63,941 nt of DNA, filler included, from Octopus bimaculoides (GCF_001194135.2; 6 parts of 6 records of this genome joined end to end with filler, not necessarily neighbours in it); one strand, 5' to 3'. Positions 1-63,941 are shown, numbered from the whole stretch's first letter. The notes: generated from the sequence alone by a model not told the origin. Numbers and translations are program-made.

Positions 1-27
1 TATATATATATATATATATATATATAT

Positions 28-130
28 GGAGCCTGGTGTTGCCATCCGGTTTCACCAGTCCTCAGTCAAATCGTCCAACCCATGCTAGCATGGAAAGCGG
101 ACGTTAAGCGATGATGATGATGATGATGAT
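28..130 (+). mobile_element. 3' terminus of an RTE-associated retroposon (SINE or LINE 3' UTR) with (GAT)n tail
   Basis: Matches the end of the longer copy at 44421-44770 (cagtcctcagtcaaatcgtccaacccatgctagcatggaaagcggac...gatgatgat). Confidence 0.75.
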
Positions 131-439
131 ATATATATACATTTACACACATTTTTATATGCACATTCTCATACACTAATACACACATATACATACAGAA
201 GATGAGTACAATAGATAATTATAACTTAGATAACTAAGACAGGTTTCGGCCAGTATAGGCCCAGGCTATGTCGAACATAATAGCACCACCTACAACTTCC
301 CCTTCCTCTCCCACCCTGGGTTTCTTAAGTATGTAATTAAGGAAAACAGAAACTTGAAGTAGTCTGAAAACAAAAGACAAAAATGACTAAGAATAGCTAC
401 AAGAAATAGTGAGTGCATCTACCAACTATATATATATAT

Positions 440-681
440 GGTAATCTTCAAGTTTAGGGGGATAAAAAAGATAAATAAAAATATTCAAGGGAAGTAACTG
501 AACGTCTTACCAGTATTCTCCGTACATCTCTGTTTATAAATAAATCACACACGTGATTTGATTGACGTTAGGATTAGGGTTAAACAGCTAGAAGAAAACG
601 GATAATACTGGTAAGTCGTTCAGTTATTTCCCTTGAATATTTTTATTTATTTTTTTTATCCCCCTAAACTTGAAGATTACC
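440..681. mobile_element. MITE with ~85-bp terminal inverted repeats, flanked by TA
   Basis: ggtaatcttcaagtttagggg...cttaccagtatt (440-524) is the near reverse complement of 599-681; TA dinucleotides on both sides. Confidence 0.75.
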
Positions 682-1110
682 TATATATNNNNNNNNNNNN
701 NNNNNNNNNNNNNNNNNNNNNNNNNNNNNNNNNNNNNNNNNNNNNNNNNNNNNNNNNNNNNNNNNNNNNNNNNNNNNNNNNNNNNNNNNNNNNNNNNNNN
801 NNNNNNNNNNNNNNNNNNNNNNNNNNNNNNNNNNNNNNNNNNNNNNNNNNNNNNNNNNNNNNNNNNNNNNNNNNNNNNNNNNNNNNNNNNNAAATAAAAA
901 AACGAAGGATACATTAGATTGTATAGATCTCCAGAAGCTACGGTACTATGTTTAAAAGCTGGACGGGAAAAAAAGGATAGTCAAGGCTGAAATACTTTTG
1001 ATTGTAGGTCTCGTCGATTAGGGCTGACCTGTGGCTAAACAATAACAACTCACAACAAAAATAAACTCACAACAACAGAAACGAAAAATAAAACAAAAAT
1101 AAACAACAAC

Positions 1111-1538
1111 CTGGCACCGGATTTGGTAAATATTTCTGCCCACTGGTTTGGGTCGAAGAACTCTGTGGTGAACATCGGAGCAAAATCCTGGTAGGTGAAA
1201 CCTGGCCTGTAATTATCCTTCATAAATTCCACACAACTCGGGTCCCGAGCCCCATCAAGATCCCACCAAAACCACTCAGACCGAAAACTGGGCACAGAAA
1301 ACACGCCCCAATGTAGGAAGATGCCGATTTTGGCCTCGTCGTACCATTTTGGTATGAGACGTGTGTCAAGAGATTGCCAATCGGGTTTGTATGGACCGCT
1401 AGAGTCGCTGGTCCGAAATGCTGTAACGTCCCAGGATAAACTTGTTAAAGATAGTAAAAGAACCAGGAATAATGTCGATGACGACCACCAAACAGATGCA
1501 GTTGAATCCGACACCATCTTCTTTGTTATGGCTTGCAT
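1111..1538 (-). CDS. FUCA1: Alpha-L-fucosidase (GH29) exon 1, copy A; downstream exons lie in the 690-890 gap or beyond the window
   Basis: 428-bp ORF: signal-peptide-like N-terminus, then [59 protein letters not shown]....SGAR. Phase-2 donor AG|GTTGTT at 1111/1110, same position as in copy B. The symbol denotes the FUCA1/FUCA2 family. Confidence 0.9.
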
Positions 1539-1805
1539 TCAGAATCAAGGTTTATATTGCCAGTATATCTATAACAGTAATTCATAAATAGTAACTGATC
1601 AACAATTAATCTTTAGTTAAAATGATTTGTGAGTGATCATAAGAATAGACGTGAAAAATAGAAACAAACACATGACTACTGCTGCCCCTGCTGCAATTGT
1701 CCACTACTGATGTTCCTGCTGCTGCTACAACTATGTACTTATATCTGTCTCTTGCTATTATTTGTTGCTACTACAGCAACTATCTCTTCTACTATTAATG
1801 TTTTT

Positions 1806-1953
1806 GGATCTTGTTCAAAACGGGGGGCACCAGTATTTTCTTAACGAAACACTTTGAAACTTGGGACACTGGTAGAAAAAAAAAGTCTTTCGGTACCAAA
1901 AACACTACATAAAACATAAATGAAAACTGGTGCCCCCGTTTTGAACAAGATCC
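1806..1953. repeat. Short inverted-repeat element (MITE-like) ~270-420 bp upstream of the copy A ATG
   Basis: ggatcttgttcaaaacggggggcaccagt (1806-1834) vs actggtgcccccgttttgaacaagatcc (1926-1953). Confidence 0.65.
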
Positions 1954-2884
1954 ATGTTTTTTTTCTTTGTAACACGAGCACACGGCCTAACATTTTAGAG
2001 GAAGGCGAATATTCCACTAAATCGACTCCCGTACTTTATTTCGATGACCTCCACCTCCCCTCCACGAGCGATGTGAAAGGCAAAGTTATCTTCGGTGTCA
2101 TTATAGTTTAGGTACCTTATAACAACATTTTCAGGTTGTGCAATTTACAGAAATTATTGCAGCTACCACTGAGATTAATTAAAATAAACACAAACGAACT
2201 GCATCATTTAAATTGAGCCGGTACCCTTTCATATTCCACTGTTTCATCACTTTTAATTTTTCTTATAAATCTTCGACATCAGATATTTAGATATTTTAAA
2301 GATTTTGCATTAATTTTTCTGTTTCCCCTTCTAACACTTCCTTAGTTTATGTAAGTTTCCGAGTTCGTTGCATAAGCTCATCTCTATGACAATACCGGCA
2401 AGGGGGCTTTTTGATTGGTTAAAATTACATTAATTTAAATGTTTGAAACTTCTTCGTTATTTATTTCTAAAAAAAAAATAGTTTAATGCATAAAATACGA
2501 CAACTTTAACATGAAATAACTTATTAAGAACTAATTTTTGTTAAGAAGGCTAAGAGAAAAAGATGTTTTATATGACACATTCTACCAGTATCCCAAGTTT
2601 GAAAGTGTTTCGTTAAGAAAACAAATGTTGCCCGTCAAACCAAAAAGATCCGCAATTTCCGTCATCAGCATACAAAACTACAACAAAACAATATTTTTTG
2701 AAAATAATCTGGTGACAATTTGTAAAACTTCACCTCCTCCCAGGCCCACAATTATTTCTTTTCTTCACGTTCTCTCTCCGTCCTGATATTTACTGTGTCT
2801 TATTCAATTCCTATATCTAAATTATCTATCATACCCTTTTCACTCCAGTATACTTATCTACAATCTACCCATTCGTTTTTTTCT

Positions 2885-3125
2885 GTTCCTCTATCCCATG
2901 ACTTTTGGGGATCCATATAAGATTTCAGTGTTAAAGCTTATGTGCAATAATTTGGTTATACTTTTAGAATACACAAAATATTTTAACAGTTTGAAGTATA
3001 GTTCCTAAAATATTTAATTATATGAATACCATAGGATTTTCTAACCAAGGAATGGTTACAAGGGTCTGCTTGAGTAAAATAGTTATCAAAAGGGCCTATA
3101 GGTAAAAAATGGCTGAGAACCATCG
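2885..3125. mobile_element. Degenerate hAT/Charlie-type non-autonomous element
   Basis: Ends in aaaaaatggctgagaacca, resembling the ggttgagaaccactg hAT terminus; the left TIR is decayed. Confidence 0.35.
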
Positions 3126-3223
3126 CATTCTCTGTCACATACTCAACATATACCTTGACCTATATCTCCCTCTTTCTCACTTTCCAGATGGGGAAGCCTT
3201 GTATTCATCTCTTCATAGCCTTC

Positions 3224-3560
3224 ATCATAGCTGTCCCTCAATCATATCAGATCCTTTATCATAGCAGTCCCTTTATCATAGCTGTCCCTCTATCATAGCA
3301 ACGGTCCCTTTATCATAGCATCAGTCCCGCAATCATAGCAGTCCCTCTATTGTAGCAGCAGTCCCTTTATTAGAGCAGCACCTCTATCATAGCAGTCCCT
3401 TTATCATAACTATCCCTATTGTAGCTGTCCCTCTATCATAGCCATCCCTCTGTCATAGCAGTCCCTCTGTCATAGCCATCCTTCTATCATATATTCATAT
3501 CCTTCAACTATACCCAACCCATATACTTCATATTCATATCCTTCAATTATACCCAGCCCA
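3224..3560. repeat. ~17-bp minisatellite (atcatagcagtccctct)n followed by a 39-bp tandem duplication
   Basis: About 15 diverged units at 3224-3491; tattcatatccttcaa.tatacccagccca at 3492-3530 and 3531-3560. Confidence 0.85.
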
Positions 3561-4149
3561 GTCTTGTCATCCAGGTATTTGGTGACCTTACCTATGCTGG
3601 TTCCATGAAAAATGTACCTCGTACCCTCTGTGAAGTGGTTGGCAGACATTGGAGCTTGATGCATTTCTTGGGTCACCAGTTCCTGTTCAATTGTCCAGCC
3701 CATGTTAGTATTGTTAAATGATGATGATAATGATGAGAGAGATTTTTAAATTTGCTTGGAGAAATTCCAAAGCCTTTATTTGGTATTAATAATTAGTACA
3801 CTATTATTTATGCTAATTTGTACGCTATTATTTTTTACCACAGGAAACAATGTCAGGTATGTTATATGCAACTTATATAATAAGCAAGGGAGATTTGAAA
3901 GGAACAGAAGCTCTTATTTGCGTTGCTCAAGAGTAAGCATTAAGAACTAACTACATAAAATTCCACATTGACAAAATGATCAAATCGCCATTGTATGTGG
4001 ATGTAGTTTTTTGGCACAGTGGGAGTAAAAGAGACTGCATGATAATAAGGTTGCTCAAATTGTACATTGATTTTTGCATGGGAAATACAACTTGGAAATA
4101 AGCTGAAATAAGTGGTATGAACACCAGCCACTCACTATAACAGTAGACA

Positions 4150-4612
4150 ATATGGTGACATTGCTATGGGATTTCAATGGGACAATGTGACTGAGGCAAG
4201 GAGACCTAATTTGATCCTGATTGAGAACAAAGAAAGATATTGCTGGATTATTGGCATCACTATCCAGGAGATATCCATGGGTCAGAGAAGGAGGACAAAG
4301 TGGATGGGTACCAAGATTTGAAGCATAAGATAGCACATTTGTGGGAACTGGGGTAAGTGGAAGTTATACTTGCTGTGATAGGGGCACTCGGAACCGTGAC
4401 AAACCAATTTCAGAAGCGGTTTGGCAAATGGTCTGAGATGCTGCAGAAAACAGCACTACTTGGAACATCCAGGATTCTGAGAAGAGTTATATCAATGTAA
4501 CTGGAATGGAAAAGCTGACAAACCCATGGCCATTAGTTATAACTCACTCCTGAACAAGAGATATCAACATACAATCTTTCTGAGAAATGTGATAATAATA
4601 ATAACAACAATA
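4150..4612 (+). mobile_element. R4/Dong-like RLE non-LTR retrotransposon, decayed 3' fragment with (TAA)n tail
   Basis: Broken translation LLWDF..EARRPNLIL..KE..YQDL...LW..VIGALGTV..LQKTALLGTSRILRRV, typical of the RLE C-terminus; ends in gataataataataacaac. Confidence 0.8.
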
Positions 4613-4680
4613 ACATTTTGAGTTTGCATATTTATAAAGTTTTTTTTTATAAATCCTTAAAGGAAAAAAAAAAAACTTAC

Positions 4681-5051
4681 TGTGCTCCAGAAGCAGCTAA
4701 TGTATTTGCCCAGACATCAGGGTTGAAGAATTCAGCAGTGAACATTGGTGCAAAGTCAGCATAGGTGAAATCAGGTTGGTAGTTTTTGTTCATGAAATCA
4801 ATATAAGCGGGAAGTTTTGTACCTTGCCAGTTCCACCAAAACCATTCGGAACCATAACTTGGCACAGAAAACACCCCCCAGTGAAGGAAGATACCAATTT
4901 TGGCATCATCATACCATTTTGGTATTGGTCGAGTGTCCAAAGAGCACCAATCAGGAGAGTAACGCATTTGTTTAGATCCATGTGATCCCTTCTGGAAAGA
5001 AACCAAAACAGCAAGTAAAAGGAGAGCAAGAATTATCTTGGAGATTGTCAT
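4681..5051 (-). CDS. FUCA1: Alpha-L-fucosidase (GH29) exon 1, copy C (divergent); intact, with no own exons 2-8 before copy A
   Basis: 371-bp stop-free ORF: signal peptide ([19 protein letters not shown]..), then [47 protein letters not shown]...SGA. Consensus phase-2 donor CA|GTAAGT at 4681/4680. Confidence 0.88.
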
Positions 5052-5667
5052 GATTCTTTGATTTGATTTGATTTGATTTGTATTTCCTTTGGAAGCGCAA
5101 AAATGTAATTGTTTAGGTTTTAGCTAAATGGTTGCTTGCTTTCTCTGTCTACAGTCTGTCTCTTCCCAACTATATATATATGTGTGTGTCTGTGTCTGTT
5201 TGTGTGTGTGTGTGTGTGCGTGTGCACGTGTGTATGTGTGCTTCCATGCATGCAGGTGTGTGTGTGTGTGCCATATCAAAATATTACCCCTTCCTCTATA
5301 CACCTTGACACAAATACCTATTTCTCTAATGATAAACAAACAAAATTGCTTCATTTCATTTGTTGTTTTAATTGTTGTTGTTGTTGTTTTGGTCTTTGCC
5401 CCAAAATGTAAAAATAGAAGTCACATGATGTTAGATTTTTGTTTATTTTGGTCCAACTTGACACAATTTATCTGTAGTGAGGGGTAGCCGGGTGGCCATG
5501 TTATAGCTTGTCTTCTATCGGCAGCAAGTTCAATTTATCAGATATGGTTGAATGGGGTTAAAGTGCATATCACCCACCAACACCACCACCACCACCAATA
5601 CCATTATCACCATCGACACCACCACCTCCAACATCCATTATCACTTTCACTGCTACCATCCTTGTTT

Positions 5668-5702
<35 letters not shown>

Positions 5703-6228
5703 TATCCTTACTGTCATCTCTAACTCTTCATTCACTGCCATCACCACCACCATCATAATCATCACCATCACTACTACCAAGTCTACCACGACCACTATCA
5801 TCATCATCATCATCATCGTTATCGTCATCATCAGTGCTCCCACCACCACCACCACCACCACCTTCCAACACTCTCTCTCCAGCACTGCTGTAAATAACAA
5901 TTGCCATTATCACAAACAATTGTCCCCAGGTGATTGTCTGATAGACCTGATAAAAGGGCATCTGGGTTCAAATAACATTCAAGTTAGTTTTACATTTTAT
6001 TTCTTCCGGGGGGGGGGGGAAGGATGCAGATTGAAACAAAGTACTAGTTCTATATCAATGTCATGAATATATTCAACATTGTTAAAAATGCTGTCTGGCT
6101 GTGGTTTAACAGATCAAAGAATTTCAGAGTGTAATCATTTTGGACATAGTGTGTGTGTGTAAGTCATTAATATATAAAACGTACGTGTATGTGTATATAT
6201 ATATATACACACACATATACATATATCG

Positions 6229-6346
6229 CCAGGGGTGTAGCCAGCCCACTTATGAGTACCTTCCTTCATTGGACACTACACTCTGCCAGCGAAGACCTGT
6301 TGAGGCAAGTGAAACTGAATGCTAGCATGGAAAGTGGACGTTAAAC

Positions 6347-6379
<33 letters not shown>
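6229..6379 (+). mobile_element. Truncated RTE 3' UTR piece joined to the tgctagcatggaaag..(GAT)n terminus
   Basis: 6229-6319 matches the reverse complement of ~40265-40362 (3' UTR of the RTE at 40192-42530); 6320-6379 matches the terminus at 28-130, 44730-44770 and 46460-46556. Confidence 0.75.
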
Positions 6380-6380
<1 letters not shown>

Positions 6381-8482
6381 CTTTCACTTTCCATCTTTTT
6401 GAGATGTATTCAATTGTCTGTAAATTACACTGTATAATTTTTTTTTTTTTCTGCATTACACACAAAATCACATTTTCAATATCGTTCAATCTCTGTGGCT
6501 TTCTCACTAGAAGTGGGGTAGTGTAAAAACTAGCACTTCTTTTCTTCACACTTAGATTCGAAACCGAATCTAAGGATTCTTGCTCATCTGAGCCACCACT
6601 GACCAAACAGGTGCGAAAGAATTTTCTTTGTCTTGTCAAAAAATGATGAATCGTCTCCCTTCGACCTACGACCTCAGCTATGTCAGGTGAAGTTCAAATG
6701 GACAAGAGCAGACCTATTTAGACACAATCTCTCCTGTAGTATGTCTGTCTTTCTAACTGCCACGGCTGTTATAAATACCATGGTCTGCAAAGGGACAGGC
6801 AGAAAGGACCTGGGATGCAGATAGAGCACATGAGATAGCCGACCAGTATTTTCTCAGCTGAACGATGCATACACAGATGCAAAACATATTCAGTCCTACC
6901 ACATCATATCACAGATGTATCCTGTTGTTTTTATTCTTCTCAGCTCGTAGCAGTTGACAACATAATTGATGGAGTGAAAAATTGTGTGTACCAACAGCAA
7001 ATGCAAGTCTCATAAATAAATTATTTAAACTATAAATTGATACACCTTTTCCACTACATATGTATATATATATATATATAGAGTTATTAATATTTCTAAG
7101 TCTCTCTAAAGGAGACTACGACAGCGGTACTGGAAATTAATAGTTATCGCCAAGCCAACATGGCAGTCCCAAAATTAGGACGAAAGCTGCCGTGAATTAG
7201 CTCCAAGAAGCCATCGCCTCTAGCTAGCTATGTGACACACGAAACCTGTGTCCTTTATAACCTTCGAACAGGGGAGGTCAGCAGTGTCCCCCTGCTGGTT
7301 TGGTATCTGCAGACTAGTTTCAGGGTGTTGCCCCTTGTCAATGCAGAGCAGCCAAGCCCTAGCCAGGCGGCGCTGCTGACTATCTGTTCGAAAGTTATTT
7401 ATCTAATNNNNNNNNNNNNNNNNNNNNNNNNNNNNNNNNNNNNNNNNNNNNNNNNNNNNNNNNNNNNNNNNNNNNNNNNNNNNNNNNNNNNNNNNNNNNN
7501 NNNNNNNNNNNNNNNNNNNNNNNNNNNNNNNNNNNNNNNNNNNNNNNNNNNNNNNNNNNNNNNNNNNNNNNNNNNNNNNNNNNNNNNNNNNNNNNNNNNN
7601 NNNNNNNNNNNNNNNNNNNNNNNNNNNNNNNNNNNNNNNNNNNNNNNNNNNNNNNNNNNNNNNNNNNNNNNNNNNNNNNNNNNNNNNNNNNNNNNNNNNN
7701 NNNNNNNNNNNNNNNNNNNNNNNNNNNNNNNNNNNNNNNNNNNNNNNNNNNNNNNNNNNNNNNNNNNNNNNNNNNNNNNNNNNNNNNNNNNNNNNNNNNN
7801 NNNNNNNNNNNNNNNNNNNNNNNNNNNNNNNNNNNNNNNNNNNNNNNNNNNNNNNNNNNNNNNNNNNNNNNNNNNNNNNNNNNNNNNNNNNNNNNNNNNN
7901 NNNNNNNNNNNNNNNNNNNNNNNNNNNNNNNNNNNNNNNNNNNNNNNNNNNNNNNNNNNNNNNNNNNNNNNNNNNNNNNNNNNNNNNNNNNNNNNNNNNN
8001 NNNNNNNNNNNNNNNNNNNNNNNNNNNNNNNNNNNNNNNNNNNNNNNNNNNNNNNNNNNNNNNNNNNNNNNNNNNNNNNNNNNNNNNNNNNNNNNNNNNN
8101 NNNNNNNNNNNNNNNNNNNNNNNNNNNNNNNNNNNNNNNNNNNNNNNNNNNNNNNNNNNNNNNNNNNNNNNNNNNNNNNNNNNNNNNNNNNNNNNNNNNN
8201 NNNNNNNNNNNNNNNNNNNNNNNNNNNNNNNNNNNNNNNNNNNNNNNNNNNNNNNNNNNNNNNNNNNNNNNNNNNNNNNNNNNNNNNNNNNNNNNNNNNN
8301 NNNNNNNNNNNNNNAGAAAGGGGACAGAGGTGTCAGAGACAGTACAGGAGAAGTGGAGGGCAGGATGGAAAGATTGAACGAAAGAGAGGAACGAGTCAAG
8401 ATGTTCACGGGAGAGAGAGGTGGCACCGATACAGTCGTCGATATACCGACCGTATAGTTCGGGAGTGGGACCAGTGAAACTG

Positions 8483-8668
8483 TGTCTTTCTGTCTATCTT
8501 TCTATCTGTCTGTCTGCCTGTCTGTCTGTATGTATGTATAGATAGATAGATATATAGATATGTGCATATATATATATATACATATGCACATATCTATATA
8601 TCTATCTATCTATACATACATACAGACAGACAGGCAGACAGACAGATAGAAAGATAGACAGAAAGACA
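8483..8668. repeat. Perfect 87-bp inverted duplication of a compound microsatellite around a 12-nt (TA)n centre
   Basis: 8483-8569 is the exact reverse complement of 8582-8668 (checked base by base). Confidence 0.95.
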
Positions 8669-8701
8669 GACAGATAGAGAGAGAAAGAGAAAGAGAGCAT
8701 G

Positions 8702-8707
8702 TTTATT
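8702..8707 (-). terminator. Candidate polyadenylation signal AATAAA overlapping the FUCA stop codon
   Basis: Minus strand reads GAT GAA TAA AC; AATAAA spans 8707->8702. Confidence 0.45.
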
Positions 8708-8958
8708 CATCAAGGTTTGTAATTTTAAACACCCACGCCCAGTCACACGGTAAGCTTGATATAGGGATGTCTGGTAGGTCAATTTTAAGCCCAGTCATAG
8801 AATAGTAACTGTATGTAAATATATTTGGATAGCCAAGCATGCGGACAACTGTTGCTGATGTTGGTTTTGCAGCTCCAAGGATGAGCATGTTATTGTTTGG
8901 CCAAAACAACGTAGTAGCATACACAACTTTTGTGTTGTTTTCCATTTTACTGGTATAC
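8703..8958 (-). CDS. FUCA1: FUCA copy B exon 8 (terminal)
   Basis: Acceptor ctccag|G TAT ACC AGT AAA ATG; [30 protein letters not shown]. Confidence 0.93.
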
Positions 8959-9896
8959 CTGGAGGAGAGAGAAATAGCAAAACAAGAAAAACAGATAATG
9001 GCATAGGTTTATTATGTATTCATACATATATACACATTTATATATTTTACAGAGAAGAAAGTAAATTTTGAATGCAGTAAAGCTGTAAAAACAGCAGAAG
9101 ATTGAGTATTTGCCCTTATCAGAAAGAGAAAAAAGTTGCCAGCAGGCAGCTATGGGAGTTGAACTTGTATCCCTCAAATACTGGCTGAGAGCTTCTACCA
9201 TTAAGCTAAATGACCCTTGACAACAATTACCACTAATTTTTAATGCTAAATTACAGTTTTTTGAATGTGACAACATTTTATAACAAACTTTGCAAGCGTC
9301 GAATGTGGTTGGATATGTAGACAGACAGAGAGACAGATAGGTAGACACAGAAATATCCTGTATACATGCATACACACATGCATAGATATGCAGAGACCTA
9401 TATGCACACTCATACATATATACATACATAGATGCCGAGTAAACTATTTGTGAAATAAACCAAACAAGGGAGTCGCTACGTTGGTGATTGATGTTCTAGA
9501 AATAGTAGCCAAATGTTTCTACTGTCTTATAAAAAATGAAGGGCACATTGGTAAATGTTTTTCAAGGTACACAATGTCAGCTAAATGATGCCTAAACAGC
9601 AACAAGAATAACAACATCTAAAATATTTCAGACAAATGAAGATAATGAAAGGAAGTATTCTTACCAAACTTTCTTTGTATACGTGTCATTCTGGTGGGTC
9701 CAAGGTTTGCTGGCATAGATGGCCTCTCCATTGACTTTGAGCCACTGACCAACTTGGACCAATCTTTCTTCAAAAATTGGAGCAATACGTCCATCGTGGG
9801 TGGGTCCAACGTTCATAAGAAGATTTCCTCCACAGCTAAGAATCAATTAGTTGATACAATCAATTGACAACAGCAGCATTAGCAAGTAAAGTACCA

Positions 9897-9930
<34 letters not shown>

Positions 9931-10324
9931 GTGGAGGCACAATGGCCCAGTGGTTAGGGCAGCGGACTCGCGGTCATAAGATCGCGGTTTCGATTCCCAG
10001 ATTGGGTGTTGTAAGTGTTTATTGAGCGAAAACACCTAAAAGCTCCTCGAGGCTCCGGCAGGGGATGGTGGCGAACCCTGCTGTACTCTTCCACCACCAC
10101 TTTCTCTCACTCTTTCATCCTGTTTCTGTTGTGCCTGTAATACAAAGGGTCAGCCTTGTCATACTGTGTCATGCTGAATATCTCCGAGAACTACGTTAAG
10201 GGTACACGTGTCTGTGGGGTGTTCAGCCACTTGCACGTTAATTTCACGAGCAGGCTGTTCCATTGATCGGATCAACTGGAACCCTCGACGTCATAAGCGA
10301 CAGACTGCTAACAGCAACAACAAC

Positions 10325-10367
<43 letters not shown>

Positions 10368-13145
10368 TGGGATTAAAAACAAAACCTGGCAAAAGGCAGA
10401 GGAACTTAAAAAGAGTCAATGGCCATCCATTCTGAAAACAGGTAGACAGAACTCATGAGCCTTGGTTGGTAGTCTGTCTAGGAGAAGGAATACTCTGATT
10501 TAAAACTTAGGGTAGATAGGACTCCTTACTCACAGTAGGGACAACCTGTCTCCTGATAGTCAAGCCCAACTCCTTCATGAAATCAACAAAAGTATGAGAA
10601 AAGGCAAGTATCTAGCACTTCCAAATAACCAGTGCTCTGGGTAGGCTATACTCATTAGCCTAGGAGAAGGAACACGCCAAGCCCAAAACCAGCTTATATA
10701 TATAATGAAACTGCAGCTTAAACTTAGGACGACAAGTTACATATGATTCAGCTGAATTTAAACTGGAGATTACGTGTAGAGTATGTTGAAATAAAGCTTG
10801 AAGTAAGGATTACAGGCAAGCTACAATAAAGCAGAACTTAAACTAGACAATAAGCTGTATAAGATGAACAGCTTAAACTGGGAACTACATGCTATCTATG
10901 ATGTAACAAAGCTTAAACTGGAAAGTACAAGTTTCATATGTTGAAACAGGATTTAAACTGATCCACATGCTATACATGATGAAACACAGCTTAAACTAAT
11001 GACTACAGAATCATGTATGTATTGATCAGGTTGTTGGTCTATACAGGTGGGTGGGTTAGGGGTAACATTGCTTACAGCAATGATTTAAACCACCTTGAAG
11101 TAATCTTGCAGCCAGATGAACTAGATCAGGGCAGGTCAGGTATGGAAGTGTGCACTGTTGCAGCTTGTAACTGCATCCACCAATCCTTGATCTCTTCAAA
11201 CAAGAACATAGAACAACAAACTGAAATCTTGTTTTTTTAACATTGTTGTTGTTGGCACTCCGTCGCTTACGACGTCGAGGGTTCCAGTTGATCCTATCAA
11301 CGGAACAGCCTGCTCGTAAAATTAACGTGCAAGTGGCTGAGCACTCCACAGTTCTCGGGGATATTCAGTGTGACACTGAATAGTGTAAGGCATTCTGAGT
11401 GATCCCCCAACAAATCTTACAATCCACAAAAGTAACAAAAACAAAAATACAATAATAAAAGATACCAAAGTCAGTACCAACCTGACGGTCTCGACTAGTA
11501 GAGATATCAGCCCTTCAATGGTATAATAGTCTGAGTAGCGAGCACGGCGCCGGTAGCCCCAGGAATACTTATCAATAGTCATGGCATTCTCCCATTTGTG
11601 ATTTATCAATTTACCTGGATGAACGACATTTAGAAGAAGACAATGGTTTACTGACAATTATCTCCAGTAACAAATTGAACTTTTTTTTAAATTTAAATCT
11701 TAAGTAGAAAACATAATGTTAACAACCAGAATAATGTACTTTCTTTTTCATCAGTTTCCCTCTTCAGTTTTGAAGAAGATTAAGTTAAGCCAAGCTCATG
11801 TCACAGTTTACCTCTTCAACATTGAAGATCAAATTTTGTCAGCTTATTATCATCAAGAATAAAGATTGACTTAATTAGAGTTCATGTCAGTTTATTTCTT
11901 CAATTTTGGTGCTGAAAGCAAGTTCATGTCAAATAAATCAATTCAAACGGAATGCATGTCACAGTTTATTTCATCAACTTTGAACAGATAACAGATATTC
12001 AGTGATCCTGTTATACATGGCCTCAAATCTACTTGATTCAAATCAAGCAGAGTTGAGACTAGTTTAACAGGATTACACACATCAGTTGTTAGTTAATAAC
12101 ATCCAATGCTGGGTTACAATTACTACAATTGTAGTAATTTTCAACAGGCTGGTATCAAAAAGATTGGTCTCTCAACTGCTTAAATGTTACACAAAATGAT
12201 GCTATATGCCTGTTGCTTAAAGAGTTAACATTAAAAACTTTTTCAAGCACCATCTCACCATTTTAGCAGACAAAAACATGTTCCAAGTAACATATAGCTA
12301 TCTTTCTATATATCAGTCATTTGATGTTTTGTACTCACCAGGATTATATCTATCTTGGCATGTGTAAAAGTCTCCATGGTGACAAGAATCTCCAGCTCCC
12401 CATCGGTCATTTACCACAACAGTGTCTTTCACTGGACTGGAAGAGAAAGACAGAGAAATGGAAGAAAATTTTATGTATTGACCAATCACAACGTAAAAGA
12501 TGTACTTGATTGGTATGGAATGGTTGAATTAAGGTGGAATCAGGGATGGTGGTGGAATAGAGCAAGAGAGAAATATGAGAGTGAATTAGAGGCAGGGTGG
12601 AGAGTAACGAGGGGAGGGGGTAAACTAGAGAGTGGAGGAAGATTAAAGAAAGAGGAGAAAATTAAAAAGGAATTTCAGAGTCAATGATTGAGGTAAGAAT
12701 TTGGTTAAAAATGTTTAATTTGAAATATGTGCAGAAATTATTTTCACTTTCAGGACAAAAATGTTATGCCAATGTTGTCATGGAAATAAGAGAAAAATTT
12801 TCCTGAAATTTCTCTAAAACCGAGAATTTCCCACTGCATATTGTTTATCCATCACACCAAAAACAAGTTACATTCCTCGCAATTCCAAACAAATCTAAGC
12901 ACTCAATAGTCCTTGAATGTGGAATCATATCATAAGCTTTCTGACAATCCATTATTTCCAGATATGGATGTTTAATGTTTAAATTTACAGATAACAACAC
13001 TCTATTCACCACAAACAAACATTAACTCCTACAATTCAACAATTTCAAATAATTAATTCCCAGGTTGGCCCATACAACTATGCATACCTTTTTTAATAAT
13101 ACCTTTCCCCATGCCCTTGCATATATTTTTTAATAATAATGATAA

Positions 13146-13177
<32 letters not shown>

Positions 13178-13413
13178 GTATCAGATTTAGCCACAAGGGC
13201 AGCAATTTTTGGTGGGAGGGGATGAGTTGATTACATTGACCCCAGTGTGCAACTGGTACTTATTTTATTGACCCCGAAAGGATGAAAGGCAAAGTCAACC
13301 CTTGCCGGAATAATAATGATAATAATAATAATAATAANNNNNNNNNNCTGGTACTTATTTTATTGACCCCGAAAGGATGAAAGGCAAAGTCAACCCTTGC
13401 CGGAATAATAATG

Positions 13414-13444
<31 letters not shown>

Positions 13445-13449
13445 TAATA

Positions 13450-13488
<39 letters not shown>

Positions 13489-14198
13489 GATTGATTATCA
13501 CAAAGCTTATGATATGATTCCACATTGAAGGATCATCGGGTGCTTAGATTTGTTTGGATTTGCAAGGAATGTAACCTGATTTTCTGAAGAGAAGTATGGT
13601 GGGGTGAAAAACTTGAGTTGACAGCCTATGGACATAGTTTGGGCACCCTTGGCATCAGGAGAGGGATTTTCCAAGACAATGGCTTATCTCCGTTGCTTTT
13701 TGTTCTCTGCATGATCCTGCTGACCTTGGTACTTAGGAAAATGAATCTGAGATATATGCTAAAGGGAAAATCTCAAAGTAAGAAATACAAGATGTTGTGG
13801 GGCTTTAACATTCAGACTGACAGAATGATAGAAGCTAGACGCTCTGATTTAGTAGTGGAAGATAAAGAAGATTGAAAGTGTCAGATGATTGACTTTACAG
13901 TCTCAAATGATGAAAAAATAGCAAAGTACCAGGACCTAGCCATTGAATTACAGAGACTATGGAAAGTTTGGGTAAAATGTATCCCAATAGTTATAGGTGC
14001 ATTGGGAACTATCCCTAAAAATCTGTACAGATGGATAGAGGAAATAGGCATAAAACCCAGTTTAGTACAACTCCAAAAAACAGTGTTATTAGGGACAGCT
14101 AGGATATTTAAGAGGGTTCTTGGCATCTAAGGTTACTTGTTGGAGCCTGATGTTAGGAATTTTTCTTTTCCAACGGTCTAATCTGTTGTGTGTATAAT

Positions 14199-14273
<75 letters not shown>

Positions 14274-15054
14274 CTGTCATTATAGAGCCATGCAATAAAC
14301 TCTGTCGAATTCCAGTATTTATCTGTTGCACCCGCTTCACCATCTGACCAAATTACATCAGGTTTGTAATTCATAACCAGTTCATACAACTCAGGCATAG
14401 TTTTCTCCTAAGGACATATTGAAATACATAGTTATTTAGGACAGGAACACTGAGGACAAAGATGGGCAGACGGACGGACAGACAGTCGGACGTACGGACA
14501 GACGGACACTCACATAAAGATAAAGAATCAAATGAAAAAGTGATTTTTTTAATGCTGTTCAGATTGTCTCTTACGAGAGTGATGCACAATATTTTCCAGA
14601 CGTTCCACAAAATTATTATTATGTGTGTATGTGTGTGTGTGTGCGTGCATACCTATCTATATTATTTAACACACGCACACACACACATGCACGTGCATAC
14701 ACATTAAAAGAGAGGCAGGCTAACAGACAAACAGAGACACAGACACAGATAAGCAGGAATTGGTCTGAACTTACCTGAACAAACTTTTGGGTTGTAAAAT
14801 TGTTGGCTTTGTCTTGTAGAAAGAGGGGGTGGAACCATTCAAAGAGAGAATGGTACAAACCAAAATGGATTGGAGTCTTCTTGATGGCAGCTGCAAGTTC
14901 ACCTGAAGGATGAGGGAGAGAAAAAGAAGTCACCTGTAATTGTTTTGTTAGGTATTGCTGGTGGTTGTGGGGTGTAAGGAGTGATAGGAATAAATATACT
15001 GATGTGAGCATGAAGAATATGCCAATGGGAGTGAGGAATGGGGGGAGCGAAGGG

Positions 15055-15098
<44 letters not shown>

Positions 15099-16664
15099 AC
15101 AACGACGATGGCGACGACGAGGCGGAGGAGGCAGAGGAGGAGGTGGAGGGTAGAGTTGAAGATTTTCAGGAAAATATAAACTAACCAACAAGGTCTCGTT
15201 TTGGCCCCACAGCTTTTGAGTTCCAATTCCAAGAGTGTTTAGATGGCCAGTTGGTGTATCCTTCATGGTGTTTGCTTGTTAGAACAACGTACCTTACAAA
15301 AGAATTTAGAAAAGAAATAATAATTAACCTTTAAACAGCAGAAGAGGGTTGCATAAATGTGTGCCAAACAAGCAAAAAATANNNNNNNNNNNNNNNNNNN
15401 NNNNNNNNNNNNNNNNNNNNNNNNNNNNNNNNNNNNNNNNNNNNNNNNNNNNNNNNNNNNNNNNNNNNNNNNNNNNNNNNNNNNNNNNNNNNNNNNNNNN
15501 NNNNNNNNNNNNNNNNNNNNNNNNNNNNNNNNNNNNNNNNNNNNNNNNNNNNNNNNNNNNNNNNNNNNNNNNNNNNNNNNNNNNNNNNNNNNNNNNNNNN
15601 NNNNNNNNNNNNNNNNNNNNNNNNNNNNNNNNNNNNNNNNNNNNNNNNNNNNNNNNNNNNNNNNNNNNNNNNNNNNNNNNNNNNNNNNNNNNNNNNNNNN
15701 NNNNNNNNNNNNNNNNNNNNNNNNNNNNNNNNNNNNNNNNNNNNNNNNNNNNNNNNNNNNNNNNNNNNCTTTAATTTCAAATAACATCAGATTCTTTAAT
15801 TTACGAGATAAAGTAATTGTATTTCGTGTGCAAGATTCTTGATGTGGATACGTGTGTTGAAAGAAATACAATTAAACCTTGGGAGATGCATTATGCCGGT
15901 AATAAACACACGCACTGGTTCAGTCCTTTATTAATTCATAAACAGTATATAGTTTTTTTATAAATTAATAAAGGCCTGAACCAGTGCCTGTGTTTATTAC
16001 CGGCATAATGCATCTCCCAAGGTTTAATTGTATAAAGTAATTGGTTGATTGTAATCAAAATTCAGAGTTGCATCGATACACCAAAATTGAAAGCAATCTG
16101 AGCAAAATTAAAGGTGGTTCATTTTGCGAATGACTGGGACAAACATCATACTTGTGTTGGATCAGGGGAATAAACAAGAACAGCAACAACAACATTTAAC
16201 AAGACAAACAAAGATAAAACAAAAATAAACAACAACCTGGCACCGGATTTAGTAAATATTTCTGCCCACTGGTTTGGATCGAAAAACTCTGTGGTAAACA
16301 TCGGAGCAAAATCCTGGTAGGTGAAACCTGGCCTGTAATTATCCTTCATAAATTTCACACAACTTGGGTCCCGAGCCCCATCAAGATACCACCAAAACCA
16401 CTCAGAGCGAAAACTGGGCACAGAAAACACACCCCAATGTAGGAAGATGCCGATTTTAGCCTCGTCGTACCATTTTGGTATTGGACGTGTGTCAAGAGAT
16501 TGCCAATCGGGTTTGTATGGACCACTAGAGTCGCTGGTCCGAAATGCTGCAACGTCCCAGGATAAACTTGTTGAAGATAATATAAGAATCAGGAATAATG
16601 TCGATGACGGCCACCAAACAGACACAGTTAACTCCGACGCCATCGTCTTTGTAATGACTTGCAT
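8703..16664 (-). CDS. FUCA1: Complete alpha-L-fucosidase (GH29) gene, copy B; join(16237-16664,15186-15292,14775-14902,14274-14407,12339-12436,11482-11614,9665-9835,8703-8958); 484 aa
   Basis: Eight exons, all GT-AG with matching phases; lengths 428+107+128+134+98+133+171+256 = 1455 bp. Motifs [34 protein letters not shown] (nucleophile Asp), VVNDRWG, KWENAM (acid/base Glu), [10 protein letters not shown]; conserved sequons WNST and QNDT. Confidence 0.96.
9665..9835 (-). CDS. FUCA1: FUCA copy B exon 7
   Basis: ttcttag|C TGT GGA GGA; [53 protein letters not shown]; donor TG|GTAAGA. Confidence 0.95.
9932..10372 (+). mobile_element. tRNA-derived SINE (family Y) in FUCA intron 6
   Basis: A box tggcccagtggttag, B box ggtttcgattccc, (CAA)/(TAA)n tail; homologous copies at 11243-11390 and 61395-61672. 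Confidence 0.8.
10705..11000. repeat. Degenerate ~39-40-bp minisatellite, ~8 units, in FUCA intron 6
   Basis: Recurring gcttaaactgg/atttaaactg core at roughly 34-42-bp spacing. Confidence 0.7.
11243..11390 (-). mobile_element. 3' fragment of SINE family Y, inverted relative to the 9932 copy
   Basis: Reverse complement matches 10165-10325 (cagccacttgcacgttaatt..gagcaggctgttcc..tcaactggaaccctcgacgtc). Confidence 0.85.
11482..11614 (-). CDS. FUCA1: FUCA copy B exon 6
   Basis: catccag|GT AAA TTG; [29 protein letters not shown]; donor AG|GTTGGT. Confidence 0.95.
12339..12436 (-). CDS. FUCA1: FUCA copy B exon 5
   Basis: ctcttccag|T CCA GTG AAA GAC; [34 protein letters not shown]; donor G|GTGAGT. 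Not listed in-frame in the ORF track. Confidence 0.95.
13487..14195 (+). mobile_element. R4/Dong-like RLE LINE remnant, internally deleted, embedded in (TAA)n in FUCA intron 4
   Basis: [13 protein letters not shown] and [17 protein letters not shown] (RT), then [42 protein letters not shown] (RLE); (AAT)n on the left, (CAA)(TAA)n on the right. Confidence 0.88.
14274..14407 (-). CDS. FUCA1: FUCA copy B exon 4 (catalytic nucleophile)
   Basis: ccttag|GAG AAA ACT ATG; [44 protein letters not shown]; donor AG|GTTATT. Confidence 0.95.
14775..14902 (-). CDS. FUCA1: FUCA copy B exon 3
   Basis: ccttcag|GT GAA CTT; [43 protein letters not shown]; donor CAG|GTAAGT. Confidence 0.95.
15186..15292 (-). 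CDS. FUCA1: FUCA copy B exon 2
   Basis: tttgtaag|G TAC GTT GTT CTA; [35 protein letters not shown]; donor G|GTTAGT. Not listed in-frame in the ORF track. Confidence 0.95.
15869..16030. mobile_element. Hairpin MITE (Tc1/pogo type) with TA target duplication, in FUCA intron 1
   Basis: TA|caattaaaccttgggagatgcattatgccggtaataaacac...gtgtttattaccggcataatgcatctcccaaggtttaattg|TA; ~70-bp arms. Confidence 0.85.
16237..16664 (-). CDS. FUCA1: FUCA copy B exon 1
   Basis: 428 bp, signal peptide plus N-terminal barrel; donor AG|GTTGTT; ~94% nt identical to copy A exon 1. Confidence 0.95.
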
Positions 16665-16841
16665 TCAAAATCTAGGTTTTTCTAGTCCAAGTGTATCTGA
16701 CCTTATTTTGCTCACACTTGCTCGCTGAACACTGTACTTACCACTCCTGCGAGAAATACTATTACTACCACTACTACTACTTTGTATTTATATATTATGT
16801 ATTTCTATTAGTGTTACTACTACTAGTACTATCTTTACAAT

Positions 16842-17036
16842 TATTCTATTGTGTCTGGGGAAAATCATTTTCTTTTTTTGTGCCTTATAATTTAACACAC
16901 TCACCGGTAAAATTTCCACTTATTTCTTATTTTTATTTTCCTAAAATTTTCGTTGCATCTTGCAACCTTTAACGGTGAGTGTGTTCAATTATAAGGCACA
17001 AAAAGAAAAATGACTCTCCCCAGACACAACAGAATA
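16842..17036. repeat. Foldback element ~180-370 bp upstream of the copy B ATG
   Basis: tattctattgtgtctgggga..ttgtgccttataatt..acacactcaccg is the near reverse complement of cggtgagtgtgt..aattataaggcacaa..ccccagacacaacagaata. Confidence 0.8.
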
Positions 17037-17139
17037 TGCTTCAACACACGAACTCACATACAGAATCTTGGGAACGAAATCCCAAAACTAAATTTACAAT
17101 TATTGTTTTTCTAAAATGGGTACAAGGCCTAAAATATGG

Positions 17140-17825
17140 ATGGGGTGTATATAATTAAATCAACTCCTGTACTTGACTGCCGCTTTTTTTAACACCACCC
17201 CCACCTTTAGAGATATGAAAGGCAAAGTTGACCAGAGCGAAATTTGAACTCAGAATATAAAGAGCTGTAAGAAATGCCGCTAAGCATTTTCTCCGGTATG
17301 CTAACGATTCCGCCAGCTCGTTGCTTTAATAAATCTTTTTTTTTTATCTTCGCACAAGGCCAGTAATTTCAGGGGTGTGAGTAAGTCGATTACATCGACC
17401 TCAGTGCTCAACTGGTACTATACTATCAGTACTATACTATAGAAAGAAAGGCAAAGTTGACTTTGGCGAAATTTGAACCCAGAACGTAAAGACGGACGAA
17501 ATGCTGCTAACAATTCTGCCCTCTCGCTGCCTTAAAATAAAAATAATCGTTTCTACGACAGGTACAAGGTTTGAAATTTTAGGGGANNNNNNNNNNCAGT
17601 ACTATACTATAGAAAGAAAGGCAAAGTTCACTTTGGCGAAATTTGAACCCAGAACGTAAAGACGGACGAAATGCTGCTAACAATTCTGCCCTCTCGCTGC
17701 CTTAAAATAAAAATAATCGTTTCTACGACAGGTACAAGGTTTGAAATTTTAGGGGAGGGGTTTAGTCGAGTGGTACTTGCTTCATCGAATTCGAAAAGAT
17801 GAAAGACAAAGACCACCTCAAATAA
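17140..17825 (-). mobile_element. Cluster of decayed SINE family X copies (partly duplicated across a 10-N gap)
   Basis: Shares gaaaggcaaagttgac..cggaatttgaac.cagaac with the full copies at 30508-30745 and 39221-39449. Confidence 0.7.
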
Positions 17826-17829
17826 AGCA

Positions 17830-18290
17830 GAAAAGCGGTTGGCTTCGGGTAGGACAGAAGTGATGTGAACATAAGCAAGAGGCTGTGATACAGAATAAAG
17901 ATTACAGAATTTTATGGGATTTCTCCATAAAGACTGACCATACTACCGAAAGCAAGAAGATCAGAAATTATTAGAGAAGACAAAAGAAACAAATAGTGAA
18001 TGAGTATAGACTTTGCAATGCCATATCATAGATGATATAGCAAAGAAACTGAAACAACCGAGAAATATCAGGACCTAGTCAAAGAGTTGAAGTGATTTAG
18101 GGAGATAATTATTCCTCTGGTGATTGCTGCACTTGATACAATACCCAAACTGCTACCTCGGATGCTGAAGGATATTCGAATTGAGACTCGAAAAATGCCA
18201 TCCTGTATCCTTCAAGAATCTAAAGAAAAATTCTTGACATTTGAGGAGACTTGTACCAATCATAGCAACATTCTTACTGAATTAACATGT
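17830..18290 (+). mobile_element. Third R4/Dong-like RLE 3' fragment
   Basis: YRILWDFSIKTDH..IDFAMP..EKYQDLVKEL..IPLVIAALDTIPK in broken frames. Confidence 0.7.
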
Positions 18291-19514
18291 AATAGTTCCC
18301 CCTCCTATCTAATTAAAGGAGACCCGAGCACTTTCATACACACAACAGACTTTAGCTTTCAGTGATCAAATTCACTCACAAGGATTTGGTCAGCCTGAGG
18401 TTAGAGAAGAAGACATATGTCCGAGGTTCGGCGCTGTAGGATTGACCACGAAAACCATGTGTCTGGGAAGCAAACTTCTTATCTACATAGCCAAGCCAAA
18501 GAGAATAATATCTATTGTAGTTTCAAAAGCTTTAAGGCTAGAATACAAGAAACAATCCTTTATAAATAAGTACCGGGAATCTATGACTGACTGTAACCGT
18601 TCCAGGTTGCGCCTCAGCACAGCAGTAGCCTAATGACCGAAATGAGTAAAGTAAGGCAATTTCATAGAGATTTATGGTAAAAATTTACCCCTACTTATCT
18701 ATTAATTCGGAGCGATATACAAGTCTCCAAACAATAACTGCCTAAGGCAGTAAAGATGGACACTTTGGGATCGATTTTTACCATGTTCCCGGCAATAACG
18801 ACAATTAATGGTTTCTAACTTAAGTACAAGGCCAGCAATTTTGAATGGAGGTAGCGGAGGGATTACTCGGTTCCTGACGAGTATTGTGGTTTATCAATCG
18901 ATCCCAGAAGAACAAAAAGCAAAGTTGACCTCAGCGGAATTTGAACTCTAAACGGGAATTTCCGGAAGAACCAACCAATTTCTTTTGTGTTTTTTTTTTG
19001 TTTTTTTTTTACATTTAAATTCAAATTCTAATATAACCGTACTCTATGGTACTTATCTACAAAGGATAGTTTCTTGTATTCTGCGAAGTTAATTGTAGAA
19101 ATTTTTTTTTTAAATATCCATTTTTCTGAAAATTATGAGGAAATAAAGTCGTGGGGGTACACATGTGTAGGTATTCTTCAAGAACTTGATTGTATATGTC
19201 ATTTCTTTACTTAAAATAAAAGCAACAGCAGAGTAAGTACTTGCCGGTTTGGCTGTTATTTTTAGCAAGTCGAGTCAAATGGTTTGATCCTCACCTCCTT
19301 ATGAAAAACTCAGCTGGGAAGGGAATTAAACCTGTTTAACTTTTCAAAGAAATAAGAGTTATGTCCCTTGATCTAGTAGTCCTAAATTTTTTTAATTTAG
19401 CCACCAGTTTTATTCCCGCTTCACTCTTGTGCATTTCCATAACCAACCGATGTTTAAAAAAAATCTTATTGTATTTTGATAATTACATATTTTTTTAAAA
19501 TACCTATTGTCAGT

Positions 19515-19847
19515 GAAGGCGCATGGCTCAGTGGTTAGAACATCAGGTTCAAAATCATAAGGTCGTGAGTTCGATTCCCGGACCTTGCTGTATATTGCGT
19601 TCTTGAGCAAAACACTTTATTTTATGTTGCTCCAGTTCACTCAGCTGTAGACATGAGTTGCGATGTCGCTGGAGCCATGCTGTACTGTCCTTTCCCTTGG
19701 ATAACGTTGGTGGCGTGGAGAGAGGAGGCTTGTATGCATGGACGACTGCTGGTCTTCCATAAACAACCTTACCTGGACTTGTGCCTCGGTGGGTAACTTT
19801 CTAAGTGCAATCCCATGGTCATTCATAACTGAAGAGAGTCTTTACCC
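19515..19847 (+). mobile_element. tRNA-derived SINE (family Z)
   Basis: A box tggctcagtggttag, B box gagttcgattccc, ttcttgagcaaaacactt core; partial copies at 22280-22420 and 52285-52466. Confidence 0.8.
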
Positions 19848-20114
19848 TATTAGGAATTCTATAAAAAAAAATTGTTAAAATATTTTGTTTCTTCATCATT
19901 TTTTTTCCTTGCTTGCATGGATCGGACAGAGTTTATTTGAGTCAGGTTTTCTGCAGCTGGTTCCCCTTCCAGTCACCAACCCTCACCTGTTTCTAAAAGG
20001 TAATATTTCCCTCACATCCAGATATCTTGCAGAATATTGGAACTGACTGGCACTGCTTGTATGACAGTGGCATTCATTTACATCTATAACATGGTGTCAA
20101 GACAAAGAGACACA

Positions 20115-20159
<45 letters not shown>

Positions 20160-20167
20160 ATATATGA

Positions 20168-21290
20168 CATGGCTGTATGGTAAGAGGTTTACTTCCCAAC
20201 CACATGACCTTGGGTTCAGTCCCACTGTGTGGCACCTTGGGCAAGTGTTTTCTACTATAACCTCAGGCCAACCAAAGCCTTGTGAGTGGATTTGGAAGAC
20301 AGAAACTGAAAGAAACCTGTTGTGTATATATGTATATATATATATANNNNNNNNNNNNNNNNNNNNNNNNNNNNNNNNNNNNNNNNNNNNNNNNNNNNNN
20401 NNNNNNNNNNNNNNNNNNNNNNNNNNNNNNNNNNNNNNNNNNNNNNNNNNNNNNNNNNNNNNNNNNNNNNNNNNNNNNNNNNNNNNNNNNNNNNNNNNNN
20501 NNNNNNNNNNNNNNNNNNNNNNNNNNNNNNNNNNNNNNNNNNNNNNNNNNNNNNNNNNNNNNNNNNNNNNNNNNNNNNNNNNNNNNNNNNNNNNNNNNNN
20601 NNNNNNNNNNNNNNNNNNNNNNNNNNTGGGTTCAGTCCCACTGTGTGGCACCTTGGGCAAGTGTTTTCTACTATAACCTCAGGCCAACCAAAGCCTTGTG
20701 AGTGGATTTGGTAGACGGAAACTGAAAGAAGCCCGTCGTATATATGTATATATATGTATGTATGTGTGTGTATATGTTTGTGTGTCTGTGTTTGTCCCCC
20801 CACCATCGCTTGACAACTGATAGAATAAGTACTAGGCTTACAAAGAATAAGTCTTAGGGTCGATTTGCTCGACTAAAGACGGTGCTCCAGCTTGGCCGCA
20901 GTCACATGACTGAAACAAATAAAAGAGTAAAGAGTATATGTGTGTGTGTTTGTGTCTGTATTTATCCCCGTAACTTAGCTGTTCAGCACAAGAGACGACA
21001 GAATAAGCATCAGCCTTAACAAAAGGATAAGTCCTGGGGTTGGTTTATTCCAGGCACTGCTCCAGCATGGCCGCAGTCTAATGACTGAAACAAGTAAAAG
21101 ATAAAAGATATGTACACACACACACACACAACAGTCTTCTTTCAGTTTCCATCTACCAAATCTACTCACAAGGCTTTGTTTGACCTGAGGCTATAATGAA
21201 GACACTTGCCCAAGGTGCCACGCAGTGGGATTGAACTCAGAACCCTGCTGGGAAGTAACCTTACCACATGGCATGTCTGCACCTATTATA
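20168..21290. mobile_element. Cluster of tRNA-headed CORE-like SINEs (family W), both orientations
   Basis: tggctgt.tggtaag, gggttcagtccc, ggcaccttgggcaagtg (CORE-like), tail ..ccagcatggccgcagtc..gactgaaacaagtaaaaga; related pieces at 18360-18490, 25900-26045, 36505-36835 and 63470-63680. Confidence 0.75.
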
Positions 21291-21895
21291 GAAATATAAA
21301 CAATTTATTGCACATAAACTTTAACATCTAACTAAATTCTATGGAAAATGAATGTTCATTAGTAGAGGTGACCTGGGTATTCAGTGCTAACGAGCTGAAA
21401 TAACGGCATAATATCAATGTCTCCCATTCTTGTTCACCTATAGGGCAATTTATTTCATCTGGTTTGTGATATTCAGTGTATATTAGCACTCAACATCCTA
21501 AAAGGACTTATTCCTGGATGAATCTTGCAGGCAATAAGTGCATAAACAAAACAAATACATCAAGTATGTGACAACAGTAAGTCATAAATTTTTGTAACAG
21601 TTATATGTGGGATTTTTTTTTGTTGATATGTTGTACTTTGGTCAAGACATAGATAGATTAAATTTCATTTGTCGGATGTCACATGTGCATAATGGATTGT
21701 TGAGAAGTTCATGGAATAAATGACAGAAGGGAATAGTTGAAATTACCTTTATTTTACTGTTACAATATAAAAAATAACTGCTTTGAGTGTTGATTCGTCT
21801 AATATCTGTTATGCATTTCATAGGTAGTTGTCTTCACCTTTTGTTGACTACTAGGAAACAGACAGATATATATATATATATATATATATTTATAG

Positions 21896-22050
21896 ATAAC
21901 GTTGTCCACTAAAGTGGACATTTAATGTGCTAGAAATAGACCACATGTTGTGTCTACTAAGACCTAAATTGTTCTCAAAACGGTCTTAGTAGACACAAGA
22001 TGTGGTCTATTTCTAGCACATTAAATGTCCACTTTAGTGGTCAACGTTAT
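21896..22050. repeat. Near-perfect hairpin element (~69-bp arms, 17-nt loop) next to (TA)n
   Basis: ataacgttgtccactaaagtggacatttaatgtgctagaaatagaccaca..gtctactaagacc / ggtcttagtagac..tgtggtctatttctagcacattaaatgtccactttagtggtcaacgttat. Confidence 0.9.
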
Positions 22051-22586
22051 ATATAAAAATATACTTTAATCCCCTGAGATCGCAGATATTGTTTCTGAAT
22101 CTCTTTGATTCTTTAAATGTGCTAGCTTCCTGGTAATAAATCGATATTAATTAATATATGATTTTTTACCCTATGTTTTNNNNNNNNNNNNNNNNNNNNN
22201 NNNNNNNNNNNNNNNNNNNNNNNTTAATTAATTAANNNNNNNNNNNNNNNNNNNNNNNNNNNNNNNNNNNNNNNNNNNNGTGGTTAGGGTATTCGGCTCA
22301 CGACAATAAGGTCGTGAGTTCAATTCCCGGCGACGCGTTTTGTCCTTGAGCAAGACTTTACTCCAGTTCACTCAGCTGGCAAAAATGGATAAAGATGTCT
22401 TATGCTCTACGTTCAGCTGGGTCAAGAATGGGAGGACCGGGACTTTGCCTCGGTCTGCTCGTGGCTGTATAGGCTCCGAAAACAGTTTGCATGGTACAAG
22501 GTACCATGTCACACTCGCTGGTGAGTGTCAGGTATTCAAGACGATGCACACTCACATATATACATGTGTGTGTGTGTGTGTGTTCA

Positions 22587-22804
22587 CACAAGGGGTGCTG
22601 AAAAGTTCTTAGCTTTAGATAAAAGAAAATACAGGAGGATCAGTCCATCATGATTTTATTCAACATATTCCCCTACGAGATTCGCTCACTTATTGCAACA
22701 GTCCTTCAGTTTTTCTAAACCCTGTAAAAGAACTGGGAAGGCTGGGCTTCCAAGCAGGCCTTTCGCGATACCCTAAAAACCAGGAACTTTTCAGCACCCC
22801 TTCG
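22587..22804 (-). mobile_element. Mariner-derived non-autonomous element (TIR ggggtgctgaaaagttcctg)
   Basis: TIRs at both ends; reverse-complement homolog at 30163-30380. Confidence 0.8.
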
Positions 22805-25244
22805 TAAGTAACATACAATAATGTGAATAATCAACAACACATCGAATGTATGAATGTATATATGTGTGTATGTATGCATGTATGCAGATTCTTTTGTGGC
22901 AAATGTATATACTGTTTAGAGAGCGAGATTGGCCTTGTACAAGGCTTTTCCTAACTTTAAAATGCTTCAGGCGCAAGTATCGCTTGATATCTAATAATGT
23001 GTACCAGCGTGGATGGTAACTCTCAGAATATCTGTTGCAAGAGGCACCTTTCTCGTCTACATCTTTAACTGTGAATCAGAGTGTAGTTCCCTAGTAAGAC
23101 TGAAAAGCCGCATCCATGCTGTCTTAAGAGAACAATCAAGCGATGACCTTGCCCTAAACTGAGTTGCAGCCATCATTTATGTATGTATGTATGTATGTAT
23201 GTATGTATGTATGTATGTATGGGGAAGACAGACAGGTATGAGAGTCATAGTGAAAGATGAAGAGAGAGAGAATATAAAAGTATCGCCTTGAGTAGGGAAA
23301 AGAGTGAGAGAGCGAGAAAACGAAGATACACAATCTACCGCTCCATAGATTCACATCCTACCATCTCCATGAGTTTTCGAGACCTTGGCTAAATGCATAG
23401 TTTCACACGTAATTCAACTTGAATTTAATCATTTCCCCTATCAAATCCAATATAATCCCCAACCATTACTAACGTCCGATGCAATAGTCGTGTGAAGCTT
23501 CAGAATCTGACCTTGTGTCTTTCGTTAATAAATAGTCATTAAAAAGCCGGAAATCAAGCAACTGTGGACTTGAAAGTGTTAACTTTAAAAATAGTTTTCT
23601 TTATTATACTAGCCAACTTCAATAACTACTCTCTTGCTTAATATGTAGTTCAATAAAACCAGCACTCCTATAATAGCTTTTGGCTTACGGAGACTCTTTC
23701 AGTGAATCCCCATTAATTAGATATTTGCCTTCTAGTTAATAAGAAAGAAATCCATCCAAAAAAAATACAAGATATAAAATGACAACATGATATGATTATT
23801 ATTTGATTTTTTAAAGTTTTTTTTTAATCATCAGAGAAACAAAACTCGGAATTCCCAAACTAAACATCACATCAAGCAATTGCTAATATTCAATTTTATT
23901 ATACAGCTAATATTTGACTAAGGAGGTTATTGATCACATTTTAATTGTCGATGTCAATCTCTCATTTAATGGCTCGAATCAAAGACGGAGAAAAAGGAAA
24001 GAAAAAAGACAGAAAAGATGAGAAAAAGAAAAGAGGAGGATATTTAATGAAATTAAAATGGTGACTTCAAAACGAAAATTAGAAAGACGAATATTTAGTT
24101 TTCTTTCTCGGCGTTTTGAGTTCAAATCTCATGCAATCGATTGCATAGTTCAATCGTTTGCGATCAATGGTGAAAAGAAAATTAATATTGAAATAAAAGT
24201 GTTGATTTTAATTTTAGAAATAACAAAAAACGAATGTGAGAACAGTAAAACTTGACGCAGATATGTAAGACATTTATATCGCCGCCAATATGGCATATAA
24301 TTGAAATTAGAGTATGTTTTACTTCTCTTCCTCTTTCTTGTTCTTCTTCCTTCATCTCATCTTCTTATCACTCCTCCTTTGCCTTCTTATCTTCCTCCTC
24401 CTTTTCCTTCACCTTCTTTTTCTCATTCTTTTTCCTCTTCTTCGGAAATGAGGAAAATGGAAAGGGTGACAGGAAGAAAATAGGCTGTGGGATAAGTACC
24501 TCGAGGCAAAAATAAAATTAAGAGAAAATAAATGAGCAGAAAATCCTTGTCATATCTATGAAATATTTGGTTGTTAGACAAAAATAGATTTTTTTTATCT
24601 CCATTTGAGGATTATCATTGCCATACTTTTTGTTTTTTGCTACATTTTACTTTTTTTTTGTTAAATTTTGTTGCTAGCCAAGTTTCAATTAAAATACATA
24701 AACCGATCCTCAACGGATGATAGACATGGCTTCCGGTCCTATTGAATGTTTAAATATTTCTGATCAATTAGGACTTTTTCAGCATCACCATTCGCAGCAG
24801 TACCAGCAATGTCATCATCATCACCATCGTCTTTGTCTCCATCGTTGTCATCATCCTCATCTTCATCACTACATTCCTCTTTTTCGTCTCCTCCTCCTAA
24901 TCAATCTTCATTGTAACAATATACTGGTGTGCGTATGTAACGATGAGCTGGTGTGCATAAAAAGCATAGATATATTAATATGTGTGATAATTTTGGGTGT
25001 GTAAACTTAAATACATTACTGTGCAGATATAACAATATATGCGCATATATATGGGTGTGTATATTTTACAGAAAGAGTGTCTAAACTTACATTCTTGAAA
25101 GAATACACACACACACACATGTCAGTCTTGCGTTTTGATCATTTAAGTCTTCCTGTGTTTAAAGCTTGATACTTTTCTATCGGTACTGAACTGGTAAGTT
25201 ATGCGATGTAAACAAACCGGCACCGGTCGTCAAGCGATGGCGGG

Positions 25245-25306
<62 letters not shown>

Positions 25307-25328
25307 TTAAGGTTAGCACAAGGCATGA

Positions 25329-25885
25329 GGATGCGGAAACAGCATCGACCTGTTTAGAAATAGGAGCTAAATTCCTAATTCAACCGGCGAAAGGCACCAA
25401 ATTACAGAAAACAACAGTAGGCGAGAAAACGGATAAAGAATTAAGACATTAAAAAAAAGCATACCTTTAAAGAATATGTCATTCAGATACTCACATACCA
25501 TGGTTTGGGGTTGTGGCCCGAGGGCCTCAACCTTCTTCAGTATGAGTCACCGGTAAAATTCTAAATCAGTCACGTTATAAATCTGCCTGTATTATGGCTT
25601 GTTTTGCGCCAAGCCGGTCCACATGGTGCAAATATATATAAGCAAAAACATTCGAGTGTTTACACTCGAAGTAAAATGTTAATATCATCTGCGCTGAATA
25701 TTTTTAAATGATAATATTTTTAAAAGATAATAATGGCATATTTTTTAAAGGTATGCTTTTTTAATGTCTTAATTCTTTACCCGTTACCTCGCCTCCTGCT
25801 GTTTTTCTGTTATTTGGTGCCTTTCGGTGGTTGAATTAGATATTTAGCTTCTATTTCTAAACAGGTCGATGCATTTTCCGTATCC
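25329..25885. mobile_element. Foldback element with ~150-bp inverted arms
   Basis: gcatcgacctgtttagaaataggagctaaa..gaattaagacattaaaaaaaagcatacctttaaa vs tttaaaggtatgcttttttaatgtcttaattc..tttagcttctatttctaaacaggtcgatgc. Confidence 0.8.
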
Positions 25886-26622
25886 CCATATATATATAAC
25901 GAGCTTTCAGTTTGTGCCAAATCTACTCACAAGGCTTTGGTTAAACCGGGGCTATAGTAGAAATGATTTGCCAAAGTGCCACGCAATGAGATTGAGCCCA
26001 AGATCTCAGTCGAGAAGCCTTCTCAAACGAACAGCCATTCCTATGCCTATAATTATTGGCGAAAACAAACCAGCACATTTAATTGGCTGGTCTGAAAGGC
26101 AGACCAGTCAACACAATATGAAAATACTGTTTGTAAACCAGAATAGCAAACTAGAACGGAAGATAGTGAATAGCAAATCGTTAAAAGTAAGAACAGCAGG
26201 AAAAAAGACAAACATCGAAACTAAGATGTATTTAAGTGTAATAATAGAAGATAATCATTGAGATATTGTTGAAATGTAAAATCCATTTAAACGTAATATT
26301 AAACGAAAGTCAGTGAGATATTGTTGAAATTCAATTAAAATAAATCGTGATAAAAACTTCAAATATAAATACGTCAAATGAAGTTCTTCCGTTGATAGGA
26401 AAACACGGCATGTCTAAAACCAATATGAAAACACGGGAAGACTTTAACGATTAAAATACAAGATTGATTCAAAGTGTCTATGTATATATGTATGTAGGCT
26501 TTATTTATATGATACACACACACACGCGCACACATATATATATATATACATACATATATAGTGAGCAAGAAATATGTCCAAGCGTGCTCCTTCTTCTTGA
26601 GTCCATTTTCTTCAATTACATA

Positions 26623-26686
<64 letters not shown>

Positions 26687-26950
26687 NNNNNNNNNNNNNN
26701 NNNNNNNNNNNNNNNNNNNNNNNNNNNNNNNNNNNNNNNNNNNNNNNNNNNNNNNNNNNNNNNNNNNNNNNNNNNNNNNNNNNNNNNNNNNNNNNNNNNN
26801 NNNNNNNNNNNNNNNNNNNNNNNNNNNNNNNNNNNNNNNNNNNNNNNNNNNNNNNNNNNNNNNNNNNNNNNNNNNNNNNNNNNNNNNNNNNNNNNNNNNN
26901 NNNNNNNNNNNNNNNNNNNNNNNNNNNNNNNNNNNNNNNNNNNNNNNNNN

Positions 26951-28178
26951 AACAGATATATTTACAAAAATTATATAAAAATATCTTGAAATACTAAAGA
27001 GTAAATTTATTCAATAAGATTGCCATTGGCTTCAACCATGGCCTCCAGACGACTACGGAATCTCCTGCAACTTTTCTCGACGGTCTCTTTGTTTAAGTTG
27101 GTCAATGCTGCTATAATCCTTACCGTCAGTTCATCTTTGGTGTTACAAGGAGTTTTCCTGGCTTCTGGCTCAACTACGCCCCACACATAATAATCAAGGG
27201 AGTTGCAGTCTGGGGAATTAGATGGCGAGATGTTAGGGGTGATGTGATCGCAGAAATTGTCTGACAGCCATGTCTAGGTACTCCTGCTGGTGTGGCATGG
27301 TTCGGAGTTCTGTTACTAGACATAGGGTCTTCCAGCAGCCATCCTCTCCACCCAGGGCAGCACTACCTCCTCCAGGCATTTGATGTAGCCCTCTGTGTTG
27401 AGTGTGAGGCCCTGTGGGAAGATGAAGGGAGGCATAATGTTGCTATCACTAGTAATCACTCCAAAGACAACGCTGTTGACTGGATGTTTGATTTTTATCA
27501 CTCTCGGTACATGTTTTAGGCACACGGCAAGCCAACGGTTGTTTTGTGTGTTCACCATCTGATCCTAGCAGACATTTTTTTCGTTTGAGAGAAATGGAAG
27601 CATGTTTGATCGGAGGGGATGCTTGAGGTTTTTCAAAAGTTTCGTATCGCGGTCTTTCCTCTTGTCCTTGATTGATTGAGATAAAAATTGGCCCTTTCTC
27701 ATCTTGTATGAGGAATACCGAATGTCTTCATGCACTACCTGCCTGATAAGAAACTCAGATACTGCCATGTCACTGGCGATGGACCTGTTTGACTTGGTGG
27801 GATCGTTGTCAACCATGGCCAGTATCTCACCAACAAATACAGGAGTTCTTTCCTTAGAACGATCAGAGTGAGCTTTCCGAACTGCCGTACCTTCATAATC
27901 ACCATTAGACTCCTCCAACCCTTTCCGAATCCTCGGCGTTGTGCTCAGAATTACACCCAAACACTGAAATGTTCGTATTGGAGCTTCCGGTGCGAATGAT
28001 AAGCAGTACAGTATGTCGTTTCCAAATTTCTGACAGAGTGAATTGCGTCATGGTGCTGTTTTTCACACAGACGGTGCCCAACTGACTCTGCTATACTGTG
28101 TAGTTGACAAAATCAAAAACAATGAGCATGCGCGAAATTTCAAATATAAAACGGCGATAATTTACCCATCGCACCTTG
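26951..28178 (-). mobile_element. Tc1/mariner superfamily DD37D (maT-type) transposon, transposase pseudogene
   Basis: HTH-like ..SNRSIASDMAVSEFLIRQVVHEDIRY.SYKMRKGQFL; KHP..VVFG.ITSD..MPPFIF..GL.LN..YIKCLE.VVLPW; **QNSEPCHTS..SPDCNSLDYYVWG with 37 residues between the second (D>N) and third catalytic positions; TIR caaggtgcgatgggtaaatt ending at 28178 beside (TA)n. Confidence 0.88.
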
Positions 28179-28218
28179 TATATATATATATATACAAGAT
28201 TTACTGGGTAGAATATGA

Positions 28219-28318
28219 GAAATCCGGGCTACATATGTTTCATAACGAGTGGAATCTCAGAAGTGGTAAAATCCAAGCGAGGTGTATACCGCCGGCTACT
28301 CTTCAGACGAAGGATATC
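28219..28318 (-). ncRNA. Type I hammerhead-ribozyme-like motif with enlarged stem II, probably from a Penelope-like terminal repeat
   Basis: Minus strand: gatatcc ttc gt CTGAAGA gtagc..gttat GAAA CATATG TA gc cc ggatttc. Complete core, palindromic stem III, stem I with an internal loop. Confidence 0.55.
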
Positions 28319-30162
28319 TTGATGAGATTAAAGGCTACATTGTCGCAAGGAGGTACATGTTGGCACAAAGAAATTTCAATCAGAATGTGTGGAGGGCACA
28401 TTATGTGAGGGGTATATAAATGGGGAGAGAAGTAGATAATAGAAGGGAAGAAACAAGAAAAATAAAAATTAATTAATTAATTAAATAAAATGTAGGGGAG
28501 TGAGAGAAAGGAGGAATTGGACGGGTCGGTATTAGGTAATATAGTAGTTTTAGCTTAATCACAGAATTCAAAAGTGGGATTGGCATTTGAAGAAATGAGA
28601 AATTAGAGGGGAGAGTGTGGGGAAATATTTTTGGTCGTGGGGAAAAAAGAAAGTATGTATAAATGAAGCAAGGTAGGTTTGGGAGTTTAAACACGGTTAG
28701 TAGTTTTATGGTCAAAGGTGTAAATTGGTACAATAGAAAAAGAACCAATGAAGTGGTAATGGTGTAGGTAGCCGTATGCATTTGTACATTTACGAGTGGA
28801 AGAGGTAGGAGGGAGAGTGAGTAGAAATATAAAGAGAGAAGAATATTTAAGGTAGCACGTAAAATACGGATAGAAAATTGTAATTGACAATTAAGGAATA
28901 AAAGGGGGAGAAGAAATATTGTTGATTTAATACGCAGTGGTAGAAAAGGTGGATGAGTGGGAAAAATAATATATGAGAGTTATGGGGAGGCAAGAGCTGG
29001 GTGGGGTTGTAATTATTTATATTTCTAGAATAGATTTAGTATCCGATGTTTTCAGATGAATATTATACTGCTGCGTTCATTGAGACATTCCGTGGATTGC
29101 AAAATAGCCATGACATCGGCTATGCAGAGCTCACACTTATTACCATATCCGTTATATATATATACACATCCATGCACAAGGTATAAGTCAACTCTTGACC
29201 AAAGTAAAAAACACCCAAATTACTGTGAAACCTCTTAACCATACAACCTGCGATAGATAAGTTACATGAGAAAAAACGAACGTACACTGCAATAACTATT
29301 CACTCAAGAAGTGCTTAGTTAGCCAAAACTTACGCTTAACTTAAGAAATTTATTCATGAATCTGGATAAAGTAGTAGAATGCATCTCCCGTATTTCTAAA
29401 GCAAAGGGATCTGCAAATGTCAAGGGCAAAACAGATTCCTACAAACCAAAGAAATGATTTTCAGATCAACACCAGCACAAAGCTAAGAGCTGAAAAAAAG
29501 TATCAAATCTAAATCTATCATCGCATATTAGTTCTTTAAAATTGTAGCTGCTGTACAGCGTGAATTGCGAAAGTTATAGTGATGTCGGTTGAAGGCGATG
29601 TTTGAAAGAGTGGAATATAGTATTAGTATTTAGTCCTACTCTCTTCACTTCCGATTTCAAAATTCCGGTATATCAAATTTTGTTCTTCATGTCTTTGTGG
29701 CCGATACAACTGAAATTCATGAGAATTTTAGTTGAAATTTAACTGAAAGTTTCGATCGTAATAAAAGATTCTGTAGATTGTCAGAACTTCTTAACAATTT
29801 CTACCACTACTTCTTCATTTCATTTACTTTAAAAGAAAAATCAAAAGGCTTATCTATGGTGTTGTAACTTCTAGCATTTGACAAGCCATTCAAGCAAATG
29901 AATGGTTGTTTATTCGTACCTTCTACATTATATTATCCATAGTCAGCTGAATGGCGATGAACCAGTTAGCTGCTTCACAGCGCTTTAGCTATGCATGTTT
30001 GTTATGCTGCAAGAGTTCATTCATCATTTTTTACGGTGCATTATTTGTCAATGCATTGCAGGAAAAAAACGCTTCACGATTTTTAGTCATGACCATTTAC
30101 ATTCAGAGCTCAAACTTTACCGTGGTCAAATTGGTCTTCCAACATTTCTGACGAATAAATTA

Positions 30163-30380
30163 CGATAGGGTGCTGTAAAGTTCCTGACTTAAAGGGTATC
30201 ACGAAAGGCCTGTTTAGAGGCCCAACCTTCCGAGTTCTTTCACAGGGCCTAGAAAAACTGAAGGACTGCTTCAATAAGTGTGAATCTGAGCGGGAAATAT
30301 GTTAAACAAAATCATAATTAACTGATTCTCCTGTATTTTTTTTTTTTATCCAAAGCCAGGAAATTTTCAGCACTCCCTCT
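30163..30380 (+). mobile_element. Mariner-derived non-autonomous element
   Basis: TA|cgatagggtgctgtaaagttcctga...aagccaggaaattttcagcactccc; the interior resembles a mariner transposase C-terminus (GLEKLKDCFNKC..GKYV). Confidence 0.75.
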
Positions 30381-30507
30381 TAAAGTACCGATTAAGTATA
30401 AGAGTCAGTGTAATGGAATACCCACCTTGTGCTTATAGTAGAAATATTTCATACAAATATATTAAATTGTGTTCGTGTATAGAGAGCAAGCAATATTTAC
30501 AATATTT

Positions 30508-31015
30508 GAAGGCGGCGAGTTGGCAGAAACGTTAGCACGCCGGGCGAAATGCTTAGCGGTATTTCGTCTGTGTTTATGTTCTGAGTTCAAATTCCGCCGA
30601 GGTCGACTTTGCCTTTCATCCTTCCGGGGTCGATAAATTAAGTACCAGCTACGCACTGGGGTCGATGTAATCGACTTAATCCTTTTGTCTGTCCTTGTTT
30701 GTCCCCTCTATGTTTAGCCCCTTGTGGGCAATAAAGAAATAAGAAACGTTAGCACGCCGGGCGAAATGCTTAGCGATATTTCGTCTGTATTTACTTTCTG
30801 AGTTCAAATTCCGCCGAGGTCGACTTTGCCTTTCATCCTTTCGGGGTCGATAAATTAAGTACCAGTTGCGTACTGGGGTCGATCTAATCGACTGGCCCTC
30901 TCCCCCAAAATTTCGGGCCTCGTACCTAGAATAGAAAAGAATAATTTTTATTAAAGGCGGTGAGCTGGCAGAAACGTTAGCACGCCGGGTGAAATACTTA
31001 GAGTAGAAAAGAATA
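30508..31015 (+). mobile_element. Head-to-tail array of three SINE family X units
   Basis: tRNA-like head ggcggcgagttggcagaaacgttag..gagttcaaattcc and central gactttgcctttcatcctt.cggggtcgataaattaagtaccag; units at 30508-30745, 30742-30940 and 30955-31015. Confidence 0.85.
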
Positions 31016-34000
31016 TTTGTATTCGATAATTTAGTCCTTTTTGGAAATGTCCATACCTTGGATGAGTTTTGTTGACTGACTGGCAGTTGCTTAGTTTTAC
31101 TGCAGTGACAGTTCTTACATTTTGAAATTTTCTTTATAACTGTTATATTTTGAAATCAGAGGTGAGTGATTCGCTCCCTTACTCACAATATATCGGACAC
31201 AAGTTGTTTGTCGTTAACCAGCTGGAAAAGAAGTTCTCCTGGGGTTAAAATGTATAACATAGGTCTGTATAGAAGAGCCATTTTGTAGTGGCAAAAAATA
31301 TTACTGTCTAGTATTATTACTACTTATATCTCGTTGGAGATTTTAGAACTAACTACTTTGCTCGTTACGAGATCAGTGACTGTCAGCCGCTTTTCTGTTT
31401 ATATATTGTGAGTAAGGACGAATGACTGCCATGTCTAGTAGGTACCTAGGACGGGTAAAGTACCTAGGACGGGTAAAGACCCAGAAACCATGGTCTACTA
31501 GTCTTTTCAAGCTGGAGAGAAGTGGTTCGCTCCCTTACTCACAATATATCAGACACAGGTTATGTGTCTGGGGTTAAAATGTAGTAATATAGTTCTGTAT
31601 AGAACAGCTTTGTTATAGTGGTAAAACATATTACACTTTTGAAGAATTGCTTTCGGCTTTCTATTTTATTCTTAAAATCAGATATAATAATCGTGAAGTC
31701 TCCTAAGAAAACTAGATGTTTTAAGTTACGTCGATTCAAAACATCAAACTGAAATGTTTTATGTGCATTTTTTTAATGATAAGAAGCTCTTAGACTAAAA
31801 GGACTTATGACTTACTAGAAGCTCGACAGAGAAACGATGCGGGTGACACGTCGAAAGATCCTGAAAGATTTTGTAAGTGCTGCATTAACTGCCTAAATAT
31901 AATAGACATACATGTAAATAAACAGAATGTAGGACTGAAAACGTAAATAATCTCAGTAAGAGTAGCTGCACTGGAACAAATAAAATATTTAATAGACAAC
32001 TAGATGTGATGTTAGTCTTTCACAGACTTCACCGTTCACCGGATACAAATAATTGCATTGTTAAGCATAGCACATATTAAATAAGGCATTAATTTTATAC
32101 TAAAATCATATTTACCTATAGAAACGCACATAAAAACGACACTGAAGGTAATACGAGTATAAGTAACCCTATATTTTGCATTTGATGTGCACAGAAGTTA
32201 GGCCTTGGGATATGGTAATTCGGTGCAACAGTATCTTAGTTGATATTTTAGGCAATGTACAGATATAAATTCGGCCTATGACATTTTAATAGCCAGTAAC
32301 ATGGTTGAGTCGGAATTTTTTCTCTGCGTATATATTTTCTTAGCTATTAAAAGTAGAGGTTTTTAATTTTTTTAATGCATTGCGACTTATAATATACACT
32401 ATCAACAAAGAACAGAAGTCTAAAATATATACTCAAACGTAGGATAGCAACTATATTTAGCGAAACAAATTTGAAACAAATGACAATAGCAAATCCTCTC
32501 TGTAAAATTAAGGGAAAATGTCAGATAAAGCACTAAAATTTAAACAACAGAAAAGCAAGAAAATTCCAATAAAATATAAATTTCTGCCTTAAATAGTGGA
32601 TTAAAATGATATAGTATTGCAGAAAACGTTTATATAAAAATTAATCTTTTGAAAATAATCCCATAAAATTCTTTAGTTACCGTAATGTTTTATGCAACAA
32701 AACAGAAATAGATAGGATGCCCCGTAAGTTAAGAAAACTATAAAAGGTTTTAAATATTATTTAATAAAAAATAAATAAATACAAATAGTGATTGATACGG
32801 AAATGAAAACATAACTACAAAAACCATAAAGCTATTTCATCAAAAATTACTGAACATTCATTTGAGATTACTAAGAAAATCTCCAATGATTAGAAAACCT
32901 GTCAGCTTAATATTAGCATTCAGACATTTTGATGGGTGCCATCTCATAATTTACTATCAGGTCACATTAGGTTTTAAAACCGTTTTTGTACGTTTCTTCA
33001 TTTTTTTTTCCTTGTCTTTTTCCTAAATAACACGAATCTTATTTCTAGAAGAACTACAATGTTCTTCGGGAAAATACCAACAGATTGCCATTCAAGCTAC
33101 AAAATTAATCTTTAAAAGAGCTATCTGTGCATCATACTTAATGTATATGCATCATTGACAAGCACGATACTGATGTTTCCGTCCGAGATAAAAAAAAAAA
33201 TTTTTAAAACGTCTCTTATAGACGTGTTGTGTTAAAAGCACAATATATATCGGAGTGGATACACGTCGTTAACAAAACCCAAGAAGGCTGAGATGCAAGC
33301 CGCTAATGGGACGAATTTTCGTCTCCCTCCGATATATTGCGTTTTTAATGAAGTATATCTATAAGACAGTTTATATCAGACGAAAACTGTTGTATCTTAC
33401 CTGCCAACGGTGTACATACACAAAGTGTGGTTATTTCAATTTAATGCTCCGTCAATAGCGTGCCCGAATCTTTCAAATATTGTCCAATAAAATTAGGTAA
33501 CGTCCAATAAAATTAGATAATATTTTTTAGTGAAGAAAAATATGTTTAAGTCCCATTTAACAAATACTAAACAAGTGGATAATATGAAAGTTAAGAAAGC
33601 GGTAAATGGTGTTGATTACAAGATGTCTTTAGATTAAACCCGCACGATTAGCTTATCGAATTACTGGTCCTTCACATATTTGGTAACATTATGGAAAATA
33701 TCTAAAACACTTTGTAATATGCCACAGTAGCTCCGACCATCCTTAGCTCTTCTCAGATAAACTTTAACTATATTCCAATCTTTGACCCAGGTGAAAAACA
33801 CAAACTAAACGGAGTAGGGAGAGGTAAATTATTTATCATACAACAGTAGAACATCACCATTTACACAATGAAAGGAAAATTTACAACTCATGTAATATAT
33901 TTGTCATGTGACACATACGTTGCTTATCTTATCAAACATTATTTAGTAACAGAATATCACATAATCTATACTTGAAGAAATAACAACGTTGGAAAACTTA

Positions 34001-34149
34001 TTCTTGGGCATCCAATTTAAGGTATATAATCATCCATCAATGACATCCATTATTCCTGGAAGGGTCGTGGAGGTAGAGTCCCCAGGCGCTTCCTCTATTG
34101 GGTCCTCTCAGAAACAACTTAGTTTATTGACTCGGAAGTCAATAAACTT

Positions 34150-34470
34150 CCCTGCTGGATTCTTAAGCGTGACCAACTAAGACTATGGATATTATGCACC
34201 CATTTCGCTCATGGACTATCCCTAGGTCTCCTACCAGTCAGCATCATTTGAAAAATCCATATTGCAATCCTTTCCTATGACATTCTAATCACTGCGGAGA
34301 ATTAGCGGCTCGACCTGGAGAGATTATCTGGTCTTCGAGTTACGTACCCTGTCGAGTAACGTTATTCCGGTGATCCTTAGGAGGAATCGCATCTCAGAAG
34401 TTTGTATTTGCAATCGTACTCTTTCAGTGATTACCCAACATTCATGACCATGAAGAAGTTATATTTTCAG
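34150..34470 (-). mobile_element. RTE-clade LINE fragment (post-RT region)
   Basis: Minus-strand translation HGHECWVITERVRLQIQTSEMRFLLRITGITLLDRVRNSKTR*SLQVEPLILR..GRRPRG. Confidence 0.8.
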
Positions 34471-34985
34471 CATTCCTATTTATCTCCATGTGACTGAGAA
34501 AATTATAATACAAAGATCTTATGCAACTTTTGTATACGGACGGATGATTACTTAGTACTCAAGAAACTTGACATCATTTTCCATGACAATATGGCAGTAA
34601 TCTGTTTATGATTGATTTAACAATTCTGAGTGACTACAATACCATGCAGAAGTGAGCTGATAAGTAGAATTGAATTAGTGAATAGAAAACATTAGAACAT
34701 GTATGAAATGGGATCATTGACCCATTTCTAATTAGTATAATCAGTATAGTATACAATCACTTCTGCAAAGACAGTAACGTATAAGAATAGACATTTTCAT
34801 AGAAGTGTAAGCATAGATATAATCATTCTAAAGAAAATAAAACTACTTTAGTATGTTAATATTAGGCTATACTCACGAAGCATTTGTTCGCAATGAATAT
34901 TTGGAAGCGTATATTTAGATATGTAACAACAGATATTTATAGATACGCAATGAGTTTGCATAGAGGATTTGCACACACGCACGCA

Positions 34986-35027
<42 letters not shown>

Positions 35028-35600
35028 TATGCATATATACAAAGATATGTATGTAAAACTTAGATTAAACATTTTGTTTATACTGAATATTTGCCTGTCT
35101 ATATTTATGTCAATCTTTTCCTGTGTTTGATACTCGAATGTATGCATGTGCTAGTGAGTGCTCCATCATATATGTGCGTGTGTGTGTGCGTGTGTGAGTG
35201 TGTGTGGGTATTGTTTGTACGTGTGTGCGCGTATAAGTGATGTATGTATGTATATATATATATACATATATAATGTATATATACAAATAAAAGTATGTTA
35301 TGTATATACATGTATTTATGTATGCATACACACACACACTCATAGATACACGCACACATACATACGTACATACATACAAGCATTCATACATACATACATA
35401 CATACATACATACATACACACCCCTGTATCGTATATTGATTTGGACCCTTGAAAATTTATGAAACTACACATATACGTCATCCCTTTTACTTCGAAACCA
35501 TCAATGCGATTATGTGTGCCTGTATGTGCGTGTGGGTGTGTGTGCTTGCGTGTGTGTATGTATGTGTGTGTCAGTATATATGTAAATATATATGTATGTA

Positions 35601-35654
<54 letters not shown>

Positions 35655-35895
35655 GTATACGTATAATTATATTCTTGGGAATAGAAATTTCCCTTATGAA
35701 TTTTTTTACACANNNNNNNNNNNNNNNNNNNNNNNNNNNNNNNNNNNNNNNNNNNNTTAATTAATTAANNNNNNNNNNNNNNNNNNNNNNNNNNNNNNNN
35801 NNNNNNNNNNNNGCATGTATATATTTTTGTTTGCACTTACACATGTTTATAGGTATTTATAATTTGGTCGATATGTTTATAAATTTACATATATG

Positions 35896-35976
<81 letters not shown>

Positions 35977-38230
35977 ACAGATGTGCGTGTGTGTGTGTGT
36001 GTGTGTATCTGTGTGTATCTGTGTATTTTTGTGTGTGTGTGTTTGTCCACGTATGTCTATGTCTGCATAATACACATTCATACACAGGCACTCATAAACA
36101 CATACACACTTATGTATGTATGCATACAGGCACATATATATACATATGCACATTGCTTCACATACGGTTGGAACTAACGAGGAAATGAATTGGTAAAGTA
36201 GGGAAACGTAAGTAAGACTCAGAATGAAGCTGTGAGAGAGTGAGAGGTAGAGAGAAAGAAAGAGAAAAACGGAGAATGAAAACGGGGAGTCAGAGATGTT
36301 TTTATATTTATAAAAGACGGCAGTCATTGAAATTGGCGAGTCAACAACCACTGAGAATCAATAGATTACTCCTTAGACTTATGGAAATAAATTGATATGT
36401 TAGAAATTTAGTCGCTGTTTCACATACGACTTTTGTCAGGTGTATATATATGAATATTTGAGACTTAATTACCAATATAAATTCGCAAAGCTATATTCCA
36501 GAAGATATGGACATATGGTTATAGAGCCCCACTGGGTTCAGCCCCACTGTGCAGCAAATTGGGCAAACAGACCAAAGTCTTGTGTGAAATTGTTAGATGG
36601 AAAATTTGTGTTGAAGCCCCAAATGTGTGTGAGCCCATTTATTTGTATTTGTCCTTCGCCTCATGATGACCGATATTGCTTTGTTTTCGCCACCTTAAAC
36701 TCGGAGTTTGACAAAAGACAATTATAAGATAAGTACTATGCTTTTAAAAAGTATTTGTTGGAGCCTGTTTGTTCGACTACACCCTTCAATGTTCTACTCC
36801 AGCATGGCCGCAATCTAATCACAGGGACACATCAAAAATCATAGTAAAATTGAAACTGTGATATATACTAATCTTCTGGAGATGTTCTTTCTTAATTTCG
36901 CCTCGCAGCACGCATGAAGCAATTATTTCTTCCTAACTTCATTCATTTAACAAAATGCACTTTTTTTCTTTTGCATGCATGCGTCTATATATACATATAA
37001 ACATATACACATATATAAGCAGGCATATATGCATACATACTTACTTACTTGTATGTATGTACTAATGTCTATGTTATGTGCAAACGCTGTGTATGTGTTT
37101 ACATTTCAATTCCCAGAAGCCTCACAACTTCAATCTTGCTGGGCTTATGTATTGACCTTTAAGGCTACAAGCATCGACTTAAGCGTTGAGCTGCACATGA
37201 AGAGCAGTGTTTGCTACAATATGGATAATTGAAAACAAACTTCGGCTGCTGATGTTTGGTATTTCTACAGAAAAACCTCTTACTCTAATCGTAGTAATTC
37301 AGTTTTCAAATTGATTTTTCTTGCTTTACTATCAAAACATGCATGGTTCTATATTTCCAATCATACAAAGTACAAGTTCGTGTAAATAATGAATTTTGTT
37401 TATATTCACACGAGTTCTTCATATCTTAGAAAGCGCATTCCTTTCCCTTTTTCAGGAATTTTACCGTAATTGATTTCAGGCTTTTGAGACTTCGTTAATT
37501 TTATTCTATGTTTAGTTTCCGTTAGAAGATATGGCTGGAATTTTCTTTAACGCGTCCAAAGCAGTTTACTGCATTGGGTTTCTTAATTAGAGTGGCACAG
37601 TGAAGAGCCAAGTGAAAAGTGTTGCTGAGTGGCACACCTGAAAGTTTGTAAAAGTTTTGTATATAAAACCTCGTCACTTTTACGAGGAGCCTTGTATATT
37701 TCCACTTCCCTAGCTGCAAAGAACCAGATCGCCCTCCAATCAAAGCATGTTTTTTTTTTAAAAAATAGGCACTTTGTATAATACATTCTACATAAACTAT
37801 ATCTGAAAAAAAACATGGTATTCTTCTATACTGTTGTGAAGGCGGCGAGCTAAGCTACCGTTCGACCTGCCGTTTATAGCAGCCAAATCTTCCTCAACTA
37901 ACAATCACCCGTTCTGCAAAAAGTAAGAATTTATTGATAGTATAGTGACGTTAAAACAATAGGTGCACTCCAGCAAAGGTGATGTAAAGCTAAAAATGAA
38001 AACAATTGCTATTACACTAGCGACAATATAGAGGCCCCGCGTGATCTTATGACTTATTAAAAATAGAAACTAAATCTTCTTTCAATTAAAGGTTAGTCTA
38101 AAAAAGAGCAGGTTACAATGAACACAGTAAACGTGCATACGAACCATATAACGAGGATGAAAATGGCACGGATGGACTGGCTATCATCATAGACTTGTCA
38201 AATCAGAAATAAACTATGAAAGAATATTGA

Positions 38231-38440
38231 TCTCAAATGTTGGCACAAGCTTAGCATTTTCGGGGGAGGTGGTAAGTTGAGTACATCGACCCCAGTACTC
38301 AACTAGTACTTATTTTATCGATCCCAAAAGGATGAAAAAACAAAGTGGACCTTAGCGGATTTTGAACTCAGAACGTGAAGACGAAATACCGCTAAGCATT
38401 TTGCCCGCAATGCTAACGGTACTGCCAGCGCGCCGTCTTA
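38231..38440 (-). mobile_element. SINE family X copy (tail type 2)
   Basis: Reverse complement aligns to 30742-30940. Confidence 0.75.
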
Positions 38441-38628
38441 ACTATGAATAAATATCTGAAGAAAAAGAAATGGCTCTTCACTGATGTCGACGATCAAGTT
38501 TTATTTCCTCCTTCAGTTGAATAATTGATCATTGAATTAACTGAGTTAGTAGCTTAGAATTCAGGAAAACCATCTTGTATTCTTAACGTAATTCCCAAAT
38601 ATAATCATCCCTACTAATGTGTGATTAA

Positions 38629-38925
38629 CCCAGTACCTCCCATAATTCTATTGACTGGATTTTTTTTTTTTCTATGAAACTTTGATTTCTAGCATAAAAC
38701 AGCCTTAGAAACACGCTGGAATGATCAAAGTAACATTTCAAAATAACATTTCAAATAGAAAAAAAACGAGTTATTGGGTGAAAAATTAGCAAACCTCATT
38801 TGAATATCAAAGAAATATACCTAGTATATATAGCAAAAAGGTTAGATATGTGTAAATATTGACAGATAATTACGAAATTTGTAATTTTTAAGTGATCTCA
38901 TATGAGATCACTGGTAGGTAACGGG
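38629..38925. mobile_element. piggyBac-type MITE with TTAA target duplication
   Basis: TTAA|cccagtacctccc...ggtaggtaacggg|TTAA; subterminal perfect palindrome agtgatctcatatgagatcact (38891-38912). Confidence 0.7.
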
Positions 38926-39220
38926 TTAAACCAGTCCTTTGCATTATAGCTTTCTACACATTGTACACCTACTTATTTTCATTCACAATGCATAGACTGA
39001 CTTTGAGGTGCTAGTAAAATTACTTATCGAAGTGGACTATACAGAGTCCACTTGCCAAACAATAAAAGTCTAATTAAAGGAGTTAAAATAAAATTAAAAT
39101 CACTAAAACCAGTAAATACAACAACAACGCTACTAACAACGTGGGAGCTTCAATCAAATAAGGAACTCAACCAAATAGAAATACCAGCCGAATAACCCTT
39201 AAATTTCAAGCTAGTGACTC

Positions 39221-39449
39221 ATTTCTTTATTGCCGACAAGGGGTTAAACATATAGAGGACAAACAAGGACAGACAAATGGATTAAGTCGATTAGATCGAC
39301 CCCAGTGCGTAACTGGTACTTAATGTATCGACCCCGAAAGGATGAAAAGCAAAGTTGACCTCGGCGGAATTTGAACTCAGAACGTAATGACAGACGAAAT
39401 ACCGATAAGCATTTCGCCCGGTCTGCTAACGTTTCTGCCAGCTCGCCGC
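39221..39449 (-). mobile_element. SINE family X copy (tail type 1)
   Basis: Reverse complement aligns end to end with 30508-30745. Confidence 0.85.
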
Positions 39450-39982
39450 TAGCGACTTGCGAAACAAAAGGACCTATGGAAGATTAACCTCCTGGTTGCT
39501 GTCTGGCTAATACGAAATGGTGATAGGTAGACTTGTTTTGAGATAACTTTCCTAGAATTGAACTGACCTTCATGCTGTATGAAATTAAGTAAAATAAGGA
39601 AACAGTAAAATATTAACAGTAAAACAAAAAAGAAAGCGAAAGAAAATTCTATAAACAGTAAAAATTATAAACACAATGTAATGACATATTTTGTTGGAAT
39701 TAGCGAAAATACTATATTGTTGGAGCCTAAAAATAATCTGATCATAAATTAAATGCTTAATCGTTTGAGATGAAAGCAATATTGTCAGTTGGCTTTTCAT
39801 CGTTTTAATTCTAAAGATAAAAATAAAATATTTATCAAGCATCGTTGATATTCGTTAAAGCATTTATTATAAGAGTAAATACTGAAATTAGCGGATGCTA
39901 TTCTAGACACGTTTAGCAATATCCAATTGGCTTATGGTAAGAACACTGGGAAAAAAGAAAGAAAGAAAGAAAGAAGAAGAAG

Positions 39983-40014
<32 letters not shown>

Positions 40015-40191
40015 GAAGAAGAAGAAGAAGAAGAAGAAGAAGAAGAAGAAGAAGAAGAAACTCCTGCATTCAGCAACAATGGGGAAAAACCNNNNNNNNN
40101 NNNNNNNNNNNNNNNNNNNNNNNNNNNNNNNNNNNTTAATTAATTAANNNNNNNNNNNNNNNNNNNNNNNNNNNNNNNNNNNNNNNNNNNN

Positions 40192-42530
40192 GTCTTCGCA
40201 AGCAGAATGAAGGAAGGTCGGCATGGGTGCCAGTCATTGAATTTGGTTTGATTTCGAATTCGATTTCGATTTCACTTGCCTCAACAGGTCTTCGCAAGCA
40301 GAATTTTGTGTCCAAAGAAGGAAAGGTAAGCATAAGTGGGCTGGCTACACCCCTGGTAAAGGCCACGGGTTATGGTCTCACTTGTCTTGTTGGCTCTTCT
40401 CACGCACAGCAAATTTCCAAAGGTCTCGGTCACTAGTCATTGCCTTGGTGAGGCCTAATGTTCGAAGATCGTGCTTCACTATCTCATCCCAGGTCTTCCT
40501 AGGTCTACCTCTTCCACAGTTTCCCTAACAGCACAATCGTCTCTCTTGCACATCACATCTGATGCTTCTTAGGTCCAACTTTTCTCGCAGAGTACTTACA
40601 CTCTGTCGAGTATGCACACTGACATTACACATCCAGCGGAGCATACTGGCTTCATTCCTTGCAAGCTTACACATGTCCTCAGCAGTCACAGCCCATGTGT
40701 CACTGCCATGTAGCATAGCTGTTCGTACACATGCGTCATACAGTCTGCNNNNNNNNNNNNNNNNNNNNNNNNNNNNNNNNNNNNNNNNNNNNNNNNNNNN
40801 NNNNNNNNNNNNNNNNNNNNNNNNNNNNNNNNNNNNNNNNNNNNNNNNNNNNNNNNNNNNNNNNNNNNNNNNNNNNNNNNNNNNNNNNNNNNNNNNNNNN
40901 NNNNNNNNNNNNNNNNNNNNNNNNNNNNNNNNNNNNNNNNNNNNNNNNNNNNNNNNNNNNNNNNNNNNNNNNNNNNNNNNNNNNNNNNNNNNNNNNNNNN
41001 NNNNNNNNNNNNNNNNNNNNNNNNNNNNNNNNNNNNNNNNNNNNNNNNNNNNNNNNNNNNNNNNNNNNNNNNNNNNNNNNNNNNNNNNNNNNNNNNNNNN
41101 NNNNNNNNNNNNNNNNNNNNNNNNNNNNNNNNNNNNNNNNNNNNNNNNNNNNNNNNNNNNNNNNNNNNNNNNNNNNNNNNNNNNNNNNNNNNNNNNNNNN
41201 NNNNNNNNNNNNNNNNNNNNNNNNNNNNNNNNNNNNNNNNNNNNNGGACCATCTACCTGAAGGGATTTGTGGTTTGTCTACCTTCCTACTTATTAGGACT
41301 TTGGTTTTAGCTAGGTTGACTCTAAGGCAACACAAAATACTTCCTCACGGCGCAGAACATTGGCAAATTTTTTCTTATCTGCTTCCCCTCTGGCTAAATA
41401 AACCTGTCTCCTAGCTTCCCTTCTGGCAGTCTGATACAATTCCCTACTACCACCGTTCTTCCAGTCCTCTCAAGCCTGTTTCTTTTGTCTAATAGCCCTG
41501 TCAACCACATTGTTCCACCACCACGTTACCTTGGGTTGAGAGGGGACTTTGCACCATCCACAGATTTGGTCAGTGGCTCTCAGCAGATTGTCCCGTAGAA
41601 ACCCCCAGTTGTCTTCCACATCATGTGATGCTATATCCCCTTCTATTTCGTCAAAGGCTTTGAGTAAATCTCTGTCCATTTGCAGGATCTTTAAGCTTCC
41701 AGACCTTTCTCCTCCAAGCTGGTCTTCTGGGCATCCATTTAGCCCTGATCCCTGAGTCGCTAACTACTAATCTATGTTGAGGGGTACATTCGTCACCTGG
41801 GAAGGTTTTGGCATTTATAAGCAGCCCTCTTTCCCTTTTTCTGGCGAGGATGCAGTCAATTTGGCTAGTGTGTCTGCCAGAACGGTAGGTGGCTAGGCTA
41901 TAGGCGGGTTTCCTGAGGTTGGTATTGCAAACCATAAAACATCATTTACTTCACAGAACTCCAGCAGTCTAGTTTCCTCCTCATTGCGGGAACCAAAGCC
42001 ATAGCCTCCAAGTACGCCATGGAAGCCCCTTGCATGTTGTCCAACATGTTCATTGAAATCACCAGCCACAAAGAGAAGGTCCCTGTCATTTGTCAATTAG
42101 GTAGTCTGCAAGAGGGTGTCATAAAATCGGTCTTTCTGCCCATCCAGTAGCCCCGGTTGAGGGGCATAGGCCGAGATAATGGATGTTAACCTATGGTGAA
42201 GCACTAATCTAATCTTAAGTACTCTGTCACATACTCTGACTACCTTGATTACCTTATCAACCCATTTCTCTGCAAGAAGTATACCCACATCCCCGACCCT
42301 GTCAGTGTTCCCTGTTCAGAAAATCTTGTACCTGTATTCTTTGCCTGTGGGGAACCTCCTCTCCACCTTACTTCTTGGATGCAGCACAAATCTACACGTC
42401 TCCGTTGAAGCATCTCAACAATCTCACCAGACCTACCTTTCAGTGTGTCAACTCTGAGGGTGTGGGAGGTATGGGCCTGTGACACCCTGGGATGAGGGTC
42501 AGCAGTGTCATGTACCTGGAAAGAAAGCTT
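40192..42530 (-). mobile_element. RTE-clade LINE, frameshifted, interrupted by an assembly gap
   Basis: APE: TLKGRSGEIVEMLQRRRVDLCCIQEVRWRG, GILLAEKWVDKVI, AYAPQPG, AGDFNEHVG, QIDCILARK, QHRLVVSD; RT: LRVNLAKTKVL; C-terminal MLHGSDTWA..RNEASMLRWMCNV; 3' UTR at 40192-40400. Confidence 0.93.
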
Positions 42531-43208
42531 GCATTTGGCAGAATTCATTAAGAAAGAATAGCCTACAACCTGCATACACTACACCATTGTTATGTGCTAT
42601 ATGATCGATAAACCCTNNNNNNNNNNNNNNNNNNNNNNNNNNNNNNNNNNNNNNNNNNNNNNNNNNNNNNNNNNNNNNNNNNNNNNNNNNNNNNNNNNNN
42701 NNNNNNNNNNNNNNNNNNNNNNNNNNNNNNNNNNNNNNNNNNNNNNNNNNNNNNNNNNNNNNNNNNNNNNNNNNNNNNNNNNNNNNNNNNNNNNNNNNNN
42801 NNNNNNNNNNNNNNNNNNNNNNNNNNNNNNNNNNNNNNNNNNNNNNNNNNNNNNNNNNNNNNNNNNNNNNNNNNNNNNNNNNNNNNNNNNNNNNNNNNNN
42901 NNNNNNNNNNNNNNNNNNNNNNNNNNNNNNNNNNNNNNNNNNNNNNNNNNNNNNNNNNNNNNNNNNNNNNNNNNNNNNNNNNNNNNNNNNNNNNNNNNNN
43001 NNNNNNNNNNNNNNNNNNNNNNNNNNNNNNNNNNNNNNNNNNNNNNNNNNNNNNNNNNNNNNNNNNNNNNNNNNNNNNNNNNNNNNNNNNNNNNNNNNNN
43101 NNNNNNNNNNNNNNNNNNNNNNNNNNNNNNNNNNNNNNNNNNNNNNNNNNNNNNNNNNNNNNNNNNNNNNNNNNNNNNNNNNNNNNNNNNNNNNNNNNNN
43201 NNNNNNNN

Positions 43209-43473
43209 AAATAAGCAACAAGGATATCCAAAGTTAATGCAGTACGATCGTTTCATGCGACTCCATTTAATTAAGCAATGTGAACATTACATCAAATATA
43301 AAATGCAGAGTAATCCTCAGCTGCACATTAAATTTCTACATCTTTGTGCAGCTGAGGATTGCTCTGCATTTTATATTTGATGTAATGTTCACATTGCTTA
43401 ATTAAATGGAGTCGCACGAAACGATCGTATTGCATTAACTTTGGATACCCTTGTTGCTTATTTTAATCACCTG
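43209..43473. mobile_element. Long near-perfect hairpin transposon (arms >110 bp), left end hidden in a gap
   Basis: aaataagcaacaagg..aatcctcagctgcaca / 17-nt loop / tgtgcagctgaggatt..ccttgttgcttatttt, ending aatcacctg next to (TA)n. Confidence 0.85.
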
Positions 43474-44017
43474 ATATATATATGTATATATATAAAGTTC
43501 AGTTAGAGGTTAAATAAGCCTCATTAAGGGATAATAATATCCAATGAATTTACTGGTTTCCTACTTATTATTCATTTTGAATATTAGATTTAATATTCAA
43601 AAACAGGTAATTAAATAAACCGAGGTTTATATTTATTTAAGAAACATAAGAAAATAGAGATAAATCAATTCATAATTATATTTATTAATTATAAAAATAT
43701 ACATAATCTCTGACAGCTGTTTCTATTCAGACTTTAAAAAAGAATTAAAATAAAAAGTTGAATCTCATCACAAGTAAAAAAAGATATACCATTACATTTT
43801 TATGTTTTTATGTGTTAAGTGTATGGAGAATTAATAAATATAATTAGTAATTGATTTATCGCTATTTTATTATTTTTCTTATATGTGTGAGTGTGTGTAT
43901 GTATGTATATACATGTGTGTATATATGTGTGTGTGTGTATATGTATGTGTACGTATATGTATGTGTATGTATATGTGTGTGTATGTATATATGTGTGTGT
44001 ATGAATATATGTGTCTG

Positions 44018-44052
<35 letters not shown>

Positions 44053-44065
44053 ATATATGTATATG

Positions 44066-44106
<41 letters not shown>

Positions 44107-44288
44107 ATATATGTATTGGGAAAAGTATATATATATTTGCATTTAGAACCACTTCCCATTGCTAACCGGTGGAGATGGGAACGATGACTTCCCTTTGCGA
44201 ATACTGATAGGACAAAGATAGTGTGTCAATAGCCAACTGGAGATATTTTCCTGGGGCTACATCTAGGTGGCAAATATACTTCATGATA

Positions 44289-44319
<31 letters not shown>

Positions 44320-44420
44320 GNNNNNNNNNNNNNNNNNNNNNNNNNNNNNNNNNNNNNNNNNNNNNNNNNNNNNNNNNNNNNNNNNNNNNNNNNNNNNNNN
44401 NNNNNNNNNNNNNNNNNNNN

Positions 44421-44770
44421 CACCTGTGCCCAGCGTCGCCTTCCTGGCACTTGTGCCAGTGGCACGTGTACAGACATTCGAGTGAGATTGTTGCCAGTGC
44501 CGCTGGATTGGCTCCTGTGTAGGTGGCACGTAAAATACACCATTTTCAGCATGGCCATTGCCAGTACTGCCTGACTGGCTTTCATGCCGGTGGCACGTAA
44601 AAGCACCCACTACACTCTCAGAGTGGTTGGCGTTAGGAAGGGCATCCAGCTGTAGAAACTCTGCCAAATCAGATTCGAGCCTGGTGTAGCCATCTGGTTC
44701 ACCAGTCCTCAGTCAAATCGTCCAACCCATGCTAGCATGGAAAGCGGACCTTAAACGATGATGATGATGA
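44421..44770 (+). mobile_element. Retroposon 3' region with repeated tggcacgtaaaa units and (GAT)n tail (OK-like SINE or RTE 3' UTR)
   Basis: Three tggcacgt modules; terminus shared with 28-130, 6320-6379 and 46460-46556; 5' end lost in a gap. Confidence 0.75.
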
Positions 44771-44844
44771 CATACACACATACTCATACAGATATATATG
44801 CATACTCATATATATATCAAAATTGATCCATTGAAAATACTTTA

Positions 44845-45132
44845 TTATAATAATAATAATAATAATGAAAATGACTTATGCACATTTCAATGCAATATCC
44901 AGAATGATTAATACATATTATAAAATATTATGAAATATGGGATACTCCATCTCCTCAATTGGTTAACAACTGAACATCATTATGTTTGAATTAATTTACC
45001 ATTTGCTCGTTACCTACACCTTTAGGATGAACGGTTGTATATCATCTCATACCTTTTCATCCTGTTTTGTATATTTTTATGGGTCAACTATGAAAATTGG
45101 ATTTGAATGTTTTCTGTTTTTATTGGCTGCAT

Positions 45133-45194
<62 letters not shown>

Positions 45195-45287
45195 TAATAA
45201 TGGGACCGCAAGGAGATGGAGTATCCCATATTTTATAATATGTATTAATCATTCTGGATATTGCATCGAAATGTGCATAGGTCATTT

Positions 45288-45348
<61 letters not shown>
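44845..45348. repeat. Inverted repeat pair (~95 bp) capped by (TAA)n tracts
   Basis: gaaaatgacttatgcacatttc..atgggatactccatctcct (44866-44955) vs aggagatggagtatcccat..gtgcataggtcattttca (45209-45290). Confidence 0.8.
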
Positions 45349-45582
45349 NNNNNNNNNNNNNNNNNNNNNNNNNNNNNNNNNNNNNNNNNNNNNNNNNNNN
45401 NNNNNNNNNNNNNNNNNNNNNNNNNNNNNNNNNNNNNNNNNNNNNNNNNNNNNNNNNNNNNNNNNNNNNNNNNNNNNNNNNNNNNNNNNNNNNNNNNNNN
45501 NNNNNNNNNNNNNNNNNNNNNNNNNNNNNNNNNNNNNNNNNNNNNNNNNNNNNNNNNNNNNNNNNNNNNNNNNNNNNNNNNN

Positions 45583-45633
<51 letters not shown>

Positions 45634-46349
45634 CACATATATAATCGAAATAAACAACAAGATATCAAGAGGTGATGCAAGACGAGCGTATCAAGTGGTT
45701 CCACTTAATTGAACAATGCAACCATTGCATCAATTTAATACATACATGTAAACACATACATACACACACATGTACACGCACACATACACGTGCACATATA
45801 CATAAACGCACACATATACATACAAGTACACATATACATACATGTGCACACGTACACACATACTTGTACACGCGCATCCACGGGTACACACACGCATCCA
45901 CTGGTATGCAGCGCATCCACATGCATGCAGTGCATCCACAGGTACAGACACACATCCACCGGTATACACACATCCATATGTACACACACCCATTCATATG
46001 TACACGTACATTCATATGTATACATATACATAGATACGTACACATATACATACATGAGTACACATAAACACATGTACACATATACATACATACATGAACG
46101 CATACATACATATATACATGCATATATATATACACATAGACACACAAAAATATATAAGCATATATTCAGATGCATACATATATACACACACATATATACG
46201 CTTACTAACAAGAATATATACATATATATCCACACACATATTCATACATCTATATACTAATATACATACACATGTATATATATACATATACATACCTATA
46301 AATATATACATTAAAATGTATATCTACATATATATACATATGTATATGC

Positions 46350-46441
<92 letters not shown>

Positions 46442-46487
46442 CAGATCAGATTGGAACCTGTGCTAGCATGGAAAGCGGACGTTATGC

Positions 46488-46557
<70 letters not shown>

Positions 46558-46559
46558 GT

Positions 46560-46689
46560 GATATGTGTATGCACATATATATACATGTGTATGCACGTAT
46601 ATATATATATGTGTATGCACATATATATATATACATGTGTATGCACATAGATATGTACATGTCTATACACATATATACACATGTGTATT

Positions 46690-46725
<36 letters not shown>

Positions 46726-46910
46726 TGTTTATGCAAATCTATATACATATGTATATGCACATATCTATATACATATGTGTATGCACATATCTATATACAT
46801 ATGTGTATGCACATATCTATATACATATGTGTATACATAAATCAGTTTACATATGTGTATGCACATATCAGTATACATATGTGTATGCACATATCTATAT
46901 ACATATGTGT
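46560..46910. repeat. 26-bp higher-order minisatellite (acatatgtgtatgcacatatctatat)n
   Basis: Several near-identical tandem units at 46745-46910 and looser units upstream. Confidence 0.8.
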
Positions 46911-47109
46911 ATGTATATATATATATATAAATATATATATACATACATACATNNNNNNNNNNNNNNNNNNNNNNNNNNNNNNNNNNNNNNNNNNNNNNNN
47001 NNNNNNNNNNNNNNNNNNNNNNNNNNNNNNNNNNNNNNNNNNNNNNNNNNNNNNNNNNNNNNNNNNNNNNNNNNNNNNNNNNNNNNNNNNNNNNNNNNNN
47101 NNNNNNNNN

Positions 47110-47142
<33 letters not shown>

Positions 47143-47494
47143 CACACACATATATAATGTATATATAAAAAAAGGTAAGATATGTGGTTTTCAAATGAAA
47201 GTTAAATATAAATAGAAAAAAGTAGAAGATATGCAATTAAAAATATAAATAAAGTAAGATTTAAATATAAATAATATGTATATAAAAGTAAACATATACA
47301 TATATATGCATACAAAAAAAAGGAAAGGTACAATGTGTGAATAAGAATTAAATATAAATACTATATATAAATATAAATAATATATATATAAAAGTAAAAA
47401 TTTACATATATATACTTATAAGAAAAAAAATGATACATACATATTTACAGATATTTTTTTGGATAGCCGTTGCTTTGATGGGTCTTATTTTTCA

Positions 47495-50400
47495 TCCTGC
47501 AGGGTGTCCAACAACACCCTCCTCACCAAGCAAGCCTGGTGGGGTTGCCAGTTTAGTCACCAACAACCCGACCATGCGATAGGTTGTACTGGGTTACATC
47601 TTATCAGTAGCACTCAAGAACGACCTGACATAGGTTGGCAGAAACCTAAAAATGCACTTGTAACTTACTCTTAAAATGTCTCAAACAGATTCAGTAAATG
47701 GCAAAAGAGGCTCGGGAATGTCAGGGGAAGGTGTCCCAGTATATCACAGGCTGGGTCCGGTTGTCATCCTGCCACTATGGTCAAACAATCTTCAAGAAAA
47801 AGTATATGTAAACCTCCTTGGAATATTGACTGTTGAAATGTGTAAACACTTGATGATAATTTCAACTAGAGGCCAGAAAGGTATACTGCACTTATTGCAT
47901 GTAAGCTAAAGAAATATTCCCTTGATATTGTTGTGCTCTCTGAAACTTGTCTCTCTGGTGAGAGTCAAGTAAATGAACCTACTTATGGATATACTATCTT
48001 TTGGAGAGGCCTACCTAAGGGTCAGCTTAGAGAATTTGTTATTGTGTTTACTCTCAAGAATACATTTGTATCCTCCATTGCAGAGCTTCCAAGTGGTGTA
48101 TCTGGTCATGCCATATTAAATTGACAAAAAGTAGGTTTCTTACCGTTGTCAATATTTATGCACCAACAATGTCCCATTCTGATGAAACTAGGACAGTTTT
48201 ATGATGATCTAGTACAATTATTGAGGAAAGTACCAATTTCTGACAAGCTGGTCATATTGGGAGATTTCAACGCAAGATTTGGAAAGGACTATGTTTCATG
48301 GCCTGTCTTAGGTTGACATGGGATTGGAAAATATAATAAATATGGAGTAGCTCTTTTGATGTTTTATACTGAGATTAATCTGGTTGTCACCAACACTCTG
48401 TTTAAGCAGAAAAATAAATATAAAACCACCTGGATGCATTCAAGATCTAAGCACTGGCATCTCATAGATTATATTTTGATCAGAAAACGTGATATGAAAG
48501 ATGTTTCTAGCATTCGAGCCATGAGAGGAGCAGAGAGCTGGACTGACCATTGTCTAGTGCATGGAAAAATAGATTTTTTGATAATGCCTAAAAATCGACA
48601 GTGTGGTCTTAAGGTACCCAAAAAGTTAAATGTTGCAAACTTTAAATTATGAAGTAACTTGCAAAGATTTCACAATGCTATAGAAAGTATCAATCTTGAC
48701 CCAAACAATCTATGGGAAGATTTCAAAACAAAAGTATTTCAGGTTGCAAGTTCGTCAGTGGGATTTAAACCTCATAAATCCAGTGACTGGTTCTCAGGTA
48801 GATCAGCAGAAATTCATGATCTACTTTTAGGAAAACAAAACTTAGGCAATACTCTTCTTTCTCAGTCCTTGAACCCCCAACTCAAACGAAGGTTACAGAA
48901 AGCTGAAAAGGAAACTGCTCTAAGGAAAATTAAACAGGAATGGTAGAATGATAGAGCAAAAGGGGCACAAGAAGCAGCTGATATAAATGATGCCAAGGGT
49001 TTGTACTCTTATGTTAAGGAGGTATATGGCCCAAAATCTTCTTCAATAGCTCCAGTGAGAACAGCAAATGGACGTTTTCTTCTAACTGACACTGCTTCTA
49101 TTCATAAGCATTGGGTAGAACATTTTTCTGCACTTTTGAATAGACCATCATCTGCTGACATAAGAATGATAGAAAAAATCGAACACCTTCCAGTTATAGA
49201 AGAGATGGCATTTGAACCAACTCTAAACAAATAAGCAAAATAACAATAAGTCTCCAGGGTCTGATGGAATCTGTGCAGAAGTCTTGAAATATGGGGCTGA
49301 CAAAATGGTTGACCTCTTAAGTATATTAATTTGTCACTGTTGGAGAACTGAGAAAGTGCCTCAAGACTGGATTGATGCCATTTTAGTCTCCTTGTATAAA
49401 TTGGGGCCAAAGGATCTGTGTGGTAATTTTCGTGGGATTTTGCTTTTGTCTGTGGTTGGAAAGGTACTTGCCCGCATTTTGTTAGAACATTTAAATACCT
49501 TCATAGTTCCAAATATAGTTTTTGAGTCTCAGTGTTTTTGTCATTCCTGCAGGGGCACAGCTGATTATATCTTTACTATCAGACAATTACAAGAAAAGTG
49601 CATTGAACAGAATCTTGCTCTATATGATTGCTTTGTTGATTTGAGCAAAGCATTCGATACTGTTAATCAAAATGCTCTGTGGCTAATTCTAAGGAAAATA
49701 GGTTGCTCACAAAAATTTGTAAATGTGATCAGGGCTTTGCATCAAGGTATGAAAGCTAGAGTTAACTTTGGTGGTAGGCTCTCTGAATCTTTTGCCATGG
49801 AAAATGGGGTAAAGCAAGGAGACCTTGATGCATCCACCCTCTTTGTGATATACTTTGCTGTTATGTTGTCATGTGCTTTTCAAAACTCTGAGTAGGCTAT
49901 TTAAATAAAATATTGAACAGGGAATGTTTTTAATCTGACCAGACTGAAATTCAAAACAAAGGTTTTTACTTCACTCATTGGGGAACTTTTATACACTGAC
50001 GATTGCAATCTTGTAACCTTGCTAAAATTTTTGTCAAGTGTTAGTTACTTGAGGTTGTCGATTCATTCATCTACCTTGGAAGCTCTATACAAAATGATGC
50101 AAATATATCTGTGAATTCAAAGGGCAGCAAAAGCATTTGGTGGCATGGAGTCATGCATTTGGTGCAAGCAACATATAAATAAGAATGCAAAGCTGGCTTT
50201 TTACAAATCATTTGTCTTACCATCCGTTGTATTCTTGTAAAACATGGACTTGTTATGAAAAGCATTTTAAATTGTTAGAACAATTCTACCAAAAATGCCT
50301 TTATCACATTTTAAACATTAAATGGAGTTCTTTTACTCCAAACACAGATGTCCTTGCATTTACAGGTATCACTTCAATTAAAGCCATGATTTTGAGGAAC

Positions 50401-51050
50401 CAAATAAAATGGTGTGGCCATATTGTTCGAATGGCAAATGAATGCATGCCAAAACAGTTGTTTTATGGTGAGCTTGCAGAGGGGAAATGCTATTGGCATA
50501 AACCTAAAAAAAAAAAGCTTCAAGGACAGCATAGGGTCTACTATGGAATGAATCTAGAAGACATAGAAACCCTTGCTTTGGATTGAGATGGATGGTGAAC
50601 AAAGGTGTGGAGTGGAGTGAAAGCATTTGAAGAGGCCAGGATAACGCATGTATGACTTAAGGAAGAATATTATGATCGAGAAGGTGAATGAAAATTACCT
50701 TTTTCTGTGTACAGTTTGTGACAGACATTGCCTTTCTTTTGCTGGGCTCAAATCTCATTTGCCAACCTATGGAAAATGCACCTCCACCAACTATTCTGCC
50801 TATATGTCTGTGCACACCTTTGAATGCAATGTATGCCAGAAGGTTTGCAAATCTAATGGACGCCTCAAAAGACATTTTAAGATCCACAGAGATCAGAACT
50901 TAGCTGCAGCATTTGGTGGTTGAAATCGGATATGCAATCTATGTGGGTGTTTTTTCAGAACATTGTCTGGTTTAAAAAGCCACATCAGATGCCATGATGG
51001 TTCTAAGGTGTAGGTACAGGTGGTCAAACTCTGCATAAGGAGTAGACAAC
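47495..51050 (+). mobile_element. Near full-length decayed RTE-clade LINE with C-terminal C2H2 zinc fingers
   Basis: APE: RPERYTALIA..DIVVLSET, GYTIFWRG, ILGDFNAR, TWMHSRSKHWHLIDYIL, WTDHCLV; RT: DWIDA..LYK.G...CGNFRGILLLSVVGKVLARIL, FTIRQLQEKCIEQ, FVDLSKAFDTVN, NGVKQG, LYTDDC; three C-x2-C-x12-H-x3-H/Y units at ~50700-51000. Confidence 0.93.
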
Positions 51051-51054
51051 CACA

Positions 51055-51090
<36 letters not shown>

Positions 51091-51132
51091 CAATTTTTTT
51101 TTTTCTCCGTGTTTTTCTCCTTGTCTCCGTAT

Positions 51133-51169
51133 TCTTTCTGTTGAAGAGCGTAGCTCGAAACGTCAAAGA
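51133..51169 (+). ncRNA. Minimal type I hammerhead-like motif (core variant) in a Penelope-type repeat
   Basis: tcttt CTGTTGA a GAGC gta GCTC GAAA CG TC aaaga: stems I and II pair perfectly and stem III is palindromic ACGT; A6 is replaced by U and there is one extra A. Confidence 0.5.
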
Positions 51170-52933
51170 CTTTCCGTATTCCCGAGCGTCATACTAATAT
51201 ATACTTTTGTTATTTACNNNNNNNNNNNNNNNNNNNNNNNNNNNNNNNNNNNNNNNNNNNNTTAATTAATTAANNNNNNNNNNNNNNNNNNNNNNNNNNN
51301 NNNNNNNNNNNNNNNNNTGCAAGAACATCACCGTCAATCTTGTATGTCTTGGGATGTATGTATGTATGTATGCATGTATGTATGTATGTATGTATGTATG
51401 TATGTATGAATGTATGTGCATGTATGTGCATGTATGTATCTACATCTATCTAATACATGTTTAATCTACCTATTAGTAAGTCACTGATATTTCCCGCAGC
51501 GCATAATTAGAAAATATATAGATGTGCGAGTATTTCTATCAATGAACTTAATTACTAAATTAAAAGCATGTGTCCCGAGATGTTCGTGAAAAGAGAATTT
51601 AAAATATCGTGCTACGAATCAGCCCTTGTAGGATAACAATAGACTGTAAATAGACGGTTATTCAAACATGATAAAATTCTGTCTACGTGTCATTTACGCC
51701 CGCTGTGAATTAAATTGATTTACATTCCCGATTTTGACGATACTGAAGTATAGCAATTTATGAACGAAAATGTCAAATCGATTGAATCAACACCAGTGTA
51801 TTTCTGTGTCGTAATTGTATCCCTCCCCGCAGTGTTGGGAGTGGGGACAAATAAAATTCAGTTTAGTAAGAAGATAACCTTAGACCAAATATTTGAAATA
51901 CATTGGATATCGACGAGGACACTCAAGATGCGGGCCACAAATCGACTTTATCACCCGAGAAGAAAAGCTATCACTTCGAAGGTTTTTTAGGCAGCTTAAT
52001 TGTACCAAATACATTTCCCTTAAGGTTTTAGTCAAATAGTTAAGAGAGTAGAAGGCGTGCAATAGCTGGATCAAATCCAAAACAGAATGGTTGCGATGAA
52101 AGGGACTTCCTTACCACAATCAAGTCTCCGAGCAAGCTTATTATATTACTTATATTTTGTACTACACCAACATATCCATCACAATCATGGAAACTTACGC
52201 AGACACGCACATATACATATAAATATATACATATATACATCACGTTGCTTTAATTCACTCAAATGCGAAAATGAGTTGCCACGTCACAGGTGCCAAGCTG
52301 TATCGGCCTTTGCCTTTCCTTTGGATAACATCGGTGGCATGAAGAGAAGAAGCTGGTATGCATGGGCGACTGGTGGTCTTTCATAAACAAATTTGCCCGG
52401 AGTGTGCCTAGGAGGGTAACTTTCTAGGTGCAATCTCATAGTCATTTATGATCGAAAGAAGTCTTTACATTTTTTGAAGTATAATATATATTATATATAN
52501 NNNNNNNNNNNNNNNNNNNNNNNNNNNNNNNNNNNNNNNNNNNNNNNNNNNNNNNNNNNNNNNNNNNNNNNNNNNNNNNNNNNNNNNNNNNNNNNNNNNN
52601 NNNNNNNNNNNNNNNNNNNNNNNNNNNNNNNNNNNNNNNNNNNNNNNNNNNNNNNNNNNNNNNNNNNNNNNNNNNNNNNNNNNNNNNNNNNNNNNNNNNN
52701 NNNNNNNNNNNNNNNNNNNNNNNNNNNNNNNNNNNNNNNNNNNNNNNNNNNNNNNNNNNNNNNNNNNNNNNNNNNNNNNNNNNNNNNNNNNNNNNNNNNN
52801 NNNNNNNNNNNNNNNNNNNNNNNNNNNNNNNNNNNNNNNNNNNNNNNNNNNNNNNNNNNNNNNNNNNNNNNNNNNNNNNNNNNNNNNNNNNNNNNNNNNN
52901 NNNNNNNNNNNNNNNNNNNNNNNNNNNNNNNNN

Positions 52934-52969
<36 letters not shown>

Positions 52970-53714
52970 TGTGTGTGTGTGTGTGTTTGTGTGTGTGTAT
53001 GTGTGTGAATGTGTGTGTATGTGTGTGTGTGCGCGTGTGTGTGCATGTGTGTGTGTGTGTGTGTGTACAAACTATAAAAAAATTAGGAGGTATCAGAGAT
53101 GAATATATTTATTTAACCACTTGTTATTCTTAGGATTGTGGCCATTTCATATCCTTCTTCACTTCATGTAATAATAATTTCAATGTATAATAAATTATGT
53201 TTACGTGTCTCCACGAATATTAATGTTATGCATTATACATTACAGCTATGTACTTACAGATCATTGTAGATAAAGTAAGCCAGCTCATAAAAGCACCGGA
53301 AGTCGATGTTATACTCCTGTGTATTGGGTTATTATGTGGTATGTTAGCCGAGTGCGCTAGAGGGGCTTCTTATCATAGCCACCTGATTCGACGAACCCAT
53401 TTATTATATGTACAGAATCCAACTAAATCAGGTCCTTAAATAGTGAAACACTAAGGTCAATGAAATTGCTATCATGCACAAAACAAAATTAGAGAAACAT
53501 AAATGCACATACTGAAGTAAAGACGGATGTATATTGCAGTTGACATACCATCACAAACATTCGACTGAATAAACCACGATCTCCAGGCTGTACCTAGGTA
53601 CAAACACTGCAGCAATTGTACTGCGCTCGATAGACTCCAGGTCCAGCCTAATTGCGGGTGCGAATAAGGTGACTAATAACAACAAATAACAAATCCATCT
53701 GTTGTTATTTGCTT

Positions 53715-53747
<33 letters not shown>

Positions 53748-53750
<3 letters not shown>

Positions 53751-54525
53751 CGATGCGCATTCCAGAAGTTTTTCAGACATTATTATTGATTATTATTCAT
53801 TTAGGATATCATTACTATACATCTAATAAGCTGAGATGCCAACTTTTGTTATCCTAGCTTGAAGGACTCGACTGTAACGGCACGTTTATCGTACACTGCT
53901 AAACACTGCTTTTTACCGATGACTAGTCTGCAGAATAAAGATGAGGCAGGCGGACAATCTTGAGGCTCGCTTTGTAATAAAGTGTTACGTTAAACAAGGC
54001 AACTAACAGCACAGAAATGTATGAAATGCTCAAGGTTACTTATAGATTAACTCGTATAATGTGAGTGTGTGTTTTTCGCTTGGACAAGAAGACGAGCAAA
54101 GCAAGTCCACCAGGAAAGTCATGATAATATCCCTTTTCGACAGCAAGGGCATCATTTATATCCACTGGGTTTTCTCTCACAAGATGGTCAAGAAGAAGTA
54201 CTTTATGGAGTTTTTTTAAGAAAACGGCAAGACCACATCTACCACAACAGCGCACCTATTCACATTTATATCCTGGAAGCCAAGTACTTCGCAGAGATGG
54301 GTATCAAAACTTTCCCTTACACATCTTACAATCCAGACCTCGCTTTCTGTGAGTTTCGGTTGTTTCCCAAGCTAAAGTAGAAGATGGAGGCGATGATAAA
54401 AGGCCTGAACACTGGCGCATTCACAAACCAGTACGAGCACTACAACAAATGCATTGAAATCGTATCTTACTTCTTAGAAATTAATGAATTTCTCTCCTGA
54501 AATGCTTCAGGAATGCTTCTTGTGT
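53748..54525 (+). mobile_element. Internally deleted mariner transposon remnant
   Basis: EARFVIKCYVKQG..TEMYEML; KSTRKVMIISLFDSKGII; HNSAPIH; SYNPDLAFCEFRLFPKLK; decayed TIRs next to (TA)n. Confidence 0.8.
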
Positions 54526-54589
54526 ATAGTATATAGTACAAAGTATAAGGAATAATAATTATGTACACAAGAAAAAGTATATTTCTATG

Positions 54590-54642
<53 letters not shown>

Positions 54643-55141
54643 NNNNNNNNNNNNACATACATACATATTCTTGTATGGCTCACATATTGTCCTTTGTTTA
54701 AGTATAGTTCAACAATGTAATATTATATAATAGTGTAGAATGCTAGACGTTCATAAAATAAATATTATAACTATTATATTCCAGCGTGGTACTTGTTTGG
54801 TAATCTGAGATCATGTGTTGAAACTGAAACAATTACTTTTTAGAAAAGTCATGATACCCATTTAACACAGACACACACACAGACACACACACAGACACAA
54901 ACACACACACACACACACACAGACACACACAGACACACACACACACACACATACACACACACACACACACACAAACACACACACGCACGTACTTATGTAC
55001 ACATAGATTTGCCATTATTTTAACTTTTCTTAATTTTGTCACTCTACATAACACTATCACGAACTGTAACAAAATTGAATATAACACGGTATATGTGTTT
55101 AAGATATAAGATTATAAAATATAAACTATATATACATACAT

Positions 55142-55176
<35 letters not shown>

Positions 55177-55506
55177 CACACACACATACACACACACATA
55201 TATATATATATATATACATATGTATATATATATAGAGAGAGAGATAGATAGATATATATGTATAAGTATATATGTATAAGTATATATGTATACACATATG
55301 TATGCATACACATGCATATATANNNNNNNNNNNNNNNNNNNNNNNNNNNNNNNNNNNNNNNNNNNNNNNNNNNNNNNNNNNNNNNNNNNNNNNNNNNNNN
55401 NNNNNNNNNNNNNNNNNNNNNNNNNNNNNNNNNNNNNNNNNNNNNNNNNNNNNNNNNNNNNNNNNNNNNNNNNNNNNNNNNNNNNNNNNNNNNNNNNNNN
55501 NNNNNN

Positions 55507-55553
<47 letters not shown>

Positions 55554-55911
55554 TGAGTAGAATGAAACATTCATGAAACACAATAGAAACTAGATAATAT
55601 TAACTCGTGTACATGACTATTCCGGAACTAAAATATATTACCATTGACAAGGAACAAGGAACGAAAATATATAATCTTAAGAAAGAAGAACAAATAATAC
55701 TATCTTTAATATATCATTACACTGATATCCGCATACATACGAACGCACATGCTTGCATACATACACACACGCGCACACACACAGACCCTCTCTCCCTCTC
55801 TCACTCACACGCACATACACAGGTATATATATGTGTATGTCTATATATGTATATCTACCAATCTGTCTACATGTTTGTGTATCTATCTGTCTGTCTGTCT
55901 ATCGATCTTTG

Positions 55912-55954
<43 letters not shown>

Positions 55955-56678
55955 GTCTATGATTATGTCGTAGAATGTTGAATTTATAACCAAGCGGAGA
56001 CCTGACGAGTTTCTACAAACGCCTCCGTGGAGAGATGTTTAAATATTAATGAGGATATACACTATAGAGAATAAAGTACCACTGTTCGTATTTCTGTATC
56101 ATTCCAGTTTCACAATACTTAATGTTTTATACATATTTATATTACACTTATCTATGGCATAAATTTATATATAATGTATTCCCAATATTTTGTACCAGAA
56201 AATTTAAGATAGTCGAAACATGCTTCTACAAAGGACAGAACAGAATATTTAACTTTAAATTTGAACCCGTTTCATACGTATAAACTGCCTAAAAAACATC
56301 GGTTGAACTCAAAATTTCGCCCTTTCCTTTCACTGAGCAAAAGATAATTACTTTTAGCAATATATAAAGAAATCGAAGGGGAGTATTCTTTTTTCTTGCT
56401 GGTGAATAAGCCCGACATAAGAATGATGCACAAATTTCCATATTTATAGAGAGGAGACCTGACTACATTGTAAATTAATTCTAATGCACACAAGATGTTG
56501 GTTTTATTCTCAACAAGCAAGCTTTCACTTGTTCGAATTAACCGCTCCGGTGAAAAACACATATATACATCTACATATATGCATGCAGTATATATTGCTC
56601 ACATGTATGAATATATATCTGTGTGTGTGTAGGTATATATATATATGTATGTGTGCGTGTATATATCTATACATATAC

Positions 56679-56709
<31 letters not shown>

Positions 56710-56960
56710 NNNNNNNNNNNNNNNNNNNNNNNNNNNNNNNNNNNNNNNNNNNNNNNNNNNNNNNNNNNNNNNNNNNNNNNNNNNNNNNNNNNNNNNNNNN
56801 NNNNNNNNNNNNNNNNNNNNNNNNNNNNNNNNNNNNNNNNNNNNNNNNNNNNNNNNNNNNNNNNNNNNNNNNNNNNNNNNNNNNNNNNNNNNNNNNNNNN
56901 NNNNNNNNNNNNNNNNNNNNNNNNNNNNNNNNNNNNNNNNNNNNNNNNNNNNNNNNNNNN

Positions 56961-56999
<39 letters not shown>

Positions 57000-57004
<5 letters not shown>

Positions 57005-58145
57005 ATTTGGGGATGGTAGTGTTACTAATTTATCCAATGAAAACACACGCACTTTATATTTGGTGTTCACTTGCTTCAGATTTATTTCATATTAATACTA
57101 TTTCGGTCAGAGTTCTTTCTCCACACTTCTGTGACCTCATTAGTGGTCTTTTGCTTTCTTCTTGCATTTTTGTGTCTCTCCTTCCTAACGATCTACCATC
57201 TCGTGTTCTCGTTGTATGTATTTCTTTTTGCGCATGCGTATATCCCTGTGTGTGTATCTATGTCTGGTAAGTGTGTGTGTGAATGTGTATGGTACCTGCA
57301 TTATCAGTATCTCCTGTTTATTCACGATCATTTAGTTTAATGCAATTTATTTGTTTGTATCTACATATTTTTCATTTGTTCTTTTGTATCAATTTAATTT
57401 AGTTTAATTTATTATAATTTGATTATGTATTTAACTATTTAATTACATTTATTCTTCTGTCTATTGTATTAGATTATCGGAACCTTATTCTGTCATAGGT
57501 TGTGGTGTGTGGGTGTGTGTGTGCTAGTGTTCCATTCTAGTTTTCTATTAAGGCTAGGTTCCTCTTGTATTATGTCTGCAGCTTCCGTAATTTGTCTAAG
57601 CGTTGCGGCCGTTCTATGTGTGGACATGATTTTAACTTCTATTTTGTTGAGTGAGTCCCTGTGTTCCCGCTCGGCGTACTGGTATAGAACCGATGACCTC
57701 GTCTCTTCCTTAAGTTCCCTCCAATGTTCATTTACCCGCTCTCATGTTCCGTGCTCTCTTCACTACGTACGTCGTTGCCGTGTTTCTATAGACTACATTC
57801 CTAGCTTTACAGATTGTTTGTGGGTTAAATCTACATACCACACAGTTCCTATCAGTACATGAGTTCTATTAAAAGGGTAGGTTCTAACAATTAAGGATAG
57901 ACACATGGATATACGCCTGTACAAATAAAAACACATACAACAGGAATACAAAATGGTAGTAGATCGTTATGAAAGAGAGATACAAAAAAGAAAGAAGAAA
58001 GCAAAGGACCACTGATGAGGTCACAGAAGTGTGACGAAAGAACACTGGCCGAAATGCAATTAATATGAAATAAAGCTGAAACAAGTGAACGCCAAATATA
58101 TACTACGTGTGTTGTCACTGGCTAAATTGGTAACACATCTCCAAA
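57000..58145 (-). mobile_element. Penelope-like element fragment: GIY-YIG endonuclease end between inverted pseudo-LTRs
   Basis: Minus strand 57830->57500: ICKARNVVYR..TYV.. RVNEH..SSVLYQYAEREH..EVKIM..RQITEAADIIQEEPSLNRKLEW; 57000-57270 and 57895-58145 are ~80% identical inverted copies. Confidence 0.85.
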
Positions 58146-58374
58146 TATAACAATATAAAGGCCATGCCACATCTTCTCACCTTTTCTCCTCAAAGTCTTA
58201 GGGTCAATTCGAGAGCTTAAATCGGGACAACGGGGACAGTTGTCAAGCCCTAAATCGAGTCAGTTGCTCGGGGGGAGGGGGGTTGCCGTACGTGTAGCAG
58301 CACGACTCTGCTACCCAGCCTGCAGAACCCTGGACTGGGTGATTAAAAATTTTTATGATAATGTTTCATCAACA

Positions 58375-58700
58375 TTTGGCCTCCTAGCTCTCCTGATTTA
58401 AACTATATCATTGTAGGCAGTCATCGACAAGCAACTTCAATATGCGCAATACCAAAGATTCAGTGACGTCTACTATAGTAGTTCTTATGAGCAACAAGTA
58501 TAATTTTCACTTGATCAACGTATTATGTCGTCGTTTTAGAAGGCGTATGGAGGTAGTGATTGATAATGATGGTGATTTTATTGAATGGCATTTTGTGTAT
58601 GTAATATCCGTACCAAATTCTACAAACACACGTTCGTTTCTCTAATGAATATTTTTGTTTTCCTTCATTTAAATTTTGTGTTCCCAATGAATTCATTAAT
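58375..58700 (+). mobile_element. 3' fragment of a maT/Tc1-type transposase
   Basis: PPSSPDLN..NTKDSV....LCRRFRRRMEVVIDNDGDFIE, homologous to the C-terminus at 27000-27200. Confidence 0.7.
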
Positions 58701-58755
58701 AATTCATTGGGAATATGAACACACACACACAAACACACACACACATACACACACA

Positions 58756-58802
<47 letters not shown>

Positions 58803-59098
58803 ACACAAACACACACACATACACACACGTACACAAGTTATGAATTTCTGTTGCAAGATTCCTGATGTCGGACCGTTGAAAGAAGTATTGTTATATTTCG
58901 GGGTGGTAATATTTTTGTTNNNNNNNNNNNNNNNNNNNNNNNNNNNNNNNNNNNNNNNNNNNNNNNNNNNNNNNNNNNNNNNNNNNNNNNNNNNNNNNNN
59001 NNNNNNNNNNNNNNNNNNNNNNNNNNNNNNNNNNNNNNNNNNNNATATATATATATATATATATATATATAATTCAGAGAGTTGAGTAGATAAAAATC

Positions 59099-59442
59099 GA
59101 GGGTACATATATTTCCTAGCAACCAGATCGTCAGAAGTAATAATTACTCAACGAGGTGTACTGTACTACGTACTCATCAGACCAAAGATATCTTATTTAT
59201 ATGATGGTTACATTATCGTTAAGAAATCCGAAGTTGACTCGCTCGAAAAATAGTTTAAAATTCTAATAAGAGTCACAATTTGTAATTATATCTACGGCGA
59301 TTTAACTTGAAGGTCCTTAACGACAATGTAACCTTCATATAATAAACATATCTTCGGCCTAATGAACAACGAATAGAATATTCCCTGTAGAGTAATTATT
59401 GCTTCCGAGGTTTTGCTAACTAGGAAACATATGTAGCTTGGA
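59099..59442. mobile_element. Diverged foldback element (~130-bp arms)
   Basis: 59099-59230 vs reverse complement of 59310-59442, e.g. gatatcttatttatatgatggttacattatcgttaag / cttaacgacaatgtaaccttcatataataaacatatc. Confidence 0.7.
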
Positions 59443-59688
59443 TTATATCTGCTCCACTCCTTCAATTTTGGATATTTATTGGCATCCATTACAACCCTAG
59501 CAAAATATTTTTTACCGAATTTCGAATATAAGCATATCGAATTTCGATATGGGATAAGCCAGAAGCTTCTACGTCAATAAACTACTATTGTCTCTGAAAC
59601 TTGTTTTTATATGCGAATTGCTTGAAGCTTACTAACTTGCCATACCTAGCTCCTTGGATCTTACAATTACACATACACACATACATAG

Positions 59689-59766
<78 letters not shown>

Positions 59767-61299
59767 CAATTTTCCTTAATTGATATACTAATTTATGAAT
59801 TCAAATGCAGGTGTTTAAAGGGGACAAACACTTCATGAAAATTATCTGAAAATTGAATTGAGGCATGTAATGGAAAGGGAACCCGATAATTGATACTTAC
59901 GATTAAAGTGCAAATATATTTAACATATTTCAGTTATATTAATAGCCTTCGGCAAATGATTTAAAATTAAATTTAGTACATTTTTAGATGTAATTGTATA
60001 AGCAATACAGTTAAAAAGGAAATTAAACTATCACACATAGCTTAGGGCTATTATTTACGTGCTTTCTTCACTGATAAGTGTCACCTGATTAGCTATGAAA
60101 ATATTCTTTTATTCTATCAGCCTGTACTGTTGTAACTTAAACCGATTTTCTTTAAACATTATTCTTTTAAATTGTCGCTCTGTCAACTGTTGTTGTCTGA
60201 GGTTTCTAATGTTTCGATCCCGTATAATTCCAATTTTATTGCTGTGGATAAGAGCAAGGTAGCTGAATCCCTGTCTAGATTCCTAAGTTTTTCCCTTTTA
60301 TTTTTTGATTTTATTGAATTTATAATTCCCTGCCTAAATGTAAAGAAACATGCAAAGCATCGATTACTATTGTATTCGTGGTTACATTTATGTTAAGATG
60401 TCTTATTTTCAAATTACTGATTATGTCTGTTGGAAATCCTTTCTAACTTGTGTTCATTGGTGTTGTGTATGATAGATTAGCCTTTGTATTTGTACAATCC
60501 TGTATATCAGGAATTAAATCTTAGATTCAGAATGGTAGCATGAATAATTCTAGGCGAACATAATTCTCACACCATACTGACAAGAAAATTTAGTTTTTCC
60601 TTATGCCACATATTTATTACGAAAGCGATATTTTCAGGAAAGCCCAATAGTCAATATATCGTCGTTCTGATACGACATACATTTCTAAATTCTTGTGTCT
60701 TAAAGAGTATATTAGACATTGAATATACAAACGGAAAATGTCGAACAAATTGAATGCATACCTATTTTATTGTTTAAGATTACTAAACGACAGCGCTCAT
60801 ACAAATTCATTGTGGTGAACTTCTGGCTTTTTAAATTTTATTGTCAATGATAGATACATTATATTAGGTTACACACGCAACTTTGCACTTAAGAAAGTAA
60901 ATAAATCTGCACTTAGTGGTATAAGTGAAAAATGTTATACGTTCTTTTAACGTTATATAGGATTTAGCTAAGCAATAATTTCTTATATACTTTCAACCTT
61001 AATGTTACGATTCTGCATTGTCCTTGCTGTTAAAGTCGCCATGAACGTTAGTTTTCGGTTTGATGTATTTCAACATAGAATGCTGATATCCACGGCTTTA
61101 GTATAAGTGTCTCTATCTAATTCGCACCTTTTCTCTTTAGTGGAAGGACGTCATAATTTAGCACGACTAGATTTTCTCTAGTAGGGTGACGTACTTCTTA
61201 ATTTTCTGTCTGAAATTGTTTGTTTCTATACTTTATAAATCTTATAGTATTGACTAACTGTAGCACTTCCGTTTTAAAGCATTATTGTATGCACACACA

Positions 61300-61341
<42 letters not shown>

Positions 61342-61394
61342 CGCACACGCACACACACACACATAGTATATTGTATATATCTAATATTTATGCA

Positions 61395-61672
61395 CCCTTT
61401 TAAAGCCTAGCTAGATTCATGGGCCCGGTTTCCCGGTTTCTATGGCGTATGTGTTCCTCCAAGCTGAACGGGACCCCAGACAATCGCAGCGTTACTCAGG
61501 AAACAGGAAGAAAGAGTGAGAGAAAGTTGGAGCGAAAGAGTACAAAAGGGGTCACCCCCCCCCACCCCCGACGCAGCCTCGTGGAGCTTTAGGTGTTTTC
61601 GCTCAATAAACACACACAGTGCCCGGTCTGGGAATTGAAACCGTGAGTCCGCTGCCCTAACCACTGGGCCAT
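61395..61672 (-). mobile_element. SINE family Y head with a different 3' tail
   Basis: tggcccagtggttagggcagcggactc..tttattgagcgaaaacacctaaagctcc shared with the 9932 copy; the sequences diverge after ctctcactctttc.tcctgtttc. Confidence 0.8.
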
Positions 61673-61889
61673 ATATCTAATATATATATTATATTATATT
61701 ATATTACATTATATTATATTATATTATATTATATTATATTATATTATATTATATTATATTGTATATATGTAATATAATAAATGCAAATACTAATTTCTGT
61801 TTGTCAGTGTGTCACATTTTGACACCCTCTCTCACTATTCAGTGACACTTCCTCGTGCGGAGCTGAGAGTAAAAGTAGGCATAGAGACG

Positions 61890-62200
61890 GTGAGGTGGAA
61901 TATTGCTAGAGCTGACAGTGCCATAGGAAGAAAACATCGCTAATGCAGAGCAATGGAAGGAGAAGAGATATATGAGAGATTAATCGAAGAGTGCAGAGAA
62001 CAGGGATGGACTGTCGAGTATCACTACCTGGCAGTAGGGGCTAGAGAATTCATTGAAAGGAAAATGACGACGTTATTTAAAAGAAAGTTTGCATTTTTGC
62101 GTTCAGAGCTGAGAAAAGTAATAAGGAGGCAGTCGAAAAAGCCAAACCAGCTTCTGTGTATGGCTGAAGCGAGAAGACCCAAAAAGGCTTGAAAACCATA
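61890..62200 (+). mobile_element. HERO-like RLE non-LTR retrotransposon 3' fragment
   Basis: GILLELTVP*EENIANAEQWKEKRY / ERLIEECREQGWTVEYHYLAVGAREF, matching the ELTVPWEE..K..KY..L..ECR..GW...VG.RGF pattern. Confidence 0.75.
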
Positions 62201-62765
62201 ACATACCGACTGGGAAATAGCGTCGCTAGGTGAGGCTGGCTGACACTTGAGGAGCATTGCTGATTGATAGGTGGGCCAAGGTAGCGACCTCGTTGATAGC
62301 GCGCCCTCCTACTTACTGGTCGGCTCGAGCTGCTGGAACTGAAACTAACACGACACTGTTGGAAGGCAGGTTTAGAGAGGGTACCATTCCCCTCCATTGG
62401 TCAGTTGAAGCTTAGACAGTGTCACATGACAGTTAGTTAGTGCTGGCTGCTGGAGCCCACCGGTGAGTATTTAAAAGTAAATTTGGCAGGACGGTCAGTC
62501 GCGCGCTGATATTCGTTGACGCTACATTGAAGAAACAGAAGAAAAAAAGGAAAAAGAAGAAACGCACTAAATACCAGAGCTGAAGACGCCTCCGAAGCGG
62601 GGTGGGCACTATCGTAAACGATGGAGGAGCAGGAGTCGAAAGCGGACGTGTTTCCTTCTGATGATGTCTTTGGACACTGGATCCTATAAAGGAGCTGTTG
62701 AGGTAGCGAAGTACGAAACGTGGTTGGAATTCCTCATAGAGACGTTGAGGTGGCAAAGACAGAGA

Positions 62766-62796
<31 letters not shown>

Positions 62797-63110
62797 NNNN
62801 NNNNNNNNNNNNNNNNNNNNNNNNNNNNNNNNNNNNNNNNTTAATTAATTAANNNNNNNNNNNNNNNNNNNNNNNNNNNNNNNNNNNNNNNNNNNNTGTT
62901 GGCTGCTCAAGAGTGGGCAGCAACAAAAAACCTATTTGTATATGCTCCACAAGGGAAAACAAGGAACATTGTTTACAATGAGGTGTTATAATCACAACAG
63001 CAAGAAAGTATGTACATGATCACCTTCTTTTACGAAACTTCATTGACTTTCATATATTTATATTGATATACATATATATACGTGTGTTTGGGTGCGTGTG
63101 TGTATATACA

Positions 63111-63201
63111 TCTCTATATATAAAGATGATGCGTAGTCTAGACGGCGTTTTTAGATTTCATTATTCTCTTTAACCCAGGCAACGCCAGGTATTTCTGCTA
63201 G
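63111..63201 (+). mobile_element. 91-bp Helitron-derived non-autonomous element
   Basis: A|TCTCTATATATAAA ... acccaggcaacgccaggt hairpin, 7 nt, CTAG|T; inserted between A and T with no target duplication. Confidence 0.75.
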
Positions 63202-63718
63202 TTTAATATAAAAATCCTAATTTTCAGACTTATGTCTAAAGTTTTGGCCACAACTCTAGAGGTGTACATTTGTGCGCGCGTGCGTGTGTGTTTGACTGTG
63301 TGTGCTTGTGTATGTGTGTGTTTGTGTGCATGTGTGTGTTTTTGTGAGTGCGCCTGTGTGTGTATTTGTGTGTTTGTGTGCGTATGCGTTTGTGTGTGTG
63401 TGTGTATTTGTGTGCGTCAGTGTGTGTATTTGTATGTCTGTGGGTGTCTGTGTGTGTGTGTATAAGCCTGTATGTCTTTTACTTGTTTCAATCATTAGAC
63501 TGCGGCCATGTTGGGGCATCGCCTTGAACAATTTTACTTGAGCGAATCAACCCCAGTACTTTTTCTTTTAAAGTTTGGTACTTGTTTTATCGGTCACAAT
63601 TACAGAACCGCTGAGTTGCTGGGACGTAAACACACAAGCACCGGTTGCCAAACAGTGGTTCAGAACTAACACAGACACACATACTTCCGCATACACACAC
63701 ACATACACACACACGCAC

Positions 63719-63794
<76 letters not shown>

Positions 63795-63799
63795 GGATG

Positions 63800-63834
<35 letters not shown>

Positions 63835-63941
63835 GGATGGATGGATAGATAGATAGGTTTCTTTATTAGCCACACAGGGCTCAACACAGAGGGGACAAAA
63901 TACAAATGTAGAGTTTTTTCTTTTCGAGGGGGGGCGAAAAC

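Follow-up and report, generated by a model that had tools for sequence, protein, structure and literature searches.

The vertebrate UGT1A locus carries paralogous coding first exons in tandem, all of which have a start codon, a signal peptide, and a splice donor of their own and are joined to a common block of downstream exons; the substrate-facing N-terminal half of the enzyme comes from the variable exon, and the shared catalytic/cofactor part from the constant exons (PMC3325998, PMC1885805). GCNT2 (IGNT), described as a "multiple-variable-first-exon" cluster, possesses three alternative coding first exons and shared exons 2 and 3 (PMC1885805). In the protocadherin alpha and gamma clusters, the variable exons are equipped with individual promoters, and of the donors in a transcript only the promoter-proximal one is spliced to the first constant exon (PMC7811963, PMC3333863). 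Here, we analysed a stretch of 63,941 nucleotides, filler included, of Octopus bimaculoides DNA (CM046622.1; hereafter "the window") and conclude, with a probability of roughly 0.8, that gene A of a tandem GH29 alpha-L-fucosidase cluster is a small variable first exon/constant region locus. Gene A probably can make two enzymes that have different front ends and one catalytic core.

Gene A resembles UGT1A in its paralogous coding first exons, which are arranged in tandem on shared exons. It differs in number, with two first exons in gene A and three in Argonauta against 9–13 variable exons in UGT1A, and it encodes a GH29 hydrolase in which both catalytic carboxylates reside in the constant part. 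The variable part of gene A amounts to approximately the first quarter of a single barrel, whereas that of UGT1A is a separate domain, and the UGT1A exons have individual promoters, whereas we infer separate promoters for 1C and 1A, the two first exons of gene A. In array size, GCNT2 comes closest to Argonauta and Octopus, being likewise a small first-exon array of a glyco-enzyme in which each first exon contributes a large part of the catalytic domain and the 3′ exons are shared; it is, however, a vertebrate glycosyltransferase, whereas gene A encodes a glycosidase. Isoform-specific expression of GCNT2 has been demonstrated experimentally. With the vertebrate clustered protocadherins, gene A has in common that variable first exons are joined to constant exons, but nothing in gene A indicates the dozens of variable exons, the stochastic CTCF-dependent promoter choice, or the cell-identity function of the protocadherins. 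Human FUCA1 and ordinary metazoan GH29-A genes belong to the same family as gene A and have one first coding exon, in contrast to the two in gene A and three in Argonauta.

Both first exons of gene A are located on the minus strand in one gap-free contig (window positions 892–7407), which is bordered by N runs at 689–891 (203 N) and 7408–8314; an earlier note on this DNA had correctly described the stretch as gap-free but placed its start one position off, at 891. The coding part of exon 1C, the distal alternative first exon, extends from 5051 to 4681 (371 nt, 123 codons plus 2 nt) without a stop from its ATG onward, and is followed by a phase-2 GT donor at 4679–4680 (ACA/GTAAGT) at the homologous SGA(Q/R) codon. 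It codes for a signal peptide, the N-terminus being signal-peptide-like, and then for ~98 residues of the GH29 barrel. The coding part of exon 1A, the proximal alternative first exon, extends from 1538 to 1111 (428 nt, 142 codons plus 2 nt); it is intact, has its own ATG, and is followed by a GT donor at 1109–1110 (CAG/GTTGTT), also in phase 2 and at the homologous SGA(Q/R) codon. Its N-terminus is longer, likewise signal-peptide-like, and precedes a derived barrel segment. Stop-free reading, individual ATGs, signal-peptide-like N-termini, and phase-2 GT donors had been noticed before and were confirmed for both exons.

The Pfam profile PF01120 (Alpha_L_fucos) matched 1C (E 4.6e-37) and 1A (E 4e-36), each over profile positions 7–108, and 1C also matched human FUCA1 (7PLS; E 4e-40). 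These matches demonstrate homology and are not due to chance. Exon 1C is the ancestral, FUCA1-like first-exon type. The full-length proteins of the neighboring gene B and of two O. sinensis isoforms, X1 and X2 (see below), matched PF01120 with E 1e-135 to 1e-137 and Fucosidase_C (PF16757) with E 1e-23, and O. sinensis X2 matched human FUCA1 (7PLS) over its whole length (E 4e-189). In the alignment to 7PLS both the nucleophile motif WSDG and the acid/base motif HKWE were present. They are located in constant exons 4 and 6 of gene A (P0466), as anticipated by the earlier note, which had proposed that the catalytic Asp and Glu exons are shared. In human FUCA1, the nucleophile Asp is D225 and the acid/base Glu is E289. 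When the 1C or 1A peptide was the sole protein query, the matches were short fragments and, from octopus, only the window's own 96-aa ORF; since a full-length query later found close octopus relatives, these peptide-only blanks are not evidence of absence. An exhaustive representative search retrieved nothing beyond the guide sequences, and exact look-ups of the window ORFs, of a 137-aa RefSeq model containing 1C, and of O. sinensis X2 matched no contig.

When all exons of gene B were used as queries in a very permissive tblastn search (word size 2, E ≤ 50), nothing better than E 0.04 was detected for exons 2–8 anywhere in positions 1–7407, in agreement with the previous observation that such exons are absent between 1C and 1A. 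The interval separating the two (1539–4678, minus strand) contains no fucosidase exon remnants and shares collinear blocks with both O. sinensis and O. vulgaris, alongside lineage-specific insertions. A degenerate retroelement fragment is found in this interval at about 4055–4560 on the plus strand, and a 17-nt tandem repeat at 3224–3491. For 1C transcripts the interval would make up the 5′ portion of the long first intron, and for 1A transcripts upstream/promoter DNA. Positions 1–1108 (minus strand), which include the 203-N gap, would be the start of the intron toward the shared exon 2. A gap of 1837 N adjoins window position 1 and hides exons 2 and 3 of gene A, and exons 4–8 follow 2.4–9.8 kb beyond the window's left end (in O. 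bimaculoides L005 coordinates: 1A, 6078–6505; N run, 7616–9452; exon 4, at 9992; end of exon 8, 17395). Of the constant set of gene A, exons 4–8 are visible in the O. bimaculoides assembly, and exons 2 and 3 fall into the gap.

Exons 4–8 of gene A constitute the RefSeq model XP_014782909.1 (260 aa), and 1C occurs in a single O. bimaculoides RefSeq model, XP_014782911.1 (137 aa); the two models are pieces of one gene, split by the assembly gap. As its last exon, XP_014782911.1 takes an acceptor-like site (TGTTATAG/A; 1526–1570, minus strand) whose AG at 1570–1569 follows a weak pyrimidine tract, 31 nt upstream of the 1A ATG, and opens an out-of-frame reading of 13 codons (1568 to 1526). This model could be taken to mean that 1C is a regulatory leader, which is spliced to the site at 1570 so that a first ORF ends after 137 aa, overlaps the start of 1A, and modulates translation or stability of the 1A enzyme. 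The model has exactly that junction (4681 to 1568), and both O. sinensis and O. vulgaris retain the TGTTATAG motif. However, purifying selection on ~100 codons of enzyme core is not expected of a mere leader, the pyrimidine tract is poor, and a 6-nt insertion in O. sinensis would put a stop directly after the site, where the sequence would read CAC TAA. Moreover, neither RefSeq isoform X2 nor the octopus mRNA described below uses the acceptor-like site, both skipping 1A entirely. The 137-aa model as genuine splicing of 1C to a 1A leader was considered and ranked low, a leader function being very improbable; the last exon of XP_014782911.1 most likely was patched in by the annotation because exons 2 and 3 are missing.

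In contrast to the O. bimaculoides gene with its two fragmentary models, the orthologous O. sinensis locus is already listed in RefSeq with first-exon isoforms. Isoform X1 (XP_029649577.1, 484 aa) is 1A-type and X2 (XP_029649578.1, 465 aa) is 1C-type; they differ in the first exon alone and are identical from exon 2 to the end. Both are unpublished automatic predictions annotated as alpha-L-fucosidase-like. In addition, an intron-less RNA-seq contig (SRR3401912, L007) from an octopus meta-transcriptome (PMC11662614) consists of a 5′UTR and a 1C-type exon followed by exon 2 and onward through exon 8. On the O. sinensis genome this contig aligned in eight blocks with the 1A position skipped, and its exon-exon junction falls exactly at the 1C donor. 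The junction of a 1C-type exon with exon 2 thus occurs in mRNA of another octopus than O. bimaculoides. Together with X2, this contig bears out the earlier expectation that 1C is spliced over 1A to exon 2. The junction of 1A with exon 2 of gene A is predicted by the computational RefSeq model X1, and 1A of gene A presumably is used at the RNA level as well.

Nucleotides 10–110 of the SRR3401912 transcript, which belong to the 5′UTR, aligned unbroken upstream of the 1C ATG in O. bimaculoides (L005 2457–2564, equivalent to window positions 5159–5052) and O. sinensis (L006 9891–10000). Upstream of the ATG, the 5′UTR of the C-type transcript is genome-continuous over 100 nt or more, and the putative 5′UTR of exon 1C in the window occupies positions 5052–5159 (minus strand). 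The 1C promoter should be located just upstream, within the ~3.6 kb that separate the gene B stop from 1C.

The cores of both 1C and 1A are under purifying selection. Between O. bimaculoides and O. sinensis, dN/dS was 0.20 (p = 6e-4) for the 1C core, 0.26 (p = 0.014) for the 1A core, and 0.14 for constant exons 4–8, and in the comparison with Argonauta it was 0.08 for 1C, 0.16 for 1A, and 0.08 for the 1A core. At growing distances the 1C core yielded values of 0.20, 0.13, and <0.1, all significantly below 1. For 1A versus O. sinensis the significance applies to the core only, the whole exon having a dN/dS of 0.52 (p = 0.1), not significantly below 1. A dN/dS near 1 for the orphan exon, which the earlier note had named as evidence against its own reading, was not seen for either core.

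These values bear on the possibility that 1C is the dead relic of a former tandem copy, which lost exons 2–8 by deletion and gives rise to no productive mRNA in O. bimaculoides. Such a relic would fit the truncation to 137 aa of the sole O. bimaculoides model with 1C, and also the 1C orthologue in the O. vulgaris assembly, which carries a frameshift by a 1-nt deletion in an A-run; this frameshift may be an assembly error, or the O. vulgaris lineage may truly have lost the 1C isoform. However, the assembly gap that removes exons 2 and 3 explains the 137-aa model, and 1C is intact in O. bimaculoides, O. sinensis, Argonauta, and the SRR3401912 transcript, with the donor at the same position in O. 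sinensis (ACA/gtgagt) and Argonauta (CAA/gtaagt). Considering also the low dN/dS of its core and the splicing of 1C-type exons to exon 2 in octopus mRNA and in O. sinensis X2, we regard a relic as quite unlikely.

Upstream of 1C and 1A, gene B (8703–16664, minus strand) is a complete GH29 gene of eight exons that encodes XP_014782908.1 (484 aa). Its exons 1–4 are located at 16664–16237, 15292–15186, 14902–14775, and 14407–14274, and exons 5–8 at 12436–12339, 11614–11482, 9835–9665, and 8958–8703. The single first exon of gene B, 1B (16664 to 16237), is 1A-like, and no C-type exon was found upstream of it in the window, L004, and L008, or within 10 kb upstream of gene B in the gap-free O. sinensis assembly. 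Eight exons with a single first exon are likewise present in the O. sinensis B and D paralogues. The true O. sinensis orthologue of gene B is XP_029649645.1, which is situated directly upstream of 1C. A 477-aa O. sinensis protein (P0345) was rejected as gene B orthologue, its locus (L002) being 750 kb away beside a Brix-domain gene; no C-type exon was found near that locus.

A tract of 483 bp around 1A (1071–1553, minus strand) is 93% identical to positions 16198–16679, a stretch made up of exon 1B, the 15 nt preceding it, and 40 nt of its intron. As the flanks cannot be aligned, the sequence comparison points to a short gene conversion or an exon-sized duplication, and because of this common tract part of the apparent conservation of 1A could reflect gene conversion from an expressed paralogue. 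Gene A might even start at 1C throughout, with 1A being an unused intronic copy of 1B that is kept similar by gene conversion. The whole-exon dN/dS of 1A and the fact that the sole RNA contig retrieved is C-type would agree with such a copy, but several observations render it unlikely. An intact A-type exon with ATG and phase-2 donor occupies the equivalent relative position in O. sinensis, O. vulgaris, and Argonauta, the 1A core has a low dN/dS in comparison with both O. sinensis and Argonauta, and RefSeq X1 uses 1A. Furthermore, the variable segment of O. sinensis 1A reads LDGVRDPVCMEF, as opposed to LDGVRSPRFVKF and FAEKRYPVYVKF in the first exons of both paralogues, and O. sinensis 1A therefore is not merely a converted copy.

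The window belongs to a draft assembly built from short reads and interrupted by numerous N gaps, in which exons 2 and 3 of gene A are missing, and a collapsed or mis-joined contig could in principle conceal a full exon set behind each first exon. Against this, 1C and 1A lie within a single gap-free contig, and their order, spacing, and collinear non-coding blocks recur in two independent, gap-free, chromosome-level assemblies. In O. sinensis (L006, L008) and O. vulgaris (L001), gene B is followed by 1C, 1A, and a single set of exons 2–8. An array of the same type exists in Argonauta hians, where three intact first exons precede one constant set, and no exon 2–8 remnants were found within the first-exon arrays of the gap-free sequences L001, L003, and L006 (O. 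vulgaris, Argonauta, and O. sinensis). An assembly artefact, the concern of the earlier note about collapse or mis-ordering, is extremely unlikely in view of these genomes, which also answer the question of conservation in other octopods.

All first exons of the window, of O. sinensis (1C and 1A), and of Argonauta (all three) have GT donors in phase 2. In the phylogenetic tree the C-type exons of Argonauta and Octopus formed one clade (bootstrap 89), and the C/A split thus predates the divergence of these genera. Tentatively, and with odds that we place somewhat below even, octopods may possess a GH29 variable-first-exon array older than the Argonauta/Octopus split, in which promoter choice swaps one wall of the active-site barrel. 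The array would have comprised the exon types C (FUCA1-like), A (with a derived WWDLDG...CVEFM segment), and D (SAWFWW, in which the conserved Glu beside the fucose pocket would be replaced by Ala). Its isoenzymes would differ in substrate/aglycone specificity or tissue distribution, and in Octopus, duplication of the constant exons would have split part of the array off as separate genes, B and D.

For gene A itself, the layout, the RefSeq isoforms, the RNA contig, and the dN/dS values support the earlier suggestion of variable first exons on a shared constant region. Two paralogous first exons stand in series on the minus strand, 1C being distal and 1A proximal and derived. Each contributes a start codon, a signal peptide, ~95–100 residues of the N-terminal (beta/alpha)8 barrel, and a phase-2 donor, and one downstream set of exons 2–8, shared under this model, encodes the C-terminal beta domain and the rest of the barrel, in which the nucleophile Asp (IWSDG) and the acid/base Glu (HKWE) are located. 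If transcription starts upstream of 1C, exon 1A, presumably without a used 3′ splice site, would be removed within the long first intron and the 1C donor would be joined to the exon 2 acceptor, creating a Gln codon (CA+G). If it starts upstream of 1A, this exon would be joined to that same acceptor, creating an Arg codon (AG+G). The expected products are two secreted or lysosomal isoenzymes with common catalytic exons, which would differ in ~40% of the first-exon residues, including the segment right after the conserved SEWFWW motif, which lines the fucose pocket. The 1C and 1A isoforms may also differ in expression or substrate specificity. The earlier note had envisaged fucosidases with different targeting peptides and N-terminal barrels. 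The first exons indeed differ, but a change of compartment is not indicated because both N-termini look like secretory signal peptides.

The isoforms of gene A are already implicit in the O. sinensis RefSeq entries and represent no new principle, and a literature search found no paper describing this exon array or its conservation. As far as we found, gene A would be the first case of a UGT1A- or GCNT2-like organisation in a glycoside hydrolase, and it would be an invertebrate example of the variable-first-exon layout. First-exon choice would here reach beyond a leader or UTR and exchange a portion of the catalytic barrel, leaving the catalytic Asp and Glu unchanged. The fragmented O. bimaculoides annotation is repaired by uniting XP_014782911.1 and XP_014782909.1 in one gene. 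Finally, the contrast between Argonauta, with three first exons on one constant set, and Octopus, with two first exons plus two separate paralogues, would offer a tractable case of interconversion between exon arrays and tandem gene families; should the ancient array be real, the octopod clade would be a natural series that links alternative-first-exon loci and tandem gene families.

On the minus strand of the window, two first exons of a GH29 alpha-L-fucosidase gene lie in series, the distal exon 1C (5051->4681, 371 nt) and the proximal exon 1A (1538->1111, 428 nt), and each is stop-free from its ATG. Their donor sites (ACA|GTAAGT in 1C, CAG|GTTGTT in 1A) place the GT directly after two bases of a homologous SGA(Q/R) codon. 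The N-terminal 100 positions of the Pfam family Alpha_L_fucos are matched by 1C (E 5e-37) and 1A (E 4e-36), and 1C also matched human FUCA1 (7PLS; E 4e-40). The protein identity of 1C to 1A, and to a third first exon, 1B, is about 56%. Both 1C and 1A are located within a single gap-free contig (892-7407) bordered by N runs at 689-891 and 7408-8314. A deliberately permissive tblastn search for hidden exons, using each exon of the neighbouring complete paralogue (gene B) as query, found no trace of exons 2-8 in positions 1-7407 (best spurious match E 0.04). The coordinates, donors, Pfam matches and tblastn results bear out the earlier note, which had described two intact fucosidase first exons in series with nothing of exons 2-8 between them. 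The anatomy of the locus, with 1C and 1A preceding one shared constant set of exons 2-8 (together gene A), can be regarded as virtually certain.

In the interval between 1C and 1A, a 17-nt unit (ATCATAGCAGTCCCTCT) is repeated in tandem about 15 times with 72% matches (3224-3491). The interval also contains degenerate fragments of retroelement ORFs (LRQGDLI..., ...VIGALGT...LLGT.RILRRV...; 4055-4560), which recur within intron 4 of gene B (13618-14130); both copies are on the plus strand and thus antisense to the fucosidase genes. The 1.45-kb stretch holding the first of these copies (about 3033-4486) has no counterpart in Octopus sinensis, which indicates a lineage-specific insertion.

Exon 1B (16664->16237, minus strand) heads gene B, a complete gene of eight exons with canonical GT-AG introns that ends at 8703 and whose 484-aa product is exactly XP_014782908.1. 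On the minus strand, gene B is followed 3.65 kb downstream by 1C (with a 907-N scaffold gap between them), 1A and the window edge. Exons 1A and 1B share 93% identity over 483 bp only (1071-1553 and 16198-16679), a tract comprising the exon with 15 nt of upstream sequence and 40 nt of the following intron, whose flanks are unalignable; this suggests a recent short gene conversion between the first exons of the two genes. In O. bimaculoides, 1A and 1B both read LDGARDPSC, a segment in which their O. sinensis orthologues are unlike each other (LDGVRDPVCMEF and LDGVRSPRFVKF). Gene B further carries SDGEAGATD in exon 4 (14274-14407) after the nucleophile Asp, and its O. sinensis orthologue SDGEGHASD, whereas gene A and most GH29 members have SDGDWEA(P/T)D; gene B has thus lost the conserved Asp-Trp beside the nucleophile, and its activity may be altered.

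A protein search with exons 2-8 of gene B retrieved two O. sinensis RefSeq isoforms, X2 (XP_029649578.1, 'alpha-L-fucosidase-like isoform X2', 465 aa), whose N-terminus is the 1C orthologue, and X1 (XP_029649577.1, 484 aa), whose N-terminus is the 1A orthologue and which is near-identical to O. vulgaris CAI9739057.1. After the first exon both isoforms are identical to the C-terminus, and their 19-aa length difference equals that between 1A and 1C. Single-exon peptide queries in the word-indexed protein search missed these full-length octopus proteins of 85-100% identity, which the longer query recovered. In the gap-free O. sinensis locus (L006, L008; CM016880.1:7,810,633-7,861,287), 1C (10001-10371) and 1A (14720-15147) precede one constant set (exon 2 from 23834, exon 8 ending at 40652). 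The gene B orthologue (XP_029649645.1) has a single first exon, lacks any C-type exon within 10 kb upstream, and is separated from 1C by a 7.8-kb spacer. The gap-free O. vulgaris locus has the same layout, the non-coding DNA of window positions 1-6176 is block-wise collinear with both species, and no remnants of exons 2-8 were found inside the first-exon array of any gap-free locus examined. An assembly artefact as the source of the layout is therefore ruled out by the shared array and the collinear blocks. The O. vulgaris 1C orthologue (OX597835.1, L001 5460-5475; about 4795 in the window) is one nucleotide short in the homopolymer AACAAAAAC (A5 to A4), which causes a frameshift, while the A-run is intact in O. 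sinensis and O. bimaculoides; this reflects either an assembly error or a recent loss of the C-type isoform.

Direct evidence that a C-type exon is productively spliced to the shared exon 2 comes from another octopus species. A 1542-nt intron-less Logan contig from SRR3401912 (L007) encodes a 465-aa protein of the same protein cluster as X1 and X2 and aligns to the O. sinensis genome in eight blocks, starting with the 5'UTR and C-type first exon (9891-10370) and continuing with exon 2 from 23834 to exon 8. It skips the position of 1A, its exon-exon junction lies exactly at the phase-2 donor, and its 5'UTR aligns without interruption to genomic sequence preceding the 1C ATG (about 5159-5052 in the window), as expected for a true first exon. 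Directly upstream of the alignment start, a (CA)n/(TA)n microsatellite ending in TATATATATA (window 5171-5240) could provide a TATA-like element for a putative 1C promoter or be a coincidence. Direct splicing to the constant set was thus observed for one first-exon type, the C-type; splicing of 1A to exon 2 in gene A is suggested by the O. sinensis RefSeq pair. Overall, the locus probably produces two isoforms through the alternative use of its first exons (probability about 0.8).

Nei-Gojobori comparisons between O. bimaculoides and O. sinensis yielded a dN/dS of 0.27 for the whole exon 1C (Fisher p 0.002) and 0.20 for its core (p 6e-4), 0.52 for the whole exon 1A (p 0.1) and 0.26 for its core (p 0.014), and 0.14 for constant exons 4-8 (p 4e-9), with near-neutral evolution of the signal-peptide parts. 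Against Argonauta the values were 0.08 (1C) and 0.16 (1A), at saturated dS. Neither exon thus shows the dN/dS near 1 that the earlier note had named as counting against its proposal, and the apparent constraint on 1A could be inflated by the 1A/1B gene conversion.

Mechanistically, each first exon would have its own promoter, and in transcripts started at 1C, exon 1A, presumably lacking a used acceptor, would be spliced out as part of the intron. The UGT1A and protocadherin clusters are known to follow this cap-proximal-donor logic (PMC3325998, PMC1885805, PMC7811963). Exon 2 begins with G, completing Gln after 1C (CA+G) and Arg after 1A (AG+G), as in X2 and X1, respectively. By inspection, 1C has a short n-region, a hydrophobic stretch and ...SHG|S, and 1A a 20-residue n-region, a hydrophobic stretch and ...VTA|F. 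As the N-termini of both exons resemble signal peptides for secretion, the isoforms likely differ in roughly 100 mature residues rather than in compartment. The motifs HWG and SEWFWW, which contribute fucose-binding residues in the T. maritima and human structures, are kept in both exons, and the 29-residue segment behind them differs strongly. Constant exon 4 encodes the nucleophile Asp (IWSDG), and constant exon 6 the acid/base Glu (HKWE).

The gap-free locus of Argonauta hians contains one fucosidase gene, located between an SH2-domain and a Brix-domain gene, in which three intact first exons in series precede one set of exons 2-8 (22162-28176). The C-type (10007-10395), A-type (12071-12501) and third-type exon (17853-18274) each carry an ATG, encode a hydrophobic N-terminus and end at a GT donor in phase 2. 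Neighbour-joining grouped the C-type exons of O. bimaculoides, O. sinensis, the SRR3401912 octopus and Argonauta into one clade (bootstrap 89), which places the C/A split before the Argonauta/Octopus divergence. Among the A-like exons, similarity within species suggests conversion. In their constant regions, the Octopus paralogues A, B and D cluster together and apart from Argonauta, which fits the constant part having been duplicated later, in Octopus. The third type shares the pattern SAWFWWY(Y/F)A.K..P.Y..FM, in which Ala replaces the conserved Glu of SEWFWW, with the first exon of O. sinensis paralogue D (P0345; L002 10001-10407). The Argonauta exon shares one constant set with the C-type and A-type exons; its O. 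sinensis counterpart is the first exon of a complete gene of its own, 750 kb away and beside the same Brix-domain neighbour as the Argonauta gene.

The first 22,179 nt of the window match CM046622.1 (GCA_001194135.2) with 0 mismatches. There, an 1837-N gap adjoins window position 1, exons 4-8 of gene A follow 2.4-9.8 kb beyond and correspond to XP_014782909.1 (260 aa), and exons 2-3 are absent from the assembly. XP_014782911.1 ('tissue alpha-L-fucosidase-like [Octopus bimaculoides]', 137 aa), found in the 90% cluster of the 1C ORF, consists of exon 1C and a 13-codon tail (1568->1526) that is out of frame with 1A and lies behind an AG at 1570-1569. The same AG in O. sinensis is followed by a 6-nt insertion that would bring an immediate stop, and it is not used. 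We infer that the annotation lets this tail stand in for the missing exon 2; the annotation of gene A is split into the 137-aa and 260-aa pieces because of the assembly gap. UniProt A0A0L8GA35 (477 aa; window 16643 to past the left edge), the original O. bimaculoides gene model, is a chimera of exons 1-3 of gene B and exons 4-8 of gene A that skips gene B exons 4-8, 1C and 1A; this is probably an artefact of annotating a draft with gaps.

Full-text searches of the published literature retrieved no paper on fucosidase isoforms in octopus or on fucosidases with alternative first exons. The octopus locus is organised like the 'multiple variable first exon' loci UGT1A, the clustered protocadherins and GCNT2, the last of which has three coding first exons. 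It shares with them a tandem series of paralogous coding first exons ahead of one constant set. The two isoforms are already listed in the O. sinensis RefSeq, and the organisation is not a new principle. Anatomy, conservation, constraint, one type of RNA junction and the RefSeq isoform pair all support variable first exons on a constant region, as initially proposed. This reading of the locus mends the broken fucosidase annotation of O. bimaculoides and provides a conserved invertebrate glycosidase example of variable-first-exon organisation.
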